The notes under the pieces were generated by a model. It was not told where the DNA came from. It did no database searches and worked only from the letters and a program-made list of their open reading frames with translations. Both the position numbers and the translations under genes were made by a program. From assembly GCA_040830765.1 (NCBI GenBank), contig JBFOMH010000026.1:56386-120385 (forward strand): a stretch of DNA of 64,000 nt, written 5' to 3'. Within the stretch, counting starts at the first letter, position 1. Every line of letters starts with the position of its first letter. Source of the DNA: Puniceicoccaceae bacterium (GTDB lineage: Bacteria > Verrucomicrobiota > Verrucomicrobiia > Opitutales > Oceanipulchritudinaceae). This document shows, one piece after another, positions 1-64,000 of the stretch.

Positions 1-1367
1 TCCCGCAGCGCGGCTGCGAGGGAATCCGCCTCGGTCTTGGCATAGAGTTGCATCGGATCGAGGACTGCTGCCCCCAAAGCTTCTTCGAAGGCCTCCTGGT
101 TGGCGGAGGTGTCGTAGTTGCTTTGCTCATCCGAACCGAGATTGGACTGGAAGATTCCCGCCGCCGAAACCGGCAGGAAATCCTCATAGGTCTGGGGATC
201 GGCGATGAGGGCACCGGATTCAATTAAGGTTTCCAGGTTGTCCGATTTGCCCGCCGGCACTTTTCCCGGGCCGGCGCGATAGCGGAAATAGGCCAGGCCC
301 TGCTGGCGGAGCTCGTCGAAGTTGTCCGGAAAGGCGGCGAAGCGATTCTCCAGTTCGGCCATGTAGTCAGCCGCATGCTCGCCTTGAGGCCCGATTTGGA
401 CGGCGGCCCGGGTCCGGGCCAGCAAGTCATCATAGTGTGCGCGGCCTGCAGGCGTGAGGGCCACTCCCCGCTGCTCAATTTCACCAAAGCGGGCGGTATG
501 GGAACCCGCCTGACCCCTTTGTCCCTCTCCAACGAAGAGGACGCCCTCTTCCAGTGCCTTGAAGGAGGTCTGGCGCAGAAGGATGGGCGCGGCTCTGCGC
601 GGCGGTCCCTCGACAACCGCCTTGGGGCTGATGTTGCGCTGCGGCATGCGCTGCTGGACGGCGTCGATATCGAGGGTGCGCGGAGTCAGGTGGTTGATGT
701 GGGGGCCCTTGAAACTGACCACATCGGCGATGAGCCGGTGGGCATCGTGCAGGCGGGCATAAGTGGCCTTGTCGACGGTTGCTTCACTGTGCCAGCGGAA
801 GGTCTCCAGTGCTTCCGTGACGAAGGACCCGGCGTCTTCCGAAGAGAGTCCGCCATTGGACTCAGCCTGGTCGATAAGTCTCATGGCCTTGTCGGTAACG
901 ATTTGCCGGCGGGAAAGGATGCCTGCGGCCACCTCCGCAAGATCGGGATCTTCTATTAATTCAAGCCGTAGCAGTGAAGTGAATACACGAAACGGATTGT
1001 GCTGCAGGGAGGACTCGGTGAGGGGCCGGAAGGCGGTCGAATGCACGGGGATGCCGGCCACCGAAAGATCGTAGTAGCCCACTGGATACATCCCCATGAC
1101 CGCGAACATGCGCCGGATAAGGGCCAGTTCGGCGGGCGTGCCCAGCCGGATGGCCCCATGCCGTTCCACATCAAGCCGGCCGATTTCCCCGGACGCTGTC
1201 AGACGCTCCTTAAGGGCCGGGTCGGCTGCCAATGTCTCCGCATTGACCTCGCGGACTAGTTCCATAAGGGTCCCGTATTGCGGAACCTCCGTCCGGTACA
1301 TGTCCGACATGGCGGAGGAGAACAGGGTCCGGATGTCATCCGGATGCATGAAGGCGGGTGTATCCAT
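1..1367 (-). CDS. ydcJ: 2-oxoadipate dioxygenase/decarboxylase (YdcJ/HglS, DUF1338, VOC superfamily); runs off the left edge near its C-terminus
   Basis: Absent from the ORF track. Manual minus-strand translation from ATG 1367 gives MDTPAFMHPDDIRTLFSSAMSDMYRTEVPQYGTL..., VERHGAIRLG, KGPHINHLTPRTL and QTYEDFLPVSAAGIFQSNL, all YdcJ/HglS motifs. Start and end segments share one frame. Confidence 0.9.
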   Translation of the reverse strand, partial: MDTPAFMHPDDIRTLFSSAMSDMYRTEVPQYGTLMELVREVNAETLAADPALKERLTASGEIGRLDVERHGAIRLGTPAELALIRRMFAVMGMYPVGYYDLSVAGIPVHSTAFRPLTESSLQHNPFRVFTSLLRLELIEDPDLAEVAAGILSRRQIVTDKAMRLIDQAESNGGLSSEDAGSFVTEALETFRWHSEATVDKATYARLHDAHRLIADVVSFKGPHINHLTPRTLDIDAVQQRMPQRNISPKAVVEGPPRRAAPILLRQTSFKALEEGVLFVGEGQRGQAGSHTARFGEIEQRGVALTPAGRAHYDDLLARTRAAVQIGPQGEHAADYMAELENRFAAFPDNFDELRQQGLAYFRYRAGPGKVPAGKSDNLETLIESGALIADPQTYEDFLPVSAAGIFQSNLGSDEQSNYDTSANQEAFEEALGAAVLDPMQLYAKTEADSLAAALR

Positions 1368-1370
1368 TCT

Positions 1371-2873
1371 TCAAATCTCAAACTGAACTCCCTGGGCGAG
1401 CGGCAGGGCAGCAGAGTAATTGACGGTTGAAGTCTGCCGGCGCATGTAGCCCTTCCAGGCATCGGAGCCGCTTTCGCGGCCACCGCCGGTGGCTTTTTCC
1501 CCGCCAAAGGCACCGCCTATCTCGGCTCCTGAGGGCCCGATGTTGACATTGGCAATCCCGCAGTCGGAACCAACGGCCGAGAGGAAGGTTTCCGCTTCCC
1601 GCACGTTGAGGGTGAAGATGCAGGAACTGAGCCCTTGCGGGACGGCGTTCTGGATTTCGATCGCTTCCTCGAGGGTCTCGTAATTCATGACGTAGAGGAT
1701 GGGCGCGAAGGTTTCAGTGCGCACAGTCTCGGTCTGTCCCGGCATGAGTACGAGGGCCGGCTTCGCATAGACACCGCCCGGCGTGCCCACTGTCACTGGT
1801 TCGCCTCCAAAGACAACGCCGCCTTCGCTTTTGGCCTGCTTGAGGGCTTCCTGCATGTTGGCCAGTGACTGCGGGTCAATCAAGGGTCCGATCAAGGTGC
1901 CTTCTTCGCGTGGGTCCCCGATCGGCAGGGAGGCGTAGGCGGCTTTCAGTTTCTCCATCAGCTCATCGCATATGGAGTGATGAACAATGAGCCGGCGCAG
2001 GGAGGTACAGCGTTGCCCGGCGGTCCCGACAGCGGAAAAGACAATTGCCCGGACCGCCATTTCCAGGTCCGCAGACGGCGCGACGATCATGGCATTGTTG
2101 CCGCCCAGTTCAAGGATCGGCTTGCCCCAGCGGGCCAGGACCTTGGGACCAACGATGTTGCCCATGCGGGTGGAGCCGGTCGCGGAAAGTACCGGGACGT
2201 CCTGACTTTCCACGAGGACATTGCCAACATCCGGGCCGCCAATGACAACCTGTGCCAGTCCGTCCGGTGCGTCTGAGCCGAATCGGTAGACCGCTCGATC
2301 AAAGATCTTTTGACAGGCCAGCGCGGTCAACGGGGTCTTTTCCGAAGGCTTCCAGATAACCGGATTGCCGGTGGCAATTGCGAGGGCAGCGTTCCATGCC
2401 CAGACCGCCACGGGGAAGTTGAAAGCGGTGATGATGCCGACCGGGCCCAACGGATGCCACGTTTCCCGCATAGCATGTCCCGGGCGTTCCGAGGCGATGG
2501 TCAGGCCGTACAACTGGCGCGACAGGCCGACCGCGAAATCGCAGATATCGACCATTTCCTGTACTTCCCCGAGGCCTTCCGAGACAATCTTCCCTGCCTC
2601 AAGGGTAACCAGTGCGCCCAAGGCATCCTTGGCCGCCCGCAGTTCCTCACCGAGCAGACGAATCAACTCCCCCCGGCGCGGGGGCGGCACCTGGCGCCAT
2701 TCCTTAAACGCCGCTTGGGAGCGGGCAATGACTGCCGGCACGTCTTCGGCCTTCAGTTCGTGGACGGCGGCGATCTCTGCACCGTCGATGGGGGAACAAA
2801 CCCGCAGGGTACCACCGGTCCGTTCGCTTTCATTCAAATTCAATTCCGCCAATACTGATGCCGGATTCATCAT
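1371..2873 (-). CDS. Aldehyde dehydrogenase family 7 (piperideine-6-carboxylate / 2-aminoadipate semialdehyde dehydrogenase, Pcd/AmaB-like)
   Basis: GEVQEMVDICDFAVGLSRQLYG, LELGGNNA, GTAGQRCT, GAEIGGAFGGEKATGGGRESGSD; lysine-catabolism context. Confidence 0.9.
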   Translation of the reverse strand: MMNPASVLAELNLNESERTGGTLRVCSPIDGAEIAAVHELKAEDVPAVIARSQAAFKEWRQVPPPRRGELIRLLGEELRAAKDALGALVTLEAGKIVSEGLGEVQEMVDICDFAVGLSRQLYGLTIASERPGHAMRETWHPLGPVGIITAFNFPVAVWAWNAALAIATGNPVIWKPSEKTPLTALACQKIFDRAVYRFGSDAPDGLAQVVIGGPDVGNVLVESQDVPVLSATGSTRMGNIVGPKVLARWGKPILELGGNNAMIVAPSADLEMAVRAIVFSAVGTAGQRCTSLRRLIVHHSICDELMEKLKAAYASLPIGDPREEGTLIGPLIDPQSLANMQEALKQAKSEGGVVFGGEPVTVGTPGGVYAKPALVLMPGQTETVRTETFAPILYVMNYETLEEAIEIQNAVPQGLSSCIFTLNVREAETFLSAVGSDCGIANVNIGPSGAEIGGAFGGEKATGGGRESGSDAWKGYMRRQTSTVNYSAALPLAQGVQFEI

Positions 2874-2900
2874 GTCGATTTTCCTTTAGAGTAGGTTAGC

Positions 2901-4031
2901 TTAAGGAGCCTCGCCGTAGCGGGATCCGTTCTCGGTTTTCAAAAAGGCTTCCAGGGGAACGTCTTCCTGCTTCAGGAAGCCGTTTTGGGGCAGTGAGCCG
3001 TCACGCACCATCTCGATGACTGCCGCTACTGAGGAGGCAGTCGTCCAGGCAATGGCCCTCCGCTGCTTGCCCATGATATCGAGAGGCTTGAGGGCACGGA
3101 CGAATTCGAGGCGCTGCAAGCGGCCTTCCACTTCCCCTTCCGCGGCTGCATGAATGTAGACGATGTCATCGTCAACCGGCGGCTTTGCATGAACCAGAAT
3201 CTCACCGGCCTCCTGACGCCGTTCATGCATCAGCAGTTCATGGAAAAAGAAGTTCATCAGCTGCACATGCCCCGGATAGCGCATGGTCTTGTAGTCCATG
3301 TCGGGGACACGCCCATGGTAGGTTTCGCACATGGTACCGAGTCCGCCGGAGGTCGTGAAGGCCTCGAGCTCAATTCCGCCAATGACAATTTTTTCAATCC
3401 ACTCCATTGGTGAAACCCATTTGACTTCACCACCTTCGAGAACCTGGCAGTCATTGAGGTATTCATTGACCACGCCTTCTGGGGACCAGTTGAAGGAATA
3501 GCCCATGAGGCCGGCTGGGTGTTGGGGAAGCGCACCCACACGCATCTTGCAGGAGCGGCAGTTGGCGAATTGGCTGATCAGGTGCGCCCCGACAATGCCA
3601 ATGAATCCCGGGGCCAGTCCGCATTGCGGTGCCATCAGTCCCCTCGAGGACTCCGCCAATTTACGGATAGCCTGGGTCGTCGGGACATCTTCCGTCAAAT
3701 CGAAGTAATGCAAACCCAGCTCATGCGCCACCTCTGCGACGCCACGGTTTAAAAAATAGGGCAGACAGGAAAGGACCGCGTCCCGGTTCGCCAGCGCTTT
3801 CTGGAGGCTGGTCTTGTCAGCGACATCCGTCGCCTCAATGGCAAACGGCAGTCCCTCGAATTTCCGGGTATCGAATCCTGTCACTTCAAATCCCGAACCA
3901 TGGAGCAGCTCACCAGCCAGCCGGCCGACCTTGCCCAGACCGAGGACAGCTATCTTTTTCAAGCCTTTCGTGGAAGAGGTGTTCGTTCCGTCTGAAGCCG
4001 ACGATTCCGGGACCAGTGAAGCATTTTTCAT
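2901..4031 (-). CDS. Saccharopine dehydrogenase family protein / L-lysine 6-dehydrogenase-like
   Basis: Rossmann GLGKVG, YFDLTEDV, CGLAPG, WSPEGVVNEY, LEAFTTSGG, YKTMRYPGH. Confidence 0.85.
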   Translation of the reverse strand: MKNASLVPESSASDGTNTSSTKGLKKIAVLGLGKVGRLAGELLHGSGFEVTGFDTRKFEGLPFAIEATDVADKTSLQKALANRDAVLSCLPYFLNRGVAEVAHELGLHYFDLTEDVPTTQAIRKLAESSRGLMAPQCGLAPGFIGIVGAHLISQFANCRSCKMRVGALPQHPAGLMGYSFNWSPEGVVNEYLNDCQVLEGGEVKWVSPMEWIEKIVIGGIELEAFTTSGGLGTMCETYHGRVPDMDYKTMRYPGHVQLMNFFFHELLMHERRQEAGEILVHAKPPVDDDIVYIHAAAEGEVEGRLQRLEFVRALKPLDIMGKQRRAIAWTTASSVAAVIEMVRDGSLPQNGFLKQEDVPLEAFLKTENGSRYGEAP

Positions 4032-4108
4032 GGAAAGAATGGGGTAGGGGGTTATCCGGCCCGACTCAACAGGCTGGTCCTGTATTCAGACATTCAATAG
4101 CCGTTGCG

Positions 4109-4993
4109 TCAACAGTTGTCAGCCGATTGAAAGGCACCGCTTTCCGTCCTATTAGGATTGCTGTTCCTGATGCTCCCGGCCAGTGCCCCAATTGCGAATA
4201 GCTCCCATCCAAACGGGATATAGCCGCCATATCCAGCCAGCGGCATTTCAAAAACATGGAGCACCTCCAGGTAGGGAATGGAGTAAATCCATTTCGGGTA
4301 GGCGTAGATATTCCACATCTCCCAGAAGAATCCGCAAACCAGGGCACCGAGCCCGAAGGCGATGGTGTTTGACAAGGTACCATAGGCAACCTGCCTGATA
4401 AGGGAGGGCCGTCCGCGGAGGGCATTGAGCGGATCCAGAATGAAGAAAACCGATAACCACATGAGGGGGAAGAAAATCCTTGGGAAGGCCAGCATCAGGC
4501 CCAGCATGATCCAGCCGCTTGCGCACAGCCCGAGCAACAAGTTGCGACCCAGTTGGCAGTTCCACCGTCCTTTGAGGTTCTTTATCCAGCCAACCGTGAG
4601 GAGAAGTTCAGCCGTTCCAAACACCGCTGGAATGACCGTTGAGAAGGATAAGGAGGAAAAGAGAAAGTACTCCAAATCCGTGAACGACTCTCGTCCGAGA
4701 TAACTCCAGTTCTGGGTGACCAGGTTCAGCACCTCAAACAGCCACCAAACCGGAATCGAAAGCAGGAAAAGTCCGGCATAACGGAGCCTGCTCCGATGGA
4801 TCAGTGAGGTGCCGCAGCGCTGAAAGACCCATCCGTCAACCACCAGGCAGTAACCGAGCCACTGCGGAAAGAACAGCCAGTGCGTGCGCAGTCCTTCCAG
4901 TCCCCAGTTGAGGACCCAGGCCACCGCCACCAGGACCAGGCCGATCCAGAATCGGATCGGGAAACTCCCTTTATGCGCAGCGGTTGGGCTCAT
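4109..4993 (-). CDS. Uncharacterised multi-pass membrane protein
   Basis: About 8 hydrophobic segments; duplicated motif (WWLFEVLN...NWSY and FFWEMWN...KWIY); FEMPLAGYGGYIPF. Confidence 0.75.
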   Translation of the reverse strand: MSPTAAHKGSFPIRFWIGLVLVAVAWVLNWGLEGLRTHWLFFPQWLGYCLVVDGWVFQRCGTSLIHRSRLRYAGLFLLSIPVWWLFEVLNLVTQNWSYLGRESFTDLEYFLFSSLSFSTVIPAVFGTAELLLTVGWIKNLKGRWNCQLGRNLLLGLCASGWIMLGLMLAFPRIFFPLMWLSVFFILDPLNALRGRPSLIRQVAYGTLSNTIAFGLGALVCGFFWEMWNIYAYPKWIYSIPYLEVLHVFEMPLAGYGGYIPFGWELFAIGALAGSIRNSNPNRTESGAFQSADNC

Positions 4994-5151
4994 GGTGCAA
5001 GGTATCTGCCAGCATAGTGACAGGGGTCTTTACGCTGCAATGAAAAAGCCCGGAATTGCCAAGCGCATGCAGCGCTGTGTTGGTCCAGAGTAGGTACGCC
5101 GACCTGCCTGTTGTCGTAGCGAATCTACTAGATTGAATAGCAGAGACTGGG

Positions 5152-6456
5152 CTATCTGGGATTCTTCCTGTTCAGGCCGCCTTCGAAGATATTACCCCCC
5201 GGCAGGAAGAGAAACAGTTTCCCGCGGCGATCACTTTCGCCAATAAAGATGGTTCCATCGGATCCAGTTGCCATGGCATCAAACTGGTAGGCCCTCTTGG
5301 CATAATAGGGGCTCCGGTCGACAGAGATGTAGCTCCAGTTCGTATAGCCATCATTTGCTTTCGTATCCCAGGAAACCAGTTTGCAAGGTTCGCCCAGTTC
5401 ACCGCAGATCATGTAAAGGGTACCGTCGATTCCCATGGTCGCCGCCCGGACCCGCCGGGCAATCCTGGGCTTGCCCATGTCTTTGACGGATTCTGAAACC
5501 ATGTCCAGTTGGAAAAGGAAGCCGTCTGATGTAGTTCCCCAGATCACGTCGCCCTTGCCGTGAATCAGCTGCTCAACGACCGGGTATCCATAATAGTTCC
5601 ATGACTCAAAATACTCCCCCGGGATAGCACAGGAAAGTGCTTCAAATGCTTGTTCAACAATATCGAAGCGAATGATGCGTCCCTCGTCACCGGATGTAAT
5701 GACATCACCATTTTCAAGACAGAGTAGGGCACGGGGAACGGTACGCCATGTTCGCTCGGGTCCAGAGTAGACCTTCTGGGAAAGGATTGGCCCATAGTTG
5801 TCCACTTTTCCTGTGGTTGGATTCAGGCGGAAGAAATCGGCGTCCGGATAGGTGATTCCATAGATGTTGTTGTCCGCCGGATTGAACGTCAAAGCGTAGA
5901 TCGAGTTGTTCGCCTTGATCAGGCCGAGGTCCTCAACGGTGGCCTCGTCCTCAGGCAGATAGACGGCCTCATCCGCTGCTCCGGTGGTATAGCGGTAAAT
6001 CCTCCCTCCAGTGAACTTGGCATGGTGGTTCTTAATGTCTTTCCATAGAGCTTTTTCAATTTGCCGATGACCACCGGGAATGTCCCGGGTGAGCGAAATT
6101 TCATCCAGCAGGTTCAGGCCTGTCCCGATATATAGATGACCTTGATCATCGGTCACCAGTGTATGGTGAACGCCCTGGGAATCGGGGATTTGTCCCAATG
6201 GCCGAACTTTGTTAATGTGGGGATCGTACAGGAAGAGATAGGATTGTTTTCCGCTGGTTGCTCCATAGACATAGCGACTGTCCGCGGGTCGAAGGAGGGC
6301 GGAAATGCGGCTATGGTCGGCTGGTATTTCAGTTGCTCCCGGGTAACCCAGATCGCGGAAGTCCAAGCGGTGATTGTCATAGTTGGGGCTGACCCATTTT
6401 TGGCCAAAGGCGAGACAGGACAGGTTCAACAGGAGGATGATTGCAATTCGTTTCAT
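5152..6456 (-). CDS. Secreted hypothetical protein, probable beta-propeller
   Basis: Signal peptide MKRIAIILLLNLSCLAFG; repeated blade-like strands (VYGATS, LYIGTG, IYGITYP, IWGTTS, LYMICG, IFIGES). Confidence 0.75.
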   Translation of the reverse strand: MKRIAIILLLNLSCLAFGQKWVSPNYDNHRLDFRDLGYPGATEIPADHSRISALLRPADSRYVYGATSGKQSYLFLYDPHINKVRPLGQIPDSQGVHHTLVTDDQGHLYIGTGLNLLDEISLTRDIPGGHRQIEKALWKDIKNHHAKFTGGRIYRYTTGAADEAVYLPEDEATVEDLGLIKANNSIYALTFNPADNNIYGITYPDADFFRLNPTTGKVDNYGPILSQKVYSGPERTWRTVPRALLCLENGDVITSGDEGRIIRFDIVEQAFEALSCAIPGEYFESWNYYGYPVVEQLIHGKGDVIWGTTSDGFLFQLDMVSESVKDMGKPRIARRVRAATMGIDGTLYMICGELGEPCKLVSWDTKANDGYTNWSYISVDRSPYYAKRAYQFDAMATGSDGTIFIGESDRRGKLFLFLPGGNIFEGGLNRKNPR

Positions 6457-6468
6457 GGCAATGGTTCC

Positions 6469-7824
6469 TTAGTAAGAAGTTGTCGGAAGGGGCATGCTCA
6501 GCAGGGCCATTGAATAGTGCCAAGTCTCCTCAATCTCACCGGCGATGTACTGTTCATCGTGTTCCTCGATAGCCCCGACGAAATAGAGCTTATTGTCCAA
6601 GTGGCTGTAAACGGCTCCACCAAGGCCAAATACAGGCAATCCTTTTGAAGTCTTCATGAGACCGAGTTCCTTCCGCTTGCCGGAATCGATATCATACTCA
6701 ATTAAAACCGAAAGCGGGGGCGTTTTCCTTTCGGTGACCTTGTTGGTGAAATTTCTCTCATCCTTCACATCCCATGATTCAGCGGAGTAGTCGAAAGCGA
6801 CGGAAGTCACGGGTGCGTAATAGGCTCGATTGTTGGGAGCCAGGGTAAAGGCCAGGGTCGCGATCGGAATCTTCTTCGGGTCGTCGTCGAGGTAGCGGTC
6901 CGCACACATCAGGGAAAGCGATTCGATTTCGCCTTCCTCCCCCGAGTTGGGATCAAACCGGAATAGCCGGCAATCCGCGTTGGTGATTCCATAGAAAACT
7001 TTTTCATCATCCTTCCACTCGAGGATACGCCAGAGGGTCTTGCGATCGATTTTGGGATTGGACATGGTTCGCGGCGATACCCGGGGATCGTTGGGTACCC
7101 GAAGGTTGTAGAGATCGTGTATGCGGTCTGTCTCCGGATCATACTTCCAGACGCGATTTACCGGGAAGGCTCCGTAAATGTTCCCTTTGTCATCAGCTAC
7201 GATAGTGCGGCAGATGTCCCAGTCATCGACCCGGCCCTTGGAGACGGTGATGTTCTGCTCCATGTCGTACATGTAAAGATGCCCATCCTCGGCAAGCCCG
7301 TAGATCCGCTGGCGCTTGTTGTCCATGGCGATACCTAGCAGTCCTGCATGCCGGGAAATCATGCCCAGGTTCGTCAGCTTGCGGGTGTCTGGCTCATACT
7401 TGAACCAGTGGGCTCCACGGTAACTGTAGGGATCGATGCACTCCGGACCATTGTCTTCACAGAAGTCCCCGAAATAGATATTCCCCTCAGCGTCTTCCAC
7501 AAAGGGAACATGTATCTTGCCACTGGTCCTGATTCCCTCACCGCGCTCACCTTTGAATATGGATAGGTCGGCAATGTGAATCATGGTGTTCGTTGCGGGA
7601 TCAAATTCATAGAAATTTGCCGCGTCTGCGTGGGTGCATAACCCAATGTAGATTTTTCCCGACTTTGCCGTGTAGACGCCACTCCACATGCTGTCAGGTT
7701 TTCGCCCGCCCGGGAAACGGAATGCCTCCAGTTCAATTGAATCTTGGGCAGTGGCCGGGGTCAGCAGACTCGAAACCGGTACAATGAAGGAGAGAACAAG
7801 GAATTTAAGGATTCGATTTTTCAT
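6469..7824 (-). CDS. Secreted hypothetical protein, probable beta-propeller
   Basis: Signal peptide; blade-like repeats (GKIYIG, GNIYFG, RIYGL, GNIYGA, VFYGI, KLYFVG); 12-bp gap to the next gene. Confidence 0.75.
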   Translation of the reverse strand: MKNRILKFLVLSFIVPVSSLLTPATAQDSIELEAFRFPGGRKPDSMWSGVYTAKSGKIYIGLCTHADAANFYEFDPATNTMIHIADLSIFKGERGEGIRTSGKIHVPFVEDAEGNIYFGDFCEDNGPECIDPYSYRGAHWFKYEPDTRKLTNLGMISRHAGLLGIAMDNKRQRIYGLAEDGHLYMYDMEQNITVSKGRVDDWDICRTIVADDKGNIYGAFPVNRVWKYDPETDRIHDLYNLRVPNDPRVSPRTMSNPKIDRKTLWRILEWKDDEKVFYGITNADCRLFRFDPNSGEEGEIESLSLMCADRYLDDDPKKIPIATLAFTLAPNNRAYYAPVTSVAFDYSAESWDVKDERNFTNKVTERKTPPLSVLIEYDIDSGKRKELGLMKTSKGLPVFGLGGAVYSHLDNKLYFVGAIEEHDEQYIAGEIEETWHYSMALLSMPLPTTSY

Positions 7825-7911
7825 GAGAGTTGATTGCTTCTGAAGCTAGCAGGGAAGAGTGGGTACAGGTGGTATTGGATACTGAATGGGATGAGTCGAT
7901 TAGCAGTTTTA

Positions 7912-7940
7912 ATTTCATTTGTTATTTCATTTTAATTTCA
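7912..7940. promoter_or_regulatory. Three phased ATTTCA direct repeats in an AT-rich divergent promoter region
   Basis: ATTTCA at 7912, 7924 and 7935 (11-12 bp spacing); perfect palindrome TTTATTTCATGAAATAAA nearby at 8074-8091. Confidence 0.4.
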
Positions 7941-8035
7941 AATTTTGGCAAGATTTATTCTTGCTCCAATTTTCCCTTCAGGCAATCATCAATACGGAAT
8001 AACCCCATTATAAAAGCCGATAATACCGCCAAGCC

Positions 8036-10063
8036 ATGCACGAAAACGCAAAAGAAAATCCTGTCCGAAGCTATTTATTTCATGAAATAAACTTCTTTTC
8101 GTTTGTCTTATTCTTCTGTTTGGGTTCTTCCGTAGCCTGGGCCGAGAACCTGGTCACCAACGGGGATTTCAGTACGGGTGACCTGACAGGTTGGGCCACG
8201 ACGGAGACAGCTCCGGTCACAATAACCCATGATGGAACGGAGGGAAACCCATCTGGTTCTGCGCTTCTGGCCCGCAACGACTCCAGCTTGTCGGCGAATG
8301 CCAACTACCTCTACCAGGTTATACCGGTTACATCCGGTCAGCAATACAAGCTGGATGCGGAATGGAAGGGGGACCTGCTCAATGGGGGTACGGGCCGCAA
8401 CTGGGCGGAAGTGTTTGTTTCCTTTGCCGCATCCCCGACAGCGACGCCCTCCGGTATTATCTACAAGAAGGCCAGTGACGGTGGTCCCAATGACCAACCG
8501 ATGCCCTGGGACTGGGAGAGCGTCCTGCTTTCACCCGACAACGGGGCGTCCCCGGAGGACGGCATCTTTACCGCCACTGGCGACTACATGGTCATCGGAT
8601 TCAACCTTGGGGGCCGCGCTGTTTCCAGCAACAACACCCAGCCCGGATTCTTCTGGGTCGATAATGTCAGTGTGTCGCCCTATCCACCAAACCAGGTCCC
8701 GATTGTCACCGACCTGGCGGTTGCGGGGGAGGAACTTTCGGTCACCGGCCAAGACGGGCCCCCGAATGGAGCCTACCAGATCCTGCATACCAGCAATCTT
8801 GCTGCGAACCATGCAGATTGGTCAGAAATTGCCATTGAAGCATTTGATGCGGAAGGCGGGTTTGCCTTCTCGACAGACCTGACGGCCAACCCGGCGAACT
8901 TCTATCGGATAGGTGTATTGTCCCGGGTCAGTTCGCCCAGCATTACCGTTCAGCCCTTCGACATCGCAACGACTGAGGGGAAGTCTGTCACCTTCAGTGT
9001 CAGCGCGGATGGCCTGGAGCCGTTGAGCTACCAATGGTACTTCAATTCCGGAATCCTGGAGGGCGAGACAGGCGATACGCTTTCCTTGTCCGATGTGCAG
9101 TTGGACGATGTTGGTGACTACACCGTAGTCGTCATGAACCGATTCGGAGAAGTCACCAGTGAGGTTGCCAGCTTGTCCATCATTGAGGACTCCGGGCTTG
9201 TTGTTGATGGATATGCCGCCATGAACGGCGGAACCACCGGTGGCGGCAATGCAACGCCGGTCACCGTCACCACCGCGGCTGAGTTCAAGTCACTCGCGGA
9301 GAACAATACCCCGGCAGTCATCATCGTCCAGGGGCGGCTCAATGTGGGATCGGTGAACATCGGTTCCAACAAGACGATTATCGGAGCGGACTCCCAATCC
9401 GGGTTGTATGGTGGGAATGGCCTTAGTGTCGATGGATCGAACTACATATTCAAGAACCTGACCTTTGGGCCCGCCGAGGGCGATGTCATGGAGATTTCTG
9501 GCGGGACCAATGTTTATATAACGAAGTGCGAGTTTTATGACAGCACGGATGAGCTCTGTTCGATCGTCCGGCAAGCCGACTACGTCACCATTTCCTGGAG
9601 CAAATTCTATTTCAAAAATCCTGACGGGCATTCCTTTGCCCACCTGATCGGGAATAGTGATGGCGCTACCGCCGACAGGGGCAAGCTGCATGTCACTCTG
9701 CACCACAACTGGTATTCGGATGGTCTCCGGGGAAGATTACCGCGGGTCCGGTTCGGATTTGTCCACATCTACAACAATTACTACAATGCCCCGGATTCCG
9801 GTTATTGCGTCGGCATTGGATATGAATGTCACATCCGGTTGGAGAACACGCATTTTGAAAATGTCTCCAAGCCATGGTCGGATTACGGAGGTGTGAATAA
9901 TGGAGAACTTGGATGGGCCAATCTCAAGTTCACCAACGCCAGCCAGCCGACGTTCATGCCGAATACCTACCCGACAATCTTTACCCCACCTTATTCCTAC
10001 ACCTTGGATGATGTGGAAGCTGTTAAGAGCCTCGTCACCGCAGGGGCGGGGAATACTTGGTAG
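8036..10063 (+). CDS. Multimodular pectate lyase (PL1) with N-terminal CBM-like jelly-roll and Ig-like domain
   Basis: Signal peptide; LVTNGDF...WVDNVSV CBM-like domain; PSITVQP...YQWY...GDYTVVV Ig domain; PL1 motifs GGTTGG, IGSNKTIIG, YVTISW, LHVTLHHNWY, RLPRVRFG, HIYNNYY. Confidence 0.85.
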   Translation: MHENAKENPVRSYLFHEINFFSFVLFFCLGSSVAWAENLVTNGDFSTGDLTGWATTETAPVTITHDGTEGNPSGSALLARNDSSLSANANYLYQVIPVTSGQQYKLDAEWKGDLLNGGTGRNWAEVFVSFAASPTATPSGIIYKKASDGGPNDQPMPWDWESVLLSPDNGASPEDGIFTATGDYMVIGFNLGGRAVSSNNTQPGFFWVDNVSVSPYPPNQVPIVTDLAVAGEELSVTGQDGPPNGAYQILHTSNLAANHADWSEIAIEAFDAEGGFAFSTDLTANPANFYRIGVLSRVSSPSITVQPFDIATTEGKSVTFSVSADGLEPLSYQWYFNSGILEGETGDTLSLSDVQLDDVGDYTVVVMNRFGEVTSEVASLSIIEDSGLVVDGYAAMNGGTTGGGNATPVTVTTAAEFKSLAENNTPAVIIVQGRLNVGSVNIGSNKTIIGADSQSGLYGGNGLSVDGSNYIFKNLTFGPAEGDVMEISGGTNVYITKCEFYDSTDELCSIVRQADYVTISWSKFYFKNPDGHSFAHLIGNSDGATADRGKLHVTLHHNWYSDGLRGRLPRVRFGFVHIYNNYYNAPDSGYCVGIGYECHIRLENTHFENVSKPWSDYGGVNNGELGWANLKFTNASQPTFMPNTYPTIFTPPYSYTLDDVEAVKSLVTAGAGNTW

Positions 10064-10322
10064 GGTAACCAAAGGCACAATCGCCAAGCCTATTGGAGAA
10101 GCCGTTTGAATAGTGCCGCCAGTGCCATAATCACTGGTAATCTGCATTATTAAACCCCCTCATATTACCAATCGGTAAATTCAGCCGATTGACTAATGGC
10201 AGGGATTTGGTCAAAACCGTAGCGGCGGGAGCTACACCCCAACTCCCAATCCTCGATTGGAGAGATCCATCGATTTCTTCCCATCGAACCAGTTCAAACC
10301 CTTCAGCTCCAAGGACCCCGCG

Positions 10323-11927
10323 ATGAAGAATCAATCTGCCTGGAAGTACCCCTGCCAAGGGGTGTGTCTGATAATCTTGTTATCCACCTTCAATCTGCCG
10401 CTGTCTGCAGCCATGAATCCCATCTGGAACAATGCTACCAGTCATGCCGAGAATTGGTTGAATTTGGGCTGGTTTGGATGGTTCAAGGAGACCTCGGCTG
10501 AATGGATCTATCATGCCGAGCATGGGAATCAGTATGTTTCCGGTACGTCGCAGGCGAGTCTGTTTCTCTACGACGTGGAAACCGCCGGCTGGTTCTGGAC
10601 CAGTAATTCCGTATATCCATACCTCTACCGGTTCGGAACAAACCAGGGCTGGTACTGGTATTACCGCAATGCAGAACCGGGCAACCGCTGGTTCAAGCGC
10701 ATGAGTGATTCGGCCGACCATCTTGAGACGGAGATGTTCGGTTCTGCCCCGAATGCACCGACCATGCTCAATGTTTCCTCAATTACCGCGACCGGTGCCG
10801 TGTTGACCTGGCGGGATCAGTCGGACAACGAAAGTAGTTTTGTCGTCGGCCGGTATCTGAATCTTTTTCCCACCGGATCCTTGTGGAGCAAGTTTGGGGA
10901 AGTCCCGGCCAATACGACTCAATATACCTTCTCAGGTTTGAGTCCCGATACCCTTTACACTGTCTATGTCCGTGCGGTGAATGACTTCGGGTTCGCGACT
11001 TCGACCAGTACGGCTTTCAGGACTTTGAGCCAGACAGTCGCGTTGGCGGCTCCGACAAACCTGACCCTGACCCCGCTCACCCTCAGCTCGGTTCAGCTTG
11101 ACTGGGATGATAATGCCACCAGTGAGACAGCTTACCACATTAGCTTTTCCACTACTGGTCCGTCAGGCCCGTTCACGGAATTGCCAGCCTTGCCTGCCAA
11201 TACGGAAAGTGAACCGCTGACTCAATTATCTCCGTGCCAGACCTATTGGATAAAGGTCCGTGCGGCTTCCGGGAATAGCTACTCCGACTATTCAAACACG
11301 GTCAGTGTCAACGTCGATACAACGGCGACGATAATCTTTAACAACAGTGCCATCTCACCATTTTCGCCCAGCATGGGATTTCCTACCTATGTCGGCTGCT
11401 GGAACAGTGGCACATTTACGGGAGGGTTGGCTATTTTCGACGACGACGGCAATGGCATCCTCGATAACGAATCCGGCAGCAATTCATATGTCTTCCCGCG
11501 GGAAGCTGAGCAAACCGCTCCCTTGCAGAGTACATGGACTTTGAAAGCCGGTCGGGCATTCGAACAGGATGCCAACCTTGTCTTGTTTTTCCGGTTCAGC
11601 AGTTGGGCCACCTACACGCGTGACCAGTACATCGCCGTGTACTTGAGGGTGTCCAATGGGATTGTCACTCCGGTTTCGATGCGCGGTGGTGACATGTTCC
11701 ATCCGGTTAACGGCCTATTCGGTCAGGAAGACGGCATTGTCATGTATGGTGCGGTGTTGAACAATCAGTTAAGTATCGATTATGGCCAGCTTCCGGGGGC
11801 GGAGGTTGGTGTCCTGCAAGGTTCAGCTTCCGCATTCATGGCCTTTGTCGCTCCGGCCCTGGTCAACCCGACGACGTACAGCGCGGATGTCTACATTACC
11901 TTCAATGTCCCGATATACACGGATTGA
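10323..11927 (+). CDS. Secreted fibronectin type III protein with N-terminal Trp/Tyr-rich module
   Basis: ATG 10323 precedes a signal peptide (ORF-track start 10257); two FN3 repeats (LTWRDQSDNE...GLSPDTLYTVYVRAVN; LDWDDNATSE...LSPCQTYWIKVRA). Confidence 0.8.
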   Translation: MKNQSAWKYPCQGVCLIILLSTFNLPLSAAMNPIWNNATSHAENWLNLGWFGWFKETSAEWIYHAEHGNQYVSGTSQASLFLYDVETAGWFWTSNSVYPYLYRFGTNQGWYWYYRNAEPGNRWFKRMSDSADHLETEMFGSAPNAPTMLNVSSITATGAVLTWRDQSDNESSFVVGRYLNLFPTGSLWSKFGEVPANTTQYTFSGLSPDTLYTVYVRAVNDFGFATSTSTAFRTLSQTVALAAPTNLTLTPLTLSSVQLDWDDNATSETAYHISFSTTGPSGPFTELPALPANTESEPLTQLSPCQTYWIKVRAASGNSYSDYSNTVSVNVDTTATIIFNNSAISPFSPSMGFPTYVGCWNSGTFTGGLAIFDDDGNGILDNESGSNSYVFPREAEQTAPLQSTWTLKAGRAFEQDANLVLFFRFSSWATYTRDQYIAVYLRVSNGIVTPVSMRGGDMFHPVNGLFGQEDGIVMYGAVLNNQLSIDYGQLPGAEVGVLQGSASAFMAFVAPALVNPTTYSADVYITFNVPIYTD

Positions 11928-12149
11928 TAGCCGTCATTCCCTCAGGCTACCGGGTCTGGGCTAACCTGCCCAAGGGGTAAATTTCCTTGCCCGGCTAAGG
12001 AGATAAGATTACCTTATCACCATTAGTACTGTAGATGGAATTGGGTCTGCATGGGTTCTATCGACGCCCAGTTTTGGGCGACTGGCCGCATGTGGCTTCC
12101 TGATTCTTCCTCAACAAACTCTCTCATCCCGATTATCGGACATATCATC

Positions 12150-15100
12150 ATGCATCGAAAAATCTTCCTCCTTCTTCTGCTGACAAACTGTTCCCTGATT
12201 ACCCTTTCGGAGGCGGCAACGGATATCCTCTTCGCCATCAAGGAGCAGGTCTTCGAGCAGAATGGCAACAATCTGGCCTTTGCCCCGCAGGCCTACCGGT
12301 TCTTTGCCGGAGCTGAGGGAGACGGCGATTTGACTGCGCTTACGGTCACTTATCCCGGCAGTGGAGGTCCCTTTCCGGTCCCGGGCTCCCCGGGGGAGTT
12401 TGGCCTCGAATCGCCCGACTATGCCACCATCGAGGAACTGAATGCCGTTTACCCGAACGGAGACATCACCTTCAGCCTGACTGACAATGGTTCGACCCAG
12501 GACCTGGGGCCCTTCAGCATTAGCGGAGATGCCTATCCGGTTACGCCCAACATTTCCAATGCCCTTGAATTCCAGGACAGTGACTACTCCCAGGATTTCC
12601 AGCTAAACTGGAATGCCTTCTTTGGGGCTGGTGACGAGGATCGGATCCTCCTTCAGATCTGGGACAATCAAGCGGATTCTGAATTGATTTCCTCCGGTTT
12701 CCTGGATGCCACCGCAACCTCCTTCACCATCCCCGGGGGAACGCTCTCGGTGGACCGGTATTATGACATCGAACTCCTGTTCATCAACAGCAGCACCGGA
12801 GCCACCAACCCGCAGACAGTCGTCGGCTACCTGACAACTACCCGTGTTCTCCTATCCACACATACGAGTGATACCCGCTTGTCGCTGTACAAATGGCGGG
12901 CCCAGCAGCAGCTTTCCTCGACCGGAGACTACACAGATCCGAATTACCGGTTTCTGTCGGTTGTGACAGGCGCTTCCAAAACAGTGGCAGGAGCATCACT
13001 CGATACACCCGTCTCGGATATATTGGCCTCCTATTTCCCATTCGGGGAGAATGCCTACATCCTCGCGAGCCCGTTTGGACCGAAGGAAACCCTGGATACA
13101 ACCTATCCCGCCGGCGAGTATACCTTTATTGTCACGGAAGACAGTGTTAATACCGCATACGGGCCCTTTAACTTGCCCGGTGACGACTATCCCTCAAATC
13201 CCCAGATAATAAATTTTGCCGAACTGCAAACGATTGACCCGAGTGAATCCCAGACCATCACATGGGATTCAACGCCCATCGGTGTCAGTTTCATTGAAGT
13301 GTTTGTCCTTGATGGGGACAATAACCGGATCTGGTATGAGTCCTTCGGTCCGGGTTTCACGACTACCCAGTTACCCGCAAACACAATATCCCTTGAGGGA
13401 ACCTATCGCCTGGTTATCCGGTATTGGGCGCCGAAAGTTACCAACGAGCGACCCCCGACCGCACTTGGTTACCTCTCCTCGACCAACATGGCATTAGGTA
13501 CCAGCCAAGGGGGAGGGGACCCTGTGATTGAGCTGGCCTATGTCGTCAAGACGCAGAATTTCAGTCAGGAAGGAAGCGCTGCTCCTCAGGCCCCTTATTC
13601 ATGGAGCATGAATGCCGGCTTGTCCGGCAGTGACAACATCGTTTCGGCTTCTTTTGTCCATCCATCCGGAACCGATGTGCTTGATGGCTTCGAAGGCGAG
13701 TACGATTTGGACGGTATGGATTATGGGAGTCAGTCTGAACTCGATTCAGTCTATCCGGACGGGGAGTTTGACTTACTCGTTTCCACTGGTGGTCCTTCAC
13801 AATCACTGGGTCCATTCCAGATTACGGGCAGTGCTTACCCCAATGCGCCGCATATCCAGAACGCACTTGATCTGGAAACACATGACCTCACCCAGGACTT
13901 TGAGCTGACATGGAATGCGTTTAGCTCCGCTGACGAATTTGATGAGATATTGGTCGAGGTATATGATGAGACGTTGGATGAGGGCGTTATTTTCGAGCGA
14001 TTGGCCCCAACAGCCACTTCGTTTGTCATACCCGGCAACCAGTTGCAGCCGGACCGGTATTACGAGATCATTGTTTTATTCGTCAACCGGGTCGACGCCC
14101 TCGATTCGCCGGAGGCGATCATCGGCTACCTTTCCGTAACGGAATTCAGGCTCTCCACCCATACCAGTGACACGGACATTTTGTTTTACAAGCGACATCA
14201 ACTTGAGCAAACGGGTGTCGACCAATTGGAGGATCTGGGTTACGCTCAGCTGGTCTTTGTTCGCGGCAACTCCAGGAGTGTCGATTACGGGGAGTTGTTT
14301 ACACCGCTTTCCATAACTCCCTTGATAAATACAGCCCCCAACACCTTGATTCTCGCTCCCGGATTTGGACCGAAGGAGGTCATGGATGCGGATTATCCGG
14401 CAGGTGAATACGGTATCGGTCTGAACGAAGACGGACAGTACACTTACTACGGGCCTTACGTGCTTTCAGAGGATGCTTATCCGGAAGCACCTCTCTTTCA
14501 GAATTTCAGTGAGTTGCAAAACGTCGACGCCAGTCAGGAGCAACAAATCAACTGGAGCGCTTCTCCGGATGGGGTGGGTGCTGTCACTCTGCAAATCCGG
14601 GATGCTTCATTCAGAGTGATTTGGTCGGAGACATTGCCTCCAGAAGCGACCGGCACGGTGATTCCGGCAAGTACCTTGTCGAAGAGCAGCAGCTACAGGT
14701 TTTCTTTGCAGTTCTGGGTGGAATCATCTGGAAGTGAGATGCCCGATGCCAGTGTTGGTTATGGAACGATCACCCGGATCAATGTTCAAACCCTTCCGTA
14801 CTCGGCTGCCTACGCTTCCTGGCTGACCCAGTATTTCTCGGCGGAGCAGATCGCAGACCTTGCCATCGTTGGCGAGATGGTGGACTACGACGGGGACAAG
14901 CTGAACAACTACTTTGAGTTCCTGGCTCAATTCGATCCGACGGACAATACCTCAACGCTTACGGTTGATTTCTCTTTCGGCGTCTCGGATATGTTGAGAG
15001 TCAGCCCGCTGGCAGTCGGGCTTCCGCTGGAAGTTCAATCCAGTACAAATCTTGTCGACTGGAATCCGGTTGGGGCCGAGTCGTACGAGATCATTGGTGA

Positions 15101-15167
15101 GGAACTTCAACTGGATCTGCAGCCGTTCCTGCCCGATACCTTCTTCCGGATCGTGCTGACTGAATAA
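12150..15167 (+). CDS. Large secreted acidic protein with four internal ~210-aa repeats and a Verrucomicrobia-type C-terminal module
   Basis: Signal peptide from ATG 12150; repeated YPxG...GP(F/Y)...YP...W motifs; tail YASW...DYDGDKLNNYFEF...SSTNLVDW...FFRI. Confidence 0.8.
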   Translation: MHRKIFLLLLLTNCSLITLSEAATDILFAIKEQVFEQNGNNLAFAPQAYRFFAGAEGDGDLTALTVTYPGSGGPFPVPGSPGEFGLESPDYATIEELNAVYPNGDITFSLTDNGSTQDLGPFSISGDAYPVTPNISNALEFQDSDYSQDFQLNWNAFFGAGDEDRILLQIWDNQADSELISSGFLDATATSFTIPGGTLSVDRYYDIELLFINSSTGATNPQTVVGYLTTTRVLLSTHTSDTRLSLYKWRAQQQLSSTGDYTDPNYRFLSVVTGASKTVAGASLDTPVSDILASYFPFGENAYILASPFGPKETLDTTYPAGEYTFIVTEDSVNTAYGPFNLPGDDYPSNPQIINFAELQTIDPSESQTITWDSTPIGVSFIEVFVLDGDNNRIWYESFGPGFTTTQLPANTISLEGTYRLVIRYWAPKVTNERPPTALGYLSSTNMALGTSQGGGDPVIELAYVVKTQNFSQEGSAAPQAPYSWSMNAGLSGSDNIVSASFVHPSGTDVLDGFEGEYDLDGMDYGSQSELDSVYPDGEFDLLVSTGGPSQSLGPFQITGSAYPNAPHIQNALDLETHDLTQDFELTWNAFSSADEFDEILVEVYDETLDEGVIFERLAPTATSFVIPGNQLQPDRYYEIIVLFVNRVDALDSPEAIIGYLSVTEFRLSTHTSDTDILFYKRHQLEQTGVDQLEDLGYAQLVFVRGNSRSVDYGELFTPLSITPLINTAPNTLILAPGFGPKEVMDADYPAGEYGIGLNEDGQYTYYGPYVLSEDAYPEAPLFQNFSELQNVDASQEQQINWSASPDGVGAVTLQIRDASFRVIWSETLPPEATGTVIPASTLSKSSSYRFSLQFWVESSGSEMPDASVGYGTITRINVQTLPYSAAYASWLTQYFSAEQIADLAIVGEMVDYDGDKLNNYFEFLAQFDPTDNTSTLTVDFSFGVSDMLRVSPLAVGLPLEVQSSTNLVDWNPVGAESYEIIGEELQLDLQPFLPDTFFRIVLTE

Positions 15168-15410
15168 GCGCCCTGAGGTATTTGAAGTGAGAGACTCACG
15201 TCTTCTTACCCGTACTCACCTGATGTTGGGGAAAGCGTCTAAACAGCCGGGGTGGGGGACAAGCCAATCCAAACACTGTCGAATCGCTCGACCACGATGC
15301 ACTTTGACAAGGTTGGTTCGTGAGTTGGATCCTGGCTTGAGTCTATGGGAATGCGTTATTCCAATAGTAAATTCTGCCTGACTTGCAGGCCTGGCAGTCA
15401 GGTAATTTGG

Positions 15411-18400
15411 CTAGAGTCGTCCACTGATTCCAATCGTGAAGTTAATCCCGTATGAACTCGTCTCGCTCCGGCCGACCAATTGTCCGTAATACGGGAGTTC
15501 TCCTCCATCTGCCAAAATATAGGTATCCAAAGGATTGCTCTCAGTAATGTTACGTGCCGAAAAGTCGACCGACAGGTTTTTCGTGATGCGAAAGGATGCT
15601 GTTAAATCCAGGCGCAGATCTGCCGGCGATACCCTCTTTATCTCACGTAATTCACTTGCAGGTATTGGATCATCCAGTGTTCCGGGCTGGTACCAAGCCG
15701 GATTTCCGATGCGTGGATCGCTCCAGATAATCCCATCTAAAAGGTCTCTTGTGCGCTCGTTGCGCCAGGTAAAGTTAAGCTGAACCTGGAGGCGCTTGTA
15801 GCTGATACTGACCCCTCCAGATGCATTGAGCTCCGGAGAGCGGTCTTCTTCTATGTCGAGTAGATCCGATTCATTTTCCGCAATCTTCACGTCTTCAAAC
15901 CGCTGGGATAGGGAACCATACAAGTAGACATGTTTGCCCCAAATGCCCAGGAAACTCAAGTCGTGCCGAGCCTCGAGTTCATATCCATAATTAATGAAGG
16001 TGCTCAAGGAAGTAATGTCAGAGGAAACCTCCCATTCCTCATCCCAATACTCGGAGCCGGGACCGTAGCCCAGATCTCCCATGAGGAACTCCCAGTTCTC
16101 CCTGTCGGTCGAGGGCAAGAAGGTGACATTCACAGCCCGGTTTTTCTCCGTGTCATAAAATCCGTTCATGGAGAATTTGCCCCCGGTTGTGGTGTAGTAG
16201 GTCAAACCGGCATTCCAGGAGACGGTCCTCGCGATATCCAGATTCGGATTTGTTACCCTGAGTTCACCACCATATCCGCTTTCATCGGAGATGAAGTCAA
16301 ACCTGCGAAGGGTTCCTCCAGCTCCACCGGAACTTTCAAATGGGGGATTGGAGTAGCTGATTGACCACGATGCCCGCGCAACCAGCTTTTCCGTAATGTC
16401 AAAGGACGCGCTGATGATGGGTTGGGGCTGCCCTCGGGAAGCTTCATTTATCTGGAAATCCTTTACGTACTCAAGCTGTGTTGCCCGCAATGTGCGAGGC
16501 TGCACCCTCTGGTAATCGGCAGCTGAAAAGAGCGTACCGTCCGCATAGATGGCGCCCAGTTGCTCGAAGTAACCATAGAAGGTGGCGAAATTTGCCCGTA
16601 ATGCGGGGTCCGAGATGGAATCCAAACCGGGTCGCGTCGTCACGTCCATGAAATCGGGGGTGATGTCTTCAAATCCCGGAGCTAGATCAAGATCCTCTGG
16701 CCATGCCTCGATTACATCTGGAAACCCGTCCTGGTTCTCATCCCGAGGGTAAAAAAGCCGTCTCCAGCGACGGTTTATGGTGGGATTATTCCCTGCTCGC
16801 TCCCTTTCAGTGTAGCGGAACCCTCCAATAACGGATAGGCGTCCTTCAAAGAAGTCCCCCTCCAGTTGGGCGTATACCGCAGTTTTTGTCTCCAGGATGG
16901 CTTTTGAGGTATTCACCTCCTCTATGTAGTTACTTGCAGCTACGGAACGTTCTGTTCCTGAACCACCAAGCGGGACATCATCGTTTGTGTCACTGAATGC
17001 GCCCGGATTATTAATATGATAACTATACAGCTTGAATACGTCTGGCCATTCCAACGGATTTAAGCCAAATCCGGGATCGACTCCGGCATAGGTCTCATCC
17101 CGGAAGTCGTCGATATCCAACGGAGCGTTTTCCTCCTCGCCGACATAGAGGAATTGGTAGTTTGAACCTCGACCAAACTTGCGCTCATCCCGTTCCTCCC
17201 AGTCTGCACCGGCTTTCACGGCAAGGTTCATAAATCCGATCGGCAGAAAGTCGAGGTCCCGCCTCACATCAAATTTTACCGAATGAACTTCACTCAAGGA
17301 GTTGATTCCTGCAGCACGGACTTTCAAGGTCGCTGCTGTTGGATCCTCCGGGTCATAGTTGGCAATCCCGTAGTTTGTGAGATCGGCAATATCAACCTGT
17401 TCCCGATCCACCACATTCCCCTCTTCGTCCAAGATATCGCGGTAGTGATAGATATTCTGGGGTACGCCTAGATCATCGATTTCCAGAAACTCTGTAAAAT
17501 CGATTCCGCCCATGGACAGTTCGACAACTGAAAAATGACCTTTCTCCGCCGTGTTAATGTCACTCTCGGATCGAGAGTAGCTGTAATGGGCTCTTACGTT
17601 CCAAGGCCCCCTGATATACTGGGCCCTGATATATGCAGTTTGAGAGATCCCTTCACGACTAAATGCATCGGTATCCAGCCGGACACCTCCCGTATCGCTG
17701 AATACAAAGTCTTCTCCGAATACCGTAGGGGCCCCGATCGTTTGATGAACCCGGCGCTTGGCGTCCTGGTCCTCAAAGGTGGAGACGCTGTAGTTCGTCG
17801 TCAGGAGAAGTCCTTTCAGAGGACGCCAGTCCAATTTGATTCCCCCGGAAAGCTTTCTGGAAATCCTTGGTGAATCAGTAACTTGAACACGACTGATATA
17901 CGGATGGGCATAATCCCGTAGTACGCGACCAACCTCTTCGCCATCCCGGTTCACGAAAATGGGTAATTGGTTGTAGTTCTCAATGTCTTCCGGTGCCCAT
18001 GCTCCAAGGTTGTTACCCTCACGGTCATACCGGGGAAGCCGCTTTACTTTTTCCAGGACCTCTTCCAGTCGCGATTCCGGCACACCGGCTGCCGTATACA
18101 TCTGCACGAACTCTTCTTCCGTCCAGTTTGTCCAGTCGGCTCCATAGGTATCCTGCCACTGGTTGAACTGAGGATCGTTGACAAGCCAATAGGTGCGGTC
18201 TCCAAATACCGTCTCGTCTGCTTCCCGTTCAACCGGATGCCAGCCTTCCGGACTCCTGCTCACATTGACCCTGAGGCGATCATTCTCACTAGCCTGGTTC
18301 GCGCTCGCAAGGGTGAAGGTAAGGCCGATTTTATCATTCAAGGGAAGTGCATAAGTAAGATCCGCGTTGGGGAGGATCTTGTAAGTCTGTTTGTTCATCG

Positions 18401-19367
18401 GCCCCGGTGTCTTTTGAAAGGGCTTGAGCTCCTGTTCGGTGTTCGCGGAGACGCTGACCCGAAAGCTCAGCGTTGGCTTTGGATACTCAAATGCGGTTTT
18501 GCTGATCAGGTTGACGGTACCTCCGATCCCTGCATTGGGCTGGTCAGGTGTTGGTACCTTGATGACTTCTATTCGGGAAGCATTGTTGATGGAGAGCATG
18601 TCAAGGCCGATAGCTGGATCCAGCGTTCCCGGAGCAGCATTGGCGATTGGGATTCCGTCAATGGTGATGGCTGTTTCGTTCGCCCCGTATCCACGAATGG
18701 AAATAGTGTTGGCGTCTGCGCCTGAAGAATAGTTACCCCCGGCATCTCCACTCCCTCCATACCCAATGGTTACTCCCGGTATATACTTCACGAATTCTCC
18801 AATATTTCCCTGGGCAATCAGTCCATAGGCATCCGTATCGACAACGTTTTTGAGATTAACCGAATACCGCTCCTCCTGAATCGCCAGTTCTGAAACCTCC
18901 TGAAATGTTGGCCTGACTACATACTCCTCTAATTCGTATACATATTCCTCATCCGATCGGACATCCATTAGTCGGAAGTCGTGTTCAGCGGTCTCTCCTG
19001 CAGTGACGGTAACGGTTTTCGTTTCTGTTCGTTTCCCCGTAAAGCTGACCCGTAAGGTCACTTCGCCAGCAGGAACGTTAATCAACCGATATTCGCCAAA
19101 CTGGTTGCTGAAGGCACGGTTATTGCCGCCGACGACAGATACTTGAACACGGTTCATGTAGAGCCCCGTATTGGGATTGAATACCCGCCCTTGAATCGAT
19201 CCAGTCATCGTGGACCCGGGAGAATTGGCAGTTGATTGGGCGAACATCCCAGTAACCAGAACACCCGAAGCCAGCATGAAGACAGGGACTAGCTTAAGGA
19301 GCACCCGTACGGGAAGAAATTGATAGATTAGAGAGACCTTTGGAACACAGCGTTGGGTGACGCACAT
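15411..19367 (-). CDS. TonB-dependent receptor with N-terminal carboxypeptidase-regulatory-like domain
   Basis: GSIQGRVFN...GEYRLINVPAG; YELEEYVV; plug GEFVKYIPGV...RIEVIKVPTPD...GGTVNL; ends FTIGISGRL. Start probably 19367, after a C-rich leader (ORF-track start 19484). Confidence 0.88.
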   Translation of the reverse strand: MCVTQRCVPKVSLIYQFLPVRVLLKLVPVFMLASGVLVTGMFAQSTANSPGSTMTGSIQGRVFNPNTGLYMNRVQVSVVGGNNRAFSNQFGEYRLINVPAGEVTLRVSFTGKRTETKTVTVTAGETAEHDFRLMDVRSDEEYVYELEEYVVRPTFQEVSELAIQEERYSVNLKNVVDTDAYGLIAQGNIGEFVKYIPGVTIGYGGSGDAGGNYSSGADANTISIRGYGANETAITIDGIPIANAAPGTLDPAIGLDMLSINNASRIEVIKVPTPDQPNAGIGGTVNLISKTAFEYPKPTLSFRVSVSANTEQELKPFQKTPGPMNKQTYKILPNADLTYALPLNDKIGLTFTLASANQASENDRLRVNVSRSPEGWHPVEREADETVFGDRTYWLVNDPQFNQWQDTYGADWTNWTEEEFVQMYTAAGVPESRLEEVLEKVKRLPRYDREGNNLGAWAPEDIENYNQLPIFVNRDGEEVGRVLRDYAHPYISRVQVTDSPRISRKLSGGIKLDWRPLKGLLLTTNYSVSTFEDQDAKRRVHQTIGAPTVFGEDFVFSDTGGVRLDTDAFSREGISQTAYIRAQYIRGPWNVRAHYSYSRSESDINTAEKGHFSVVELSMGGIDFTEFLEIDDLGVPQNIYHYRDILDEEGNVVDREQVDIADLTNYGIANYDPEDPTAATLKVRAAGINSLSEVHSVKFDVRRDLDFLPIGFMNLAVKAGADWEERDERKFGRGSNYQFLYVGEEENAPLDIDDFRDETYAGVDPGFGLNPLEWPDVFKLYSYHINNPGAFSDTNDDVPLGGSGTERSVAASNYIEEVNTSKAILETKTAVYAQLEGDFFEGRLSVIGGFRYTERERAGNNPTINRRWRRLFYPRDENQDGFPDVIEAWPEDLDLAPGFEDITPDFMDVTTRPGLDSISDPALRANFATFYGYFEQLGAIYADGTLFSAADYQRVQPRTLRATQLEYVKDFQINEASRGQPQPIISASFDITEKLVARASWSISYSNPPFESSGGAGGTLRRFDFISDESGYGGELRVTNPNLDIARTVSWNAGLTYYTTTGGKFSMNGFYDTEKNRAVNVTFLPSTDRENWEFLMGDLGYGPGSEYWDEEWEVSSDITSLSTFINYGYELEARHDLSFLGIWGKHVYLYGSLSQRFEDVKIAENESDLLDIEEDRSPELNASGGVSISYKRLQVQLNFTWRNERTRDLLDGIIWSDPRIGNPAWYQPGTLDDPIPASELREIKRVSPADLRLDLTASFRITKNLSVDFSARNITESNPLDTYILADGGELPYYGQLVGRSETSSYGINFTIGISGRL

Positions 19368-19440
19368 AGTGGGTGTGGGATGGGTTTGGGGTGGGGGACC
19401 TTCGCGGTAGCGACTTCGCCCGTTGGTTGAAGGAGAAAGA

Positions 19441-19524
19441 ATTTCATGCCAGTGAAATAGTCCCCGGTCAAGAAATTTCACCATGATATAAAGTAAACAA
19501 TTAATATGAAATAAAACTATTTCA
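19441..19524. promoter_or_regulatory. Candidate operator sites in the divergent TBDR / secreted-protein promoter
   Basis: ATTTCA-N6-TGAAAT at 19441-19458, ATTTCA at 19475-19480, TGAAAT-N6-ATTTCA at 19507-19524. Confidence 0.45.
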
Positions 19525-19668
19525 CTAACATAATCTTCTTAGACCCTTTATTATATTGACTAGAGCCGTATGAGTTGTGATTAAGAGTTAGCGAATTATT
19601 GATGAAAATCAGATGAATTAATAATTCTACAGATCATTCCTTATTGCCAACACAATCTGAAATACCCC

Positions 19669-21051
19669 ATGAAAACCATCACTTGGAATACTCGCAGCCT
19701 GCGCTCAGCAGGTGTCCTGTTATGCGCATGCACCCTTTTTTGCTCCATGAGGATGCATGCTGAACTTATTGCCTACGAAGGGTTCGATTACACTGCCGGA
19801 ACAATCCTGGGGCCGAATGACCTGATTGGTGAAGGTGAACTCGGCAATGGTTGGGAAGGGGTCTGGATCCGGTCGCGAAATTCAACCCCTAGTGGATATG
19901 CTCCGTTGCAGGATGGAAGTTTGTCCTATACTGATGCCTATGGAAGCACGCTCATAACTTCGGGTAATCACGTCCTGGTATCGGGACAGACTATGACAGA
20001 AGGCGGACAGAATACGACAGTTGGTCGCGATTTGGCCGGGCTGGAATCAACGCCTGGGAGCGTGTATTACATCTCCTTTATTGCCCAACGTCTCGGAGAT
20101 CCGGTGGATATGAGCAATGCGTATTGGGACACCCTTGATCCCCCGGGATACATTTATGGAACAAATGCCTATCCCCGGGCAGCGGGAGTCCGCTTCCTGC
20201 CAGATGCCGGCAACAATAAACTGAGTGCGCTCGTGGGTCGGTTTTCGAATCAGCCGACGGGTGTCTGGACGCTAGCAGGAGAAGCCCTCACGGGAGACAA
20301 TGATATTGAAAGTGATGTTCCCCTTACAGAGACATCCTTTATTGTGGTCAGGATCGAATATTTTGACGGGGGACCAGGTGTCGACTCAGGGGGTAACCCG
20401 ATTGACGTCATTGGGACAACCGTCAGCCTCTGGGTGAATCCGGAAAACCTCAAAATTGAGACTGCTCCCGTTGGCACGGCAACGCCGGTCGATGAAGATC
20501 TTGGTGATCAGCCGGTCCTTTGGGGGATTGATGGAATTGGGATTGAAGGTAACAATGAGTCGGTCACTCCCGAGGGATTTGTCACGCGCGCCGTCTCCAA
20601 GATTGCAGTCGATGAATTGCGCATCGGCACAACTTGGGATGATGTAACTCCCAGTGAGGGTGGTTCGTCCCCGATGTGGGCTCATTATCCAATCCAACCA
20701 GATGGTTCTTCAGTCGATACGGGCGGACTTGTCGGGTGGATCGATTATTCTGGTTCGGATTTTGTCTTTAGCTACAGTCTCGGCAAGTATATCTACATGC
20801 CTCAGGCTTATGTAAGCACATTGGGGGCCTGGTTCTTCATTCTCGGTGAGAGCACCCCACAGTCAGGTGAGTCATTGTGGGCTGGATACAGCAAGGACGC
20901 TGAAGGTTATGTCGACACAATGGGCCTGTTGGGTTGGATATGGGTTGGACCACAAGGTTACATATACAGCTTTGACCTTGGAAAGTATATTTACCTTCCG
21001 GAGGAATTTGTCATTTCCAGTGGTGCCTGGGCCTATGCCGGCGTTGAGTAG
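19669..21051 (+). CDS. Secreted hypothetical protein with two C-terminal aromatic-rich repeats
   Basis: Signal peptide; ELIAYEGFDY...DELRIGTTWDDV domain; tandem WAxY...VDTxGL(V/L)GWI...LGKYIY(M/L)P...GAW repeats. Confidence 0.8.
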   Translation: MKTITWNTRSLRSAGVLLCACTLFCSMRMHAELIAYEGFDYTAGTILGPNDLIGEGELGNGWEGVWIRSRNSTPSGYAPLQDGSLSYTDAYGSTLITSGNHVLVSGQTMTEGGQNTTVGRDLAGLESTPGSVYYISFIAQRLGDPVDMSNAYWDTLDPPGYIYGTNAYPRAAGVRFLPDAGNNKLSALVGRFSNQPTGVWTLAGEALTGDNDIESDVPLTETSFIVVRIEYFDGGPGVDSGGNPIDVIGTTVSLWVNPENLKIETAPVGTATPVDEDLGDQPVLWGIDGIGIEGNNESVTPEGFVTRAVSKIAVDELRIGTTWDDVTPSEGGSSPMWAHYPIQPDGSSVDTGGLVGWIDYSGSDFVFSYSLGKYIYMPQAYVSTLGAWFFILGESTPQSGESLWAGYSKDAEGYVDTMGLLGWIWVGPQGYIYSFDLGKYIYLPEEFVISSGAWAYAGVE

Positions 21052-21098
21052 CCCCTTCTGCTCCAAATAACCAGGACTTTTTGCTTCAGCTGCTGACG

Positions 21099-21905
21099 TT
21101 ACTCGCTTCCGGCGACAATCGCGGTATCCCCGAGTCCTTCGGGGCCCATGCTCTGGTAGCCGCCATCGACTGGCAGGTCGGTGCCGGTTATGAAGGACGC
21201 ATCATCGCTGAGGAGAAACAGGACCGGCTTGGCGACTTCCTCGACGAAGCCCAGGCGTCTCAACATATGATACGCGCCCCAGACCGGGGTATACTTTTCC
21301 CGGTCGCCACCGGCTGCCTTGTCCACTTCCCGGGTCCAAATCCAGCCGGGGCTGACAGAGTTGACGCGGATCCCTTTCGAAGCCAGGTCCAATGCGGAGC
21401 ACTTGGTCAATTGATTGACGGCCCCCTTGGCGCAGTTGTAGGTCCATCGCTCCTTTTGCGCAACAAAGCCTGAAATGCTGGAAACGTTAACGATACTGCC
21501 TGCCCCGGACTTTTCCATGTGGGGAGTTACCAGTTGAGTCATCAAGGCGTAGGCAATTGGCCCGACAGCGTAAGTATGCTCCCAGTCTTCTGGTTTGGCA
21601 TCGAGCGCCTTGGCGAGAAAAGAGAAGGCATTATTAACCAGATAGTTGATTGTGCCCCACTTGTCGGCCGTTGCCTCCACGACATGTTGACAAAACGCCT
21701 CGTCTTTCATGTTGCCGGGGAAGAGCTCCACTTTGTATCCAGTCTCCTGTAACTTCTTATACGCCTCATCGCCGTCCTGTTCCAATCCAGTAATGGATAC
21801 CTTGCAGCCTTCCTGGCAGAGTGCTTCAGCGATGGCATAGCCAATGCCGGCTGTGCCTCCGGTTACGATGGCGACCTTGTCTTGAAATCTTTTTGAATGA
21901 CTCAT
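21099..21905 (-). CDS. SDR family oxidoreductase
   Basis: TGGTAGIG, VNNA, SSIS, YNCAK, NSVSPG, ITGTDLPVDGG. Confidence 0.92.
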   Translation of the reverse strand: MSHSKRFQDKVAIVTGGTAGIGYAIAEALCQEGCKVSITGLEQDGDEAYKKLQETGYKVELFPGNMKDEAFCQHVVEATADKWGTINYLVNNAFSFLAKALDAKPEDWEHTYAVGPIAYALMTQLVTPHMEKSGAGSIVNVSSISGFVAQKERWTYNCAKGAVNQLTKCSALDLASKGIRVNSVSPGWIWTREVDKAAGGDREKYTPVWGAYHMLRRLGFVEEVAKPVLFLLSDDASFITGTDLPVDGGYQSMGPEGLGDTAIVAGSE

Positions 21906-21906
21906 T

Positions 21907-22869
21907 TTACTTTCCTATCTGGTTGACCGGGTTCTTTGGGGCCCCGCCCCTGAGGCAGCGGACCATCTCTTCCGCTGCGCACTTTTGCAGATTCGTAATG
22001 CTGGACTCACTGTAGTAGGACATATGCGAGGTGAGAAGGGCGTTCTCGCAGCTCAGCAGAGGATGATCCAGTGGGATGGGTTCCTCTTCGAAAACATCAA
22101 TCCCGGCATAGGCGATTATCCTATTGTTCAGTGCCTCCGCCAGATCGACTGTGTTAATCAGGGGTCCCCGGGCCGTATTGATGAGGATGGAAGTTGGCTT
22201 CATCGCGGCAAGGGTATCCTTGTTGACGAGATGTTTGTTTTCCCCCGTCATGGGAGCGTTGATGCTCAAAACGTCGGCGATTGAAAACATCTCCTCAACG
22301 CTGTGCAACCGGCTGACGCCTGTTTCAGTGAACAAGGCATCGTCGACAAAGGGATCGTAGGCATGCAGCTTGAACCCGAAGGCTTTGGCTCTCCGATGAA
22401 TGCCACAGGCAATGCGGCCCAGCCCGTAGGTGACAAAGTTCATTTCCCTGAAGGCATGCATGGGAGTGACTGGACTCAGGGACCAGTTTCCCTTTCGCAA
22501 GCGTTTATCGAGGGCGGGTAATTGGCGTCCCAGCGCCAATGCCAGGCTGACAGCGTGATCGGCAACTTCCTCAATGCAGTAGTCCGGAATATTGCAAACC
22601 TGGATGCCTTTAGCCGTTGCCGCCTCAAGGTCGACATTATCGTACCCGATGCCATAGCGGATGATCGCTTTGCAGTTCTCCAGTTGGTCGATCAACGCCT
22701 TAGTGAAAGGGGAGAATTGAACAAATATGCCATCCGCATCCTTGGCGTGCTGGACGATTTCATCTACCGTATCCCAGGGACCTACGGACAGGGTTGCGCC
22801 AATGGAATCCATGGCGGCCTTTTCATGAACATGGTCCGCAAAGGAATTTCTGGTTATGACAGTCTTCAT
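21907..22869 (-). CDS. D-isomer-specific 2-hydroxyacid dehydrogenase (CtBP-like subfamily)
   Basis: RYGIGYDNVD, NIPDYCIEEVADH, GLGRIA, LINTARG, DVFEEEP, TSHMSYYS. Confidence 0.9.
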   Translation of the reverse strand: MKTVITRNSFADHVHEKAAMDSIGATLSVGPWDTVDEIVQHAKDADGIFVQFSPFTKALIDQLENCKAIIRYGIGYDNVDLEAATAKGIQVCNIPDYCIEEVADHAVSLALALGRQLPALDKRLRKGNWSLSPVTPMHAFREMNFVTYGLGRIACGIHRRAKAFGFKLHAYDPFVDDALFTETGVSRLHSVEEMFSIADVLSINAPMTGENKHLVNKDTLAAMKPTSILINTARGPLINTVDLAEALNNRIIAYAGIDVFEEEPIPLDHPLLSCENALLTSHMSYYSESSITNLQKCAAEEMVRCLRGGAPKNPVNQIGK

Positions 22870-22878
22870 GTTATCTGC

Positions 22879-23892
22879 TTACGGATTCAGGATTGCCTTA
22901 ATGTGGTTGCCTTGAGGATTCAACATGGTGCGAAAGGCTTTTTCTCCCTCATCAAGGGTATAACGGTCTATCCAGTCCAAATTGATCTTCTGGTTTTTCA
23001 ATAAATCGATCGCGATTTTGTAATCCGGTTGATTGGCCGAGTATGTCCCGAGAACCTGTTTCTCACCCAGTGTAATTCCGTAGCTGTTAAGGCTTATCTT
23101 GTCCGTGCCCAGTCCCAGCCACACGGCGCAGCCGCCCGGTCGCAGGCATTCGATGGATTGGGCTTTTGTCGATTCCGTTCCGGCAGCATCGACCACAACA
23201 TCAAATCCTTCGCCTTTGGTAAAATCCAGCATTTGGTCCCGGTTGCTTTCGTCTCCGGCAAGGCTGGTTGCTGAAGCCCCCAGCATCTTCGCGGTATCCA
23301 GCCTTTCCTGTATCGTGTCGGTTACATAGGTCCTTGTTCCCATTAGGACCTGCAGTGCCTGCTGGCACATCAGTCCGATGGGACCGGCTCCAATAACCAG
23401 GGCATTCTGCGGGTTGGTGTGCCTCGTCAGGCTGACAACATGAACGCCATTGCCCAACGGTTCGGTCAGGCAGGCATGATTCGCGGGCAAGCTGTCCGGC
23501 CACTGGTAAAGTGCGTGGATGGGGACACTCACATACTCCGCAAATGCACCGTTGCGGTGCATGCCAAACAATTCCTTGTTCGGACACAGGTGGTAATTGC
23601 CCCGATGGCAAGTTTGACATTTGCGACAGGGAACCAGCGCACTGACGATCACCCTGTCGCCAACCCTGAAGTCCCCTCCGGTTGAAATGTCGACAATTTC
23701 GCCGCAAAACTCATGCCCGAGAATGATGGGCGGCTTTCGCCTTCGGCTTATTGACTTAAAGGATTCCAGCTCGCTCCCGCAAATTCCACAGGCAGCTACC
23801 TTGACGATGGCCTCATCCATTTGTGAGAGGCTCGGATCGGTGAATTCCTGAAGTTCTATCGTTTCCCAATCTACGTAAACGAGGGCCTTCAT
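22879..23892 (-). CDS. Zinc-dependent (MDR) sugar/polyol dehydrogenase
   Basis: CGICGSE, LGHEFCG, structural Zn site CRKCQTC...C, GAGPIG. Confidence 0.9.
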   Translation of the reverse strand: MKALVYVDWETIELQEFTDPSLSQMDEAIVKVAACGICGSELESFKSISRRRKPPIILGHEFCGEIVDISTGGDFRVGDRVIVSALVPCRKCQTCHRGNYHLCPNKELFGMHRNGAFAEYVSVPIHALYQWPDSLPANHACLTEPLGNGVHVVSLTRHTNPQNALVIGAGPIGLMCQQALQVLMGTRTYVTDTIQERLDTAKMLGASATSLAGDESNRDQMLDFTKGEGFDVVVDAAGTESTKAQSIECLRPGGCAVWLGLGTDKISLNSYGITLGEKQVLGTYSANQPDYKIAIDLLKNQKINLDWIDRYTLDEGEKAFRTMLNPQGNHIKAILNP

Positions 23893-24743
23893 AAATGATA
23901 AATTCTCCTCGCGTTGGCATTGAAAAACAGCACCTGCTCGGTGTCGCTGAAATCATCCAGATAACGGGTAATCGTCTCGTACCACCTTGCGTAGGTTCCG
24001 TTCAGTGTGCAGACGGGCCAATCGCCACCAAAGAACACCCGGTCGATTGTGAATTGCTCAAAGACGGTGTCGAGGTAAGGCCGCAGGTCCTCGTACGACC
24101 AGTCCTCTCCAGCCTCATTCATGAGACCGGACACCTTGCTGGTGGTATTGGGTAGGCTCGCCAGTTGGGCGATGTATTCATCCCAGGGGGAGAGAATTCC
24201 GTCCGCGATGAAGGGCTTACCGATGTGGTTGAGGATAAAGGGGACATTGGGTGTTTGCCGGACCAGGGAGAGGACATTCTCGAATTGCTGATCCCCCTTG
24301 ATGCAAATCTCAAAGTTCCAACCACACTTTTCCATCAGTTGGACGCCTTTTATAAAGTCGGGTTGCAGGCAGAATTCATCATCGTCTTCAAATTGGATAA
24401 TCCTCCGAATGCCGTTAACGAGTGGGTAATCCTTCAGCTTGTCGATATCCTCCTGGGCGGCATCTCCCTTTTCCAGCGGTGCCCAGGCGGTAATGGATTG
24501 GATGCGTGAGTCTTGCGTTTGTGCGATGTCGCTCACCCACTTGACTTCATCCAGGTACTGACTGGGCTCCGCTTCGCACTGGAGGAAGACCATTTTTTCA
24601 ATCTCGATGCCCTGCGTGGCCTTCTTGTAATCGGGAATCAGGTGGGGGGCATTGATGCTGGGGACATCCTTCAACCAAGGGTAATGGATGGCGTTGGGAT
24701 CCCAAAGGTGCAAATGGGTGTCGATAATCGGGGTCTTATTCAT
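23889..24743 (-). CDS. Amidohydrolase family protein (L-fucono-1,5-lactonase-like sugar-acid lactonase)
   Basis: IIDTHLHLWD, GIRR, LNHIGKP, SKVSGL, FGGDWPVC; ATGA overlap with the downstream dehydrogenase. Confidence 0.85.
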   Translation of the reverse strand: MNKTPIIDTHLHLWDPNAIHYPWLKDVPSINAPHLIPDYKKATQGIEIEKMVFLQCEAEPSQYLDEVKWVSDIAQTQDSRIQSITAWAPLEKGDAAQEDIDKLKDYPLVNGIRRIIQFEDDDEFCLQPDFIKGVQLMEKCGWNFEICIKGDQQFENVLSLVRQTPNVPFILNHIGKPFIADGILSPWDEYIAQLASLPNTTSKVSGLMNEAGEDWSYEDLRPYLDTVFEQFTIDRVFFGGDWPVCTLNGTYARWYETITRYLDDFSDTEQVLFFNANARRIYHL

Positions 24744-24809
24744 CGTTCACAAGGGGGATTTAACGGGCGCATTCTCCATGAGACGGAGTATTCTGACAGT
24801 ATCGGTGGA

Positions 24810-25877
24810 TTATGTCGGTGAGGAAGACTTTGGCAACGCAATCGGATGGACATACTCGGGATCCTTCTCCTGCCGGTACTGAATGGTGGCAATCTCCTTC
24901 CATACGGCAATGAGGCCGTGCTTGGTCGGCGGGAGGTCATGCCGGATGAGGCGGTGTAACCTGGCTAACCGGTAGCACGGCACAGCGGCATACATGTGAT
25001 GCTCCGTGTGGAAATTCATATGCCAGTAGAGGAATTGAACGACTGGATTAAGGGTGAACGTGCGGCAGCACAGGCGGAAGTCCGGTACAAAATCCCGCAG
25101 GCCGATATGCTGGGTATTGTTGCACAGGAAAAAGAGCCATCCACCATAGAAACGGGAACCGGTGACCAGCAGGGGCACTATCCAGTATCCACTAACCAAT
25201 CCCCCCGCGATAATCAGGCCATGGCCGAGGAGTAGCACTCGTGCCCAATTTACAGGAGCCTTGCGCTTCTTCGGGTCAGACTCCGGAAACAAGGTTTCCT
25301 CCCATTCGCCTTTAAAATTCCCCAGGGCCTTCTCGATGACCCATTTTGGGGTGTAGTAAAGGTCCTTGAAATTGATGAAGGCAGAGAGGAAAAAGTGACG
25401 CACCATCAGTTTGATGGGCAGGACAACCTCCAAATCGTCTGGCGGATGCAAAGTGTACCGATGGTGGCGGATATGGCTCTCCTGGAAGGTCTCATCATTG
25501 ATTATCCCGAGAAACGCGAAGATCTTGCAAAAGAAACGATTGCACCAGCGGGTTTTGAAGACGGTTCCATGCCCCAATTCATGCACGGCGTTGATCATGA
25601 AGGCGGCTACGGTCCCGTGCAGAAATACCAACAGCACGGTGGTCCAGGCGGGCCAGAATGCGAAAGAGACGATGGCCAGGGTGAGGGTGGTCAGGTAGAG
25701 GCCCAGGTATCCGCCTGTCTGCAGGGCCCCCAAGAGGTCGCTTTTGCGGTGAAGGCTCTTGAATTCCTCCTTTGATATCGGGCTGCGGTACCAGTCAATC
25801 GCCGGGGCATTGCGCTGTTTGGCTGTAAAGACGGGGAGGGCATCCGGCTCTTGGGGAAGAGGAGATGGGATCTTCAT
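24810..25877 (-). CDS. Membrane fatty-acid-desaturase superfamily protein, MocD (rhizopine oxygenase)-like
   Basis: His boxes HELGH, HIRHH, HTEHH; N-terminal WYRSPI...RKSD, TQHIGL and FLYWHMNFHTEHHMYAAVPCY resemble the MocD-like subfamily. Confidence 0.75.
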   Translation of the reverse strand: MKIPSPLPQEPDALPVFTAKQRNAPAIDWYRSPISKEEFKSLHRKSDLLGALQTGGYLGLYLTTLTLAIVSFAFWPAWTTVLLVFLHGTVAAFMINAVHELGHGTVFKTRWCNRFFCKIFAFLGIINDETFQESHIRHHRYTLHPPDDLEVVLPIKLMVRHFFLSAFINFKDLYYTPKWVIEKALGNFKGEWEETLFPESDPKKRKAPVNWARVLLLGHGLIIAGGLVSGYWIVPLLVTGSRFYGGWLFFLCNNTQHIGLRDFVPDFRLCCRTFTLNPVVQFLYWHMNFHTEHHMYAAVPCYRLARLHRLIRHDLPPTKHGLIAVWKEIATIQYRQEKDPEYVHPIALPKSSSPT

Positions 25878-26075
25878 TTCGTCATCCTAACACAATCAGC
25901 AATGGATTGCTTTCTAAAATCTACGGCAATCCGTAATTATCGGCCCAAAACCATCCACGTCCTTGACTTCTCGTTGATTTAACCTAACACAGAGGCCAGT
26001 GGTTGCCGCAACGGGACAGATTCTCAAATCTCTGGACTTCAACTTACGGCGTGGACGTCTTGTCACGGGATAAGC

Positions 26076-29000
26076 ATGCAATTCTTCCGCAATCTATCCA
26101 TTCGGGCAAAGCTGATGAGCATTCTTATGTTCAGCTGTGTCATTTCGTCGGGATTGGTGGCGGTTGCCTTCCTGACCTATGAGTTGGTCAACGTCCGCAG
26201 TTCAATGGTCAAAAGGCTGCTGACCGACGCAAGAGTCATCTCGGTGAACATCCGCGAGCCGATGCTCTCCGGCAACAAGGCCGCTGCCGACGAAATCCTC
26301 GCCACGCTCAGCACCGACCGGAGCATAGTGGCCGCCTTCCTCTTTGATAGCGAAGGGGCAGTTTTTGCCACTTTCCAGAGGGATACAGAGAATCCGATGG
26401 CGGCTCCCGACCCCGATGCCAAAAAGCAAGGATTCTCCCTCGGCCAGTTACGGATTTCCGAACCCATCCAGCAGGCTAATCAGCAACTGGGGACGATTTT
26501 CATCGCCCAGGATCTTAACAAGCTGAAAATGTGGGTCTTTCCCTACGTAGGCATCCTGAGCTGGGGGCTGCTCATCTCCATCCTGGTGGCGGTGATTTTG
26601 TCCAATTTGCTGGGTCGTGTCTTCTTGAGGCCGATTCTTGAACTTGCCGCAACCACCCGGCGAATCACCCGGAAACACAACTACAGCACCAGGGCCAAGT
26701 CGTTCTACAACGATGAAGTCGGCCAGTTGATCGATTCCTTCAATGAGATGCTGTCCGTGGTTGAGAACAAGGAACACGACCTCCGCGATCGTGAACAGCG
26801 CTTCCGGGCCCTGATTGAAAATGCCTCGGACCTTATCATCATTCTCAACAGCGAGGGCCAGATCATCTATGGTAGCCCCTCCCTGAGCCGCCTGTTCAAT
26901 AACGATGCCAAGGAGTATATCGGCCAGTCATTTTTTGAATTCATGCACCCTTCAGATGTCTGGCGCTGCAAACAGACCTTTCAGCGGCTGAAGAAGCGGA
27001 GCAATACGCTGCTTGGGTTTGAATTCCAGTTCAAGGGCAGGGACGGGTCATGGATGGACATTGGCGCTATTGCCCGGAACCTTCTCCATGTCAGTGGGGT
27101 CAACGGCATCGTTGTCAATGGCCGGGATGTGACCTCCCGCAAGGAACTGACCAAGGAACTCATCACCCACAGGGATGATCTTGAGCAAATGGTCGCTGCC
27201 AGAACCCAGGACCTGGAGGCCTCCCGCAAGGCAGCTCTTGACTCGATGGAGGATGCCAATCTGCAGCGACTGCGGGCTGAGGACGCACTGGCTGAGCTTA
27301 CCCTGTCGCAGGAATCCCTCGCCAGGGCCAAGGATGCCGCTGAAGAGGCCAGCAAAGCCAAGAGTAACTTCATCGCCAACATGAGCCACGAGATCCGCAC
27401 CCCCATGAATGCTGTCATCGGGTTGGCGGACCTGGCCTTGAAGTCGGACTCCAAAAAGAAACAGACCGACTACCTGGAGAAGATTCTCCGTGCATCGAGG
27501 ATCCTTCTGGGGATCATCAATGACATCCTGGATTTCTCCAAGATTGAACAGCGCAAGGTGGAGCTGGAAGCGACAACCTTCGACCTGCACGAGGAGATGC
27601 GAACCATCAATGAAATGTTCGCACGGAACATCGAGGACAAGGGACTCTCCCTCAGGGTTGATTTCGCCCAGGATATTCCGGCTAACGTGGTCGGGGATCC
27701 GCTGCGGCTGCGCCAGATTCTCATCAACCTCTTCAGCAATGCCATCAAGTTTACTGAGAAAGGGGAAATTTCGCTTTCCGCCCGCATGGTCAAGCATGAG
27801 GAGGGCCAGATTACGCTGGAATTTTCCGTATCTGACACCGGTATCGGGATGGACGAGGAGCTCACGGCCAAGGTGTTTGAATCCTTCAAGCAGGGGGATG
27901 AGTCGACAACCCGTGTATTTGGCGGAACCGGTCTGGGCCTAGCGATCAGCAAGCACCTGGTGGAACTGATGGGCGGGACCATCTCTGCCAAAAGCTTCTA
28001 CGGCAAGGGGAGTACCTTCACCTTCACCGTGGTGTTCGAGGAGGCGGTAATGGAATCGATTCCCGAGGCACCAACCGGTCTTGAAGGACTCCGGATTCTC
28101 GTCGTCGACGAGGAAAAGGAGGTTCAGGAGATGCTCTCCCATCTGCTCAAGGACTTTTCGTTTCGAACCGCTACCGCTGGTTCGGTTGACGAGGCGGTCA
28201 AGATGCTGGGGGCGGCTCCGTTTGGCGATCCGTTCCGGCTGGTCATTCTCGACTGGAACATGCCTGAAAAGAAGGGTACGGAGGCGGTCAAAATCATCAC
28301 CGAACTCAATACAATCCCGCTCAAACCAAGCTACATGATCATGAGCGGCTACTGGAACGAGGAATTGCACAAGGACCTGGATGAATGTGGCGTCACCGCC
28401 TTCCTGCCCAAGCCCTTCAAGAGTTCCACCCTGCTGGACCTCATTATCCGGCAGTTCTCGGACGAGGTGATGGATGTTGTTCGAGCGGTGAAGGATTCAG
28501 ATGCTTCCGGCATTCCCGACTTAAGCCATGCCAACCTGCTTCTCGCGGAGGACAATGAGCTCAACCAGGAAGTTGCCCTCGGACTGCTCGAGGAGACCCA
28601 GTGCAAGGTCTTCGTGGTCGAAAACGGTAAAGCTGCCTTGGAAGCCATAACAGAAGACACCTATGATCTGGTTCTGATGGACATCCAGATGCCTGAGTTG
28701 GACGGTTACGAAACGACCCGGCAGCTTCGCGACATGGAGTCGAGGGGAGAACTTCCGAAACGGGATAACGGCGATGCCAACGATGGCCGAATCCCCATCA
28801 TTGCCATGACTGCCGGCACCCTTAGTCGGGACAAGGATCGCGCCTTCGAAGCGGGAATGGATGACCATGTATCAAAACCGGTGGATCCGAAGTTGTTTTA
28901 CAAGGTACTTGCCAAGTGGCTTGGGGGCGTCGCCGCGGAAGGCTCTAGTGTCGGCAAAAAGCGGGTACTTTCCCCGAAGGACGAGACAAAGTCGGATCAA

Positions 29001-29648
29001 TCAGAAGGCATCCTGACTTCACTGGCGCCATTCCCGGGCATTGAACTTGAAAAGGGCTTGATGCACGTCGGTGGCAATGAGGAACGCCTCGGAAAGCTGA
29101 TGCTGAAATTCCGCAAGGGCCAGGCCAATGTTGTGGAGGAAATCAAGACCGCGCTCGCCGACGGCGACCGCGAACTGGCACACCGGACGGCCCATACCTT
29201 GAAAGGCCTCGCGGGAACACTCGGGGCCACCACTCTGCAGGAAGCTGCCCGAGTACTTGAAGCAGCGCTTAAGGGTGAACCGGGAAAGAAAGACGAAGAC
29301 GCCCTCCTGGTGGACGTGGAGCAATCCCTTCAGGAAGTAATTGAAGGACTTGCCCCTCTGGAGACCGTTCCCTCCTCTGGCGCGAAAAAGAAGAGATCGG
29401 TCAAAATCTCCAAGAAGGAACGGACACGATTGCTGAACAAGCTCTCAAGCTTGCTGGAGGATGGCGATTCCGAGGCCATTGCCTGTTATAATGAGCTAAA
29501 CGAGGCTGGAGTGTTTTCCACCGGCAGTGGCCAGCCTGACCAGCTCGGCAGCCTGATTGAAGCCTACTCGTTCGAGGAAGCCAAGGCGGTCCTGAAGACG
29601 ATAATGGAGAGTCCTGAAGATGATAAGGAAGCTGTGAAAGATGACTGA
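26076..29648 (+). CDS. Hybrid sensor histidine kinase (TM-periplasmic sensor-HAMP-PAS-HisKA-HATPase-REC-REC-HPt)
   Basis: MSHEIRTPMN, NLFSNAIKFT, DTGIG, GGTGLGL, two receiver domains (LDWNMP, MDIQMP), HPt AHTLKG. Confidence 0.93.
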   Translation: MQFFRNLSIRAKLMSILMFSCVISSGLVAVAFLTYELVNVRSSMVKRLLTDARVISVNIREPMLSGNKAAADEILATLSTDRSIVAAFLFDSEGAVFATFQRDTENPMAAPDPDAKKQGFSLGQLRISEPIQQANQQLGTIFIAQDLNKLKMWVFPYVGILSWGLLISILVAVILSNLLGRVFLRPILELAATTRRITRKHNYSTRAKSFYNDEVGQLIDSFNEMLSVVENKEHDLRDREQRFRALIENASDLIIILNSEGQIIYGSPSLSRLFNNDAKEYIGQSFFEFMHPSDVWRCKQTFQRLKKRSNTLLGFEFQFKGRDGSWMDIGAIARNLLHVSGVNGIVVNGRDVTSRKELTKELITHRDDLEQMVAARTQDLEASRKAALDSMEDANLQRLRAEDALAELTLSQESLARAKDAAEEASKAKSNFIANMSHEIRTPMNAVIGLADLALKSDSKKKQTDYLEKILRASRILLGIINDILDFSKIEQRKVELEATTFDLHEEMRTINEMFARNIEDKGLSLRVDFAQDIPANVVGDPLRLRQILINLFSNAIKFTEKGEISLSARMVKHEEGQITLEFSVSDTGIGMDEELTAKVFESFKQGDESTTRVFGGTGLGLAISKHLVELMGGTISAKSFYGKGSTFTFTVVFEEAVMESIPEAPTGLEGLRILVVDEEKEVQEMLSHLLKDFSFRTATAGSVDEAVKMLGAAPFGDPFRLVILDWNMPEKKGTEAVKIITELNTIPLKPSYMIMSGYWNEELHKDLDECGVTAFLPKPFKSSTLLDLIIRQFSDEVMDVVRAVKDSDASGIPDLSHANLLLAEDNELNQEVALGLLEETQCKVFVVENGKAALEAITEDTYDLVLMDIQMPELDGYETTRQLRDMESRGELPKRDNGDANDGRIPIIAMTAGTLSRDKDRAFEAGMDDHVSKPVDPKLFYKVLAKWLGGVAAEGSSVGKKRVLSPKDETKSDQSEGILTSLAPFPGIELEKGLMHVGGNEERLGKLMLKFRKGQANVVEEIKTALADGDRELAHRTAHTLKGLAGTLGATTLQEAARVLEAALKGEPGKKDEDALLVDVEQSLQEVIEGLAPLETVPSSGAKKKRSVKISKKERTRLLNKLSSLLEDGDSEAIACYNELNEAGVFSTGSGQPDQLGSLIEAYSFEEAKAVLKTIMESPEDDKEAVKDD

Positions 29649-30801
29649 TAAAAAGCCCACTATTCTGGCGGTCGATGATGAACCGGCCAATCTGGACGTC
29701 CTGATCGGATTATTGAAGGACCAGTACCGGGTTAAAGTTGCCACTAACGGGGCAAATGCTTTGAAGCTGGCAACCACCAGCGAGCCACCGGACTTGGTCC
29801 TGCTCGATATCCTGATGCCGGAAATGACCGGGATCGAAGTATGCCGGGCAATGAAGGAATTCAGCCAGTTGAAGGATGTTCCGGTCATTTTTATCAGTTC
29901 CCTTGAGGAGGTTATGGACAAGGTGCAAGCCTTCACCTCAGGAGGCGTTGATTATGTCACCAAGCCGTTTCAGCCTGAGGAATTGCTGGCCCGGGTCAGC
30001 ACCCACTTGACCCTCAGGAAGATGCAGAAGCAGCTTGAAGAACATAATAACCACCTCGATGAGCTGGTTCGCCGCAAAAGCCGGGAACTGGCCGAAGCGC
30101 ATGACCGGCTGGACCTCGTCTCCCGGACCAAGGGGGAATTTCTCAAGCTTATCTCCCATGAGTTGCGTACCCCGGCAAACGGGGTTCTCGGAATTGCCGA
30201 TATCATCATGGAGAGTTGTCCGGACAACGAGGAGATCAGCTCCCTGCGTCCCTTTTTCAAGGAATCGCAGGAACGCATGCTCTCCGTCCTGGAGGATGCG
30301 CTTCTATTGGCCGAGGTTGATTTTTCGCAAGACGACTTCAAGGCAGCGCCGGTTTCCCTGGAAATGATACTCGCCGAAGCCTTTGGCGAGGCGGTCGAGT
30401 TCGCCATTGAGCATGATGTCCAGATTGGAGACATTCCGCTGTGCGACACGGATGTGGATGGCGATGAAAAACTGTTCAGAATGTCCCTGACCGCCCTTCT
30501 AAAGACGGCTGTTATCTTTAGTGCGCCCAATGAAGAAGTGGTTGTCCGTTGTATCGATGGAGACACGACAGCTTCGCTCATTATGGAGGTCACCGGCAAG
30601 ACCCTTGATGATGATATCATCGCCGGATTCTTTGACTTGTCCAGCAGCACGCGCAGCAGCACACCTGCTGAAGTCCTCGGTCTGAGACCGGTGGTGGCGG
30701 ATCGGGTGGTATCCCTTTACGGGGGCTTTGTCCAGTTGCGGAATCACGACGACAGCGGAATCGTGTTGAACGTGACGATGAAAAAGTCCCTCAGCGGGTA
30801 G
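29641..30801 (+). CDS. Response regulator fused to HisKA and a degenerate HATPase domain
   Basis: REC VDDEP...LLDILMP...KPF; H-box ISHELRTP; N, G1 and G2 boxes degenerate; 8-bp overlap with the upstream kinase. Confidence 0.85.
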   Translation: MTDKKPTILAVDDEPANLDVLIGLLKDQYRVKVATNGANALKLATTSEPPDLVLLDILMPEMTGIEVCRAMKEFSQLKDVPVIFISSLEEVMDKVQAFTSGGVDYVTKPFQPEELLARVSTHLTLRKMQKQLEEHNNHLDELVRRKSRELAEAHDRLDLVSRTKGEFLKLISHELRTPANGVLGIADIIMESCPDNEEISSLRPFFKESQERMLSVLEDALLLAEVDFSQDDFKAAPVSLEMILAEAFGEAVEFAIEHDVQIGDIPLCDTDVDGDEKLFRMSLTALLKTAVIFSAPNEEVVVRCIDGDTTASLIMEVTGKTLDDDIIAGFFDLSSSTRSSTPAEVLGLRPVVADRVVSLYGGFVQLRNHDDSGIVLNVTMKKSLSG

Positions 30802-30811
30802 CTGGTTCCAG

Positions 30812-31924
30812 TCAATCCTGGATTGGCAGGCGAAACCAGAAGGTGCTTCCCTTGCCGATTTCACTCTCAACGCCGATGGTTCCCCCATGGGCTTCAACGG
30901 CCAGCTTGCAGAAGGTCAGGCCAAAGCCGGTGGAGTACTTCCGCTTCTTGTTGTGCATCTCAACTTGTCCGAATTTCTCGAATATCTTTTCATGATATTC
31001 GGGTGAGATACCTGGTCCGTTGTCGGTTATGGAGACTTTCACACCTTCATCGACTTTCTCCAGGACGAGACGGACCGTTCCGCTGTCAGGGGTGAACTTG
31101 ACGGCATTTCCAATCAGGTTGGTGATCACCCGTTGGATGATATTCCGGTCGCACTGCAGTGACAGCGAGTCCAATGATGGTTCAAAGGCAATGCTGGCGC
31201 CAAAATCCAAGGCCTGGTAGGGGTCGGCCGTCTCCTTTGCCAGGGAGACGATATCCAGCTCTTCCATCTCCAGTGGCATTTCATTCTCATCGAAACGGCT
31301 GACATCCAGCACGGTACTCACCATCTCGATAAGCCCTGTGCAGGCTCGGGTGGCCGCGTCCAGGTGCTGCTCTGCCTTGGGATTGAGCTCACTCCTCATT
31401 TTGAGCAGTTCCAGATGGCCGTTCATGAGGGACAGCGGGGTACGCATGTCGTGGACCACCATGTGGACCAGGTTGTCCCGAAGGGCTTCCAGTTCCTGTA
31501 GCTGCTTGTATGCCGTTTCGATCTTCAGTCGTTGCCGGTTGACTTCCAGATGGGTCGCTACCCGGGCGAGGACGATTGCCGGCGTTATGGGCTTGGCGAT
31601 GTAATCGACGGCGCCCAGAGCAAGTCCCTTTGTTTCATCCTGGGGCTCGCCTTTTGCGGTAATGAAGATGATGGGGATGTTCTTGGTCTCCTCCTTTTTC
31701 TTCAGTCGTCTACAGACCTCATACCCATCCATCTCCGGCATCATGATATCGAGGAGGATGAGATCCGGGGCCTCTTTTTCGCAAAGCGAAAGGGCAATCT
31801 TCCCGTTGGTCGCGATCCGGGTGCGATAGTCTGGCGATAGGCAGCCAACCAGCACATCGATATTGTCCGGGGTATCGTCAACGATGAGGAGACTTCCTTT
31901 TTTTGCTTTGTTTTTCCTTGGCAT
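30812..31924 (-). CDS. Cytoplasmic REC-HisKA-HATPase hybrid kinase/response regulator
   Basis: VDDTP, LLDIMMP, VHDMRTP, NLIGNAVKF, DNGPG, STGFGL; likely start MPRKNK at 31924 (ORF-track start 31993). Confidence 0.9.
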   Translation of the reverse strand: MPRKNKAKKGSLLIVDDTPDNIDVLVGCLSPDYRTRIATNGKIALSLCEKEAPDLILLDIMMPEMDGYEVCRRLKKKEETKNIPIIFITAKGEPQDETKGLALGAVDYIAKPITPAIVLARVATHLEVNRQRLKIETAYKQLQELEALRDNLVHMVVHDMRTPLSLMNGHLELLKMRSELNPKAEQHLDAATRACTGLIEMVSTVLDVSRFDENEMPLEMEELDIVSLAKETADPYQALDFGASIAFEPSLDSLSLQCDRNIIQRVITNLIGNAVKFTPDSGTVRLVLEKVDEGVKVSITDNGPGISPEYHEKIFEKFGQVEMHNKKRKYSTGFGLTFCKLAVEAHGGTIGVESEIGKGSTFWFRLPIQD

Positions 31925-32116
31925 AGCCGTCTGAAGTGCCAGTCCGTGAGGTCTTGGACTGGCGAAACCTAGTTCTCTATTTGAGCATGGCATGCCTCTG
32001 GTTCAAGTCCATTCCGAACGAGATCAACCAAAAGTTCCCGCACTGGCCCGGTTTGGTGGTCCGACATTGATGTCATGGTATTGGCTATGGTTGGCTTGGG
32101 TGGTTGGAATTGCTGC

Positions 32117-33478
32117 TCAATCACCGGGTTCATTTGCCTCCGCCTTCAGGGCCATATCCAGTCGTTCGTTCAACTCGACTCGAGCCTGTGCCAGTACCCG
32201 CTGGGCATCCGGGTTGGGCGTGACCAAGGCCAGCTCCTCGACCAGCGTCAGTTGCTGACGTACCTGTTCAGCCGTGAGCATGCCACCCGCTGGTGCATAG
32301 AAGAAGTTCTGGTTGTTGAGGTTGATGTGGGATACGCCCGTATTTACCTCCACCAGCGAGGGCAGCTCATCATTGAAGACCGAATCCAGGACTTGTGCCT
32401 GGTCTCCGGCGAGCGGTCGCGTCAAATAGGGCCAGTGGTTCGCCGGAATCTGATTTTCCTGAGCCTGTTCAATGAGTGCCTCCCGGGCATCAGGATTCGC
32501 CACAGCCATCTGGGCCAGCATCTGGAGGGCCTGCAACCGGGCTGGACCCGAGCTGCCGTTCGGTTGGGCCTGGGCCAGTTCGATCAGGGAGGGAACACCT
32601 GCTCCTTCAGGCAAGTTGCCCAACGTCAAGGTGGCATAATAGCTCCAGTAGGACGCGGAATTTTGCAGATCGCCAACGATCGCAGTGCCGCCGTATCGTT
32701 CCAGCACTTCAAAGAGTGGAGCAACATCATAGCCTTCCAATTGCTGTTCAACCGCCATGGCCAGTGATTCGCGGGCGGCCTCTACTGCCTTGGCACGATA
32801 TTGGTCGGGAGCAATCGCTTCCAGCATAGCCGCCAGCCAGGCGATCTCCCTGGGGGAGGCTGTGGTCTGCAATACGTTGCCCAGGACCCCGATCGCCTCC
32901 GGACCGCCAATCCAGGCCAAAGCATCGAATACCGCTACCCGGGTCGATTCGTACCCAAGCGCGGCCATCGTTGCCTCATCAAAATGCTGGTCCTGGTAGG
33001 AGTTCAGCAACTGCGCCAAGGCGGGCACCGATGCGATCCCTCCACGGACCAGACTCTCGAATGTCTGCTTCCACACGCCGGCATTTTCTCCGGTCACCGG
33101 GCCGGTCTCCGCCAGGCTCCAGAGGGTCCCCACCATTTGTTGCGACTCCGGCGAAGGCGGTGGCAGATAAGGCGCTTCAATGAGCGGAGGGGGCGGGGTG
33201 GTGGAAATCGACGAAGGTGCTGCCGTGACTTGATCCGGAGAAAAGGATCCCCCCTCTGCGATCGTGGTCTCCGGAAGGACCGACTCTGTTACGCGTGGCT
33301 GCTCAGTATCGCGCGCAATGGTGGATTCCGCTTCCGAACGCTTGCTGCACCCGACGGCAAGGGTAAGATACCCGCAACTCACGGCCATGATGGCATAAAC
33401 CAATCCACGACTGGCATTCCGCCTTGGTGCCTGATCTATGGCCTGGTGTCGTGATATGTGAGTTGGAGCAATCATCAA
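32117..33478 (-). CDS. Hypothetical probable lipoprotein with Pro-rich linker and helical (HEAT-like) repeats
   Basis: Lipobox-like LAVGC; TTPPPP linker; Ala/Leu-rich helical repeats (VPALAQLL, AIGVLGNVL, VPSLIELA). Confidence 0.65.
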   Translation of the reverse strand: MMIAPTHISRHQAIDQAPRRNASRGLVYAIMAVSCGYLTLAVGCSKRSEAESTIARDTEQPRVTESVLPETTIAEGGSFSPDQVTAAPSSISTTPPPPLIEAPYLPPPSPESQQMVGTLWSLAETGPVTGENAGVWKQTFESLVRGGIASVPALAQLLNSYQDQHFDEATMAALGYESTRVAVFDALAWIGGPEAIGVLGNVLQTTASPREIAWLAAMLEAIAPDQYRAKAVEAARESLAMAVEQQLEGYDVAPLFEVLERYGGTAIVGDLQNSASYWSYYATLTLGNLPEGAGVPSLIELAQAQPNGSSGPARLQALQMLAQMAVANPDAREALIEQAQENQIPANHWPYLTRPLAGDQAQVLDSVFNDELPSLVEVNTGVSHINLNNQNFFYAPAGGMLTAEQVRQQLTLVEELALVTPNPDAQRVLAQARVELNERLDMALKAEANEPGD

Positions 33479-33595
33479 TTAATAGTCGAAGAGACTGGCA
33501 CGATAGGAGGATGGCTTAATTCAGTGTCACCGGGTCTCCTAGGCGTACCGGTCCGGAGGCCATGACCACCGTGCACACCCACCAATACAGGGAAT

Positions 33596-34330
33596 CTACT
33601 CCAACAGGTTGGCCTCTACAATGTTTTTTGCGAAGGCATGGTAGACCGCCTGGAATTCCTTGGCCATTTCGTCCGGGAAACTGTGGAACTCGCCAGCTTC
33701 CAGGTTTTCGATAATGCTATCTGAAACGACCGAAACCGGTGGGGCATCTTCGAAACCGATGGACTTTGCCATGTCGGTGGCAATGGGGCCAGGATGCACA
33801 CTGAGGACGCGAACGCCCTTGGCCTCGAATTCGTTCCTCAGTCCCTGCGTCAATGAATAGGCGGCCGCCTTGGAGATACAATAAGTCGACAAGCCGGTGA
33901 AGTTCTTGAAGGAAGCCAGTGAATTCAACTGAACCAGGATGCCCTTGTTTTTCACCAGGATATCCGCGAATGCATGGGCGACACGGAGCAGGCCAAAGAC
34001 ATTTACATCCAGTTCCTGCTCCAGTTTTTCCCAGGTGTCGGGTTCCAACATGGTGCTGGGCAGTAAAATCCCCGCATTGTTGACCACGATGTCGACATCC
34101 GGTGCCAGTTCCGCCAACCGGTTGATGGACTCGGTATCCGTCATGTCAGCCTGGAGCGTAACGACCTTGTCCCCGTATTGTGTTTCCAGCTCGCTGGTGG
34201 AATCCGGATTGCGCACCGCAAGGTATATCTTGCGGGCACCGTGCTCAATAAAGGTATCGACAATTGATTTTCCGATTCCGCGATTCGCCCCCGTAATAAT
34301 CGCTACCTTGTCCTTGATGATTTCGCTCAT
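33596..34330 (-). CDS. SDR family oxidoreductase
   Basis: TGANRGIG, VNNAG, YCISK, HPGPIATDM; AGGAGA RBS just upstream of ATG 34330. Confidence 0.9.
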   Translation of the reverse strand: MSEIIKDKVAIITGANRGIGKSIVDTFIEHGARKIYLAVRNPDSTSELETQYGDKVVTLQADMTDTESINRLAELAPDVDIVVNNAGILLPSTMLEPDTWEKLEQELDVNVFGLLRVAHAFADILVKNKGILVQLNSLASFKNFTGLSTYCISKAAAYSLTQGLRNEFEAKGVRVLSVHPGPIATDMAKSIGFEDAPPVSVVSDSIIENLEAGEFHSFPDEMAKEFQAVYHAFAKNIVEANLLE

Positions 34331-34552
34331 GGTTCTCCTGTTTGATTGTTCTGCTTTTAGAGGATTGTGTGAGGTAAGGGGAAGCAAGAATCAGCGATTG
34401 GCAAATCCGGCCCGGAAAAAGGAGCGCCAGGCCTTGGAATCCTTGCCGTTTGCCCCGTATCGCAGAGGCAGCCCATCACTGGACCCGTAGTAACGGTGTT
34501 ATTGGGTCCCGCTCCCATCTAATCGCTTCCGGGAGGGGAAACAGTCCGGATT

Positions 34553-34565
34553 TCTGACGGTCTGA
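34553..34565. promoter_or_regulatory. TCWKAC-N-GTMWGA operator-like site
   Basis: TCTGACGGTCTGA, about 70 bp upstream of ATG 34634. Confidence 0.6.
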
Positions 34566-34633
34566 ATTAATAGGACCTTACCTGGTTGAGGATTCAACGT
34601 AGTTGTCTAAGTCGCAACTTCTACCCCAACCCC

Positions 34634-36427
34634 ATGAAAACCATCTTTGGCATAAGCGCGGATACCCTGGAGCAATTTGAGGAGGCTGCGCAGCGATCGA
34701 CTGAATGCGGCGCGACGCACCTTCTTGTAACGGAGGATCTCCCGGTCGCGCAGTGGCAATTTGACTCGCCGGGGGATCCGTATCCCGCGTGGTATGCCTT
34801 CCAGCCGGGACTGCTGAAAACCTTTCCGCCGGAAGACATCCATCCGTACATTAACCTGGATCACGCTAAGCGGGTTGGGGAAATCCTGGAACAGCGCTGT
34901 GAGATTCTGCGCCGGTACAATCTGCGTGGGGTGTACCACACAACCGAACCGCAGGTCCTGCCGGAGGAGCTGTATCTGGCCCATCCGCAATGGCGGGGAC
35001 CGCGGGTGGATCAGCCGAACCGTTCGCGTACGGCCCGCTTTGCCCCCTGTGTCGGGCATCCGGAGGTCCTCAGGTTGTACTCCGAATCGGTCTCCCGCCT
35101 CCTCAGGAGATGCCCCGAGATCGACACCTTCCTGTTTCTGACCATTGATTCCGGATCCGGCTTCTGCTGGGCACCCTCCCTCTATCCGGGGGCGAATGGG
35201 TGCAGTTGCTGTTCGGAAGCAGACCTTGAGGACAGGGCAGTGGGATTCCTTAATATCCTCGCTGACAGCGCCAGGCAGGAGGGGACTGAGCTGGAAATTG
35301 ATTTGGTTGAAATTGAGCCACGATCCTGGATGCGAAAAACCTTCCGCAATCCGGAAAGGCTGGCGACCCGTCTGCCTGCAGGCCTTTCCATCAATCATTG
35401 CGAGGGGCCCGACGGGAACCCCTTTGCTTCCGAGCGCTTCAGTAACCTTTTCTTCAATGCCTTTTATCCGGTAGTGGGATTGCCCCGCCCGTTGAATTTC
35501 CTCAAAAAGCTAATCCACACTGAGACAAAGGGAGCCAAGCGGGCGATCCTGAGTTTCAATGACGGGTTGAACACGGATCTCAATGCTTCCTTGTACCAGG
35601 CGTTCCAGAAGGATCCGGCGCGGAATACCCGCGAGGCAATGCAGTTACTCCATGCCGTGGCCGGGGAAATCTATGACCCGGAATCGGCCGATACGGTGTT
35701 TGATATCTGGTCGGCAATTGATGATGCGGAGCAGCAGCTGGCGTCGCTCGATTTTGGGCCATTTGTCCTCATGGGTGGGCTCTTGGCCAGATGGATAACC
35801 CGTCCCTTTGTTCCCTTTCCGGAGGAACTCGGCGAAAGTGAGCGTGGGTCCTTCTTCCCCTACCTGTTTCAGGCAAGGGATGAGAATTCTGCTTTAAACC
35901 TCGTCGATATACAGGCGATGCGGATGTTTGAAGGGTGGGGTGCCCGGTTGCTGGTCGAGCAGTCGGTGGAGGCAACGTTTGGTCATCTAAACCGGGCCCG
36001 CGCTGCAGCAGAATCAATGGGATCATCATACCCGTCAGAATCAGCATTGATGATTGCCCGTCTGTATCTTCTGACCTGTTTCCTGCGTACTGGCCGCAAT
36101 GCAGTTGCCTACCAGGCACAGCTGGACCGGTTGAAAGCTGCCATGGCAGAGGAAGAGATTCAACCGCCTCCGCCACTGGGAGCATCTGCTTCCTGGGACT
36201 GCCGTGATCTGGTGAATATCGCTCGCGCTGAGATCGATAACACGGCTGAAACCCTTGAGATAATCAAGAAAAACGGCTGCGCGGCAGTGGATATGGCACC
36301 GGAGGGAATTCCGGAATCCATCATGCGATTCTCCAACGACCTCATTTCCCATCTTGAGGCAAAGATTTCCATCATGAATGCCAAGTGGATGGATTATGCC
36401 CGACTTTCCCCTCCAGCTAATCCTTGA
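34634..36427 (+). CDS. Hypothetical cytoplasmic protein, possibly a barrel-type carbohydrate-active enzyme
   Basis: Long ORF with no signal peptide; motifs EPQVLPE...HPQWRGPRVD, FAPCV, FLTIDSGSGFCW; first gene before rhaT. Confidence 0.7.
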   Translation: MKTIFGISADTLEQFEEAAQRSTECGATHLLVTEDLPVAQWQFDSPGDPYPAWYAFQPGLLKTFPPEDIHPYINLDHAKRVGEILEQRCEILRRYNLRGVYHTTEPQVLPEELYLAHPQWRGPRVDQPNRSRTARFAPCVGHPEVLRLYSESVSRLLRRCPEIDTFLFLTIDSGSGFCWAPSLYPGANGCSCCSEADLEDRAVGFLNILADSARQEGTELEIDLVEIEPRSWMRKTFRNPERLATRLPAGLSINHCEGPDGNPFASERFSNLFFNAFYPVVGLPRPLNFLKKLIHTETKGAKRAILSFNDGLNTDLNASLYQAFQKDPARNTREAMQLLHAVAGEIYDPESADTVFDIWSAIDDAEQQLASLDFGPFVLMGGLLARWITRPFVPFPEELGESERGSFFPYLFQARDENSALNLVDIQAMRMFEGWGARLLVEQSVEATFGHLNRARAAAESMGSSYPSESALMIARLYLLTCFLRTGRNAVAYQAQLDRLKAAMAEEEIQPPPPLGASASWDCRDLVNIARAEIDNTAETLEIIKKNGCAAVDMAPEGIPESIMRFSNDLISHLEAKISIMNAKWMDYARLSPPANP

Positions 36428-36469
36428 TAGGAATAGCCTTGCACCCACGTTAATTGTAATACTCCCAAC

Positions 36470-37513
36470 ATGGTTTTCTTCGGCGTCATCCTTCATGCAA
36501 TCGGCGGTTTTGCGGCCGGCAGTTTTTATCTGCCCTTAAAGCGCATCAAGGACTGGTCATGGGAGAGCGGCTGGTTGTTCAACGGATTCTTCTCATGGAT
36601 CGTTGCTCCACTGGTTGTTGGATTCCTGACGGTACCCTATCTCTTTGACACCCTCTTCAGTGCTCCGGCAGCTTCCCTGATCTGGACCTTCTCATTCGGG
36701 GTGTTATGGGGAATAGGCGGACTGACCTTCGGCCTGTCGGTCCGTTATCTCGGCATGTCGCTCGGATACGCAGTCGTCCTTGGATTTTGTGCGGCATTCG
36801 GAACCCTGATACCGGCGATTTATGACGGCAGGATCGTTGAATTACTGACGACGCTGCCCGGATGGGTCGTGATGGCCGGGATCCTCGTTTGTCTACTGGG
36901 AATTGGCCTCTGCGGCTATGCCGGACATGTCAAGGAACTGGGGATGACCCGGGAAGAGGAGGAAAAGCAGGAATTCCATGTCGGCAAGGGTTTGCTGGTG
37001 GCAGGTTTTTCGGGGGTGATGAGCGCCTGTATGGCGTTTGCCTTTGCGGCGGGCAAACCGATAGCCGAGTCGGCGGTCGAGCACGGGACGGATCCGCTTT
37101 GGGTCAACAGCGCGGTGCTGGTAGTTATCCTCCTTGGTGGCTTCGTCACAAATCTGGCCTGGTGCGTATTCCTGATGACCAAAAACCGTAATTGGAGTGA
37201 TTACTCGAATAGGAGTACCCCGTTGCTGAAGAATTACAGCTTCGCGGCAATTGCCGGAGTTACCTGGTATCTCCAGTTCATGTTTTACGGAATGGGATCC
37301 ACGAAGATGGGGGAGTACGATTTCACCAGCTGGACCTTGCACATGTCCTTCATCATCATTACCAGTAATTTATGGAGCCTTTATCTGAAGGAGTGGAAAG
37401 GGACCGGGAGGAAAGCGACGAGAGTGCTGGTGAGTGGAATATTGGTGATTGGGCTTTCAACCGTTCTCATCGGCCTCGGCAATTATCTCCAGGCTGCTAC
37501 CGCCAGCCATTGA
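36470..37513 (+). CDS. rhaT: L-rhamnose/proton symporter family transporter
   Basis: HAIGGFAAGSFYLPLKRIKDWSWESGW, WGIGGLTFGLSVRYLGMSLG, WYLQFMFYGMG, SWTLHM. Confidence 0.88.
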   Translation: MVFFGVILHAIGGFAAGSFYLPLKRIKDWSWESGWLFNGFFSWIVAPLVVGFLTVPYLFDTLFSAPAASLIWTFSFGVLWGIGGLTFGLSVRYLGMSLGYAVVLGFCAAFGTLIPAIYDGRIVELLTTLPGWVVMAGILVCLLGIGLCGYAGHVKELGMTREEEEKQEFHVGKGLLVAGFSGVMSACMAFAFAAGKPIAESAVEHGTDPLWVNSAVLVVILLGGFVTNLAWCVFLMTKNRNWSDYSNRSTPLLKNYSFAAIAGVTWYLQFMFYGMGSTKMGEYDFTSWTLHMSFIIITSNLWSLYLKEWKGTGRKATRVLVSGILVIGLSTVLIGLGNYLQAATASH

Positions 37514-37546
37514 ATTTCAGAATATAAGCAGAAGGAAAACCTCATT

Positions 37547-38953
37547 ATGAAAACAGGAATTTTCTCAATTGGACTGGATTCCTACTGGCCGCAGTTTGAC
37601 GGGTTAAGGGACAACCTGAATGGGTATCATGTCGAGATTCGCGATCGTATTTCGGCAATGGGCGTCGAGATGGTGGATGCCGGCATGGTCGACAATGTCG
37701 AGCGGGCGCATGAGGCTGCGGCCCTTTTCAAGCGTGAAGACGTTGACCTGATATTCCTGTTTATCTCCACTTATGCCCTCTCGTCGACCGTATTGCCGGT
37801 CGTGCAGAAGACCAAGGTTCCGGTGGTAATGCTCAACCTGCAGCCTGTCGCGCAGCTGGACTATGAAAAGTTCAATACAATCGGCGATCGGGGCACGATG
37901 ACGGGTATCTGGCTGGAGCATTGCCAGTCCTGCAGTGTCCCGGAGCTGGCTTGTGTCTTCAACCGGGCGGGAATCGACTACCATGTGGTAACCGGTTACC
38001 TGCAGGAAACGGAGGCCTGGGATGAGATTGAGGACTGGGTGGATGCCGCCAAGGTTGTCGTCGGCATGAGGGAAAACCGGGTCGGTGTGCTGGGACACTA
38101 TTATTGTGGAATGCTCGATGTATATTCCGACCTGACGCAGCAGTCGGCAGCCTTCGGCAATCACTTCGAGATCGTGGAAATGTGCGAGGTCTCTGACCTG
38201 CGGAAAGCGGTCACGGATGATGAGGTCGCGCAAAAAGTAGCGGAATTCAATGACAAATTCGATGTGTCGGAAGAATGTGAGCAGGCCGAGATAGAACGCG
38301 CCGCGAAGACCTCAGTAGCCCTGGATAAACTGGTTGAGAAGCACGACCTTGGCTCGATGGCATATTACTATGAGGGTAGCGGCGAATATGAGAACATCGT
38401 TACCTCCGTCATAGCCGGCAATACCCTGCTGACGGGACGGAATGTTCCGGTGGCGGGTGAATGTGAAATAAAGAACGTCCAGGCCATGAAGATTATGGAT
38501 CTGTTTGGGGTGGGCGGCTCTTTTTCGGAATTCTACCTCTCCGATTTCAAGGATGATGTGCTGTACCTTGGCCATGATGGCCCCGCCCACTTTGCCATCG
38601 CCGAAGGACGGGTCGGCCTGGTCCCGCTGCCGGTCTATCATGGCAAACCGGGCAAGGGGCTCTCCATTCAAATGACAGTACAGCATGGTCCGGTCACCCT
38701 GCTATCGGTGGTTCAAAAAGGGGATGGTTCGGTCCTCCTGCAAGTTGCGGAGGGGGAATCCGTTCCCGGCCCCATCATGCAGATCGGCAATACCAACAGC
38801 CGCTACAAATTCAGTATTGGGGCCAAGGCCTTCATGAATGACTGGTCAAAAGGGGGTCCTTCCCACCATTGTGCAATCGGGGTGGGGCATATCGCCGGCA
38901 AGGTTGAGAAGCTGGGCGAGCTCCTTGGGTTGGATGTTAACCGAATCTGTTGA
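37547..38953 (+). CDS. L-fucose/L-arabinose isomerase family protein
   Basis: GLDSYWPQF, AGECEIKN, FSEFY, GHDGPAH, GPSHHCAIGVGH. Confidence 0.82.
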   Translation: MKTGIFSIGLDSYWPQFDGLRDNLNGYHVEIRDRISAMGVEMVDAGMVDNVERAHEAAALFKREDVDLIFLFISTYALSSTVLPVVQKTKVPVVMLNLQPVAQLDYEKFNTIGDRGTMTGIWLEHCQSCSVPELACVFNRAGIDYHVVTGYLQETEAWDEIEDWVDAAKVVVGMRENRVGVLGHYYCGMLDVYSDLTQQSAAFGNHFEIVEMCEVSDLRKAVTDDEVAQKVAEFNDKFDVSEECEQAEIERAAKTSVALDKLVEKHDLGSMAYYYEGSGEYENIVTSVIAGNTLLTGRNVPVAGECEIKNVQAMKIMDLFGVGGSFSEFYLSDFKDDVLYLGHDGPAHFAIAEGRVGLVPLPVYHGKPGKGLSIQMTVQHGPVTLLSVVQKGDGSVLLQVAEGESVPGPIMQIGNTNSRYKFSIGAKAFMNDWSKGGPSHHCAIGVGHIAGKVEKLGELLGLDVNRIC

Positions 38954-38981
38954 AGCTAAATTAGTCCCTGAGGAAAGTTAC

Positions 38982-40082
38982 ATGAAAACCGCACTTCTAC
39001 GCCGTATCATCGGGCTTTCACTAACCTGCTGCGGTCTTCTGGCGGTGCCGTTGTTGGCGCTCGATCGTCCGGGGCGGGAATTCAAGATCTACCAGTTTCC
39101 CGCGGCTGCGATTCCCCGCATCGACGGTAATGACGATGACTGGTCCATGGTGCCGGAGAGCTACGAGATCGGGACCAGTGAACTCTGGGACAGCACGGGC
39201 AAAATTGAAGGTATCCAGCCGGAAAGCCTGGATGTGCGCGTTCGCGTGGGCTGGGTCAAGGGCATGAACCGCCTTTATTTCCTCTATGAGGCCTATGACG
39301 ACTATTGGGATTTTTCCCGTCCCGGCCTGAGAAATGACACCTTCGAGGTTGTTGTCGACGGAGACCTCTCCGGAGGACCCTTTGTCGATAAATTCCGGAT
39401 CAATGAAGACATCCTCAGCAGGGAGGAGGCATATTTCACGATTCACTCCGTGCACGCGCAGAATTATCATATCTTCACGCCCGCCCGGGAGAAGTCATGG
39501 GCCATGTTCTGGGGGATCCAGCAATGGCTGAAATCGCTCCCTTATTCAAATGTCGTTTACCGATACGACTTTGAACCGGGGGAGAGCGGACGGTTGACCA
39601 TGGAGTTTTATATCACGGCCTATGATCATGCCTCTCCCAAAGGGGCCGCTTATTCCACCCAAAGCACCTTCGAGGAGAATAAGGTCATTGGCTTGTGCTG
39701 GGCCATTATCGACTACGATGATGCAACCAGTGAACGGAGCTCCGGCTTCTGGAACCTGTCCTCCAGCCACACCATGTTTGGCAAGGCGGATGAGTTGGTG
39801 GCTTTCCGGTTGATGCCGCTGGAGGATGAGCATGTGCCGGCAATCGAGGCCGCATGGGATTTTTCGGTTATCGACAGGCAGCGAAGAGTGGTCGCCTTCC
39901 ATGACAAATCCATCGGCGAAGTTGATGGCTGGCATTGGGACTTTGGTGATGAAACCACTTCGACCGAGCAGCATCCGGTCCACACTTATGCAGAAGGAGG
40001 AAAGTATGTTGTTGTTCTAACCGTGGAAGGACCCCAGGGAACCTCCAGATTCTCCCGTGTTTGGGATGTGAGCCTGCCATGA
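38982..40082 (+). CDS. Secreted protein with CBM9/DOMON-like domain and C-terminal PKD domain
   Basis: Signal peptide from ATG 38982; PRIDGNDDDW, NDTFEVVVDGD; PKD motif WHWDFGD...QHPVHTY...YVVVLTV. Confidence 0.78.
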   Translation: MKTALLRRIIGLSLTCCGLLAVPLLALDRPGREFKIYQFPAAAIPRIDGNDDDWSMVPESYEIGTSELWDSTGKIEGIQPESLDVRVRVGWVKGMNRLYFLYEAYDDYWDFSRPGLRNDTFEVVVDGDLSGGPFVDKFRINEDILSREEAYFTIHSVHAQNYHIFTPAREKSWAMFWGIQQWLKSLPYSNVVYRYDFEPGESGRLTMEFYITAYDHASPKGAAYSTQSTFEENKVIGLCWAIIDYDDATSERSSGFWNLSSSHTMFGKADELVAFRLMPLEDEHVPAIEAAWDFSVIDRQRRVVAFHDKSIGEVDGWHWDFGDETTSTEQHPVHTYAEGGKYVVVLTVEGPQGTSRFSRVWDVSLP

Positions 40083-40191
40083 AGGGGCAGGATCTCGTAA
40101 TCCGACTGGACGAGAATATGCGTAGTTCCCATATCTTGAAATTTGTTAGCTTGTTTTTCCTCTTGATTAGTTGATCAATAATCAACCACAC

Positions 40192-42456
40192 ATGCCCCGA
40201 CTATTAGTCCATGTTGTTTTCATCAGTATTTGCCTCCTGAGTATACAGGAAGCGGTAGCCACCGATGAGGAAACAGAGCAGATGGTCCATCGGCTTGCAG
40301 CGATCGACCGCAACCAGGATCCAAGAAGCAACGGTTACTTGAGCAGTCAACGCGTTGCCATGATGAAACGGTCACTATCCCTCGATGTGTCGATGGGCCA
40401 GCAGATCGAAGATCGATTTTTGCTCGCCGTGGAGCATGTGCGGGCCAATCAGAACGCGGAGGCTATTGACTTGATGGAGCAGATCCAGGCCGCGATTCGA
40501 CATATCCCGAAAGGGGAGATTAAACCGATCCGTCGCAGATTCAACAATCTTCATGCCCTTGCCTGGATCCGCTACGGTGAACAGGAAAACTGTGTACAGA
40601 ATCACTCCTCGGATTCGTGCCTGTTTCCGATCTCAGGTAATGGCATTCACCAACTTACACGAGGATCGACTCAAGCGACAAAGGTTCTACTGGACCACCT
40701 CGAGTCTGACCCTGACGATCAGAAAGCCCGGTGGTTACTGAATCTCGCATCGATGACCCTTGGTAACTACCCTGAGGGGGTGCCTCCTCAGTTTCTCATC
40801 CCTCCTGGAGCCTTTGATTCCGATTATTCCCTGCAGCGTTTCACTGATATCGCACCAATTGCCGGAATCGCCATAAATAGTCTGGCGGGTGGAGGAGTTA
40901 TGACAGATTTCAACAACGATGGTTTTTTGGATCTGATGGTCTCCTCATGGTCGCTGCAGGATCAGGTCCATCTCCTGATTAGTAAAGGCGATGGAACCTT
41001 TGAAAACCAGACCGAGCAAGCGGGAATTTCAGGTATTACAGGTGGGCTCAACATGCAATACGCGGATTACGACAACGATGGCGACTCTGATGTCCTGATC
41101 CTGCGCGGTGCCTGGTTGTTTCAGGCAGGGCGTCACCCGAATTCCTTGCTGCGGAACAATGGCGACGGAACTTTCAGCGATGTAACCCAATCTGCCGGCT
41201 TGCTGAGTTTCCTACCGACACAAACTGCAACCTGGGCGGATTTCAATAACGATGGCTGGCTCGATCTTTTCATCGGTAACGAATCTCCACAAGGCCTTGG
41301 AGGCGAATCGGTGCAAGGTTGGCTCAGCACTCAGCAAACAAGTGGAGTTCTGTATCCCTGCGAATTGTATATGAATAACAAGGACGGTTCGTTCACCAAT
41401 CTTGCCTCGGAGGCAGGATTGCAAATACACGCCTGGGTGAAAGGGGTCGCCAGCGGAGATTTTGATAACGATGGGTGGACTGACCTTTATCTCTCTATCC
41501 TTGGAGCTCCGAACAAGCTCTTCCGTAATCGAGGTGTTGATTCAGCCGGGCAACCCTCTTTTGAGGATGTGTCGCTGAAAGCTGGTGTCACGGAACCGGT
41601 CAACTCGTTCCCCTGCTGGTTCTGGGATTACGACAATGACGGATGGGAAGATCTTTTCGTAGCCGGATACCAGATGGACAGTATTGAAGCAGTCACTGCA
41701 TCATATTCAGGCAGAGAATCGAAAATTGGAACTCCCCGAATTTACCGGAATAAAGGAGACGGTAGCTTCGAGGACGTTTCCGCTTCAGCGGGGCTGGAGC
41801 AGTGCTGGTTGCCTATGGGGGCGAACTTTGGCGACCTGGATAACGATGGGTTCCCGGACTTTTACGTGGCAACAGGGGAACCTGGCATGGATATGATTTT
41901 GCCCAATAAGATGTATCGGAACGACCGTGGGAAGACATTTCAGGATGTTACAACTTCAGGTGGATTTGGTCACTTGCAGAAGGGTCATGCCGTTTCCTTT
42001 GGCGATTTCGACAATGACGGGGATCAGGATGTCCACACGGTTATGGGTGGGGCATTTGAGGGGGACCGCTATATGAATGCCCTCTTTGAGAATCCGGGTA
42101 ATGACAATCATTGGCTCAAACTGGAGTTGGTCGGTACTGAGTCGAACCGGAGCGGCATTGGTGCCCGCATTCACGTCAGTGTACAAACGCCGGACGGGTC
42201 CAGGTCTATCCACAAAACAGTGGGGACTGGTGGCAGCTTCGGCGGCAATCCTACACGGCAGGAACTCGGTCTCGGGAATGCGGAAACCATTGAATCACTT
42301 ACCGTTTACTGGCCAGCATCTCAAACCAGGCAGGTTTTTCGCAATGTAATGCCCGATCATACTTACCGGATACGCGAAGATTCAGAGTCACTTGAACGCA
42401 TGCAGATCCCGGTTTTTACAACTCGAAAGAAATCAGCTGACACCCACCATCACTAA
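40192..42456 (+). CDS. CRTAC1-family protein (FG-GAP repeats + ASPIC/UnbV) with helical N-terminal region
   Basis: Multiple DFNNDG/DYDNDG repeats; [10 protein letters not shown]...GIGARI...LGLG...VYWP ASPIC/UnbV domain; signal peptide. Confidence 0.88.
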
Positions 42457-44687
42457 AACAGGGACTCATTCCGCATGACATCGATATCCGGCTTGTTATC
42501 CAACTCGGCGCGAAGAAAACGAGGATCCGTTGAAGGTGCCTGACAAGCAAAGTCCCGGCACACATAGACGGTTGCCTTACCATCAAGGGACTCCTGATAA
42601 CGGGTGAATGGGGCAAGTTCAGCGATATCCGGGATTTCATCCGTATCGGGCCGAAAGAGGAGCACCTTGTTCGGAAAATAGGTGGTTCGGGCAACCCGCA
42701 ACATGTCCTCAACGTCCTCGCTGCCCGGTTCTCCGGCAATGACGATTTCCACCGATGGCCCGAGGGCAAAATCCACCGCACACATCAACTGACAGTAACT
42801 TGTCGATCCCTCGTTGAGGTTCCCTGAGATGGCCTCAAGCAGCTTCTGTGAGTGCTCCTCGTAGGAGGTGTTGCCGGTCATGCGGTAGAGGCGGATTAGA
42901 TTCAAGGCAGCGACGGAATTGCCGGAAGGTATGGCCCCGTCGGCGAATTTCTTGCTCCGGAAGAGCAGTTCCTCCCCATCGGAAGCGGTCATGAAGAAGC
43001 CACCCGTCTGGTCGTCCCCAAAAAGCTTGAGCATCCAGTCGGTTAATTCGATTGAGGCTTGCAGGTAACGCACCTCGAAAGTGGCCTCATAAAGGTCGAG
43101 CAATCCCCATACGAGGAAGGCGTAGTCGTCCAGATGTGCAGGTAATCCGGCATCACCAAGACGGTAACGCTTCCAGAGCCGGCCATTGTCCTGCCGCAGG
43201 TGGGCAAGGATGAAGTCTGCCCCGCGTTGTGCCGCCTCAATATAGCGTGAGTCGTCGAGTGCCATGCCTGATTGAGCCAACGCTGCGATCACCAAACCGT
43301 TCCAGTCGGTGAGGATTTTGTCATCCTTCAGGGGGCGGGTCCGCTGGTCACGGACGGTAAGCAGCTTTTTCCTGAGCTGATCAATACGTTTCTGCTGTGC
43401 TCCCACTCCGTCCGGCTGGTTATCCGAATCCCTGCTGAGGAACGGGACATTCCTGCCCGTGGAGCGGCGGGATGAGGGATCAAGGAAATTCCCTTCAGCG
43501 CTGATATTGAATTGAGTGCAGAACCATTCCCCGTCTTCGGCACCGAGAACAGCCATAATTTCATCGTACTTCCACAGATAGAACAGACCCTCCTCTTCCT
43601 CACTCTCGGCGTCTTCGGCAGAGTAAAAGCCGCCCTTTGGAGCGGTCATGTCCCGCAAGACATAGGCCAGGATTTCATGTGTGGTGGCTGCATAGGTTTC
43701 CCGGCCGGTGGCGAGGTAGGCCTCGGTGTAGGCCATGGCCAGCAGTGCCTGGTCATAAAGCATCTTTTCAAAGTGGGGAATCTGCCATTCCCGATCCACG
43801 CTGTAGCGATGAAAACCATACCCGACTTGATCGTAAATGCCGCCCTTGCGCAATTTTTTCAGGGTATTTTCGGCCATGACCAGGGCGCTTTCATCCCCGG
43901 TGCGCTTCCAGTACCTGAGTAGGAAAGTCAGCTTGTGAGGGGTAGGGAACTTGGGCGCGCGGCCGAACCCGCCCTCTGCACTGTCGTAGGCCTCTTTCAA
44001 CGCCTTAAAGGTGGCATCGAGCGTCTTTTCACTGACGCCTGCACCGGACAGCAGTTGAATTTCCTCTTGAAGCTGCAGGCTCATCTGCTCCGCCGTTTGC
44101 TTCACGCTTTCCCTCCTATCCTGCCATAACTTCACCGTATGCCCGATCAAATCCAGGAATCCGGGTTGGCCCATCTTGCCTTCCTTCGGGAAATAGGTGC
44201 CGGCGAAAAAGGGAAGTTTGTCGGGTGTCATGAATACAGTCACCGGCCAGCCTTTTTGTCCGGAAAGACGCTGGGTCGCCACCATGTAAACATGATCGAC
44301 ATCCGGGCGCTCCTCCCGGTCGACCTTGATGCAGATGAAGTGTTCATTCAACAAGGCAGCGACCGATTCATCCTCGAATGACTCCCGCTTCATGACATGG
44401 CACCAGTGGCAGGTGGCATAGCCGATGGAAAGAAATACCGGCTTATCCTCTTTCCTGGCCATGGCGAATGCCTCTTCCCCCCATGGATACCAGTTTACCG
44501 GATTGTCCGCATGTTGCAGCAGATAGGGACTCTTCTCGTGGATCAGGCGGTTGAAGCCGGGCCCACCATCAGGCGGCAGCAACGAGACCTCTTCACTGCT
44601 TGGTAAAGCTGCGCTGCCTTGGAGATTATGTGCGCCTGTTAGGAGCAATCCTGTTATTCCCAACAGGCATAGACGGGTGCAATCCAT
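42453..44687 (-). CDS. Thioredoxin-domain-containing protein, YyaL/SSP411 (SPATA20) family
   Basis: [60 protein letters not shown]. Confidence 0.92.
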
Positions 44688-46969
44688 TAATCTGAGTGCT
44701 CAATCAGGTGGTATTTATTGATAGCCGGGTTCTCAAGCCGCTTTTTGGAACCGTCCATCCAAGTAACTTCAATATATTCGACCGTGGTGCTCTGGCCGAT
44801 TCCGAAGTGCTTGATAGCCGCATGCTGCGACTCATAGGAATCCCCGTTGAGATTGGCGCTGGCGTGGACTTTTCCTCCCGCGGATACAAGGATGCTGGCC
44901 GCTGTCGATGAGGGCGCTCCTTTCTTGTCCTCAAGACGCACACCGATGAAATTTCCCGTTTCCGGAATCTGGTTCAAATAGACTTCCAGCGTGGTCCCTT
45001 GGGTGGGTGGATCCCAATCCGGGGGAGAGGAATCAATAATCAGGTCGAGACGACCATCCATGTTCACGTCATCTGCCACGACCATGCGGCAGTCACGTTC
45101 CAGGGCGACGCCTGCCAGGTAGGAAATATTGCGAGAACGACCATCCGGCATGGGCATGAAGAGGAAGTTGTGCTCAAAACCATTCCATGAAATACCGTGT
45201 TCCTCCTTGTGGCTCATCTTCTCACCGAAGTAGTCCTGGTACAGAGGATTCTCAATCGAGGAACCCCGGTAAATATCATCCGTCCAGTAGCTGGTGCAAT
45301 AATCACGAGCTGTCGTGTTGCTGTCGTGGCCATTGCCGACATAAAATTCGATGTCCCCGTCATTATCGAAGTCCACGGTGACAACGCCCCACGACCAGCC
45401 TGTGCGGGCAACCTGACCCGCATTAGAAGGCTGCTCGAAAGCACCGTTTGCCTGTGAGTAATAGAGCCGGTTGCCGAACGTCATGGGAATGCGCATCCGG
45501 GTGAGCTCCTCCATATCTTCGGGTTGTGCCCCCATTTTGTGCAACCGGCTGGCGGTTGTTGAGGACATGCCAATCGCATACAGGTCGAGGCGGCCATCGT
45601 AATTGAAGTCCGCAAAGGAGTGACTCATGCCAAACAGGAAACGCTCTTCGAAAGTCTCGGATGTCACGTCCTTGAATGTCCCGGAACCGTCGTTTTCAAA
45701 GAGGTCGATCCCTGAGAAGTCACAGACGTTGAGCAGGTCAAGGTCGCCATCCTGGTCATAGTCAAAAAAGGAACTGGAGTAGATCCGGCGAAACCGCTTT
45801 TCCGTGATCCCCCGCTGGCGTGTTTCTTCCTTGAAGGTGATGCCATCTCCCTGATTGACCAGAAGATAGGACGGGTGTCCGTCATTGGCATCAAAGAACG
45901 GGGTAGGCATGCTTCCCCCCACGTATGGGTCCTTGTATTGCCCAAGCCAGAGATCCAGATCCCCGTCCCCGTCGATGTCGCCAGCTGTCAGGGTCGTGTC
46001 CGCCTTCACCTCCAGGAGGGAATCGATGACAAGGGGTTCAGGACTTGCTTCAAATTTGCCGCCAGCGCTGCCTTTGAATATGAACATACCAATTAGTTCA
46101 GGCGCTCCAAACGACAAGACGACAGAGCCATCGATGATCAGGTCGGTATGTCCATCCTGGTTGAAATCGGCCAGAACCGCTGAGCGGCAGTTGGTGACAG
46201 CCGCTTTGTTAAGTTTCGCCTGTCGATAGTCGTTTCCCGTGTTCCATGCTATTTGGTTGGCTTTGGGAAGAATTATTTCGGAGAACCCATTCCTGTCCAA
46301 ATCATACGCCAGCACAGGGCCACGCTGGAGAGGCGGAATGTCGAATATACCCAAGCGCCTGAATAAAGGTTCACCCTTGCGTTGCAGTATCTCCAATTCC
46401 GTCACTTCAATTTTCTCAGGAACATATATTCCTTCTGCGCTTTTCCCAGCCTTCCACACCACCCGGAAGCGGCCGTCAAGAATTACCCGGGTGTTCAAAG
46501 GGGCGTTTTTCACGTGCAGGGTAAATGAAAAGACTGACTCGCTGGGGGCATCTTCACCGGCAATGAATTCCTTGTGGTGCCACTCCGTCTGGTCCAGGGC
46601 GTAGCCAAGAGTTTCCATACTCTCCAGCCAGCTTTGCCACTCCGTGTAGGACATGGCCCGGTTGGCTTTACCGATGGTCCTTCCTTCGATGCCGTGATCC
46701 AGGGTGACGGCATCCGAAAATTCCCCAAACTTCAGGCTGCTGAAGGAAAAGGACTTGAAGACCTCTTCAGGCTCATCCGAATTACGCAGGTCATCCCAGA
46801 ACTGGATGAACGCTGTCTCGTATTCCTGCGCCAGGGTCTCATTCTGCCACACTGTCGTTTGTTTGGCCGCCCGGTCTTCCAAAAGGGATTCCAGATCGGA
46901 GCCGGACACAGTGGGCAGTGATAGGAGAAAGGCGAGTAGGGGAATGGACTTGAATGGAATTGAATTCAT
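44687..46969 (-). CDS. CRTAC1-family protein (FG-GAP + ASPIC/UnbV) with extra N-terminal domain
   Basis: DxDxDGDLD repeats, GWSWG...DFDNDG, C-terminal KHFGIG...IEVTW; TAATG overlap with the YyaL-family gene. Confidence 0.85.
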
Positions 46970-47023
46970 AACATTGGGGAAGGTTTTGTCGGGGTTTCAA
47001 TTTTGATTCGGATGATGGGCAAG

Positions 47024-49822
47024 TCAAACTTCGCTGATGGCATCGGCGACAAGTGCTGAAGTCTGAATGGCGGCGAGTCCCCATTGTGCGCTTTGATTTG
47101 TGGAGACCCATGTTGCCTCATCGACAGGATTGAGGACGTTTGGACCCTCTATCGGCTCGGTTTTAAGTTTAGGCTTCCAGCCCTTCCAATTGTTATTCAG
47201 GAACTCTGAGGCTGCGCGCGCTGCCAGGCGGTCATCCTGATTTGTTGCAGCAGCATACGCGGTGATACGGGAATGGGCGCTTGGGAAACCCGGGGCTTTG
47301 AATTTTTCTCCTAATTCCTTGTCGAGAACTTCCCGGGGGGCGTTCCATAATTCACAATACTGCAGCCATGCCGCCTTGAATTCCGGGATGTCGAATACTT
47401 GTATCAGCTCAGCAACTACTTCCGGCAGTCCGAACATGATGCTCAGATGGGATGCCATGGGGGGTTCGTTTTCCGGTGGGGTCATTTCCTTGGTCTCCGG
47501 ATCAAACCAGAACCGGTTGGTAAAGAATCCCCATCTGGAGCTGCCGATTGACCGCATGCTGTTCTCAATCCATGCACGGTATTTTGGATCACCTGTACGC
47601 TCATATGCAGTCAGCCAATTGGAGACAGCTGCACCGTAATCCGTTCCAACTGAGATGCGACAGCGGGTGGCATCCCTGGGCTCAAAAAACTCTGGCTTGG
47701 TTGCATCGAAGGAGACTTTTCTGCGGGCGTTCAGGGTGGCCAGTTGACGATCCGCCTCGACAACCTCCCTCAATACGTCTCCTGTCCGCTCATCCGTCGT
47801 GAGATAATAATGAAAACGCCTGTTCATGCAGGTACTGATGCGTAGTTGCTTGGCACTGCATCCCCAGTGCTGGACGTTGTGGCGGGTTCCAAATCCGGCA
47901 AAGCGGCCCAGATGATAGATGTCCACGTCCCGGTTGTGGCGGTTCATGGCCTCCGCCAGTCGAAACGCATCCGGATTACCACTACGCAGGAAAGTGTACC
48001 ATAACCACATGTCGGTGGATAATTCTGAGTTATCCCAAGCGTAGCCGCCTACATCGTAGCGCCAGACATGGCGGTCCGCATCGTAGGTGTGCATGACATC
48101 ACCGTAGTCCCAGAATCCGTACCAGTGATGTTGGTCCACTTGTTTCTTGTAGAACTGTATGGACCAATCCAATCGGTCTTCCATGGCAGCTAGCTTCCCC
48201 GAGGAACGATTGGGCAGATTCCACATTGTGCTGAAAACCTTTGCCCGAAGCATATCCTCCGGACGTGGGACCAACTGGGGCGGGGTGAAGATGGAATCAG
48301 CGATTTTTACCAACTCCTCCCTTGATGGTGTGCTGGCGACCACCTTCAGGGTAATGTCTGTCGACCGGGCCACCCCGTTGGGCGTCCCGAAGCCAGGCTC
48401 GTAATCCTCATACGTAACCTGAAGGGCATCCACCTGCTTCTCGTAGGGATGGTTGGGCATGCTTGGTTCGATGCCATCAATCTTAACTCCCGGTATGGGT
48501 CCTGTGACTTCCTGCCCAAGTCCATCATGGTAAAAGCGAAGGTCCATCGCAGGCGAATCGGGTGACCACATCCAGATCGTTACTTGTGCGAGGTCAGTTG
48601 CTGCATTGCGGATATCCATCTGGGTTGGGTGAAGCTTCCAGAAATCCCGCATGCCAAAGACAACGCCTCCGGATGCTCCTCCAACATAGCCCAGTCCCTC
48701 CGAGCGATGTCCCTGGGCTGCGTTGATCCAGCCGCATCCGGGCTTTGTGCGTTTGCGAATGGAAAAGCCATTGGCATCCATCTGGGACAGGCTGAAGTCT
48801 CCCCAGGTTGGAATCCAATGCAAGCGCGTGCTTACATCCTCTGACCAGGTTCGGATGTCGGGCACTTTCTCCCCGGCTATTTGAGCGGCCCTGACCTCCT
48901 TGCCTGGATCCCTTCGTAATCCAGTCAGTCCTTGCACGGACTCGCCCCACAAGCCGTTTTCCTGAGCGGCAAACCGTATGTGCCGGTTGTAGAGCTCATC
49001 CTTCATGGGGACGCTAAATCGCAGTCCCAATCCGCTAATGTAGTCCTCCTGTTCATCCCCATCAAATACGAAGGTATGCGTTATGCGAATTGAGTCACTG
49101 CCGGCATGAAAGTATAGCCTCAAAATGAAGGGGAGCCAGTCGCGACCTGCATCCGTCCGATGCAACCCTTCAATCCTCACCACTGCGCGAATCGGCCCGT
49201 CTTGCTCAATCGATACCGATTGGATTTCACTGGTGAATTCCTCCCGTTTATTGCCCGGCTCCGGGGAATCCTGGCGGGAACCAACCAACTGTCCGTCCAT
49301 GAGAATTATGGTACCATCGCGCTTGACGGCACTTATCAGGGATGCGCCTTTCCTTGGCAGGGTACACCTGATGCGGCCGGTATCGACAACGACCCCCTTG
49401 GATTCTGTCTCAATCCGTACCGGTGACGGATGTGCTTCCGGCGGTCCCGGTATAATCTCATAGTATGCACTGCCAGGCTCATCCGGGGCTAACGTGTGTC
49501 CCGTCCATTTTAAACTGCCATCGGGCCAGGTCGCTGTGGTCCACGTCTGCATGGGGACAGCCTTGCCCTCCGGTGTCAGCAGGGTGAATTCGGTTCCCTC
49601 GGCATACTTTCCCATTGGCCAGGGCACGCCAAATGGGGTCCCCTCATGATAGATCGAAGTCCCTCCTTCCACCCAGCGTAGCCGCGTCGGCTCCTTGCCA
49701 AGTGTCTTCAGGGGATGCTCATTCGCGGTTTGGGTTTGGCCCGCCTCTGCTTTCAAGGAAGACACTGTTGCCGCTATTAACGAGCTGTTGCGGATGAATT
49801 GCCGACGACTGAGATTGCTCAT
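47024..49822 (-). CDS. Tat-exported exo-rhamnogalacturonan lyase family protein (PL26; PcRGLX/YetA-like)
   Basis: Tat motif SRRQFI; GVPWP, WPDGSLKW, WYGFWDYGDVMHTYD...WRYDVGGYAWDNSEL, GTRHNVQHWG. Confidence 0.82.
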   Translation of the reverse strand: MSNLSRRQFIRNSSLIAATVSSLKAEAGQTQTANEHPLKTLGKEPTRLRWVEGGTSIYHEGTPFGVPWPMGKYAEGTEFTLLTPEGKAVPMQTWTTATWPDGSLKWTGHTLAPDEPGSAYYEIIPGPPEAHPSPVRIETESKGVVVDTGRIRCTLPRKGASLISAVKRDGTIILMDGQLVGSRQDSPEPGNKREEFTSEIQSVSIEQDGPIRAVVRIEGLHRTDAGRDWLPFILRLYFHAGSDSIRITHTFVFDGDEQEDYISGLGLRFSVPMKDELYNRHIRFAAQENGLWGESVQGLTGLRRDPGKEVRAAQIAGEKVPDIRTWSEDVSTRLHWIPTWGDFSLSQMDANGFSIRKRTKPGCGWINAAQGHRSEGLGYVGGASGGVVFGMRDFWKLHPTQMDIRNAATDLAQVTIWMWSPDSPAMDLRFYHDGLGQEVTGPIPGVKIDGIEPSMPNHPYEKQVDALQVTYEDYEPGFGTPNGVARSTDITLKVVASTPSREELVKIADSIFTPPQLVPRPEDMLRAKVFSTMWNLPNRSSGKLAAMEDRLDWSIQFYKKQVDQHHWYGFWDYGDVMHTYDADRHVWRYDVGGYAWDNSELSTDMWLWYTFLRSGNPDAFRLAEAMNRHNRDVDIYHLGRFAGFGTRHNVQHWGCSAKQLRISTCMNRRFHYYLTTDERTGDVLREVVEADRQLATLNARRKVSFDATKPEFFEPRDATRCRISVGTDYGAAVSNWLTAYERTGDPKYRAWIENSMRSIGSSRWGFFTNRFWFDPETKEMTPPENEPPMASHLSIMFGLPEVVAELIQVFDIPEFKAAWLQYCELWNAPREVLDKELGEKFKAPGFPSAHSRITAYAAATNQDDRLAARAASEFLNNNWKGWKPKLKTEPIEGPNVLNPVDEATWVSTNQSAQWGLAAIQTSALVADAISEV

Positions 49823-49868
49823 CTTTGAAGCTTGATCCTATTCCTCACGGATGTAACTTCCGTTCGAA

Positions 49869-49915
49869 TCAGACAGTCAGAATTCGATGGACTTGATCTT
49901 TCTCTGACTGTAAGA
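49869..49915. promoter_or_regulatory. Two TCWKAC-N-GTMWGA sites in the divergent PL26/LacI promoter
   Basis: TCAGACAGTCAGA (49869-49881) and TCTGACTGTAAGA (49903-49915). Confidence 0.65.
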
Positions 49916-49947
49916 TAGCGGTCGATTTCTACTCTAAATATACCCTT

Positions 49948-50979
49948 ATGCCGAAAGAAAAAATCCAAACCGTGCGGGCCTTGGCCCGCGAACTTGGGGT
50001 ATCCCACACGACCGTCTCGGATGCCTTGCGCAACAACCCGCGCGTCAGCGTAAAGACCCGTGAGCGGGTCCAGCGGGCGGCCCGTGAGCTGGGATACCAT
50101 TACAATCCGTTGGCAGGGGCAATCATGTCGGAGATCCGCCGGTCCTCGGTGGGGACATTCCACGGCATCGTGGCGATTGTGGATCTGGAAAGTGACAAGG
50201 ATCGCCGTCCGGGCGCCAAGCCTTATCATGCGGAGATGCTCCGCGGTGCGAGGGACGCCGCGGGGCGCCTGGGTTTCAAGGTCGATTACTTCATTCTTGG
50301 AGAGGAACATATCCCGGTGAGCCGGTTAAATGGGATTCTTGAATCCCGCGGAATCCATGCGGCCTTGTTTCTTCCGGTATCCGGAAAGCCAGAAATTTCC
50401 GAATTCAACTGGGAATACCTGACAGGGATATATACGGATTACCTGATCGATGATCCCGCGCTCCACACCGTCTGCCCGGACCACTTCCGATCGATGACCA
50501 TTGCCCTGCAAAAGCTGATTGATCTGGGATATACACGGCCGGGTCTTGTTTTGCGTGAGTCCCAGGACAGGAGAACATTATTCCGTTGGGAGGCGGCGTT
50601 TTCTTCATACTGGAGCCGCCACACGGATCATGATCTGACAATCCCCCTGGTCACTAAAGACCTCACCCGTGACACATTTTTAGAGTGGTTTGATGCAACC
50701 AAGCCGGACGTTGTCATGAGCCACCACGCGAGTGTTCTTCAGTGGATGAAGGAAAGGGGCTGCAAAGTACCCGAGACGCATGGATTCTGCTGTTTGAATG
50801 TTGTATCCGCACAAATCAATGCCGCTGGCCTGGACCTCTTGCCCCGGCTGGCCGGGATGCGGGGTATGGAGGCCTTGGTGGCCCAATTGCAGCGGAATGA
50901 GTATGGTATTCCAGAGGCGCCCTCGACCATGACCTATGCCGCAAAGTGGCAGGATGGACCCACGCTTCGGAAGCAGTAG
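49948..50979 (+). CDS. LacI-family transcriptional regulator
   Basis: HTH TVRALARELGVSHTTVSDALRN...TRERVQRAARELGYHYN; ligand-binding domain; LGYTRPGL. Confidence 0.9.
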   Translation: MPKEKIQTVRALARELGVSHTTVSDALRNNPRVSVKTRERVQRAARELGYHYNPLAGAIMSEIRRSSVGTFHGIVAIVDLESDKDRRPGAKPYHAEMLRGARDAAGRLGFKVDYFILGEEHIPVSRLNGILESRGIHAALFLPVSGKPEISEFNWEYLTGIYTDYLIDDPALHTVCPDHFRSMTIALQKLIDLGYTRPGLVLRESQDRRTLFRWEAAFSSYWSRHTDHDLTIPLVTKDLTRDTFLEWFDATKPDVVMSHHASVLQWMKERGCKVPETHGFCCLNVVSAQINAAGLDLLPRLAGMRGMEALVAQLQRNEYGIPEAPSTMTYAAKWQDGPTLRKQ

Positions 50980-51002
50980 CATGCCTCTGGTGAGGGCAAA
51001 AT

Positions 51003-51015
51003 TCTTACCGTCTGA
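51003..51015. promoter_or_regulatory. TCWKAC-N-GTMWGA operator-like site
   Basis: TCTTACCGTCTGA upstream of the SSS transporter. Confidence 0.6.
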
Positions 51016-51095
51016 ATTTCCTTGGGTAGACTACCGGGCAAGCCTTTGCTCAGAGTCCTTTTTTTAACTATCACCCCAATCCTGTATAACTTGTC

Positions 51096-53135
51096 ATGAA
51101 TGGATTTCACTTCCTCGACTTTCTGGCGATCTTCGGCTACCTGGCGGTCGTTTTGTATTTGGGCCGGCGAGCGGCCCACAAGGCTGACTCGAATGAGGAG
51201 GGCTATTTTCTTGCCGGGCGGGGCCTGGGTAAGGTCTACCAGTTCTTCCTGAATTTCGGAAATGCGACGGACGCCAACGGGGCCGTCAGCACAGCCAGCC
51301 TGGTTTACCAGAAAGGGGTCTCGGGCGTCTGGCTCTCCCTGCAAACGCTGTTCATGACACCCTATTACTGGTTCATGAATGTCTGGTTTCGCCGGGTGAG
51401 GCTGGTGACGGTTGCGGATCTTTTCGAGGACCGATTCGGATCCAAGGCCCTGGCCCGCTTTTATGCAATTTTCCAGATCGTGGCGACCGTGATCGTGATC
51501 ATCGGATTTGGGAATCTTGTCTCCTACAAAGTCACCGCTTCCCTTCTTTTGAAAGACGAAGCCAAGTGGACTGTGGAGGAGCGTGCTTCTGTTGAAGGGT
51601 ACCTCGAGTTCCAGACGCTCAAGGAGGGATTTCAGGAGGGAATCTTGACCGCGGAGCAACTCCAGCGCCTGGAAGACCTGGACGACATGGACAAGCGCGG
51701 CGAGCTACGGAGCAATATATCCTATCTGGACAGCACGGCAGGCAAGTGGAGTTACTACGTTATTTATTCATTAGTTGTCGGCGGCTACATCGTCATGGGG
51801 GGATTGGCGGCCGCGGCCATAAATGAGGCTTTCCAGGGGATCCTGATCATCGTCTTTTCGATTCTATTGATTCCCGGAGGCCTGAAAGCGATTGGGGGAT
51901 GGGGCGCCCTTGCCGACAAGGTTCCCCAGGAGAACTTTCAACTACTCAGCAGTGGCGGTATTGGAATCTGGGAACTGGTCGGGGTTTTCCTGATCAGCAT
52001 CAACCCGATCCAAGGAATCATTGGAAACATGGGCGTATCCGGCTCTGCTACGAATGAGTTTGCGGCCCGCTTCGGGGCGACTTCAGGAACCTTTGCCAAG
52101 CGCCTGATGATCATCCTGTGGGCGATTGCCGGATTGATCGCCATTGCCCTTTACCAGAACAGCACCAGCCTTTCCGATCCGGATTCAGCCTGGGGTGCAA
52201 TGGCCCTGCAATTGCTGGGCCCGGGCTTTCTGGGCCTGATGATGGCGGGTTTGCTGGCCGCCAACATGTCAACCATAGCCGCCCAGACGATGGCGGTTTC
52301 GGCACTGTTCACCCGCAACGTCTACAAGTATCTTGTTCCCCATGCCTCGCAGAAGAACCTGATTTTTACGGGTAGGATTGCAATTGTTGCCATCCTTTCG
52401 TGTGGCATTATCGCAGCTGCCTCCATGAACGATGTCTATGCGGTCATTCAATTGCTGCTGACCGTGAATGTACCCTTTGGTGCCTCCGTCCTTTTGATCT
52501 TTTTCTGGCGCAAGCTGACACTGGCCGCGGTTTGGACAACGGTCGTTGTCTCCGCGCTGGTCAATATCGTTGCGCCGGCATGGCTTGCTTATGCCGTACC
52601 CTCTTTGAGGGAGAGCCCTGCTTTGGTTCAGGAGGTCACTCTTGAAGATGGCAGTACCAGTGCCGTCTTTTTCGAATCAGTTGTCCGATCCGATCCGGAT
52701 AATCCTGAAAGTGCCCGCTACGGCCAGGGGCGTCTGCATTTGGAGATCTATACCCTCAGCCTGCTGGGTGTTCCTGTAGAGGATATGAGTCCAAGTGTCC
52801 GGAACGCCTCCCGCTACATCTATGATGCCTTTTTCCCGTTTCTTGTTCTCCTTCTGGTCAGTCTGTTCACCAGGAAACCGGAGGCTCAGCGGGTAGATCG
52901 TTTCTTTGGCAAAATGAAAACGCCCGTGGGCGCGACTCCGGAAGAGGAGGAGGCGGCCATGGCTGAGACCTATGCAAATCCACATCGGTTTGACCACACC
53001 AAGTTGTTCCCGAACTCCTCATGGGAGTTTACCAAGTGGAACAAGTTGGATGCGGTCGGCTTCGCCGTGTGTGTTGGTATTTCCTTTAGCATCCTGGGAA
53101 TCTTTTGGTTCATACTCCGCCTCGCGGCGACATGA
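51096..53135 (+). CDS. Sodium:solute symporter (SSS) family transporter
   Basis: YFLAGRGLG, TVADLFEDRFGS, GLMMAGLLAANMST; many TM segments. Confidence 0.88.
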   Translation: MNGFHFLDFLAIFGYLAVVLYLGRRAAHKADSNEEGYFLAGRGLGKVYQFFLNFGNATDANGAVSTASLVYQKGVSGVWLSLQTLFMTPYYWFMNVWFRRVRLVTVADLFEDRFGSKALARFYAIFQIVATVIVIIGFGNLVSYKVTASLLLKDEAKWTVEERASVEGYLEFQTLKEGFQEGILTAEQLQRLEDLDDMDKRGELRSNISYLDSTAGKWSYYVIYSLVVGGYIVMGGLAAAAINEAFQGILIIVFSILLIPGGLKAIGGWGALADKVPQENFQLLSSGGIGIWELVGVFLISINPIQGIIGNMGVSGSATNEFAARFGATSGTFAKRLMIILWAIAGLIAIALYQNSTSLSDPDSAWGAMALQLLGPGFLGLMMAGLLAANMSTIAAQTMAVSALFTRNVYKYLVPHASQKNLIFTGRIAIVAILSCGIIAAASMNDVYAVIQLLLTVNVPFGASVLLIFFWRKLTLAAVWTTVVVSALVNIVAPAWLAYAVPSLRESPALVQEVTLEDGSTSAVFFESVVRSDPDNPESARYGQGRLHLEIYTLSLLGVPVEDMSPSVRNASRYIYDAFFPFLVLLLVSLFTRKPEAQRVDRFFGKMKTPVGATPEEEEAAMAETYANPHRFDHTKLFPNSSWEFTKWNKLDAVGFAVCVGISFSILGIFWFILRLAAT

Positions 53136-53187
53136 ACTTGGTTAGAATAGTAGTAGGGTAGTACAGGAGTAAGTAGTAATACAGGTT

Positions 53188-53228
53188 AAGGCCTTGTGGG
53201 GATCCTTTCGGTCGCTGCAGGGCCTTTT
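53188..53228 (+). terminator. Probable intrinsic terminator after the SSS gene
   Basis: Stem AAGGCCTTGTGG...CTGCAGGGCCTT (with G-U pairs) followed by a T-rich tail. Confidence 0.5.
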
Positions 53229-53295
53229 CCTTTGCCAAGGTAGGCGCTCTTGTCGCAATGCTTCAGCTTCTCTTCCGGTTGACTTCCCCGCCCCT

Positions 53296-53308
53296 TCTGA
53301 CAGTCTGA
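53296..53308. promoter_or_regulatory. TCWKAC-N-GTMWGA operator-like site
   Basis: TCTGACAGTCTGA upstream of the sulfatase fusion gene. Confidence 0.6.
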
Positions 53309-53391
53309 CTCCGGCACGGTTGCGGTTGTTTGCTGATTGAGGTGTCTTGCCTCAAGTTCCGTCGCTGAATCGATATTTTCCTGACCCCCTT

Positions 53392-55848
53392 ATGAAGACT
53401 TCAGAAACAGTAATCCGTAATTGCCTTGCGTTGTCAGCAATTCTTGCGGTGTTCAGCAGTGAGTGTGATGCCGCTCCATCGTTGGTGGAGACGCGTGCGC
53501 ACAAACCGAACGTGATCCTAATCATGACCGATGACCAGGGGTACAGTGATGTGGGCTTCAACGGTAATCCGATTGTAGAGACACCCGTTTTGGACAAGTT
53601 TGCTTCTGAAGCGACGGTTTTCGACCGGTTTTATGCCTGGCCGGTTTGTTCCCCGACACGGGCCAGCCTAATGACGGGGAGGTACGCACCCCGCACGGGG
53701 GTAATCGATACTCAGGAAGGGATGTCGATTTTGCGCCCTTCGGAGATTACGGTCGCCGAGGTACTGCAAGAGGCAGGCTACAATACAGGGATATTTGGCA
53801 AATGGCACTTGGGAGACAACGCCCCCGCGCGGCCCATCGACCAGGGATTTGATCGGTCGCTGGTTCATGTTGGAGGTATGATTGGAGCACCCTACAGCCC
53901 CCTGGATGCAAATTCCTATTTTGATCCGGTCCTGGTCGAGGATGGTGTGGAAAAGAAGTTTGAGGGGTATTGTGTCGATGTTTTCACCGATGCGGCAATT
54001 GACTTCATCCGTTCATCAGAAGGGAATCCCTTCTTCCTGTTCCTCTCAAACAATACCCCCCATCACCCGCTGACGGTTGCTGAAAGCTATGCCCAGCCTT
54101 ACCTGGATGCCGGCCTGAGTGTGGATACCTCACACTACTATGGCATGATCACCAACCTTGATGACAACTTCGGCAAGTTACTCGATTCATTGGAGGAGAC
54201 CGAAACGCTTGATAACACACTCATTATTTTCCTTGGTGACAATGGCACCTCCAGCCTGCACAAGCAGGAGGACTTGTGGGAGAGCGGTCTGCGTGGCCGG
54301 AAGACCTACGTCTATGAGAACGGGATCCGGGTACCGATGTTCATCAAATTGCCGGGGATGTCGAAGGGCGGTACCCGCTTGAACGACCGGGCAACGGTTG
54401 AAGATATCATGCCGACAATCCTCGATATCTGCGGGCTTTCCACACCGGCCAAGATGGACGGCATCAGCCTGCTTCCCTTGCTTGACGGCGAATCAGAGAG
54501 TTTGCCTGAGCGAAACTTGTACTACCAGTTCCATCGGGGGGTTCTGCCTGAAAGGTACCGGAATGCAGGCGTCATCTCCGGCTCGTACAAATTGGCTCAG
54601 CCCGTCGGGCGAGGGGTGCAGCCATTCTCCCTCGATACCATGCAGTTCGAGTTGTATGATCTGGATAAGGATCCTCTGGAAGAGAACAACATCGCAGCCG
54701 AGCACCCGAATATCGTCGCCCGGATGAAAGCGGATTATGATGCCTGGTTTGATGATGTCACCTCGTCCGGATTTGACCAGGTCCCGACATGGATTGGGGC
54801 CGATGGTCAGGGCAAGGTACAGTTGTCTCGCCAGGACTGGCGGGGTGGGGGCCTCTTCGACGGCGATCTGGGTTATTATGAATTGGATGTGCGGTCTTCG
54901 GGAATCTATCGCATCACCTGCCGCTGGAGTAAGCTCCTCAAGGAGACCCATCCCGTCACCCTCAAAATCGGGGACCAGGTCCTGCAAAAGCAAATATTGT
55001 ACGCTGAGGCACAATGCCGGTTCGACCGGGTCTATCTGCCCGAAGGTCCCTGCCAGCTGGAAGCATGGGTGGAAATCGATGGAACGAAGAATGGATTCCG
55101 CTTTATTGAAATCGAGAAGTTGTCCAACAAGGAGCTCTTTGAACAGGCGGATTCGGTAAGTTGGTCCACGGCTCTCTCTGACCCCTGTACAGACGACTGG
55201 ACCGAGCAGTGGTTCCTCGATGGGGAAGTGGGCCAAGTCACAACCGGCCCGGAAGGGATGGATCTTACCGCCGGACCGGAATTCCGCAACGATGCCCACC
55301 ACATGGTGCTGTGGACCAAAGACGTGTTCGAGGGTGACCTGAAAATCGAATATGAATACACCCGTTTGGACAGTGAGACTCGGTGCGTGAATATCCTCTA
55401 CATACAGGCGACCGGAAGCGGGGAAGAACCCTATGTCGAGGATATCACCGGGTGGAACGAGCTGCGCCGCATCCCCGCCATGCGGATGTATTTCGACCAA
55501 ATGCACACCTATCACATCAGTTATGCCGCCTTCCCCAATGATGAGGATACCACCAGCTACATTCGAGGGCGGCGCTACATGCCCAACCGGACAGGCCTCA
55601 AGGGGACTGAACTGGAGCCCGATTATTTTCCCCAGGGCCTCTTCAAGACGGGGGTCCCGCACAAGATTACCGTCATCAAGCAGGATCGCGATATCTTCAT
55701 GCGGGTTCAGAATCCGGAAAGCACTTCCTACTACCACCTCTCCAATGCTTCCTTGCCGCCCGTGCTCAAGGGAAGAATCGGGCTCAGGCATATGTTTACT
55801 CGTTCCGCCCGCTACAAGGATTTTCAGGTCAGTGTGCCAGCCCGCTGA
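53392..55848 (+). CDS. S1 sulfatase fused to a C-terminal YesU/DUF1961-like domain
   Basis: PNVILIMTDDQG, CSPTR, GKWHLG, GDNG; C-terminal WFLDG...HHMVLW...NILYIQATG...GRIGLRHM resembles DUF1961; likely start 53392. Confidence 0.82.
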   Translation: MKTSETVIRNCLALSAILAVFSSECDAAPSLVETRAHKPNVILIMTDDQGYSDVGFNGNPIVETPVLDKFASEATVFDRFYAWPVCSPTRASLMTGRYAPRTGVIDTQEGMSILRPSEITVAEVLQEAGYNTGIFGKWHLGDNAPARPIDQGFDRSLVHVGGMIGAPYSPLDANSYFDPVLVEDGVEKKFEGYCVDVFTDAAIDFIRSSEGNPFFLFLSNNTPHHPLTVAESYAQPYLDAGLSVDTSHYYGMITNLDDNFGKLLDSLEETETLDNTLIIFLGDNGTSSLHKQEDLWESGLRGRKTYVYENGIRVPMFIKLPGMSKGGTRLNDRATVEDIMPTILDICGLSTPAKMDGISLLPLLDGESESLPERNLYYQFHRGVLPERYRNAGVISGSYKLAQPVGRGVQPFSLDTMQFELYDLDKDPLEENNIAAEHPNIVARMKADYDAWFDDVTSSGFDQVPTWIGADGQGKVQLSRQDWRGGGLFDGDLGYYELDVRSSGIYRITCRWSKLLKETHPVTLKIGDQVLQKQILYAEAQCRFDRVYLPEGPCQLEAWVEIDGTKNGFRFIEIEKLSNKELFEQADSVSWSTALSDPCTDDWTEQWFLDGEVGQVTTGPEGMDLTAGPEFRNDAHHMVLWTKDVFEGDLKIEYEYTRLDSETRCVNILYIQATGSGEEPYVEDITGWNELRRIPAMRMYFDQMHTYHISYAAFPNDEDTTSYIRGRRYMPNRTGLKGTELEPDYFPQGLFKTGVPHKITVIKQDRDIFMRVQNPESTSYYHLSNASLPPVLKGRIGLRHMFTRSARYKDFQVSVPAR

Positions 55849-55938
55849 AGACAGGTGCAGCTGGTCTCTCTGGGCATGAATTTGCGAGTTCAGGGCCTTG
55901 GTCTGTCTTCATCCGTTGCGGGCAATTATTAATCCTTT

Positions 55939-55983
55939 ATTCTTACTGTAAGAATTTATTTTAGGAGCATTCTTACTGTCAGA
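55939..55983. promoter_or_regulatory. Two TCWKAC-N-GTMWGA sites upstream of the TBDR
   Basis: ATTCTTAC-T-GTAAGAAT (55939-55955, perfect arms) and TCTTACTGTCAGA (55971-55983). Confidence 0.7.
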
Positions 55984-56187
55984 CTCGGGTGGTGCTGGAG
56001 TCGCGTTCAGCAGCTTGACTAAACTGTTCCCCGTCACCCCCTCACGCTTTATATCCCTTCTCACTCTCTACAGCCCCCTTTCTCTCTCCATAAACCAAAA
56101 CCACCAACCCAAATACCCAAAAATTTCAGGATGACAGGTAACCACCGAATGTCTCATCCTGATTCCACAACCAACAACCACTGAACT

Positions 56188-59100
56188 ATGAAGAAGATAT
56201 ATGCTATCCAACTCATACCGAAATCGATTGGCCGTTTTGCGCTGGGCGCATTGCTACTCGCCTGTCCGGTTTCGCTTTTAGCCCAAGAAACTAATACCGA
56301 CGACGAAGAGGTCTACGAACTCTCTCCATTTGAAGTTTCCACTTCTGAAAACATTGGCTACCTGGCCAATGATACCCTTGCCGGTACCCGCATCAACAGC
56401 CAATTGCAGGACATCGCGAATTCGGTGCAGGTTGTCACTGCGGAATTCATTGAAGATGTCGGTGCTACGGACATCAATGAATTGCTTATCTACACGACCA
56501 GCACGGAGGCAGCTGGCGTGAATGGAAACGCCAGTTTCGGTGAACTCAACAGTGGAACCGAGCGTGGTGAACGCGCTCGCCGGGAGCCGCAGCTGAATAC
56601 GCGTGTTCGCGGTCTGGCGGTGGCCGACCTGGCTCGTGATTACTTCATCAGTGATGTGGCCTTTGACTCATATAATTCCAGTGAAATCACCATCAATCGG
56701 GGCCCCAACGCCTCTTTGTTCGGACTCGGAAGCCCGGGTGGGATTATCAATCAGGCGATTGACCGTGCTGAAACCAACCGGACCTTTGGCGAGGTCAATT
56801 TCAAGATTGACGAGTTTGATGCATGGCGTGCCTCGCTCAACTACAACCAGGTTGTTATCGAGGATGAATTGGCGGTTCGGGTAGCCTACCTGGATTCCAA
56901 TAAGCGTTACGAACAGCAGAATGCAAAGTATGACGAAGAGCGCTACTTTGCCGCGGCGACCTGGCGGCCGATGAAGAACATGGCCATCCGGGCGAACTAT
57001 GAAAAGGGTGAGGGATTCGGCAATCGTCCCAAGCTACGTCCCCCGACTGACCGGATCACGCCTTGGATTGAAAACGGTAAACCCGGTTACAATCCGGTGA
57101 CCAACGAGTTCGTCATCAACGGGGAAGTGGTAACAGATCCGGCGTATATAGCACAATTGAACAGTGCTTCCCCGGTATTCGCCACCATTGGTCATAACGG
57201 CAACCCGATGATGATTTATGACGATCCCAACAGCCCCATTCCGGGTAATAACGGGTACCCCGTCTTGCAGGTTGGATTGAACCGGAATGCGGCCGGTCGC
57301 ACCGATGATTCGGCATTCCCGCGGAGTCTGGGAAATATTCGGTCCCGGATGTTTGCTTCCCCAAGACAGTTGTTTGCCCGGAATCCCGATTATATTGTTG
57401 GGGCGCGCCCCGATATTCCGGCACACCATCGCAGCTTCTACTCGGATGTTCAAATTACCGACCTGGACATTATAAATATCCGGAAAAACAACCTCACGGG
57501 TCCCGGCGCTGATTACCACAAACAGGATTTCGAAATCTGGAGTATTCGGGCTGAAAAAACCTTTTTGGACAATGATCTGGGCTTTGAAGTGGCCTATCAA
57601 AAGCAATATTGGGATGCTGACCTTGCTGAAGCACAAACCGCTTCCAGTGCCAGTAACATCAGTGTTGATATTAATACACACCTGTTGGACGGATCTCCGA
57701 ATCCGAACTTCGGCCGGCCCTTCATTGGGGGTCGTGGCTATGCCCAGTACAGGATTCGTAAACGGGAAGCAGCCCAGGCCATTGGCTTTTACAAGTATGA
57801 TTTTGCCGACAAGCATGATGGCTGGTTAAGCAAATTGGGACGCCACGCCCTGACGGCCGTTTATCAGTCCCAGGAGAACGAAGAGACAGCTCCCAATCGG
57901 CAGAACGCCCGGGCGACCCCTGCGTGGTATTCTTCCATCGCCTTAGGCGGACCGGGAACGGAACAGGCAGAAGAGTGGACCGCCAGCCCACGGTGGCGCG
58001 GTAACGGCCGGGTGGGGCTCGTCCAATACCTCGGCCCATCGATGGTTGATGTGGACTCAATCGAGAACGCCGGTATTCAGGGAGTGACCGCCAGACAAGT
58101 CATCCAGGGAACCGACAACGCATTGAGATGGAATCCCTATAATGGTCAATTTGAGCAAGGCTCAGTTGATTTCTACACCGCTCAGGAAAATCCGCTTGAA
58201 GTGTGGACATGGGGCAACCCCCTGAATGCGGACGAAATTGAATCCATTTCCTCGGTTCTGCAAAGTCATTTCCTGGATGGGCATGTCGTCACGACCGTTT
58301 CCTGGCGTAAAGATTCCGTTAAGACTTACAATGCGGCGGCTGAATCCGATCCAGCAACCCAGTTGACCGTCCCTGGACCCATCGAATATGGAGAACCTGA
58401 CTATGACGATAGCACAACCCAGACTACCTGGGGAGCAGTCGTCCATGTCCCGGATCGCTGGCTGCCCGATGGCATCGGCCTAAGCGCACACTATGTGGAT
58501 TCCTCCAATTTCGCTGCGGGGACCGCCGGTGTGGACATTTATAATCGTCCGGCACCCCTTCAAACGGGTGTCACTGAGGAATACGGCTTTTCGATTTCGG
58601 CCTTTGATGGTAAGTTGTATGCTCGGGCCAACTTTTTTGAATCCTCCCAACAGTGGGTCAAAATAACCGGTACGCTTCCCAACTTCTTCAACGACTTGAA
58701 GCGTGTGCTGGAAAACAATGAACAGAGTGCATTGGAGGCAGCCGGGTTCAATCCGTTCAACGATACCGTTATCGATTCGCGAATGCTCGAGGCGTCTAAT
58801 TTCAGGCCTGATGATGCGAGTCTTCCCTGGCACGAAACCATCTGGACTGCAGACAATATTGCCGGTACATCGACAAACTATTATCAAGACGTCGATACCG
58901 AAGGGAGTGAATTTGAAATCACCTATGCGCCGACGCCAAACTGGCGACTTGCCTTTAATGCGTCGCGGACGGAAGTCGTTGTCAGCAATGTGATGCGGAT
59001 CGCTGCTCCCGCCATGATCGACATCGCTAATCGAGTGATGCTCGATCCGGTTTTCGGGAACTTCTTTATCAACCCCGATCCCGTGCTAAATCCTGACACC

Positions 59101-59595
59101 GGAGAGTATGATAACGATGATCTCCTGCGCTCCCGTGCAGATAATCTGATTAATGCGGTTGCGCAGAAGAGAGCACCGGAAGGCGGACCCCTACAGGAAA
59201 TCCGCGAATGGCGCTGGAACCTGATTACCAATTACTCCTTCAGAGGTTCCAGATGGGATGACACCTTCTTGTCCGGATTTGCGGTGGGCGCTGCTGTTCG
59301 CTGGCAGGATAAAGTTGCGATCGGCTCGGATTTGAAGGACGTCGATGTAGGGGTCGCAGTGCCAGATTATGACAATCTCTACTACGGTCCCAGTGAAACC
59401 AACGTTGATGCCTGGATTACTTACAATACCGACATCATGTATGACATGAAGCTGCAAATTCAGCTGCGGGTCCGCAACCTCAACGCCGGAAGCGGCGAAT
59501 TCATTCCCATCAAGGCAAATCCGGACGGGGAAGTGGCGCTCTGGCGCATCGGAGCTCCAAGGTACTTTGAGTTGTCCGCCCGGTTGAGGTTCTAG
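56188..59595 (+). CDS. TonB-dependent receptor
   Basis: Signal peptide; VYELSPFEV...GYLANDTLAGTRI; INRGPNASLFGLGSPGGIIN; ends PRYFELSARLRF with terminal Phe. Confidence 0.92.
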   Translation: MKKIYAIQLIPKSIGRFALGALLLACPVSLLAQETNTDDEEVYELSPFEVSTSENIGYLANDTLAGTRINSQLQDIANSVQVVTAEFIEDVGATDINELLIYTTSTEAAGVNGNASFGELNSGTERGERARREPQLNTRVRGLAVADLARDYFISDVAFDSYNSSEITINRGPNASLFGLGSPGGIINQAIDRAETNRTFGEVNFKIDEFDAWRASLNYNQVVIEDELAVRVAYLDSNKRYEQQNAKYDEERYFAAATWRPMKNMAIRANYEKGEGFGNRPKLRPPTDRITPWIENGKPGYNPVTNEFVINGEVVTDPAYIAQLNSASPVFATIGHNGNPMMIYDDPNSPIPGNNGYPVLQVGLNRNAAGRTDDSAFPRSLGNIRSRMFASPRQLFARNPDYIVGARPDIPAHHRSFYSDVQITDLDIINIRKNNLTGPGADYHKQDFEIWSIRAEKTFLDNDLGFEVAYQKQYWDADLAEAQTASSASNISVDINTHLLDGSPNPNFGRPFIGGRGYAQYRIRKREAAQAIGFYKYDFADKHDGWLSKLGRHALTAVYQSQENEETAPNRQNARATPAWYSSIALGGPGTEQAEEWTASPRWRGNGRVGLVQYLGPSMVDVDSIENAGIQGVTARQVIQGTDNALRWNPYNGQFEQGSVDFYTAQENPLEVWTWGNPLNADEIESISSVLQSHFLDGHVVTTVSWRKDSVKTYNAAAESDPATQLTVPGPIEYGEPDYDDSTTQTTWGAVVHVPDRWLPDGIGLSAHYVDSSNFAAGTAGVDIYNRPAPLQTGVTEEYGFSISAFDGKLYARANFFESSQQWVKITGTLPNFFNDLKRVLENNEQSALEAAGFNPFNDTVIDSRMLEASNFRPDDASLPWHETIWTADNIAGTSTNYYQDVDTEGSEFEITYAPTPNWRLAFNASRTEVVVSNVMRIAAPAMIDIANRVMLDPVFGNFFINPDPVLNPDTGEYDNDDLLRSRADNLINAVAQKRAPEGGPLQEIREWRWNLITNYSFRGSRWDDTFLSGFAVGAAVRWQDKVAIGSDLKDVDVGVAVPDYDNLYYGPSETNVDAWITYNTDIMYDMKLQIQLRVRNLNAGSGEFIPIKANPDGEVALWRIGAPRYFELSARLRF

Positions 59596-59628
59596 GAAAC
59601 ATCTCTGATTCTTTTAGAGTTTACTATC

Positions 59629-59660
59629 GAGGCGGCCGGTGGATACCGGTCGCCTCTTTT
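59629..59660 (+). terminator. Stem-loop terminator/attenuator between the TBDR and the GH28-like gene
   Basis: GAGGCGGCCGGT-GGAT-ACCGGTCGCCTC-TTTT. Confidence 0.7.
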
Positions 59661-59695
59661 GTGGAATTTTTTTGCTCAATCCCTAAAATTGAAAA

Positions 59696-61081
59696 ATGAG
59701 TCAGTTGGATGTTATTGAATTCGGCGCTAAGGGAGACGGCGTCACCTTGGACACCTCGACTATCCAGGCAGCTATTGATTCGGTCCATGCACAGGGTGGG
59801 GGAACGGTCACCATTCCGGGAGGGAAAACCTTCCTCTGCAGCGGCATTGAGCTGAAAAGCAATGTCCATCTATATCTGGAGCCGGGAAGTGTCATTAGGG
59901 CTTCAATAACTGAAAGCGACTATGCCAAAAGCAGCTTCAACACGGTGATCGAAGCCACCAATGCGGACAACATCAGCATAACGGGCTTTGGCAGGATTGA
60001 GGGCTGTGGCTCGTCCTTCATCAAGGAGGATCTCGGCTACATCTATGATATAAAGCCATGGCGTCCGGGACTGGTGTTTCTCCTGGATTGCCGGCAGGTG
60101 ACCTTGAGGGATGTCTCGTTCCACGAGTCTCCCTGGTGGACTGTTCATCTGGTTGGCTGTCAGGATGTCCTCATTGATGGAATCCATATCAATAACGACT
60201 TGAAGATGCCGAATTGTGACGGGATCGATCCGGACCATTGCCAGAACGTCAGAATCAGCAATTGCCATATCCAATGCGCGGACGACTGTATTGTTTTCAA
60301 GAATACACATCAATACGCTGACAGGGGGCCCTGTCGTGACATTACCGTTACCGGATGCACACTGATGTGCACCGCAACGGCGATCAAGATTGGCAGTGAG
60401 AGCGTCTCTGACTTCGAGAATATATCGATCAGCAATTGCACCATCAAAAGCTCCAGCCGGGGATTTGGTATTCAACTGAGGGATCAGGGAAACGTCCGGA
60501 ATGTGATTTTCTCGGATTCGACCATCGAGACCCGTCTCTTTGACGCCCACTACTGGGGCAAGGCGGAGCCGGTCCACATTTCCGCCACCCGGCGCTTCAA
60601 ACCCGGTACCGAGAACTTGCCGGACTGGAACCGGGACAACCGCCTGGGAACCGTCCGTAATGTCCTTTTTTCCAATCTTCTGTGCAAATCCGAAAACGGG
60701 ATCGTTGTTGTCGGAGAGGTGGATGAGAACGAAGATTTAACGGTCCATACGGTGGTATTCAGGAATGTCATCCTGAACATCGACAAGTGGACAAAATGGC
60801 CGGGTGGAGAACTGGACCTTCGGCCGGTCGGACCGCTGATCTCGAGCGGTATCAAGGATGGCAAAACGGATCCCGGGGTGACCACACACCCATTCTCAGG
60901 CGTTTATCTGGAAAACGCTGCTCAGGTGACTCTCGATGCAGTCATGGTGGATTGGGCATCAGGTCTTCCTGACTATTACGAACATGCCCTCGAAGCAAGA
61001 AACGCCAAAGACCTCAGGATGGAAGGTTTTAGAGGCGAAGCGCCAAATCCACTCAAGCATGAGGCAATTGTGATTCACTAA
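59696..61081 (+). CDS. Glycoside hydrolase family 28-like beta-helix protein, no signal peptide
   Basis: FGAKGDG..LDT..IQAAID, SPWWTVH, NCDGIDPD, ADDCI, IKIGSE. Confidence 0.82.
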   Translation: MSQLDVIEFGAKGDGVTLDTSTIQAAIDSVHAQGGGTVTIPGGKTFLCSGIELKSNVHLYLEPGSVIRASITESDYAKSSFNTVIEATNADNISITGFGRIEGCGSSFIKEDLGYIYDIKPWRPGLVFLLDCRQVTLRDVSFHESPWWTVHLVGCQDVLIDGIHINNDLKMPNCDGIDPDHCQNVRISNCHIQCADDCIVFKNTHQYADRGPCRDITVTGCTLMCTATAIKIGSESVSDFENISISNCTIKSSSRGFGIQLRDQGNVRNVIFSDSTIETRLFDAHYWGKAEPVHISATRRFKPGTENLPDWNRDNRLGTVRNVLFSNLLCKSENGIVVVGEVDENEDLTVHTVVFRNVILNIDKWTKWPGGELDLRPVGPLISSGIKDGKTDPGVTTHPFSGVYLENAAQVTLDAVMVDWASGLPDYYEHALEARNAKDLRMEGFRGEAPNPLKHEAIVIH

Positions 61082-61130
61082 TTAAATTATGATCATTACA
61101 ATGGGGCGATATATGTATCAGGACTTATTT

Positions 61131-62603
61131 ATGCGGTATCGATTTTTTCTGAAAATCTTGTGCAGGTGCCTGATCCCGTTGGCCTTGGTCCCCCTTTGGC
61201 TGGTCGGATCCGAACAGCCAAATGTCATCATCATCATCAGCGATGACCAGGGCTGGGCGGATATCGGGTATAACAACCCCAAGGTGTACACGCCCAATCT
61301 GGATGCACTGGCAGCGACCGGGGCCACCTTTGGCAAGCATTATGTCACCCCCCAATGCACACCGACGCGTGTGGCCTTGTTGACCGGGCGTTTCCCCGGG
61401 AGGTTCGGTCCACAGGCCACCCAGGCGAATGTCACTCCGGCTTTTCCCCTCGGCACGCCCACGCTGGCCAGCATGTTCAAGGAAGCGGGTTATTCGACCT
61501 TCATGAGCGGGAAGTGGCACCTCGGGACCACCTTGGATCATAGACCCGGTTTTTTCGGTTTTGACAGCAGCTACGGGTCACTCACGGGCGGAATCGGCAT
61601 GTACGATCACCGCTATCGCAAGGGTAAGTATGAGCAATCCTGGTTTCGCGACGACGCTTTCATTCCAGGTTATGAAAACGGCACCCATGCCACCGATCTG
61701 GTCGCCCGGGAGGCAATCAGGGTCATCGAATTGGATCATCAGGAACCGTTTTTCCTTTATATTCCATTCCAGGCGCCCCATACGCCGCTGGACGAGCGGG
61801 GTCCGTTCATTAACCAACCGACCCAGCTGGATCCCGACAATGCGGGCCGCTGGAGGAATGAGGATGAAATCAAGTGGTTCAATGATCCGGAGGGGATTAT
61901 CCAAAGTGAACCGGATCCGGAGAAGCGCTTGTATCTGGCCGTGGTCCATCACATGGATGATGCCATTGGTCAGATTGTTGCGGCATTGGAGCGCACCGGA
62001 CAGCGGGAGAATACCCTGATCCTTTTCGCTTCGGACAACGGGCCACAGGTTAATTGGCCGGGCAATGTCTATCCTGATGACCTCAAACTGACAGACATTA
62101 ACCAACCCCTTCCCGTCAGGGGCATGAAAAAGGATGTCTGGGAGGGCGGCATCCATGTCCCCGCCTTTGCCAACTGGCCGGGCCGGATTCAGCAGAAACA
62201 GGTCGATGAGGTGCTCCACATTGTCGACTGGTTTCCCACCTTGGCGAACCTGATTGAATACGAGCCCGAAGAAGCTATTCCGTTCGACGGGGTGGATTTT
62301 TCACAACTCCTTTTTGACGAAGGAACCCTGCCGGACCGGGAACTCTACTGGACCTGGTACAATCCCTTCTACCCTTATTACGATCGCTTTGCCCTGCGCT
62401 ACGACGACTGGAAGATTGTTTATTATGGGGGAGGGGAGCCCACCAGCATCAGTGACTGGGAACTATATAACCTGAACGATGATCCGAAAGAGCAAATGGA
62501 TGAGGCATACCAATTTCCGGATATCCTTGCCGACATGCACGAGCGGTACCTTCGCCAGCGCGCAAAGGACAGGAAGACCTTCTATCAAAAGATTAACCCA
62601 TGA
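61131..62603 (+). CDS. S1 sulfatase (arylsulfatase B-like)
   Basis: PNVIIIISDDQG, CTPTR, GKWHLG, APHTP, SDNG; start uncertain (61089-61131). Confidence 0.9.
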   Translation: MRYRFFLKILCRCLIPLALVPLWLVGSEQPNVIIIISDDQGWADIGYNNPKVYTPNLDALAATGATFGKHYVTPQCTPTRVALLTGRFPGRFGPQATQANVTPAFPLGTPTLASMFKEAGYSTFMSGKWHLGTTLDHRPGFFGFDSSYGSLTGGIGMYDHRYRKGKYEQSWFRDDAFIPGYENGTHATDLVAREAIRVIELDHQEPFFLYIPFQAPHTPLDERGPFINQPTQLDPDNAGRWRNEDEIKWFNDPEGIIQSEPDPEKRLYLAVVHHMDDAIGQIVAALERTGQRENTLILFASDNGPQVNWPGNVYPDDLKLTDINQPLPVRGMKKDVWEGGIHVPAFANWPGRIQQKQVDEVLHIVDWFPTLANLIEYEPEEAIPFDGVDFSQLLFDEGTLPDRELYWTWYNPFYPYYDRFALRYDDWKIVYYGGGEPTSISDWELYNLNDDPKEQMDEAYQFPDILADMHERYLRQRAKDRKTFYQKINP

Positions 62604-64000
62604 AATACAAAATCCTGAGGCTCATTTCCTGTCTGGTATTCACTTCCGGGATTGCCATTTGCGCCGGGCAGCAAGCGCATGAGCGCCTGAATGTCGTCCT
62701 TATCACGGCCGACGACCTTGGCTTCCAGCTCGGTTGCTACGGAGACCCGAAAGCAATCACCCCACGTATCGACAAGTTTGCCGCCGGGGGTGCCCTTTTC
62801 ACCACGGCGCACATCACACAGTCCTCCTGCAGTGCGTCCCGGTCCAGCCTGTTGACCGGCTGGTATCCGCATGAATCCGGCCAGGTGGGACTCGCCAACA
62901 GGGGATACAGCACGGTTGGGGAGACCGAGAACCTTCCCGCGCTCCTCAAGGAGGTCGGCTACTACACGGGCATTATCGGCAAGCTGCATGTGTCCCCGCC
63001 GGAAATGTTTCCCTTCGACTACAGTGAAGTTGCCCATGCGCCCACGCGTACCCAATCCACATTCCGGGTCATGGTTGATGAATTCCTCGGTAATGTGGAA
63101 GACCGGCCGTTCTTCCTGATGCTCAACTTTTTTGATCCCCATGCTCCCTTCGAAGCCCAATCCGAGGGCCTGCCGGAAAATCCGGTCAAGCCCGAGGAGG
63201 TCGATCCATGGAGTTTCCAGGCAGGTGCGGACAGCCCGGAGATCCGCCGGAAGATAGCCGACTTCTATTCCTGCGTGCACCGGCTGGACTCGCTTATGGG
63301 TATCTTTCTCGACAAGCTGGACGAGCGCGGTCTGCGGGACAATACGATGATCCTTTTTATCAGTGACAACGGTCCTCCCTTCGCCCGCGCCAAAGCGGCT
63401 GAGTATAACCCCAGTACGCATATTCCCTTGCTCGTCCAATGGCCGGGAGTCACCCGCCCGGGCATGCAACGGGACCAGCTTGTCTCCGGGGTGGATGTTT
63501 TTGCCACCCTGCTCGATGCGGCCGGTGTGGCTGCTCCGGTTCGGAGCGTTGCCAAAAGCATCCAGCCCATCCTTCACCACGACAAGGCGTCCTGGCGGGA
63601 GACTGTGCTGACCACATTCACCGCCCACACCGCCGGGCATTACTATCCGCGCAGGAGCGTCACCGATGGCCGTTACCGGCTTATCTGGAACCTATTGGGC
63701 GGTTATGTGAACCCGCTCGCCACTATCGATTCCGACATTGTCGTCACAACCGTTCAGGAGGAGCGCTTTGACGGCACGTTGGTGCGGGAGATCTTTGAGC
63801 GTTATGCCCGACCTCCCGTCTACGAGCTTTACGATGTGGTCGCGGATCCGGATTGCCTCTACAATCTGGCCGGACAGGAGGATTTGAAGGAAACCTTCCT
63901 CTACCTGCGTTCGGAACTCGGTCGCTGGATGGTCCAGACCAACGATCCCCTCCTCGATCCCGCCATCCTTCAAAATTTCAAGAAGGAAGTCTACAGTATC
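62600..64000 (+). CDS. S1 sulfatase, N-sulfoglucosamine sulfohydrolase-like; runs off the right edge
   Basis: Absent from the ORF track. Manual translation gives MKYKILRLISCLVF...NVVLITADDLG...SCSASRSSLLTGWYPHESGQVGLA...GKLHV...DPHAP...ISDNG; ATGA overlap with the upstream sulfatase. Confidence 0.88.
   Translation, partial: MKYKILRLISCLVFTSGIAICAGQQAHERLNVVLITADDLGFQLGCYGDPKAITPRIDKFAAGGALFTTAHITQSSCSASRSSLLTGWYPHESGQVGLANRGYSTVGETENLPALLKEVGYYTGIIGKLHVSPPEMFPFDYSEVAHAPTRTQSTFRVMVDEFLGNVEDRPFFLMLNFFDPHAPFEAQSEGLPENPVKPEEVDPWSFQAGADSPEIRRKIADFYSCVHRLDSLMGIFLDKLDERGLRDNTMILFISDNGPPFARAKAAEYNPSTHIPLLVQWPGVTRPGMQRDQLVSGVDVFATLLDAAGVAAPVRSVAKSIQPILHHDKASWRETVLTTFTAHTAGHYYPRRSVTDGRYRLIWNLLGGYVNPLATIDSDIVVTTVQEERFDGTLVREIFERYARPPVYELYDVVADPDCLYNLAGQEDLKETFLYLRSELGRWMVQTNDPLLDPAILQNFKKEVYSI

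Follow-up and report, generated by a model that had tools for sequence, protein, structure and literature searches.

MocD has been proposed, but not proven, to be the 3-O-methyl-scyllo-inosamine demethylase. The alkane hydroxylase AlkB has the rubredoxin AlkG and the reductase AlkT as its partners; in Acinetobacter, AlkM is accompanied by AlkR, a divergent AraC-type regulator, and the redox partners are encoded elsewhere. According to the available parts of the source, the mocDEF genes are required for rhizopine catabolism (PMC10107442). The sole sugar O-demethylase presented as established in the accessible sections of two further sources is P450-based (PMC10033563, PMC6292453). In the demethylation of 6-O-methyl-D-galactose by marine Flavobacteriia, a gene for a Zn-dependent alcohol dehydrogenase adjoins the oxygenase genes and growth on the methyl sugar depends on it, as far as the available text of the former goes (PMC10033563).

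The locus described here lies in a stretch of 64,000 nucleotides (the window) from a verrucomicrobial genome and consists of five co-oriented ORFs, which in the ORF list run on the minus strand from 25877 to 21099. The first gene (P0001, 355 aa, 24810..25877) codes for a membrane-bound di-iron protein of the FA_desaturase superfamily (Pfam E 5.8e-34), here called the oxygenase. It is followed on the same strand by genes for an aldonolactonase-like Amidohydro_2 protein of the COG3618 type (P0002, 284 aa, 23889..24743; E 1.6e-33), a Zn-dependent medium-chain dehydrogenase (P0003, 337 aa, 22879..23892; ADH_N 7.1e-28, ADH_zinc_N 9.4e-24), a D-isomer-specific 2-hydroxyacid dehydrogenase (P0004, 320 aa, 21907..22869; 2-Hacid_dh_C 6.5e-50) and a short-chain dehydrogenase (SDR) that is a candidate aldose 1-dehydrogenase (P0005, 268 aa, 21099..21905; adh_short_C2 1.8e-58). 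A gap of 66 bp follows the oxygenase gene, the lactonase and Zn-dehydrogenase genes overlap by 4 bp, and the two remaining gaps measure 9 bp and, before the SDR gene, 1 bp. A Pectate_lyase_4 protein is encoded at 8036-10063 and a TonB-dependent receptor at 15411-19484; these two and the five cluster ORFs are real genes, not chance ORFs. A sequence-only reading of this DNA had reported the tight co-oriented arrangement with its single 66-bp gap, three histidine boxes in the oxygenase, a pectate lyase and a TonB-dependent receptor nearby, and an operon without ferredoxin, reductase or dehydratase. All of this stands: the ORF coordinates agree, both neighbouring genes were located, Pfam and NCBIfam detected no such domain in the five proteins, and the boxes are present in the translation (HELGH 99-103, HIRHH 135-139, HTEHH 290-294), with every box histidine conserved without exception in the 18 aligned family members.

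In the present lineage, the five genes probably form one transcription unit. The 66-bp spacer that separates the oxygenase gene from the lactonase gene (24744..24809, minus strand) contains no terminator-like site, and a promoter-like hexamer pair with 10 of 12 matches is located at 24836-24809. In an RNA-library run, a 1785-nt contig spans 23386-25170 and crosses this spacer, although such a library may include DNA and a contig over two genes is not proof of a single transcript. The 198-bp region 25878..26075, which separates the oxygenase gene from a divergent hybrid histidine kinase gene (26076-29648, plus strand), is the presumed promoter region of the cluster; no strong promoter-like site was reported within it. 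The kinase may have a role here.

The match of the oxygenase to Pfam PF00487 (118.4 bits, gathering cut-off 29.7) places it in the desaturase superfamily, and hydrophobic stretches at about 56-99 and 216-240 give it two hydrophobic hairpin regions. The trees were quick searches with SH-aLRT support, and their rows do not include the authentic MocD of S. meliloti L5-30. In these trees the oxygenase groups with the MocD-like oxygenases, in one of them within a 52-row group (SH-aLRT 93) that excludes lipid desaturases; there, enzymes of the Delta9 type (five rows) and Delta5 type (three rows) from its own phylum are set off by branches of 2.7 and 4.2. The NCBIfam models DesB and DesA score 22.7 and 22.4 bits, far under their cut-offs of 500. 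On this tree separation and these scores, an identity as acyl-lipid or acyl-CoA desaturase was rejected. Branches of 0.93-1.02, supported at SH-aLRT 100 in both trees, divide the clade of the oxygenase (36 rows in that tree, 54 in the other) from the MocD-like/Rieske clade. As judged from these trees, the oxygenase clade is a strongly supported sister of the MocD-like clade and separate from it, and membership in the MocD family was rejected on that branch. Thus, the earlier assignment to a MocD-like subfamily rather than to the lipid desaturases is borne out as far as the joint group goes, whereas the placement inside MocD itself fails. Beyond the histidine boxes, the oxygenase clade and the MocD-like proteins have polar core residues in common (D148, E150, D266, R268, R272, W285). 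When 72,556 plasmids were searched with the oxygenase, nearly all matches were MocD-like genes, 29-34% identical across roughly 95% of the length. None of the five cluster proteins reaches the cut-off of a family-specific NCBIfam model.

The four downstream genes are a conserved Opitutales unit that is older than its join with the oxygenase. In the window, the genes for the lactonase, the Zn-dehydrogenase, the 2-hydroxyacid dehydrogenase and the SDR are adjacent on one strand, and five of eight loci from the phylum show the collinear order Zn-dehydrogenase, SDR, 2-hydroxyacid dehydrogenase, lactonase at 47-62% identity. The proposal that they oxidize sugars agrees with what the enzymes look like. 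P0005 scores 148.8 bits against the L-fucose dehydrogenase model (FucosDh, cut-off 300) and P0002 131.3 bits against the L-fucono-1,5-lactonase model (FuconLaconase, cut-off 400). Both equivalog assignments were rejected because the scores lie under the cut-offs, and the likeness is at superfamily level only. The nearest solved chains to P0002 are 6uvz and 4dlf (77-82 bits), the latter of which we take to be a fuconolactonase. For P0003, the best NCBIfam model is threonine 3-dehydrogenase (189.8 bits, cut-off 380).

The oxygenase gene is absent from all 10 related loci of the four-gene unit. Conversely, blastp found no lactonase homologue in any of 80 oxygenase loci, and a seed search of 96 well-flanked oxygenase loci found an Amidohydro_2 gene within 8 kb in three, within 3 kb in one and adjacent in none. 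The join is therefore lineage-specific, and the five-gene composition is not the family trait that had been expected. A close relative, the closest found, has both genes (oxygenase 91% and lactonase 84% identical) on contigs of equal length, 57,590 nt, apparently one and the same contig. In four of five genomes with both the oxygenase and the unit, the two lie on different contigs or are separated by 250-520 kb. The distribution of the oxygenase is patchy: a search of 36 genomes from the host's own family found no orthologue.

On sequence grounds, the oxygenase belongs to a large, unstudied family that is related to MocD but lies outside the MocD group. The family numbers 3237 proteins at E <= 0.001 and 168 clusters (50% identity) at E <= 1e-30, its members carry the single annotation 'fatty acid desaturase', and its hosts are glycan-degrading Verrucomicrobiota, Planctomycetota, Chloroflexota and sponge-associated phyla. 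Its commonest partner outside the window is a divergent AraC-type regulator, which adjoins the oxygenase in 26 of the 96 well-flanked loci (13 confirmed by Pfam) and suggests an inducible catabolic gene. Among Opitutales orthologues, one lies directly 5' of a GH29 fucosidase gene on the same strand, two are placed likewise before genes for a rhamnosidase-like protein and a GH2 enzyme, and a fourth is near GH5 and GH31 genes. Other neighbour families in the 96 loci are PhyH dioxygenases (18), SDRs (14) and creatininases (11, within 8 kb). These mixed contexts outside the Opitutales imply that the substrate may be a non-sugar or may vary among subclades.

A dedicated electron donor for the oxygenase is absent from the source genome. 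Rubredoxin was not found there, nor in any of the five Opitutales genomes with oxygenase orthologues; its only two Rieske domains are parts of fused paralogues encoded on a different contig, and no free Rieske protein was detected; Fer2 domains occur only in reading frames of 271-644 aa and no small 2Fe-2S ferredoxin was found. The MocE and MocF partners invoked by the sequence-only reading are also missing from the window, including the five-gene cluster, and seeds for MocE and MocF-type reductases matched in none of the 96 loci. Nor did the suggested MocE-type link fare better among fused relatives in the oxygenase clade (39-46% identity), which carry rubredoxin with or without rubredoxin reductase (Pyr_redox_2 plus Rbx_binding) and never a MocE-type Rieske domain.

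We tentatively prefer the explanation that the oxygenase uses O2 to hydroxylate a small molecule derived from glycans and was recruited to an oxidation unit of the fucose/galactose type, although our confidence in it stays somewhat short of even. Like its MocD-like cousins, the enzyme would most likely hydroxylate a small, water-soluble compound released from glycans, not a membrane lipid; on a methyl ether, such a reaction would equal demethylation. The product would feed the four downstream enzymes: the SDR may convert an aldose of the L-fucose/L-galactose type to the lactone, and the lactonase may open this to the aldonate, which the Zn-dehydrogenase and 2-hydroxyacid dehydrogenase may oxidize further. 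We infer this substrate class, the reaction type and the functional coupling to the downstream genes from the grouping with MocD-like, Rieske-linked oxygenases, the sugar and cyclitol genes in MocD-like loci, the common polar core residues, the glycoside hydrolases beside Opitutales orthologues, the AraC neighbours, the patchy distribution, the collinear unit, the close relative that carries both parts, and the RNA-library contig that bridges a terminator-free spacer. Points against it are the unconserved join, the mixed contexts, the lack of an electron donor and the failure to reach any NCBIfam cut-off. A bolder version is very improbable: that the target of the hydroxylation is the C6 methyl group of a 6-deoxy sugar (L-fucose would give L-galactose, for instance), or that the enzyme strips a methylated deoxy sugar of its methyl ether, before an L-galactose-type route. 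The enzyme would then found a widespread clade of membrane di-iron sugar oxygenases across glycan degraders of the PVC group, the Chloroflexota and sponge-associated phyla. In such a route, aldose dehydrogenase, lactonase and aldonate dehydrogenase could burn the sugar without the usual dehydratase and aldolase. Hints in this direction, all contextual, are the fucosidase and rhamnosidase-like genes 3' of Opitutales orthologues, the fucose/galactose-type SDR and lactonase, the unit's lack of a dehydratase, and a tagaturonate epimerase-like gene elsewhere in the genome.

The sequence-only reading had favored O-demethylation of methylated sugars with release of formaldehyde and oxidation of the freed sugar downstream. 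Kinship to MocD-like proteins, the pectate lyase and TonB receptor genes near the cluster, URO-D-like genes within 3 kb in eight of the 96 loci, and a ketopantoate hydroxymethyltransferase-like gene in rhizobial MocD-like operons, which could take the one-carbon unit, fit this idea. We consider it distinctly unlikely: the oxygenase is outside the MocD clade, MocE/MocF partners are absent, the established enzyme is a P450 and the genome's single P450 sits in its own carbohydrate locus elsewhere, and neither formaldehyde-detoxification marker was found in the 96.9% complete genome (hexulose-6-phosphate synthase not found; class III formaldehyde dehydrogenase at best 77.5 bits, cut-off 544). Desaturation or hydroxylation of a hydrophobic substrate (membrane lipid, alkyl chain or isoprenoid), with the position before the sugar unit an accident of rearrangement, is somewhat unlikely, although the FA_desaturase match, the hairpin regions, the fusions to AlkB's types of partner, the AlkR/AlkM-like combination of a divergent AraC regulator with redox partners elsewhere, the unconserved join, and ceramidase-like neighbours at two loci speak for it. 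It is opposed by the long branches to Delta9- and Delta5-type desaturases, the low DesA, DesB and AlkB scores, the lack of rubredoxin in the Opitutales genomes, the accessory character of the gene, often beside glycoside hydrolases, and the scan of 144 immediate neighbours of oxygenase homologues, none of which matched Pfam families of acyl-lipid or fatty-acid synthesis. There is a slim prospect that the substrates of the family are small nitrogen-containing molecules (guanidino compounds, or osmolytes resembling creatinine or betaine), hydroxylated much as L-arginine is by GntB; the window's oxygenase would then share this activity and have no relation to the sugar genes. GntB is the top NCBIfam match, creatininase and PhyH genes recur near the family, and a distant plasmid relative sits with a 5-guanidino-2-oxopentanoate decarboxylase and a ferredoxin subunit. 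However, the GntB score is far under the cut-off, among the creatininase-adjacent loci, those scanned with Pfam (L037, L042, L051) bear the titles Latescibacterota or Gemmatimonadetes rather than Verrucomicrobiota, and the nearest relatives of the window's oxygenase have AraC or glycoside-hydrolase neighbours.

If the family acts on sugars or other small metabolites, a large block of 'fatty acid desaturase' annotation is wrong, and the degradation of methylated or deoxy sugars would include an O2-dependent step that has gone unnoticed. Physical joins of such an oxygenase to a recognizable sugar-oxidizing unit are rare, and the one in the window opens a way to approach the substrate by experiment. 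That no obvious electron donor is present is a separate puzzle.

With MocD/MocE/MocF and the MocD-like operons of rhizobial plasmids, the window shares the oxygenase superfamily, the three histidine boxes and the polar core. All four MocD-like plasmid loci examined lie among genes for LacI, MocE-type ferredoxin, TIM-barrel, sugar ABC transporter or Gfo/Idh/MocA proteins; a ferredoxin is present in four of four and a reductase in three, whereas neither is adjacent in the window cluster or the 96 loci. AlkB is likewise a membrane di-iron protein matched by Pfam FA_desaturase, its rubredoxin and reductase recur as fusions in the oxygenase clade, and the divergent AraC-type regulator common beside oxygenase homologues resembles AlkM/AlkR. 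The neighbours of the oxygenase, however, are glycan genes instead of alkane genes, and its genome lacks rubredoxin. Since profile similarity to AlkB chains is weak (22.8 and 18.5 bits, N-terminal part only), as is that in Foldseek (TMq 0.44-0.46, E 0.09-0.3), and genomic rubredoxin is lacking, an AlkB-type alkane 1-monooxygenase was rejected. If the demethylation idea is right, the oxygenase would be a functional analogue of the P450 system, whose P450, ferredoxin and reductase are of an unrelated family. The best sugar-related NCBIfam models of P0005 and P0002 recall the oxidative L-fucose/L-galactose routes, although the window unit is without their dehydratase, aldolase and FAH-type hydrolase. 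The plant enzyme GALDH_ARATH is an aldo-keto reductase, not an SDR. In the available part of the source, the L-galactose dehydrogenases of Luteolibacter and Bacteroides vulgatus group with GALDH_ARATH, and a Zn-dehydrogenase with the aldonate as its substrate would be a counterpart of the L-galactonate dehydrogenase described there (PMC12632266). The oxygenase is not a member of GntB, because its score of 36.6 bits compares with a cut-off of 380. Nevertheless, this L-arginine gamma-hydroxylase of guanitoxin biosynthesis, a function given by the model name, would be a precedent for a desaturase-like membrane enzyme that acts on a free polar metabolite.

The oxygenase P0001 (25877..24810, minus strand; FA_desaturase) is encoded by the first of five co-oriented genes, followed on the same strand by an Amidohydro_2 lactonase (P0002, 24743..23889), a Zn-dehydrogenase (Zn-ADH; P0003, 23892..22879), a D-2-hydroxyacid dehydrogenase (2-HADH; P0004, 22869..21907) and an SDR (P0005, 21905..21099). 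Pfam assigned the five proteins to these families with E-values of 1e-24 to 1e-58, and the successive spacings, counted from the oxygenase, are 66 bp, a 4-bp overlap, 9 bp and 1 bp. P0001 carries the His boxes HELGH, HIRHH and HTEHH, whose nine histidines are invariant across an 18-member alignment of its relatives. ORF coordinates, Pfam families and the P0001 translation thus bear out the five-gene cluster described by the sequence-only reading. No curated NCBIfam model was matched at its cut-off by any of the five proteins. Upstream lie genes for a pectate-lyase-domain protein (8036-10063) and a TonB-dependent receptor (15411-19484). The two genes beside the receptor gene (12051-15167, plus strand, 1038 aa; 19669-21051, plus strand, 460 aa) encode proteins for which neither Pfam nor NCBIfam nor a sequence search of the PDB gave a match, and which bear no similarity to genes flanking the four downstream genes in other genomes. 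They thus give no clue to the target polysaccharide; the two products may be unrecognised glycan-active proteins. Three two-component genes (26076-31993) also adjoin the cluster. One, divergent from the oxygenase gene, encodes a 1190-aa hybrid kinase with CHASE8, HAMP and PAS domains, two receiver stretches and an Hpt domain according to Pfam, and the other two encode receiver-kinase proteins. At 3-4031 (minus strand), a row of genes for a 2-oxoadipate dioxygenase/decarboxylase (HGLS), an aldehyde dehydrogenase and a saccharopine-dehydrogenase-like protein looks like a lysine-degradation segment. An aldehyde dehydrogenase encoded in the window falls into one 90%-identity cluster with an NCBI protein attributed to a Puniceicoccaceae MAG, which hints that the genome belongs to the Opitutales (Verrucomicrobiota).

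The putative operon brings together an orphan oxygenase and a conserved sugar-oxidising unit, a join specific to this lineage. Of 401 genomes of the phylum, nine encode a protein that matches the lactonase at E ≤ 1e-70, one of them being the genome that contains the window (3.99 Mb in 40 contigs, 96.9% complete). At five of the eight other loci Zn-ADH, SDR, 2-HADH and lactonase genes are collinear on one strand (47-62% identity); the remaining three have three unit genes, two unit genes, or the lactonase alone, and two further loci from closer relatives hold two or three unit genes. None of these ten loci contains an oxygenase homologue at a tblastn E-value ≤ 1e-20. Four of the five genomes with the full unit do encode an oxygenase orthologue (53-59% identity), located about 250 kb or 520 kb from the unit or on separate contigs. 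Since the unit elsewhere has no oxygenase beside it, the arrangement in the window represents a derived join. The internal gene order of the unit also differs here from that in the other loci, and in the full-unit genomes its flanks encode heparinase II/III-like proteins, a GxGYxYP putative glycosidase and a RhaT-like transporter. The join is common to at least the closest relative, where the oxygenase (91% identity) and the lactonase (84%) are each found on a contig of 57,590 nt and their adjacency is putative.

The spacer between oxygenase and lactonase genes (24744-24809) lacks a terminator-like site, and the end of the oxygenase gene coincides in part with a promoter-like site. Nine public runs (X1-X9) contain the stretch wholly or partly, two of them recorded as RNA; only the covered parts of the stretch are informative, and depths were left out. 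In a run recorded as metatranscriptomic, a 1785-nt contig covers 23386-25170; reaching from within the Zn-ADH gene through the lactonase gene and the spacer, it includes 361 nt of the oxygenase gene. This lends slight support to one transcript across the join, as the library may contain DNA and a contig across genes is not proof. A 255-nt contig from run X6 (24579-24833) was rejected as bridging because only 24 of its letters lie on the oxygenase side. Some of the runs with near-identical sequence are labelled mollusc metagenome and others belong to a second organism from another study, so that the bacterium appears to be animal-associated.

Around the oxygenases of other genomes, blastp detected a lactonase homologue within 8 kb at none of 80 loci, and weak homologues (≤ 38% identity) of Zn-ADH, 2-HADH and SDR at 7, 4 and 11 of them. 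A seed search yielded 129 loci, 127 with a recognised oxygenase and 96 with at least 5 kb of flank. Within 8 kb at these 96 loci, with counts that are lower bounds because one to three seeds were used per family, it found AraC-type regulators at 26 (all adjacent), PhyH at 18 (8 adjacent), SDR at 14 (5), creatininase at 11 (6), Zn-ADH at 11 (2), Gfo/Idh/MocA at 11 (1), URO-D-like proteins at 8 (5) and Amidohydro_2 at 3 (none adjacent). The composition of the operon is thus no property of the oxygenase family. Of the 152 immediate neighbours, 144 were scanned with Pfam, which bore out AraC at 13 loci and recognised xylose-isomerase-like TIM barrels in five, FAH hydrolases in four and aldo-keto reductases in three. 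Within the same order, one oxygenase copy, which groups with rubredoxin-fused forms in the second tree described below, lies directly upstream of a GH29 alpha-L-fucosidase gene on the same strand and has a divergent AraC gene; another lies among 2-HADH, aldehyde dehydrogenase, PhyH and Amidohydro_2 genes. The oxygenase neighbours in four Opitutaceae genomes are, respectively, an overlapping downstream gene for a rhamnosidase-like six-hairpin protein; a downstream GH2 enzyme gene; GH5, GH31, esterase and PhyH genes; and a protein kinase gene together with a gene of no known kind. On a post-hoc reading of five loci, the Opitutales copies have a glycan flavour.

The position of P0001 in its superfamily was addressed with two trees, both from quick searches with some long rows and both without the authentic MocD of S. 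meliloti L5-30. In the first (78 rows), a 54-row clade with P0001 is split from a 13-row clade of MocD-like and Rieske-fused proteins by a branch of 1.02 (SH-aLRT 100). The second (64 rows) included same-phylum desaturases with classical lipid-type His boxes, two of which reach 416-464 bits against the Delta5 DesA model (cut-off 500). Here five Delta9-type and three Delta5-type rows stand apart on branches of 2.72 and 4.19, the clade of P0001 comprises 36 rows (SH-aLRT 100), and this clade and the MocD-like clades form a 52-row group (SH-aLRT 93). Beyond the His boxes, the P0001 and MocD-like clades have polar positions D148, E150, D266, R268, R272 and W285 in common and differ at R31, Q53, Y141, H144, H219, F267 and C301/Y302. 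From these sequence comparisons we conclude that P0001 is not a lipid desaturase, being set apart from both lipid types as the sequence-only reading had anticipated, and that it is a cousin of MocD. The label "MocD-like" holds in the sense of the 52-row group and fails as membership of the MocD clade.

A word-indexed search matched 3237 proteins to P0001 at E ≤ 0.001; the best 120 share 58-91% identity, and the few named proteins among them are Verrucomicrobiota "fatty acid desaturases". Scanning one genome per species gave 592 relatives, the best 80 of which (46-65% identity) belong by title to Verrucomicrobiota, Planctomycetota, Chloroflexota, Latescibacterota, Poribacteria, Gemmatimonadota and others. 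None of 36 genomes of the bacterium's own family encodes an orthologue, ten of them having only 31-35% matches within reading frames of 734-793 aa, and two genomes of the same order carry copies at 41-49% identity. A metagenome scan for close relatives found 46 loci, none exceeding 66% identity over most of the length of P0001. A search of 72,556 plasmids gave 279 records with a match at E ≤ 1e-8. The matches listed are 29-34% identical; those annotated are called "fatty acid desaturase family protein" or, in one case, "hydrocarbon oxygenase MocD-like protein", and the weakest of those listed are other PF00487 genes (E 4e-12 to 3e-8 only). In all four MocD-like plasmid loci examined a MocE-type 2Fe-2S ferredoxin gene follows the MocD-like gene, in three an FAD reductase gene comes next, and the surroundings contain LacI, TIM-barrel, sugar ABC transporter or Gfo/Idh/MocA genes. 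On plasmid NZ_CP123586.1 (91931-98824), a distant relative (26% identity) is encoded between genes for a 5-guanidino-2-oxopentanoate decarboxylase and a ferredoxin subunit, followed by a Xaa-Pro peptidase-family gene, which points to a guanidino compound as the substrate of a desaturase-like hydroxylase.

Fused relatives bear on the electron donor. When 1.84 billion representatives were searched exhaustively, 168 proteins matched at E ≤ 1e-30, and a Pfam scan took in 14 of these. Five of the 14 (39-46% identity) are fused to rubredoxin, two of them also to a reductase with Pyr_redox_2 and Rbx_binding domains, and three (33-36% identity) to a Rieske domain. In both trees the rubredoxin fusions fall inside the clade of P0001 and the Rieske fusions with MocD. 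Two fusion relatives, P0256 and P0262 (43-46% identity), each combine oxygenase, rubredoxin and rubredoxin reductase with Rbx_binding in one polypeptide of 811-818 aa; our literature search found no paper on such a fusion, on the rubredoxin-fused forms in general or on P0001's clade. Partners resembling MocE and MocF did not materialise: Rieske and reductase seeds match at none of the 96 well-flanked oxygenase loci, and in the window's genome Rieske domains occur only inside two paralogues and Fer2 domains only in reading frames of 271-644 aa. Rubredoxin was found at one of the 127 oxygenase loci, fused to the oxygenase, and neither in the window's genome nor in five Opitutales genomes with oxygenase orthologues. 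The redox partner of P0001 probably differs from that of MocD. With the Rieske Pfam model, no stand-alone Rieske protein and hence no bc1/b6f-type Rieske subunit was detected in the 96.9% complete genome.

What P0001 acts on can be framed in four ways. Our tentative preference, held at slightly less than even confidence, is that P0001 is an O2-dependent enzyme which hydroxylates a small molecule derived from glycans and so feeds the four-gene unit. Alternatively, P0001 may act on a hydrophobic substrate and its join with the sugar unit may be fortuitous. A PDB search with the family profile gave weak AlkB matches only, and no family of fatty-acid or acyl-lipid synthesis appeared among the Pfam matches of the 144 immediate neighbours; we regard this alternative as rather unlikely. 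The structure model (AlphaFold2, pLDDT 72.5, pTM 0.75) provided no lead: Foldseek found nothing in the PDB at E ≤ 0.001, the best TMq (0.55) belonged to a chain of a chloroplast motor complex, and AlkB and stearoyl-CoA desaturase reached 0.44-0.46 and 0.31, respectively. Action on a nitrogenous small molecule, with the creatininase genes at some loci to be set beside the glycoside hydrolase genes at others, appears very improbable, the least probable of the four.

The specific methyl-sugar demethylase proposed by the sequence-only reading ranks between these two alternatives and is improbable. Demethylation by P0001 is possible but unsupported. According to PMC10033563 and PMC6292453, biochemically established sugar O-demethylation relies on a P450 with redox partners, and our literature search found no other established type. 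A search for formaldehyde detoxification that covered class III formaldehyde dehydrogenase and hexulose-6-phosphate synthase found neither in the genome, the former being judged at its cut-off. The single P450 (L227:6620-7852, contig C27:26000-41000) is surrounded by genes for a sulfatase, a BD-FAE esterase, an oligogalacturonate-lyase-like protein and two Gfo/Idh/MocA proteins, and may correspond to the P450 sugar demethylase. Nothing recognisable as a ferredoxin adjoins it; a preceding 104-aa ORF was dismissed as a candidate, having no Pfam match and no cluster-binding Cys pattern. Another contig of this genome (C11:1-20000, L176) encodes two triple-fusion oxygenases of 690 aa (cut at the contig end) and 764 aa, each composed of FA_desaturase, Rieske and FNR-type reductase domains, which amount to self-sufficient MocD-E-F-like enzymes. 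Between them lie three URO-D-like genes, a DUF1638 gene, a RACo-type corrinoid activase gene, two AraC regulator genes and genes for an esterase, an aldose 1-epimerase and a tagaturonate-epimerase-like protein; a fourth URO-D-like gene and a GNAT gene are found just beyond the second fusion. Here, what looks like corrinoid methyl-transfer machinery adjoins oxygenases in sugar-related surroundings, and this locus arguably has a stronger claim to sugar demethylation than the P0001 cluster.

In the four-gene unit, the best sugar-related NCBIfam matches of the SDR and the lactonase are the models for L-fucose dehydrogenase and L-fucono-1,5-lactonase, both far below cut-off, and the nearest solved lactonase chains score 77-82 bits only. 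A dehydratase is absent from the unit. Acting on an L-galacto-configured sugar, the SDR and the lactonase would serve as aldose 1-dehydrogenase and lactonase, and the unit's other two dehydrogenases would come next. Such a pathway would parallel the route from L-galactose via L-galactonate to D-tagaturonate in Bacteroides vulgatus and Luteolibacter, where, according to PMC12632266, the first step is carried out by other enzyme families.
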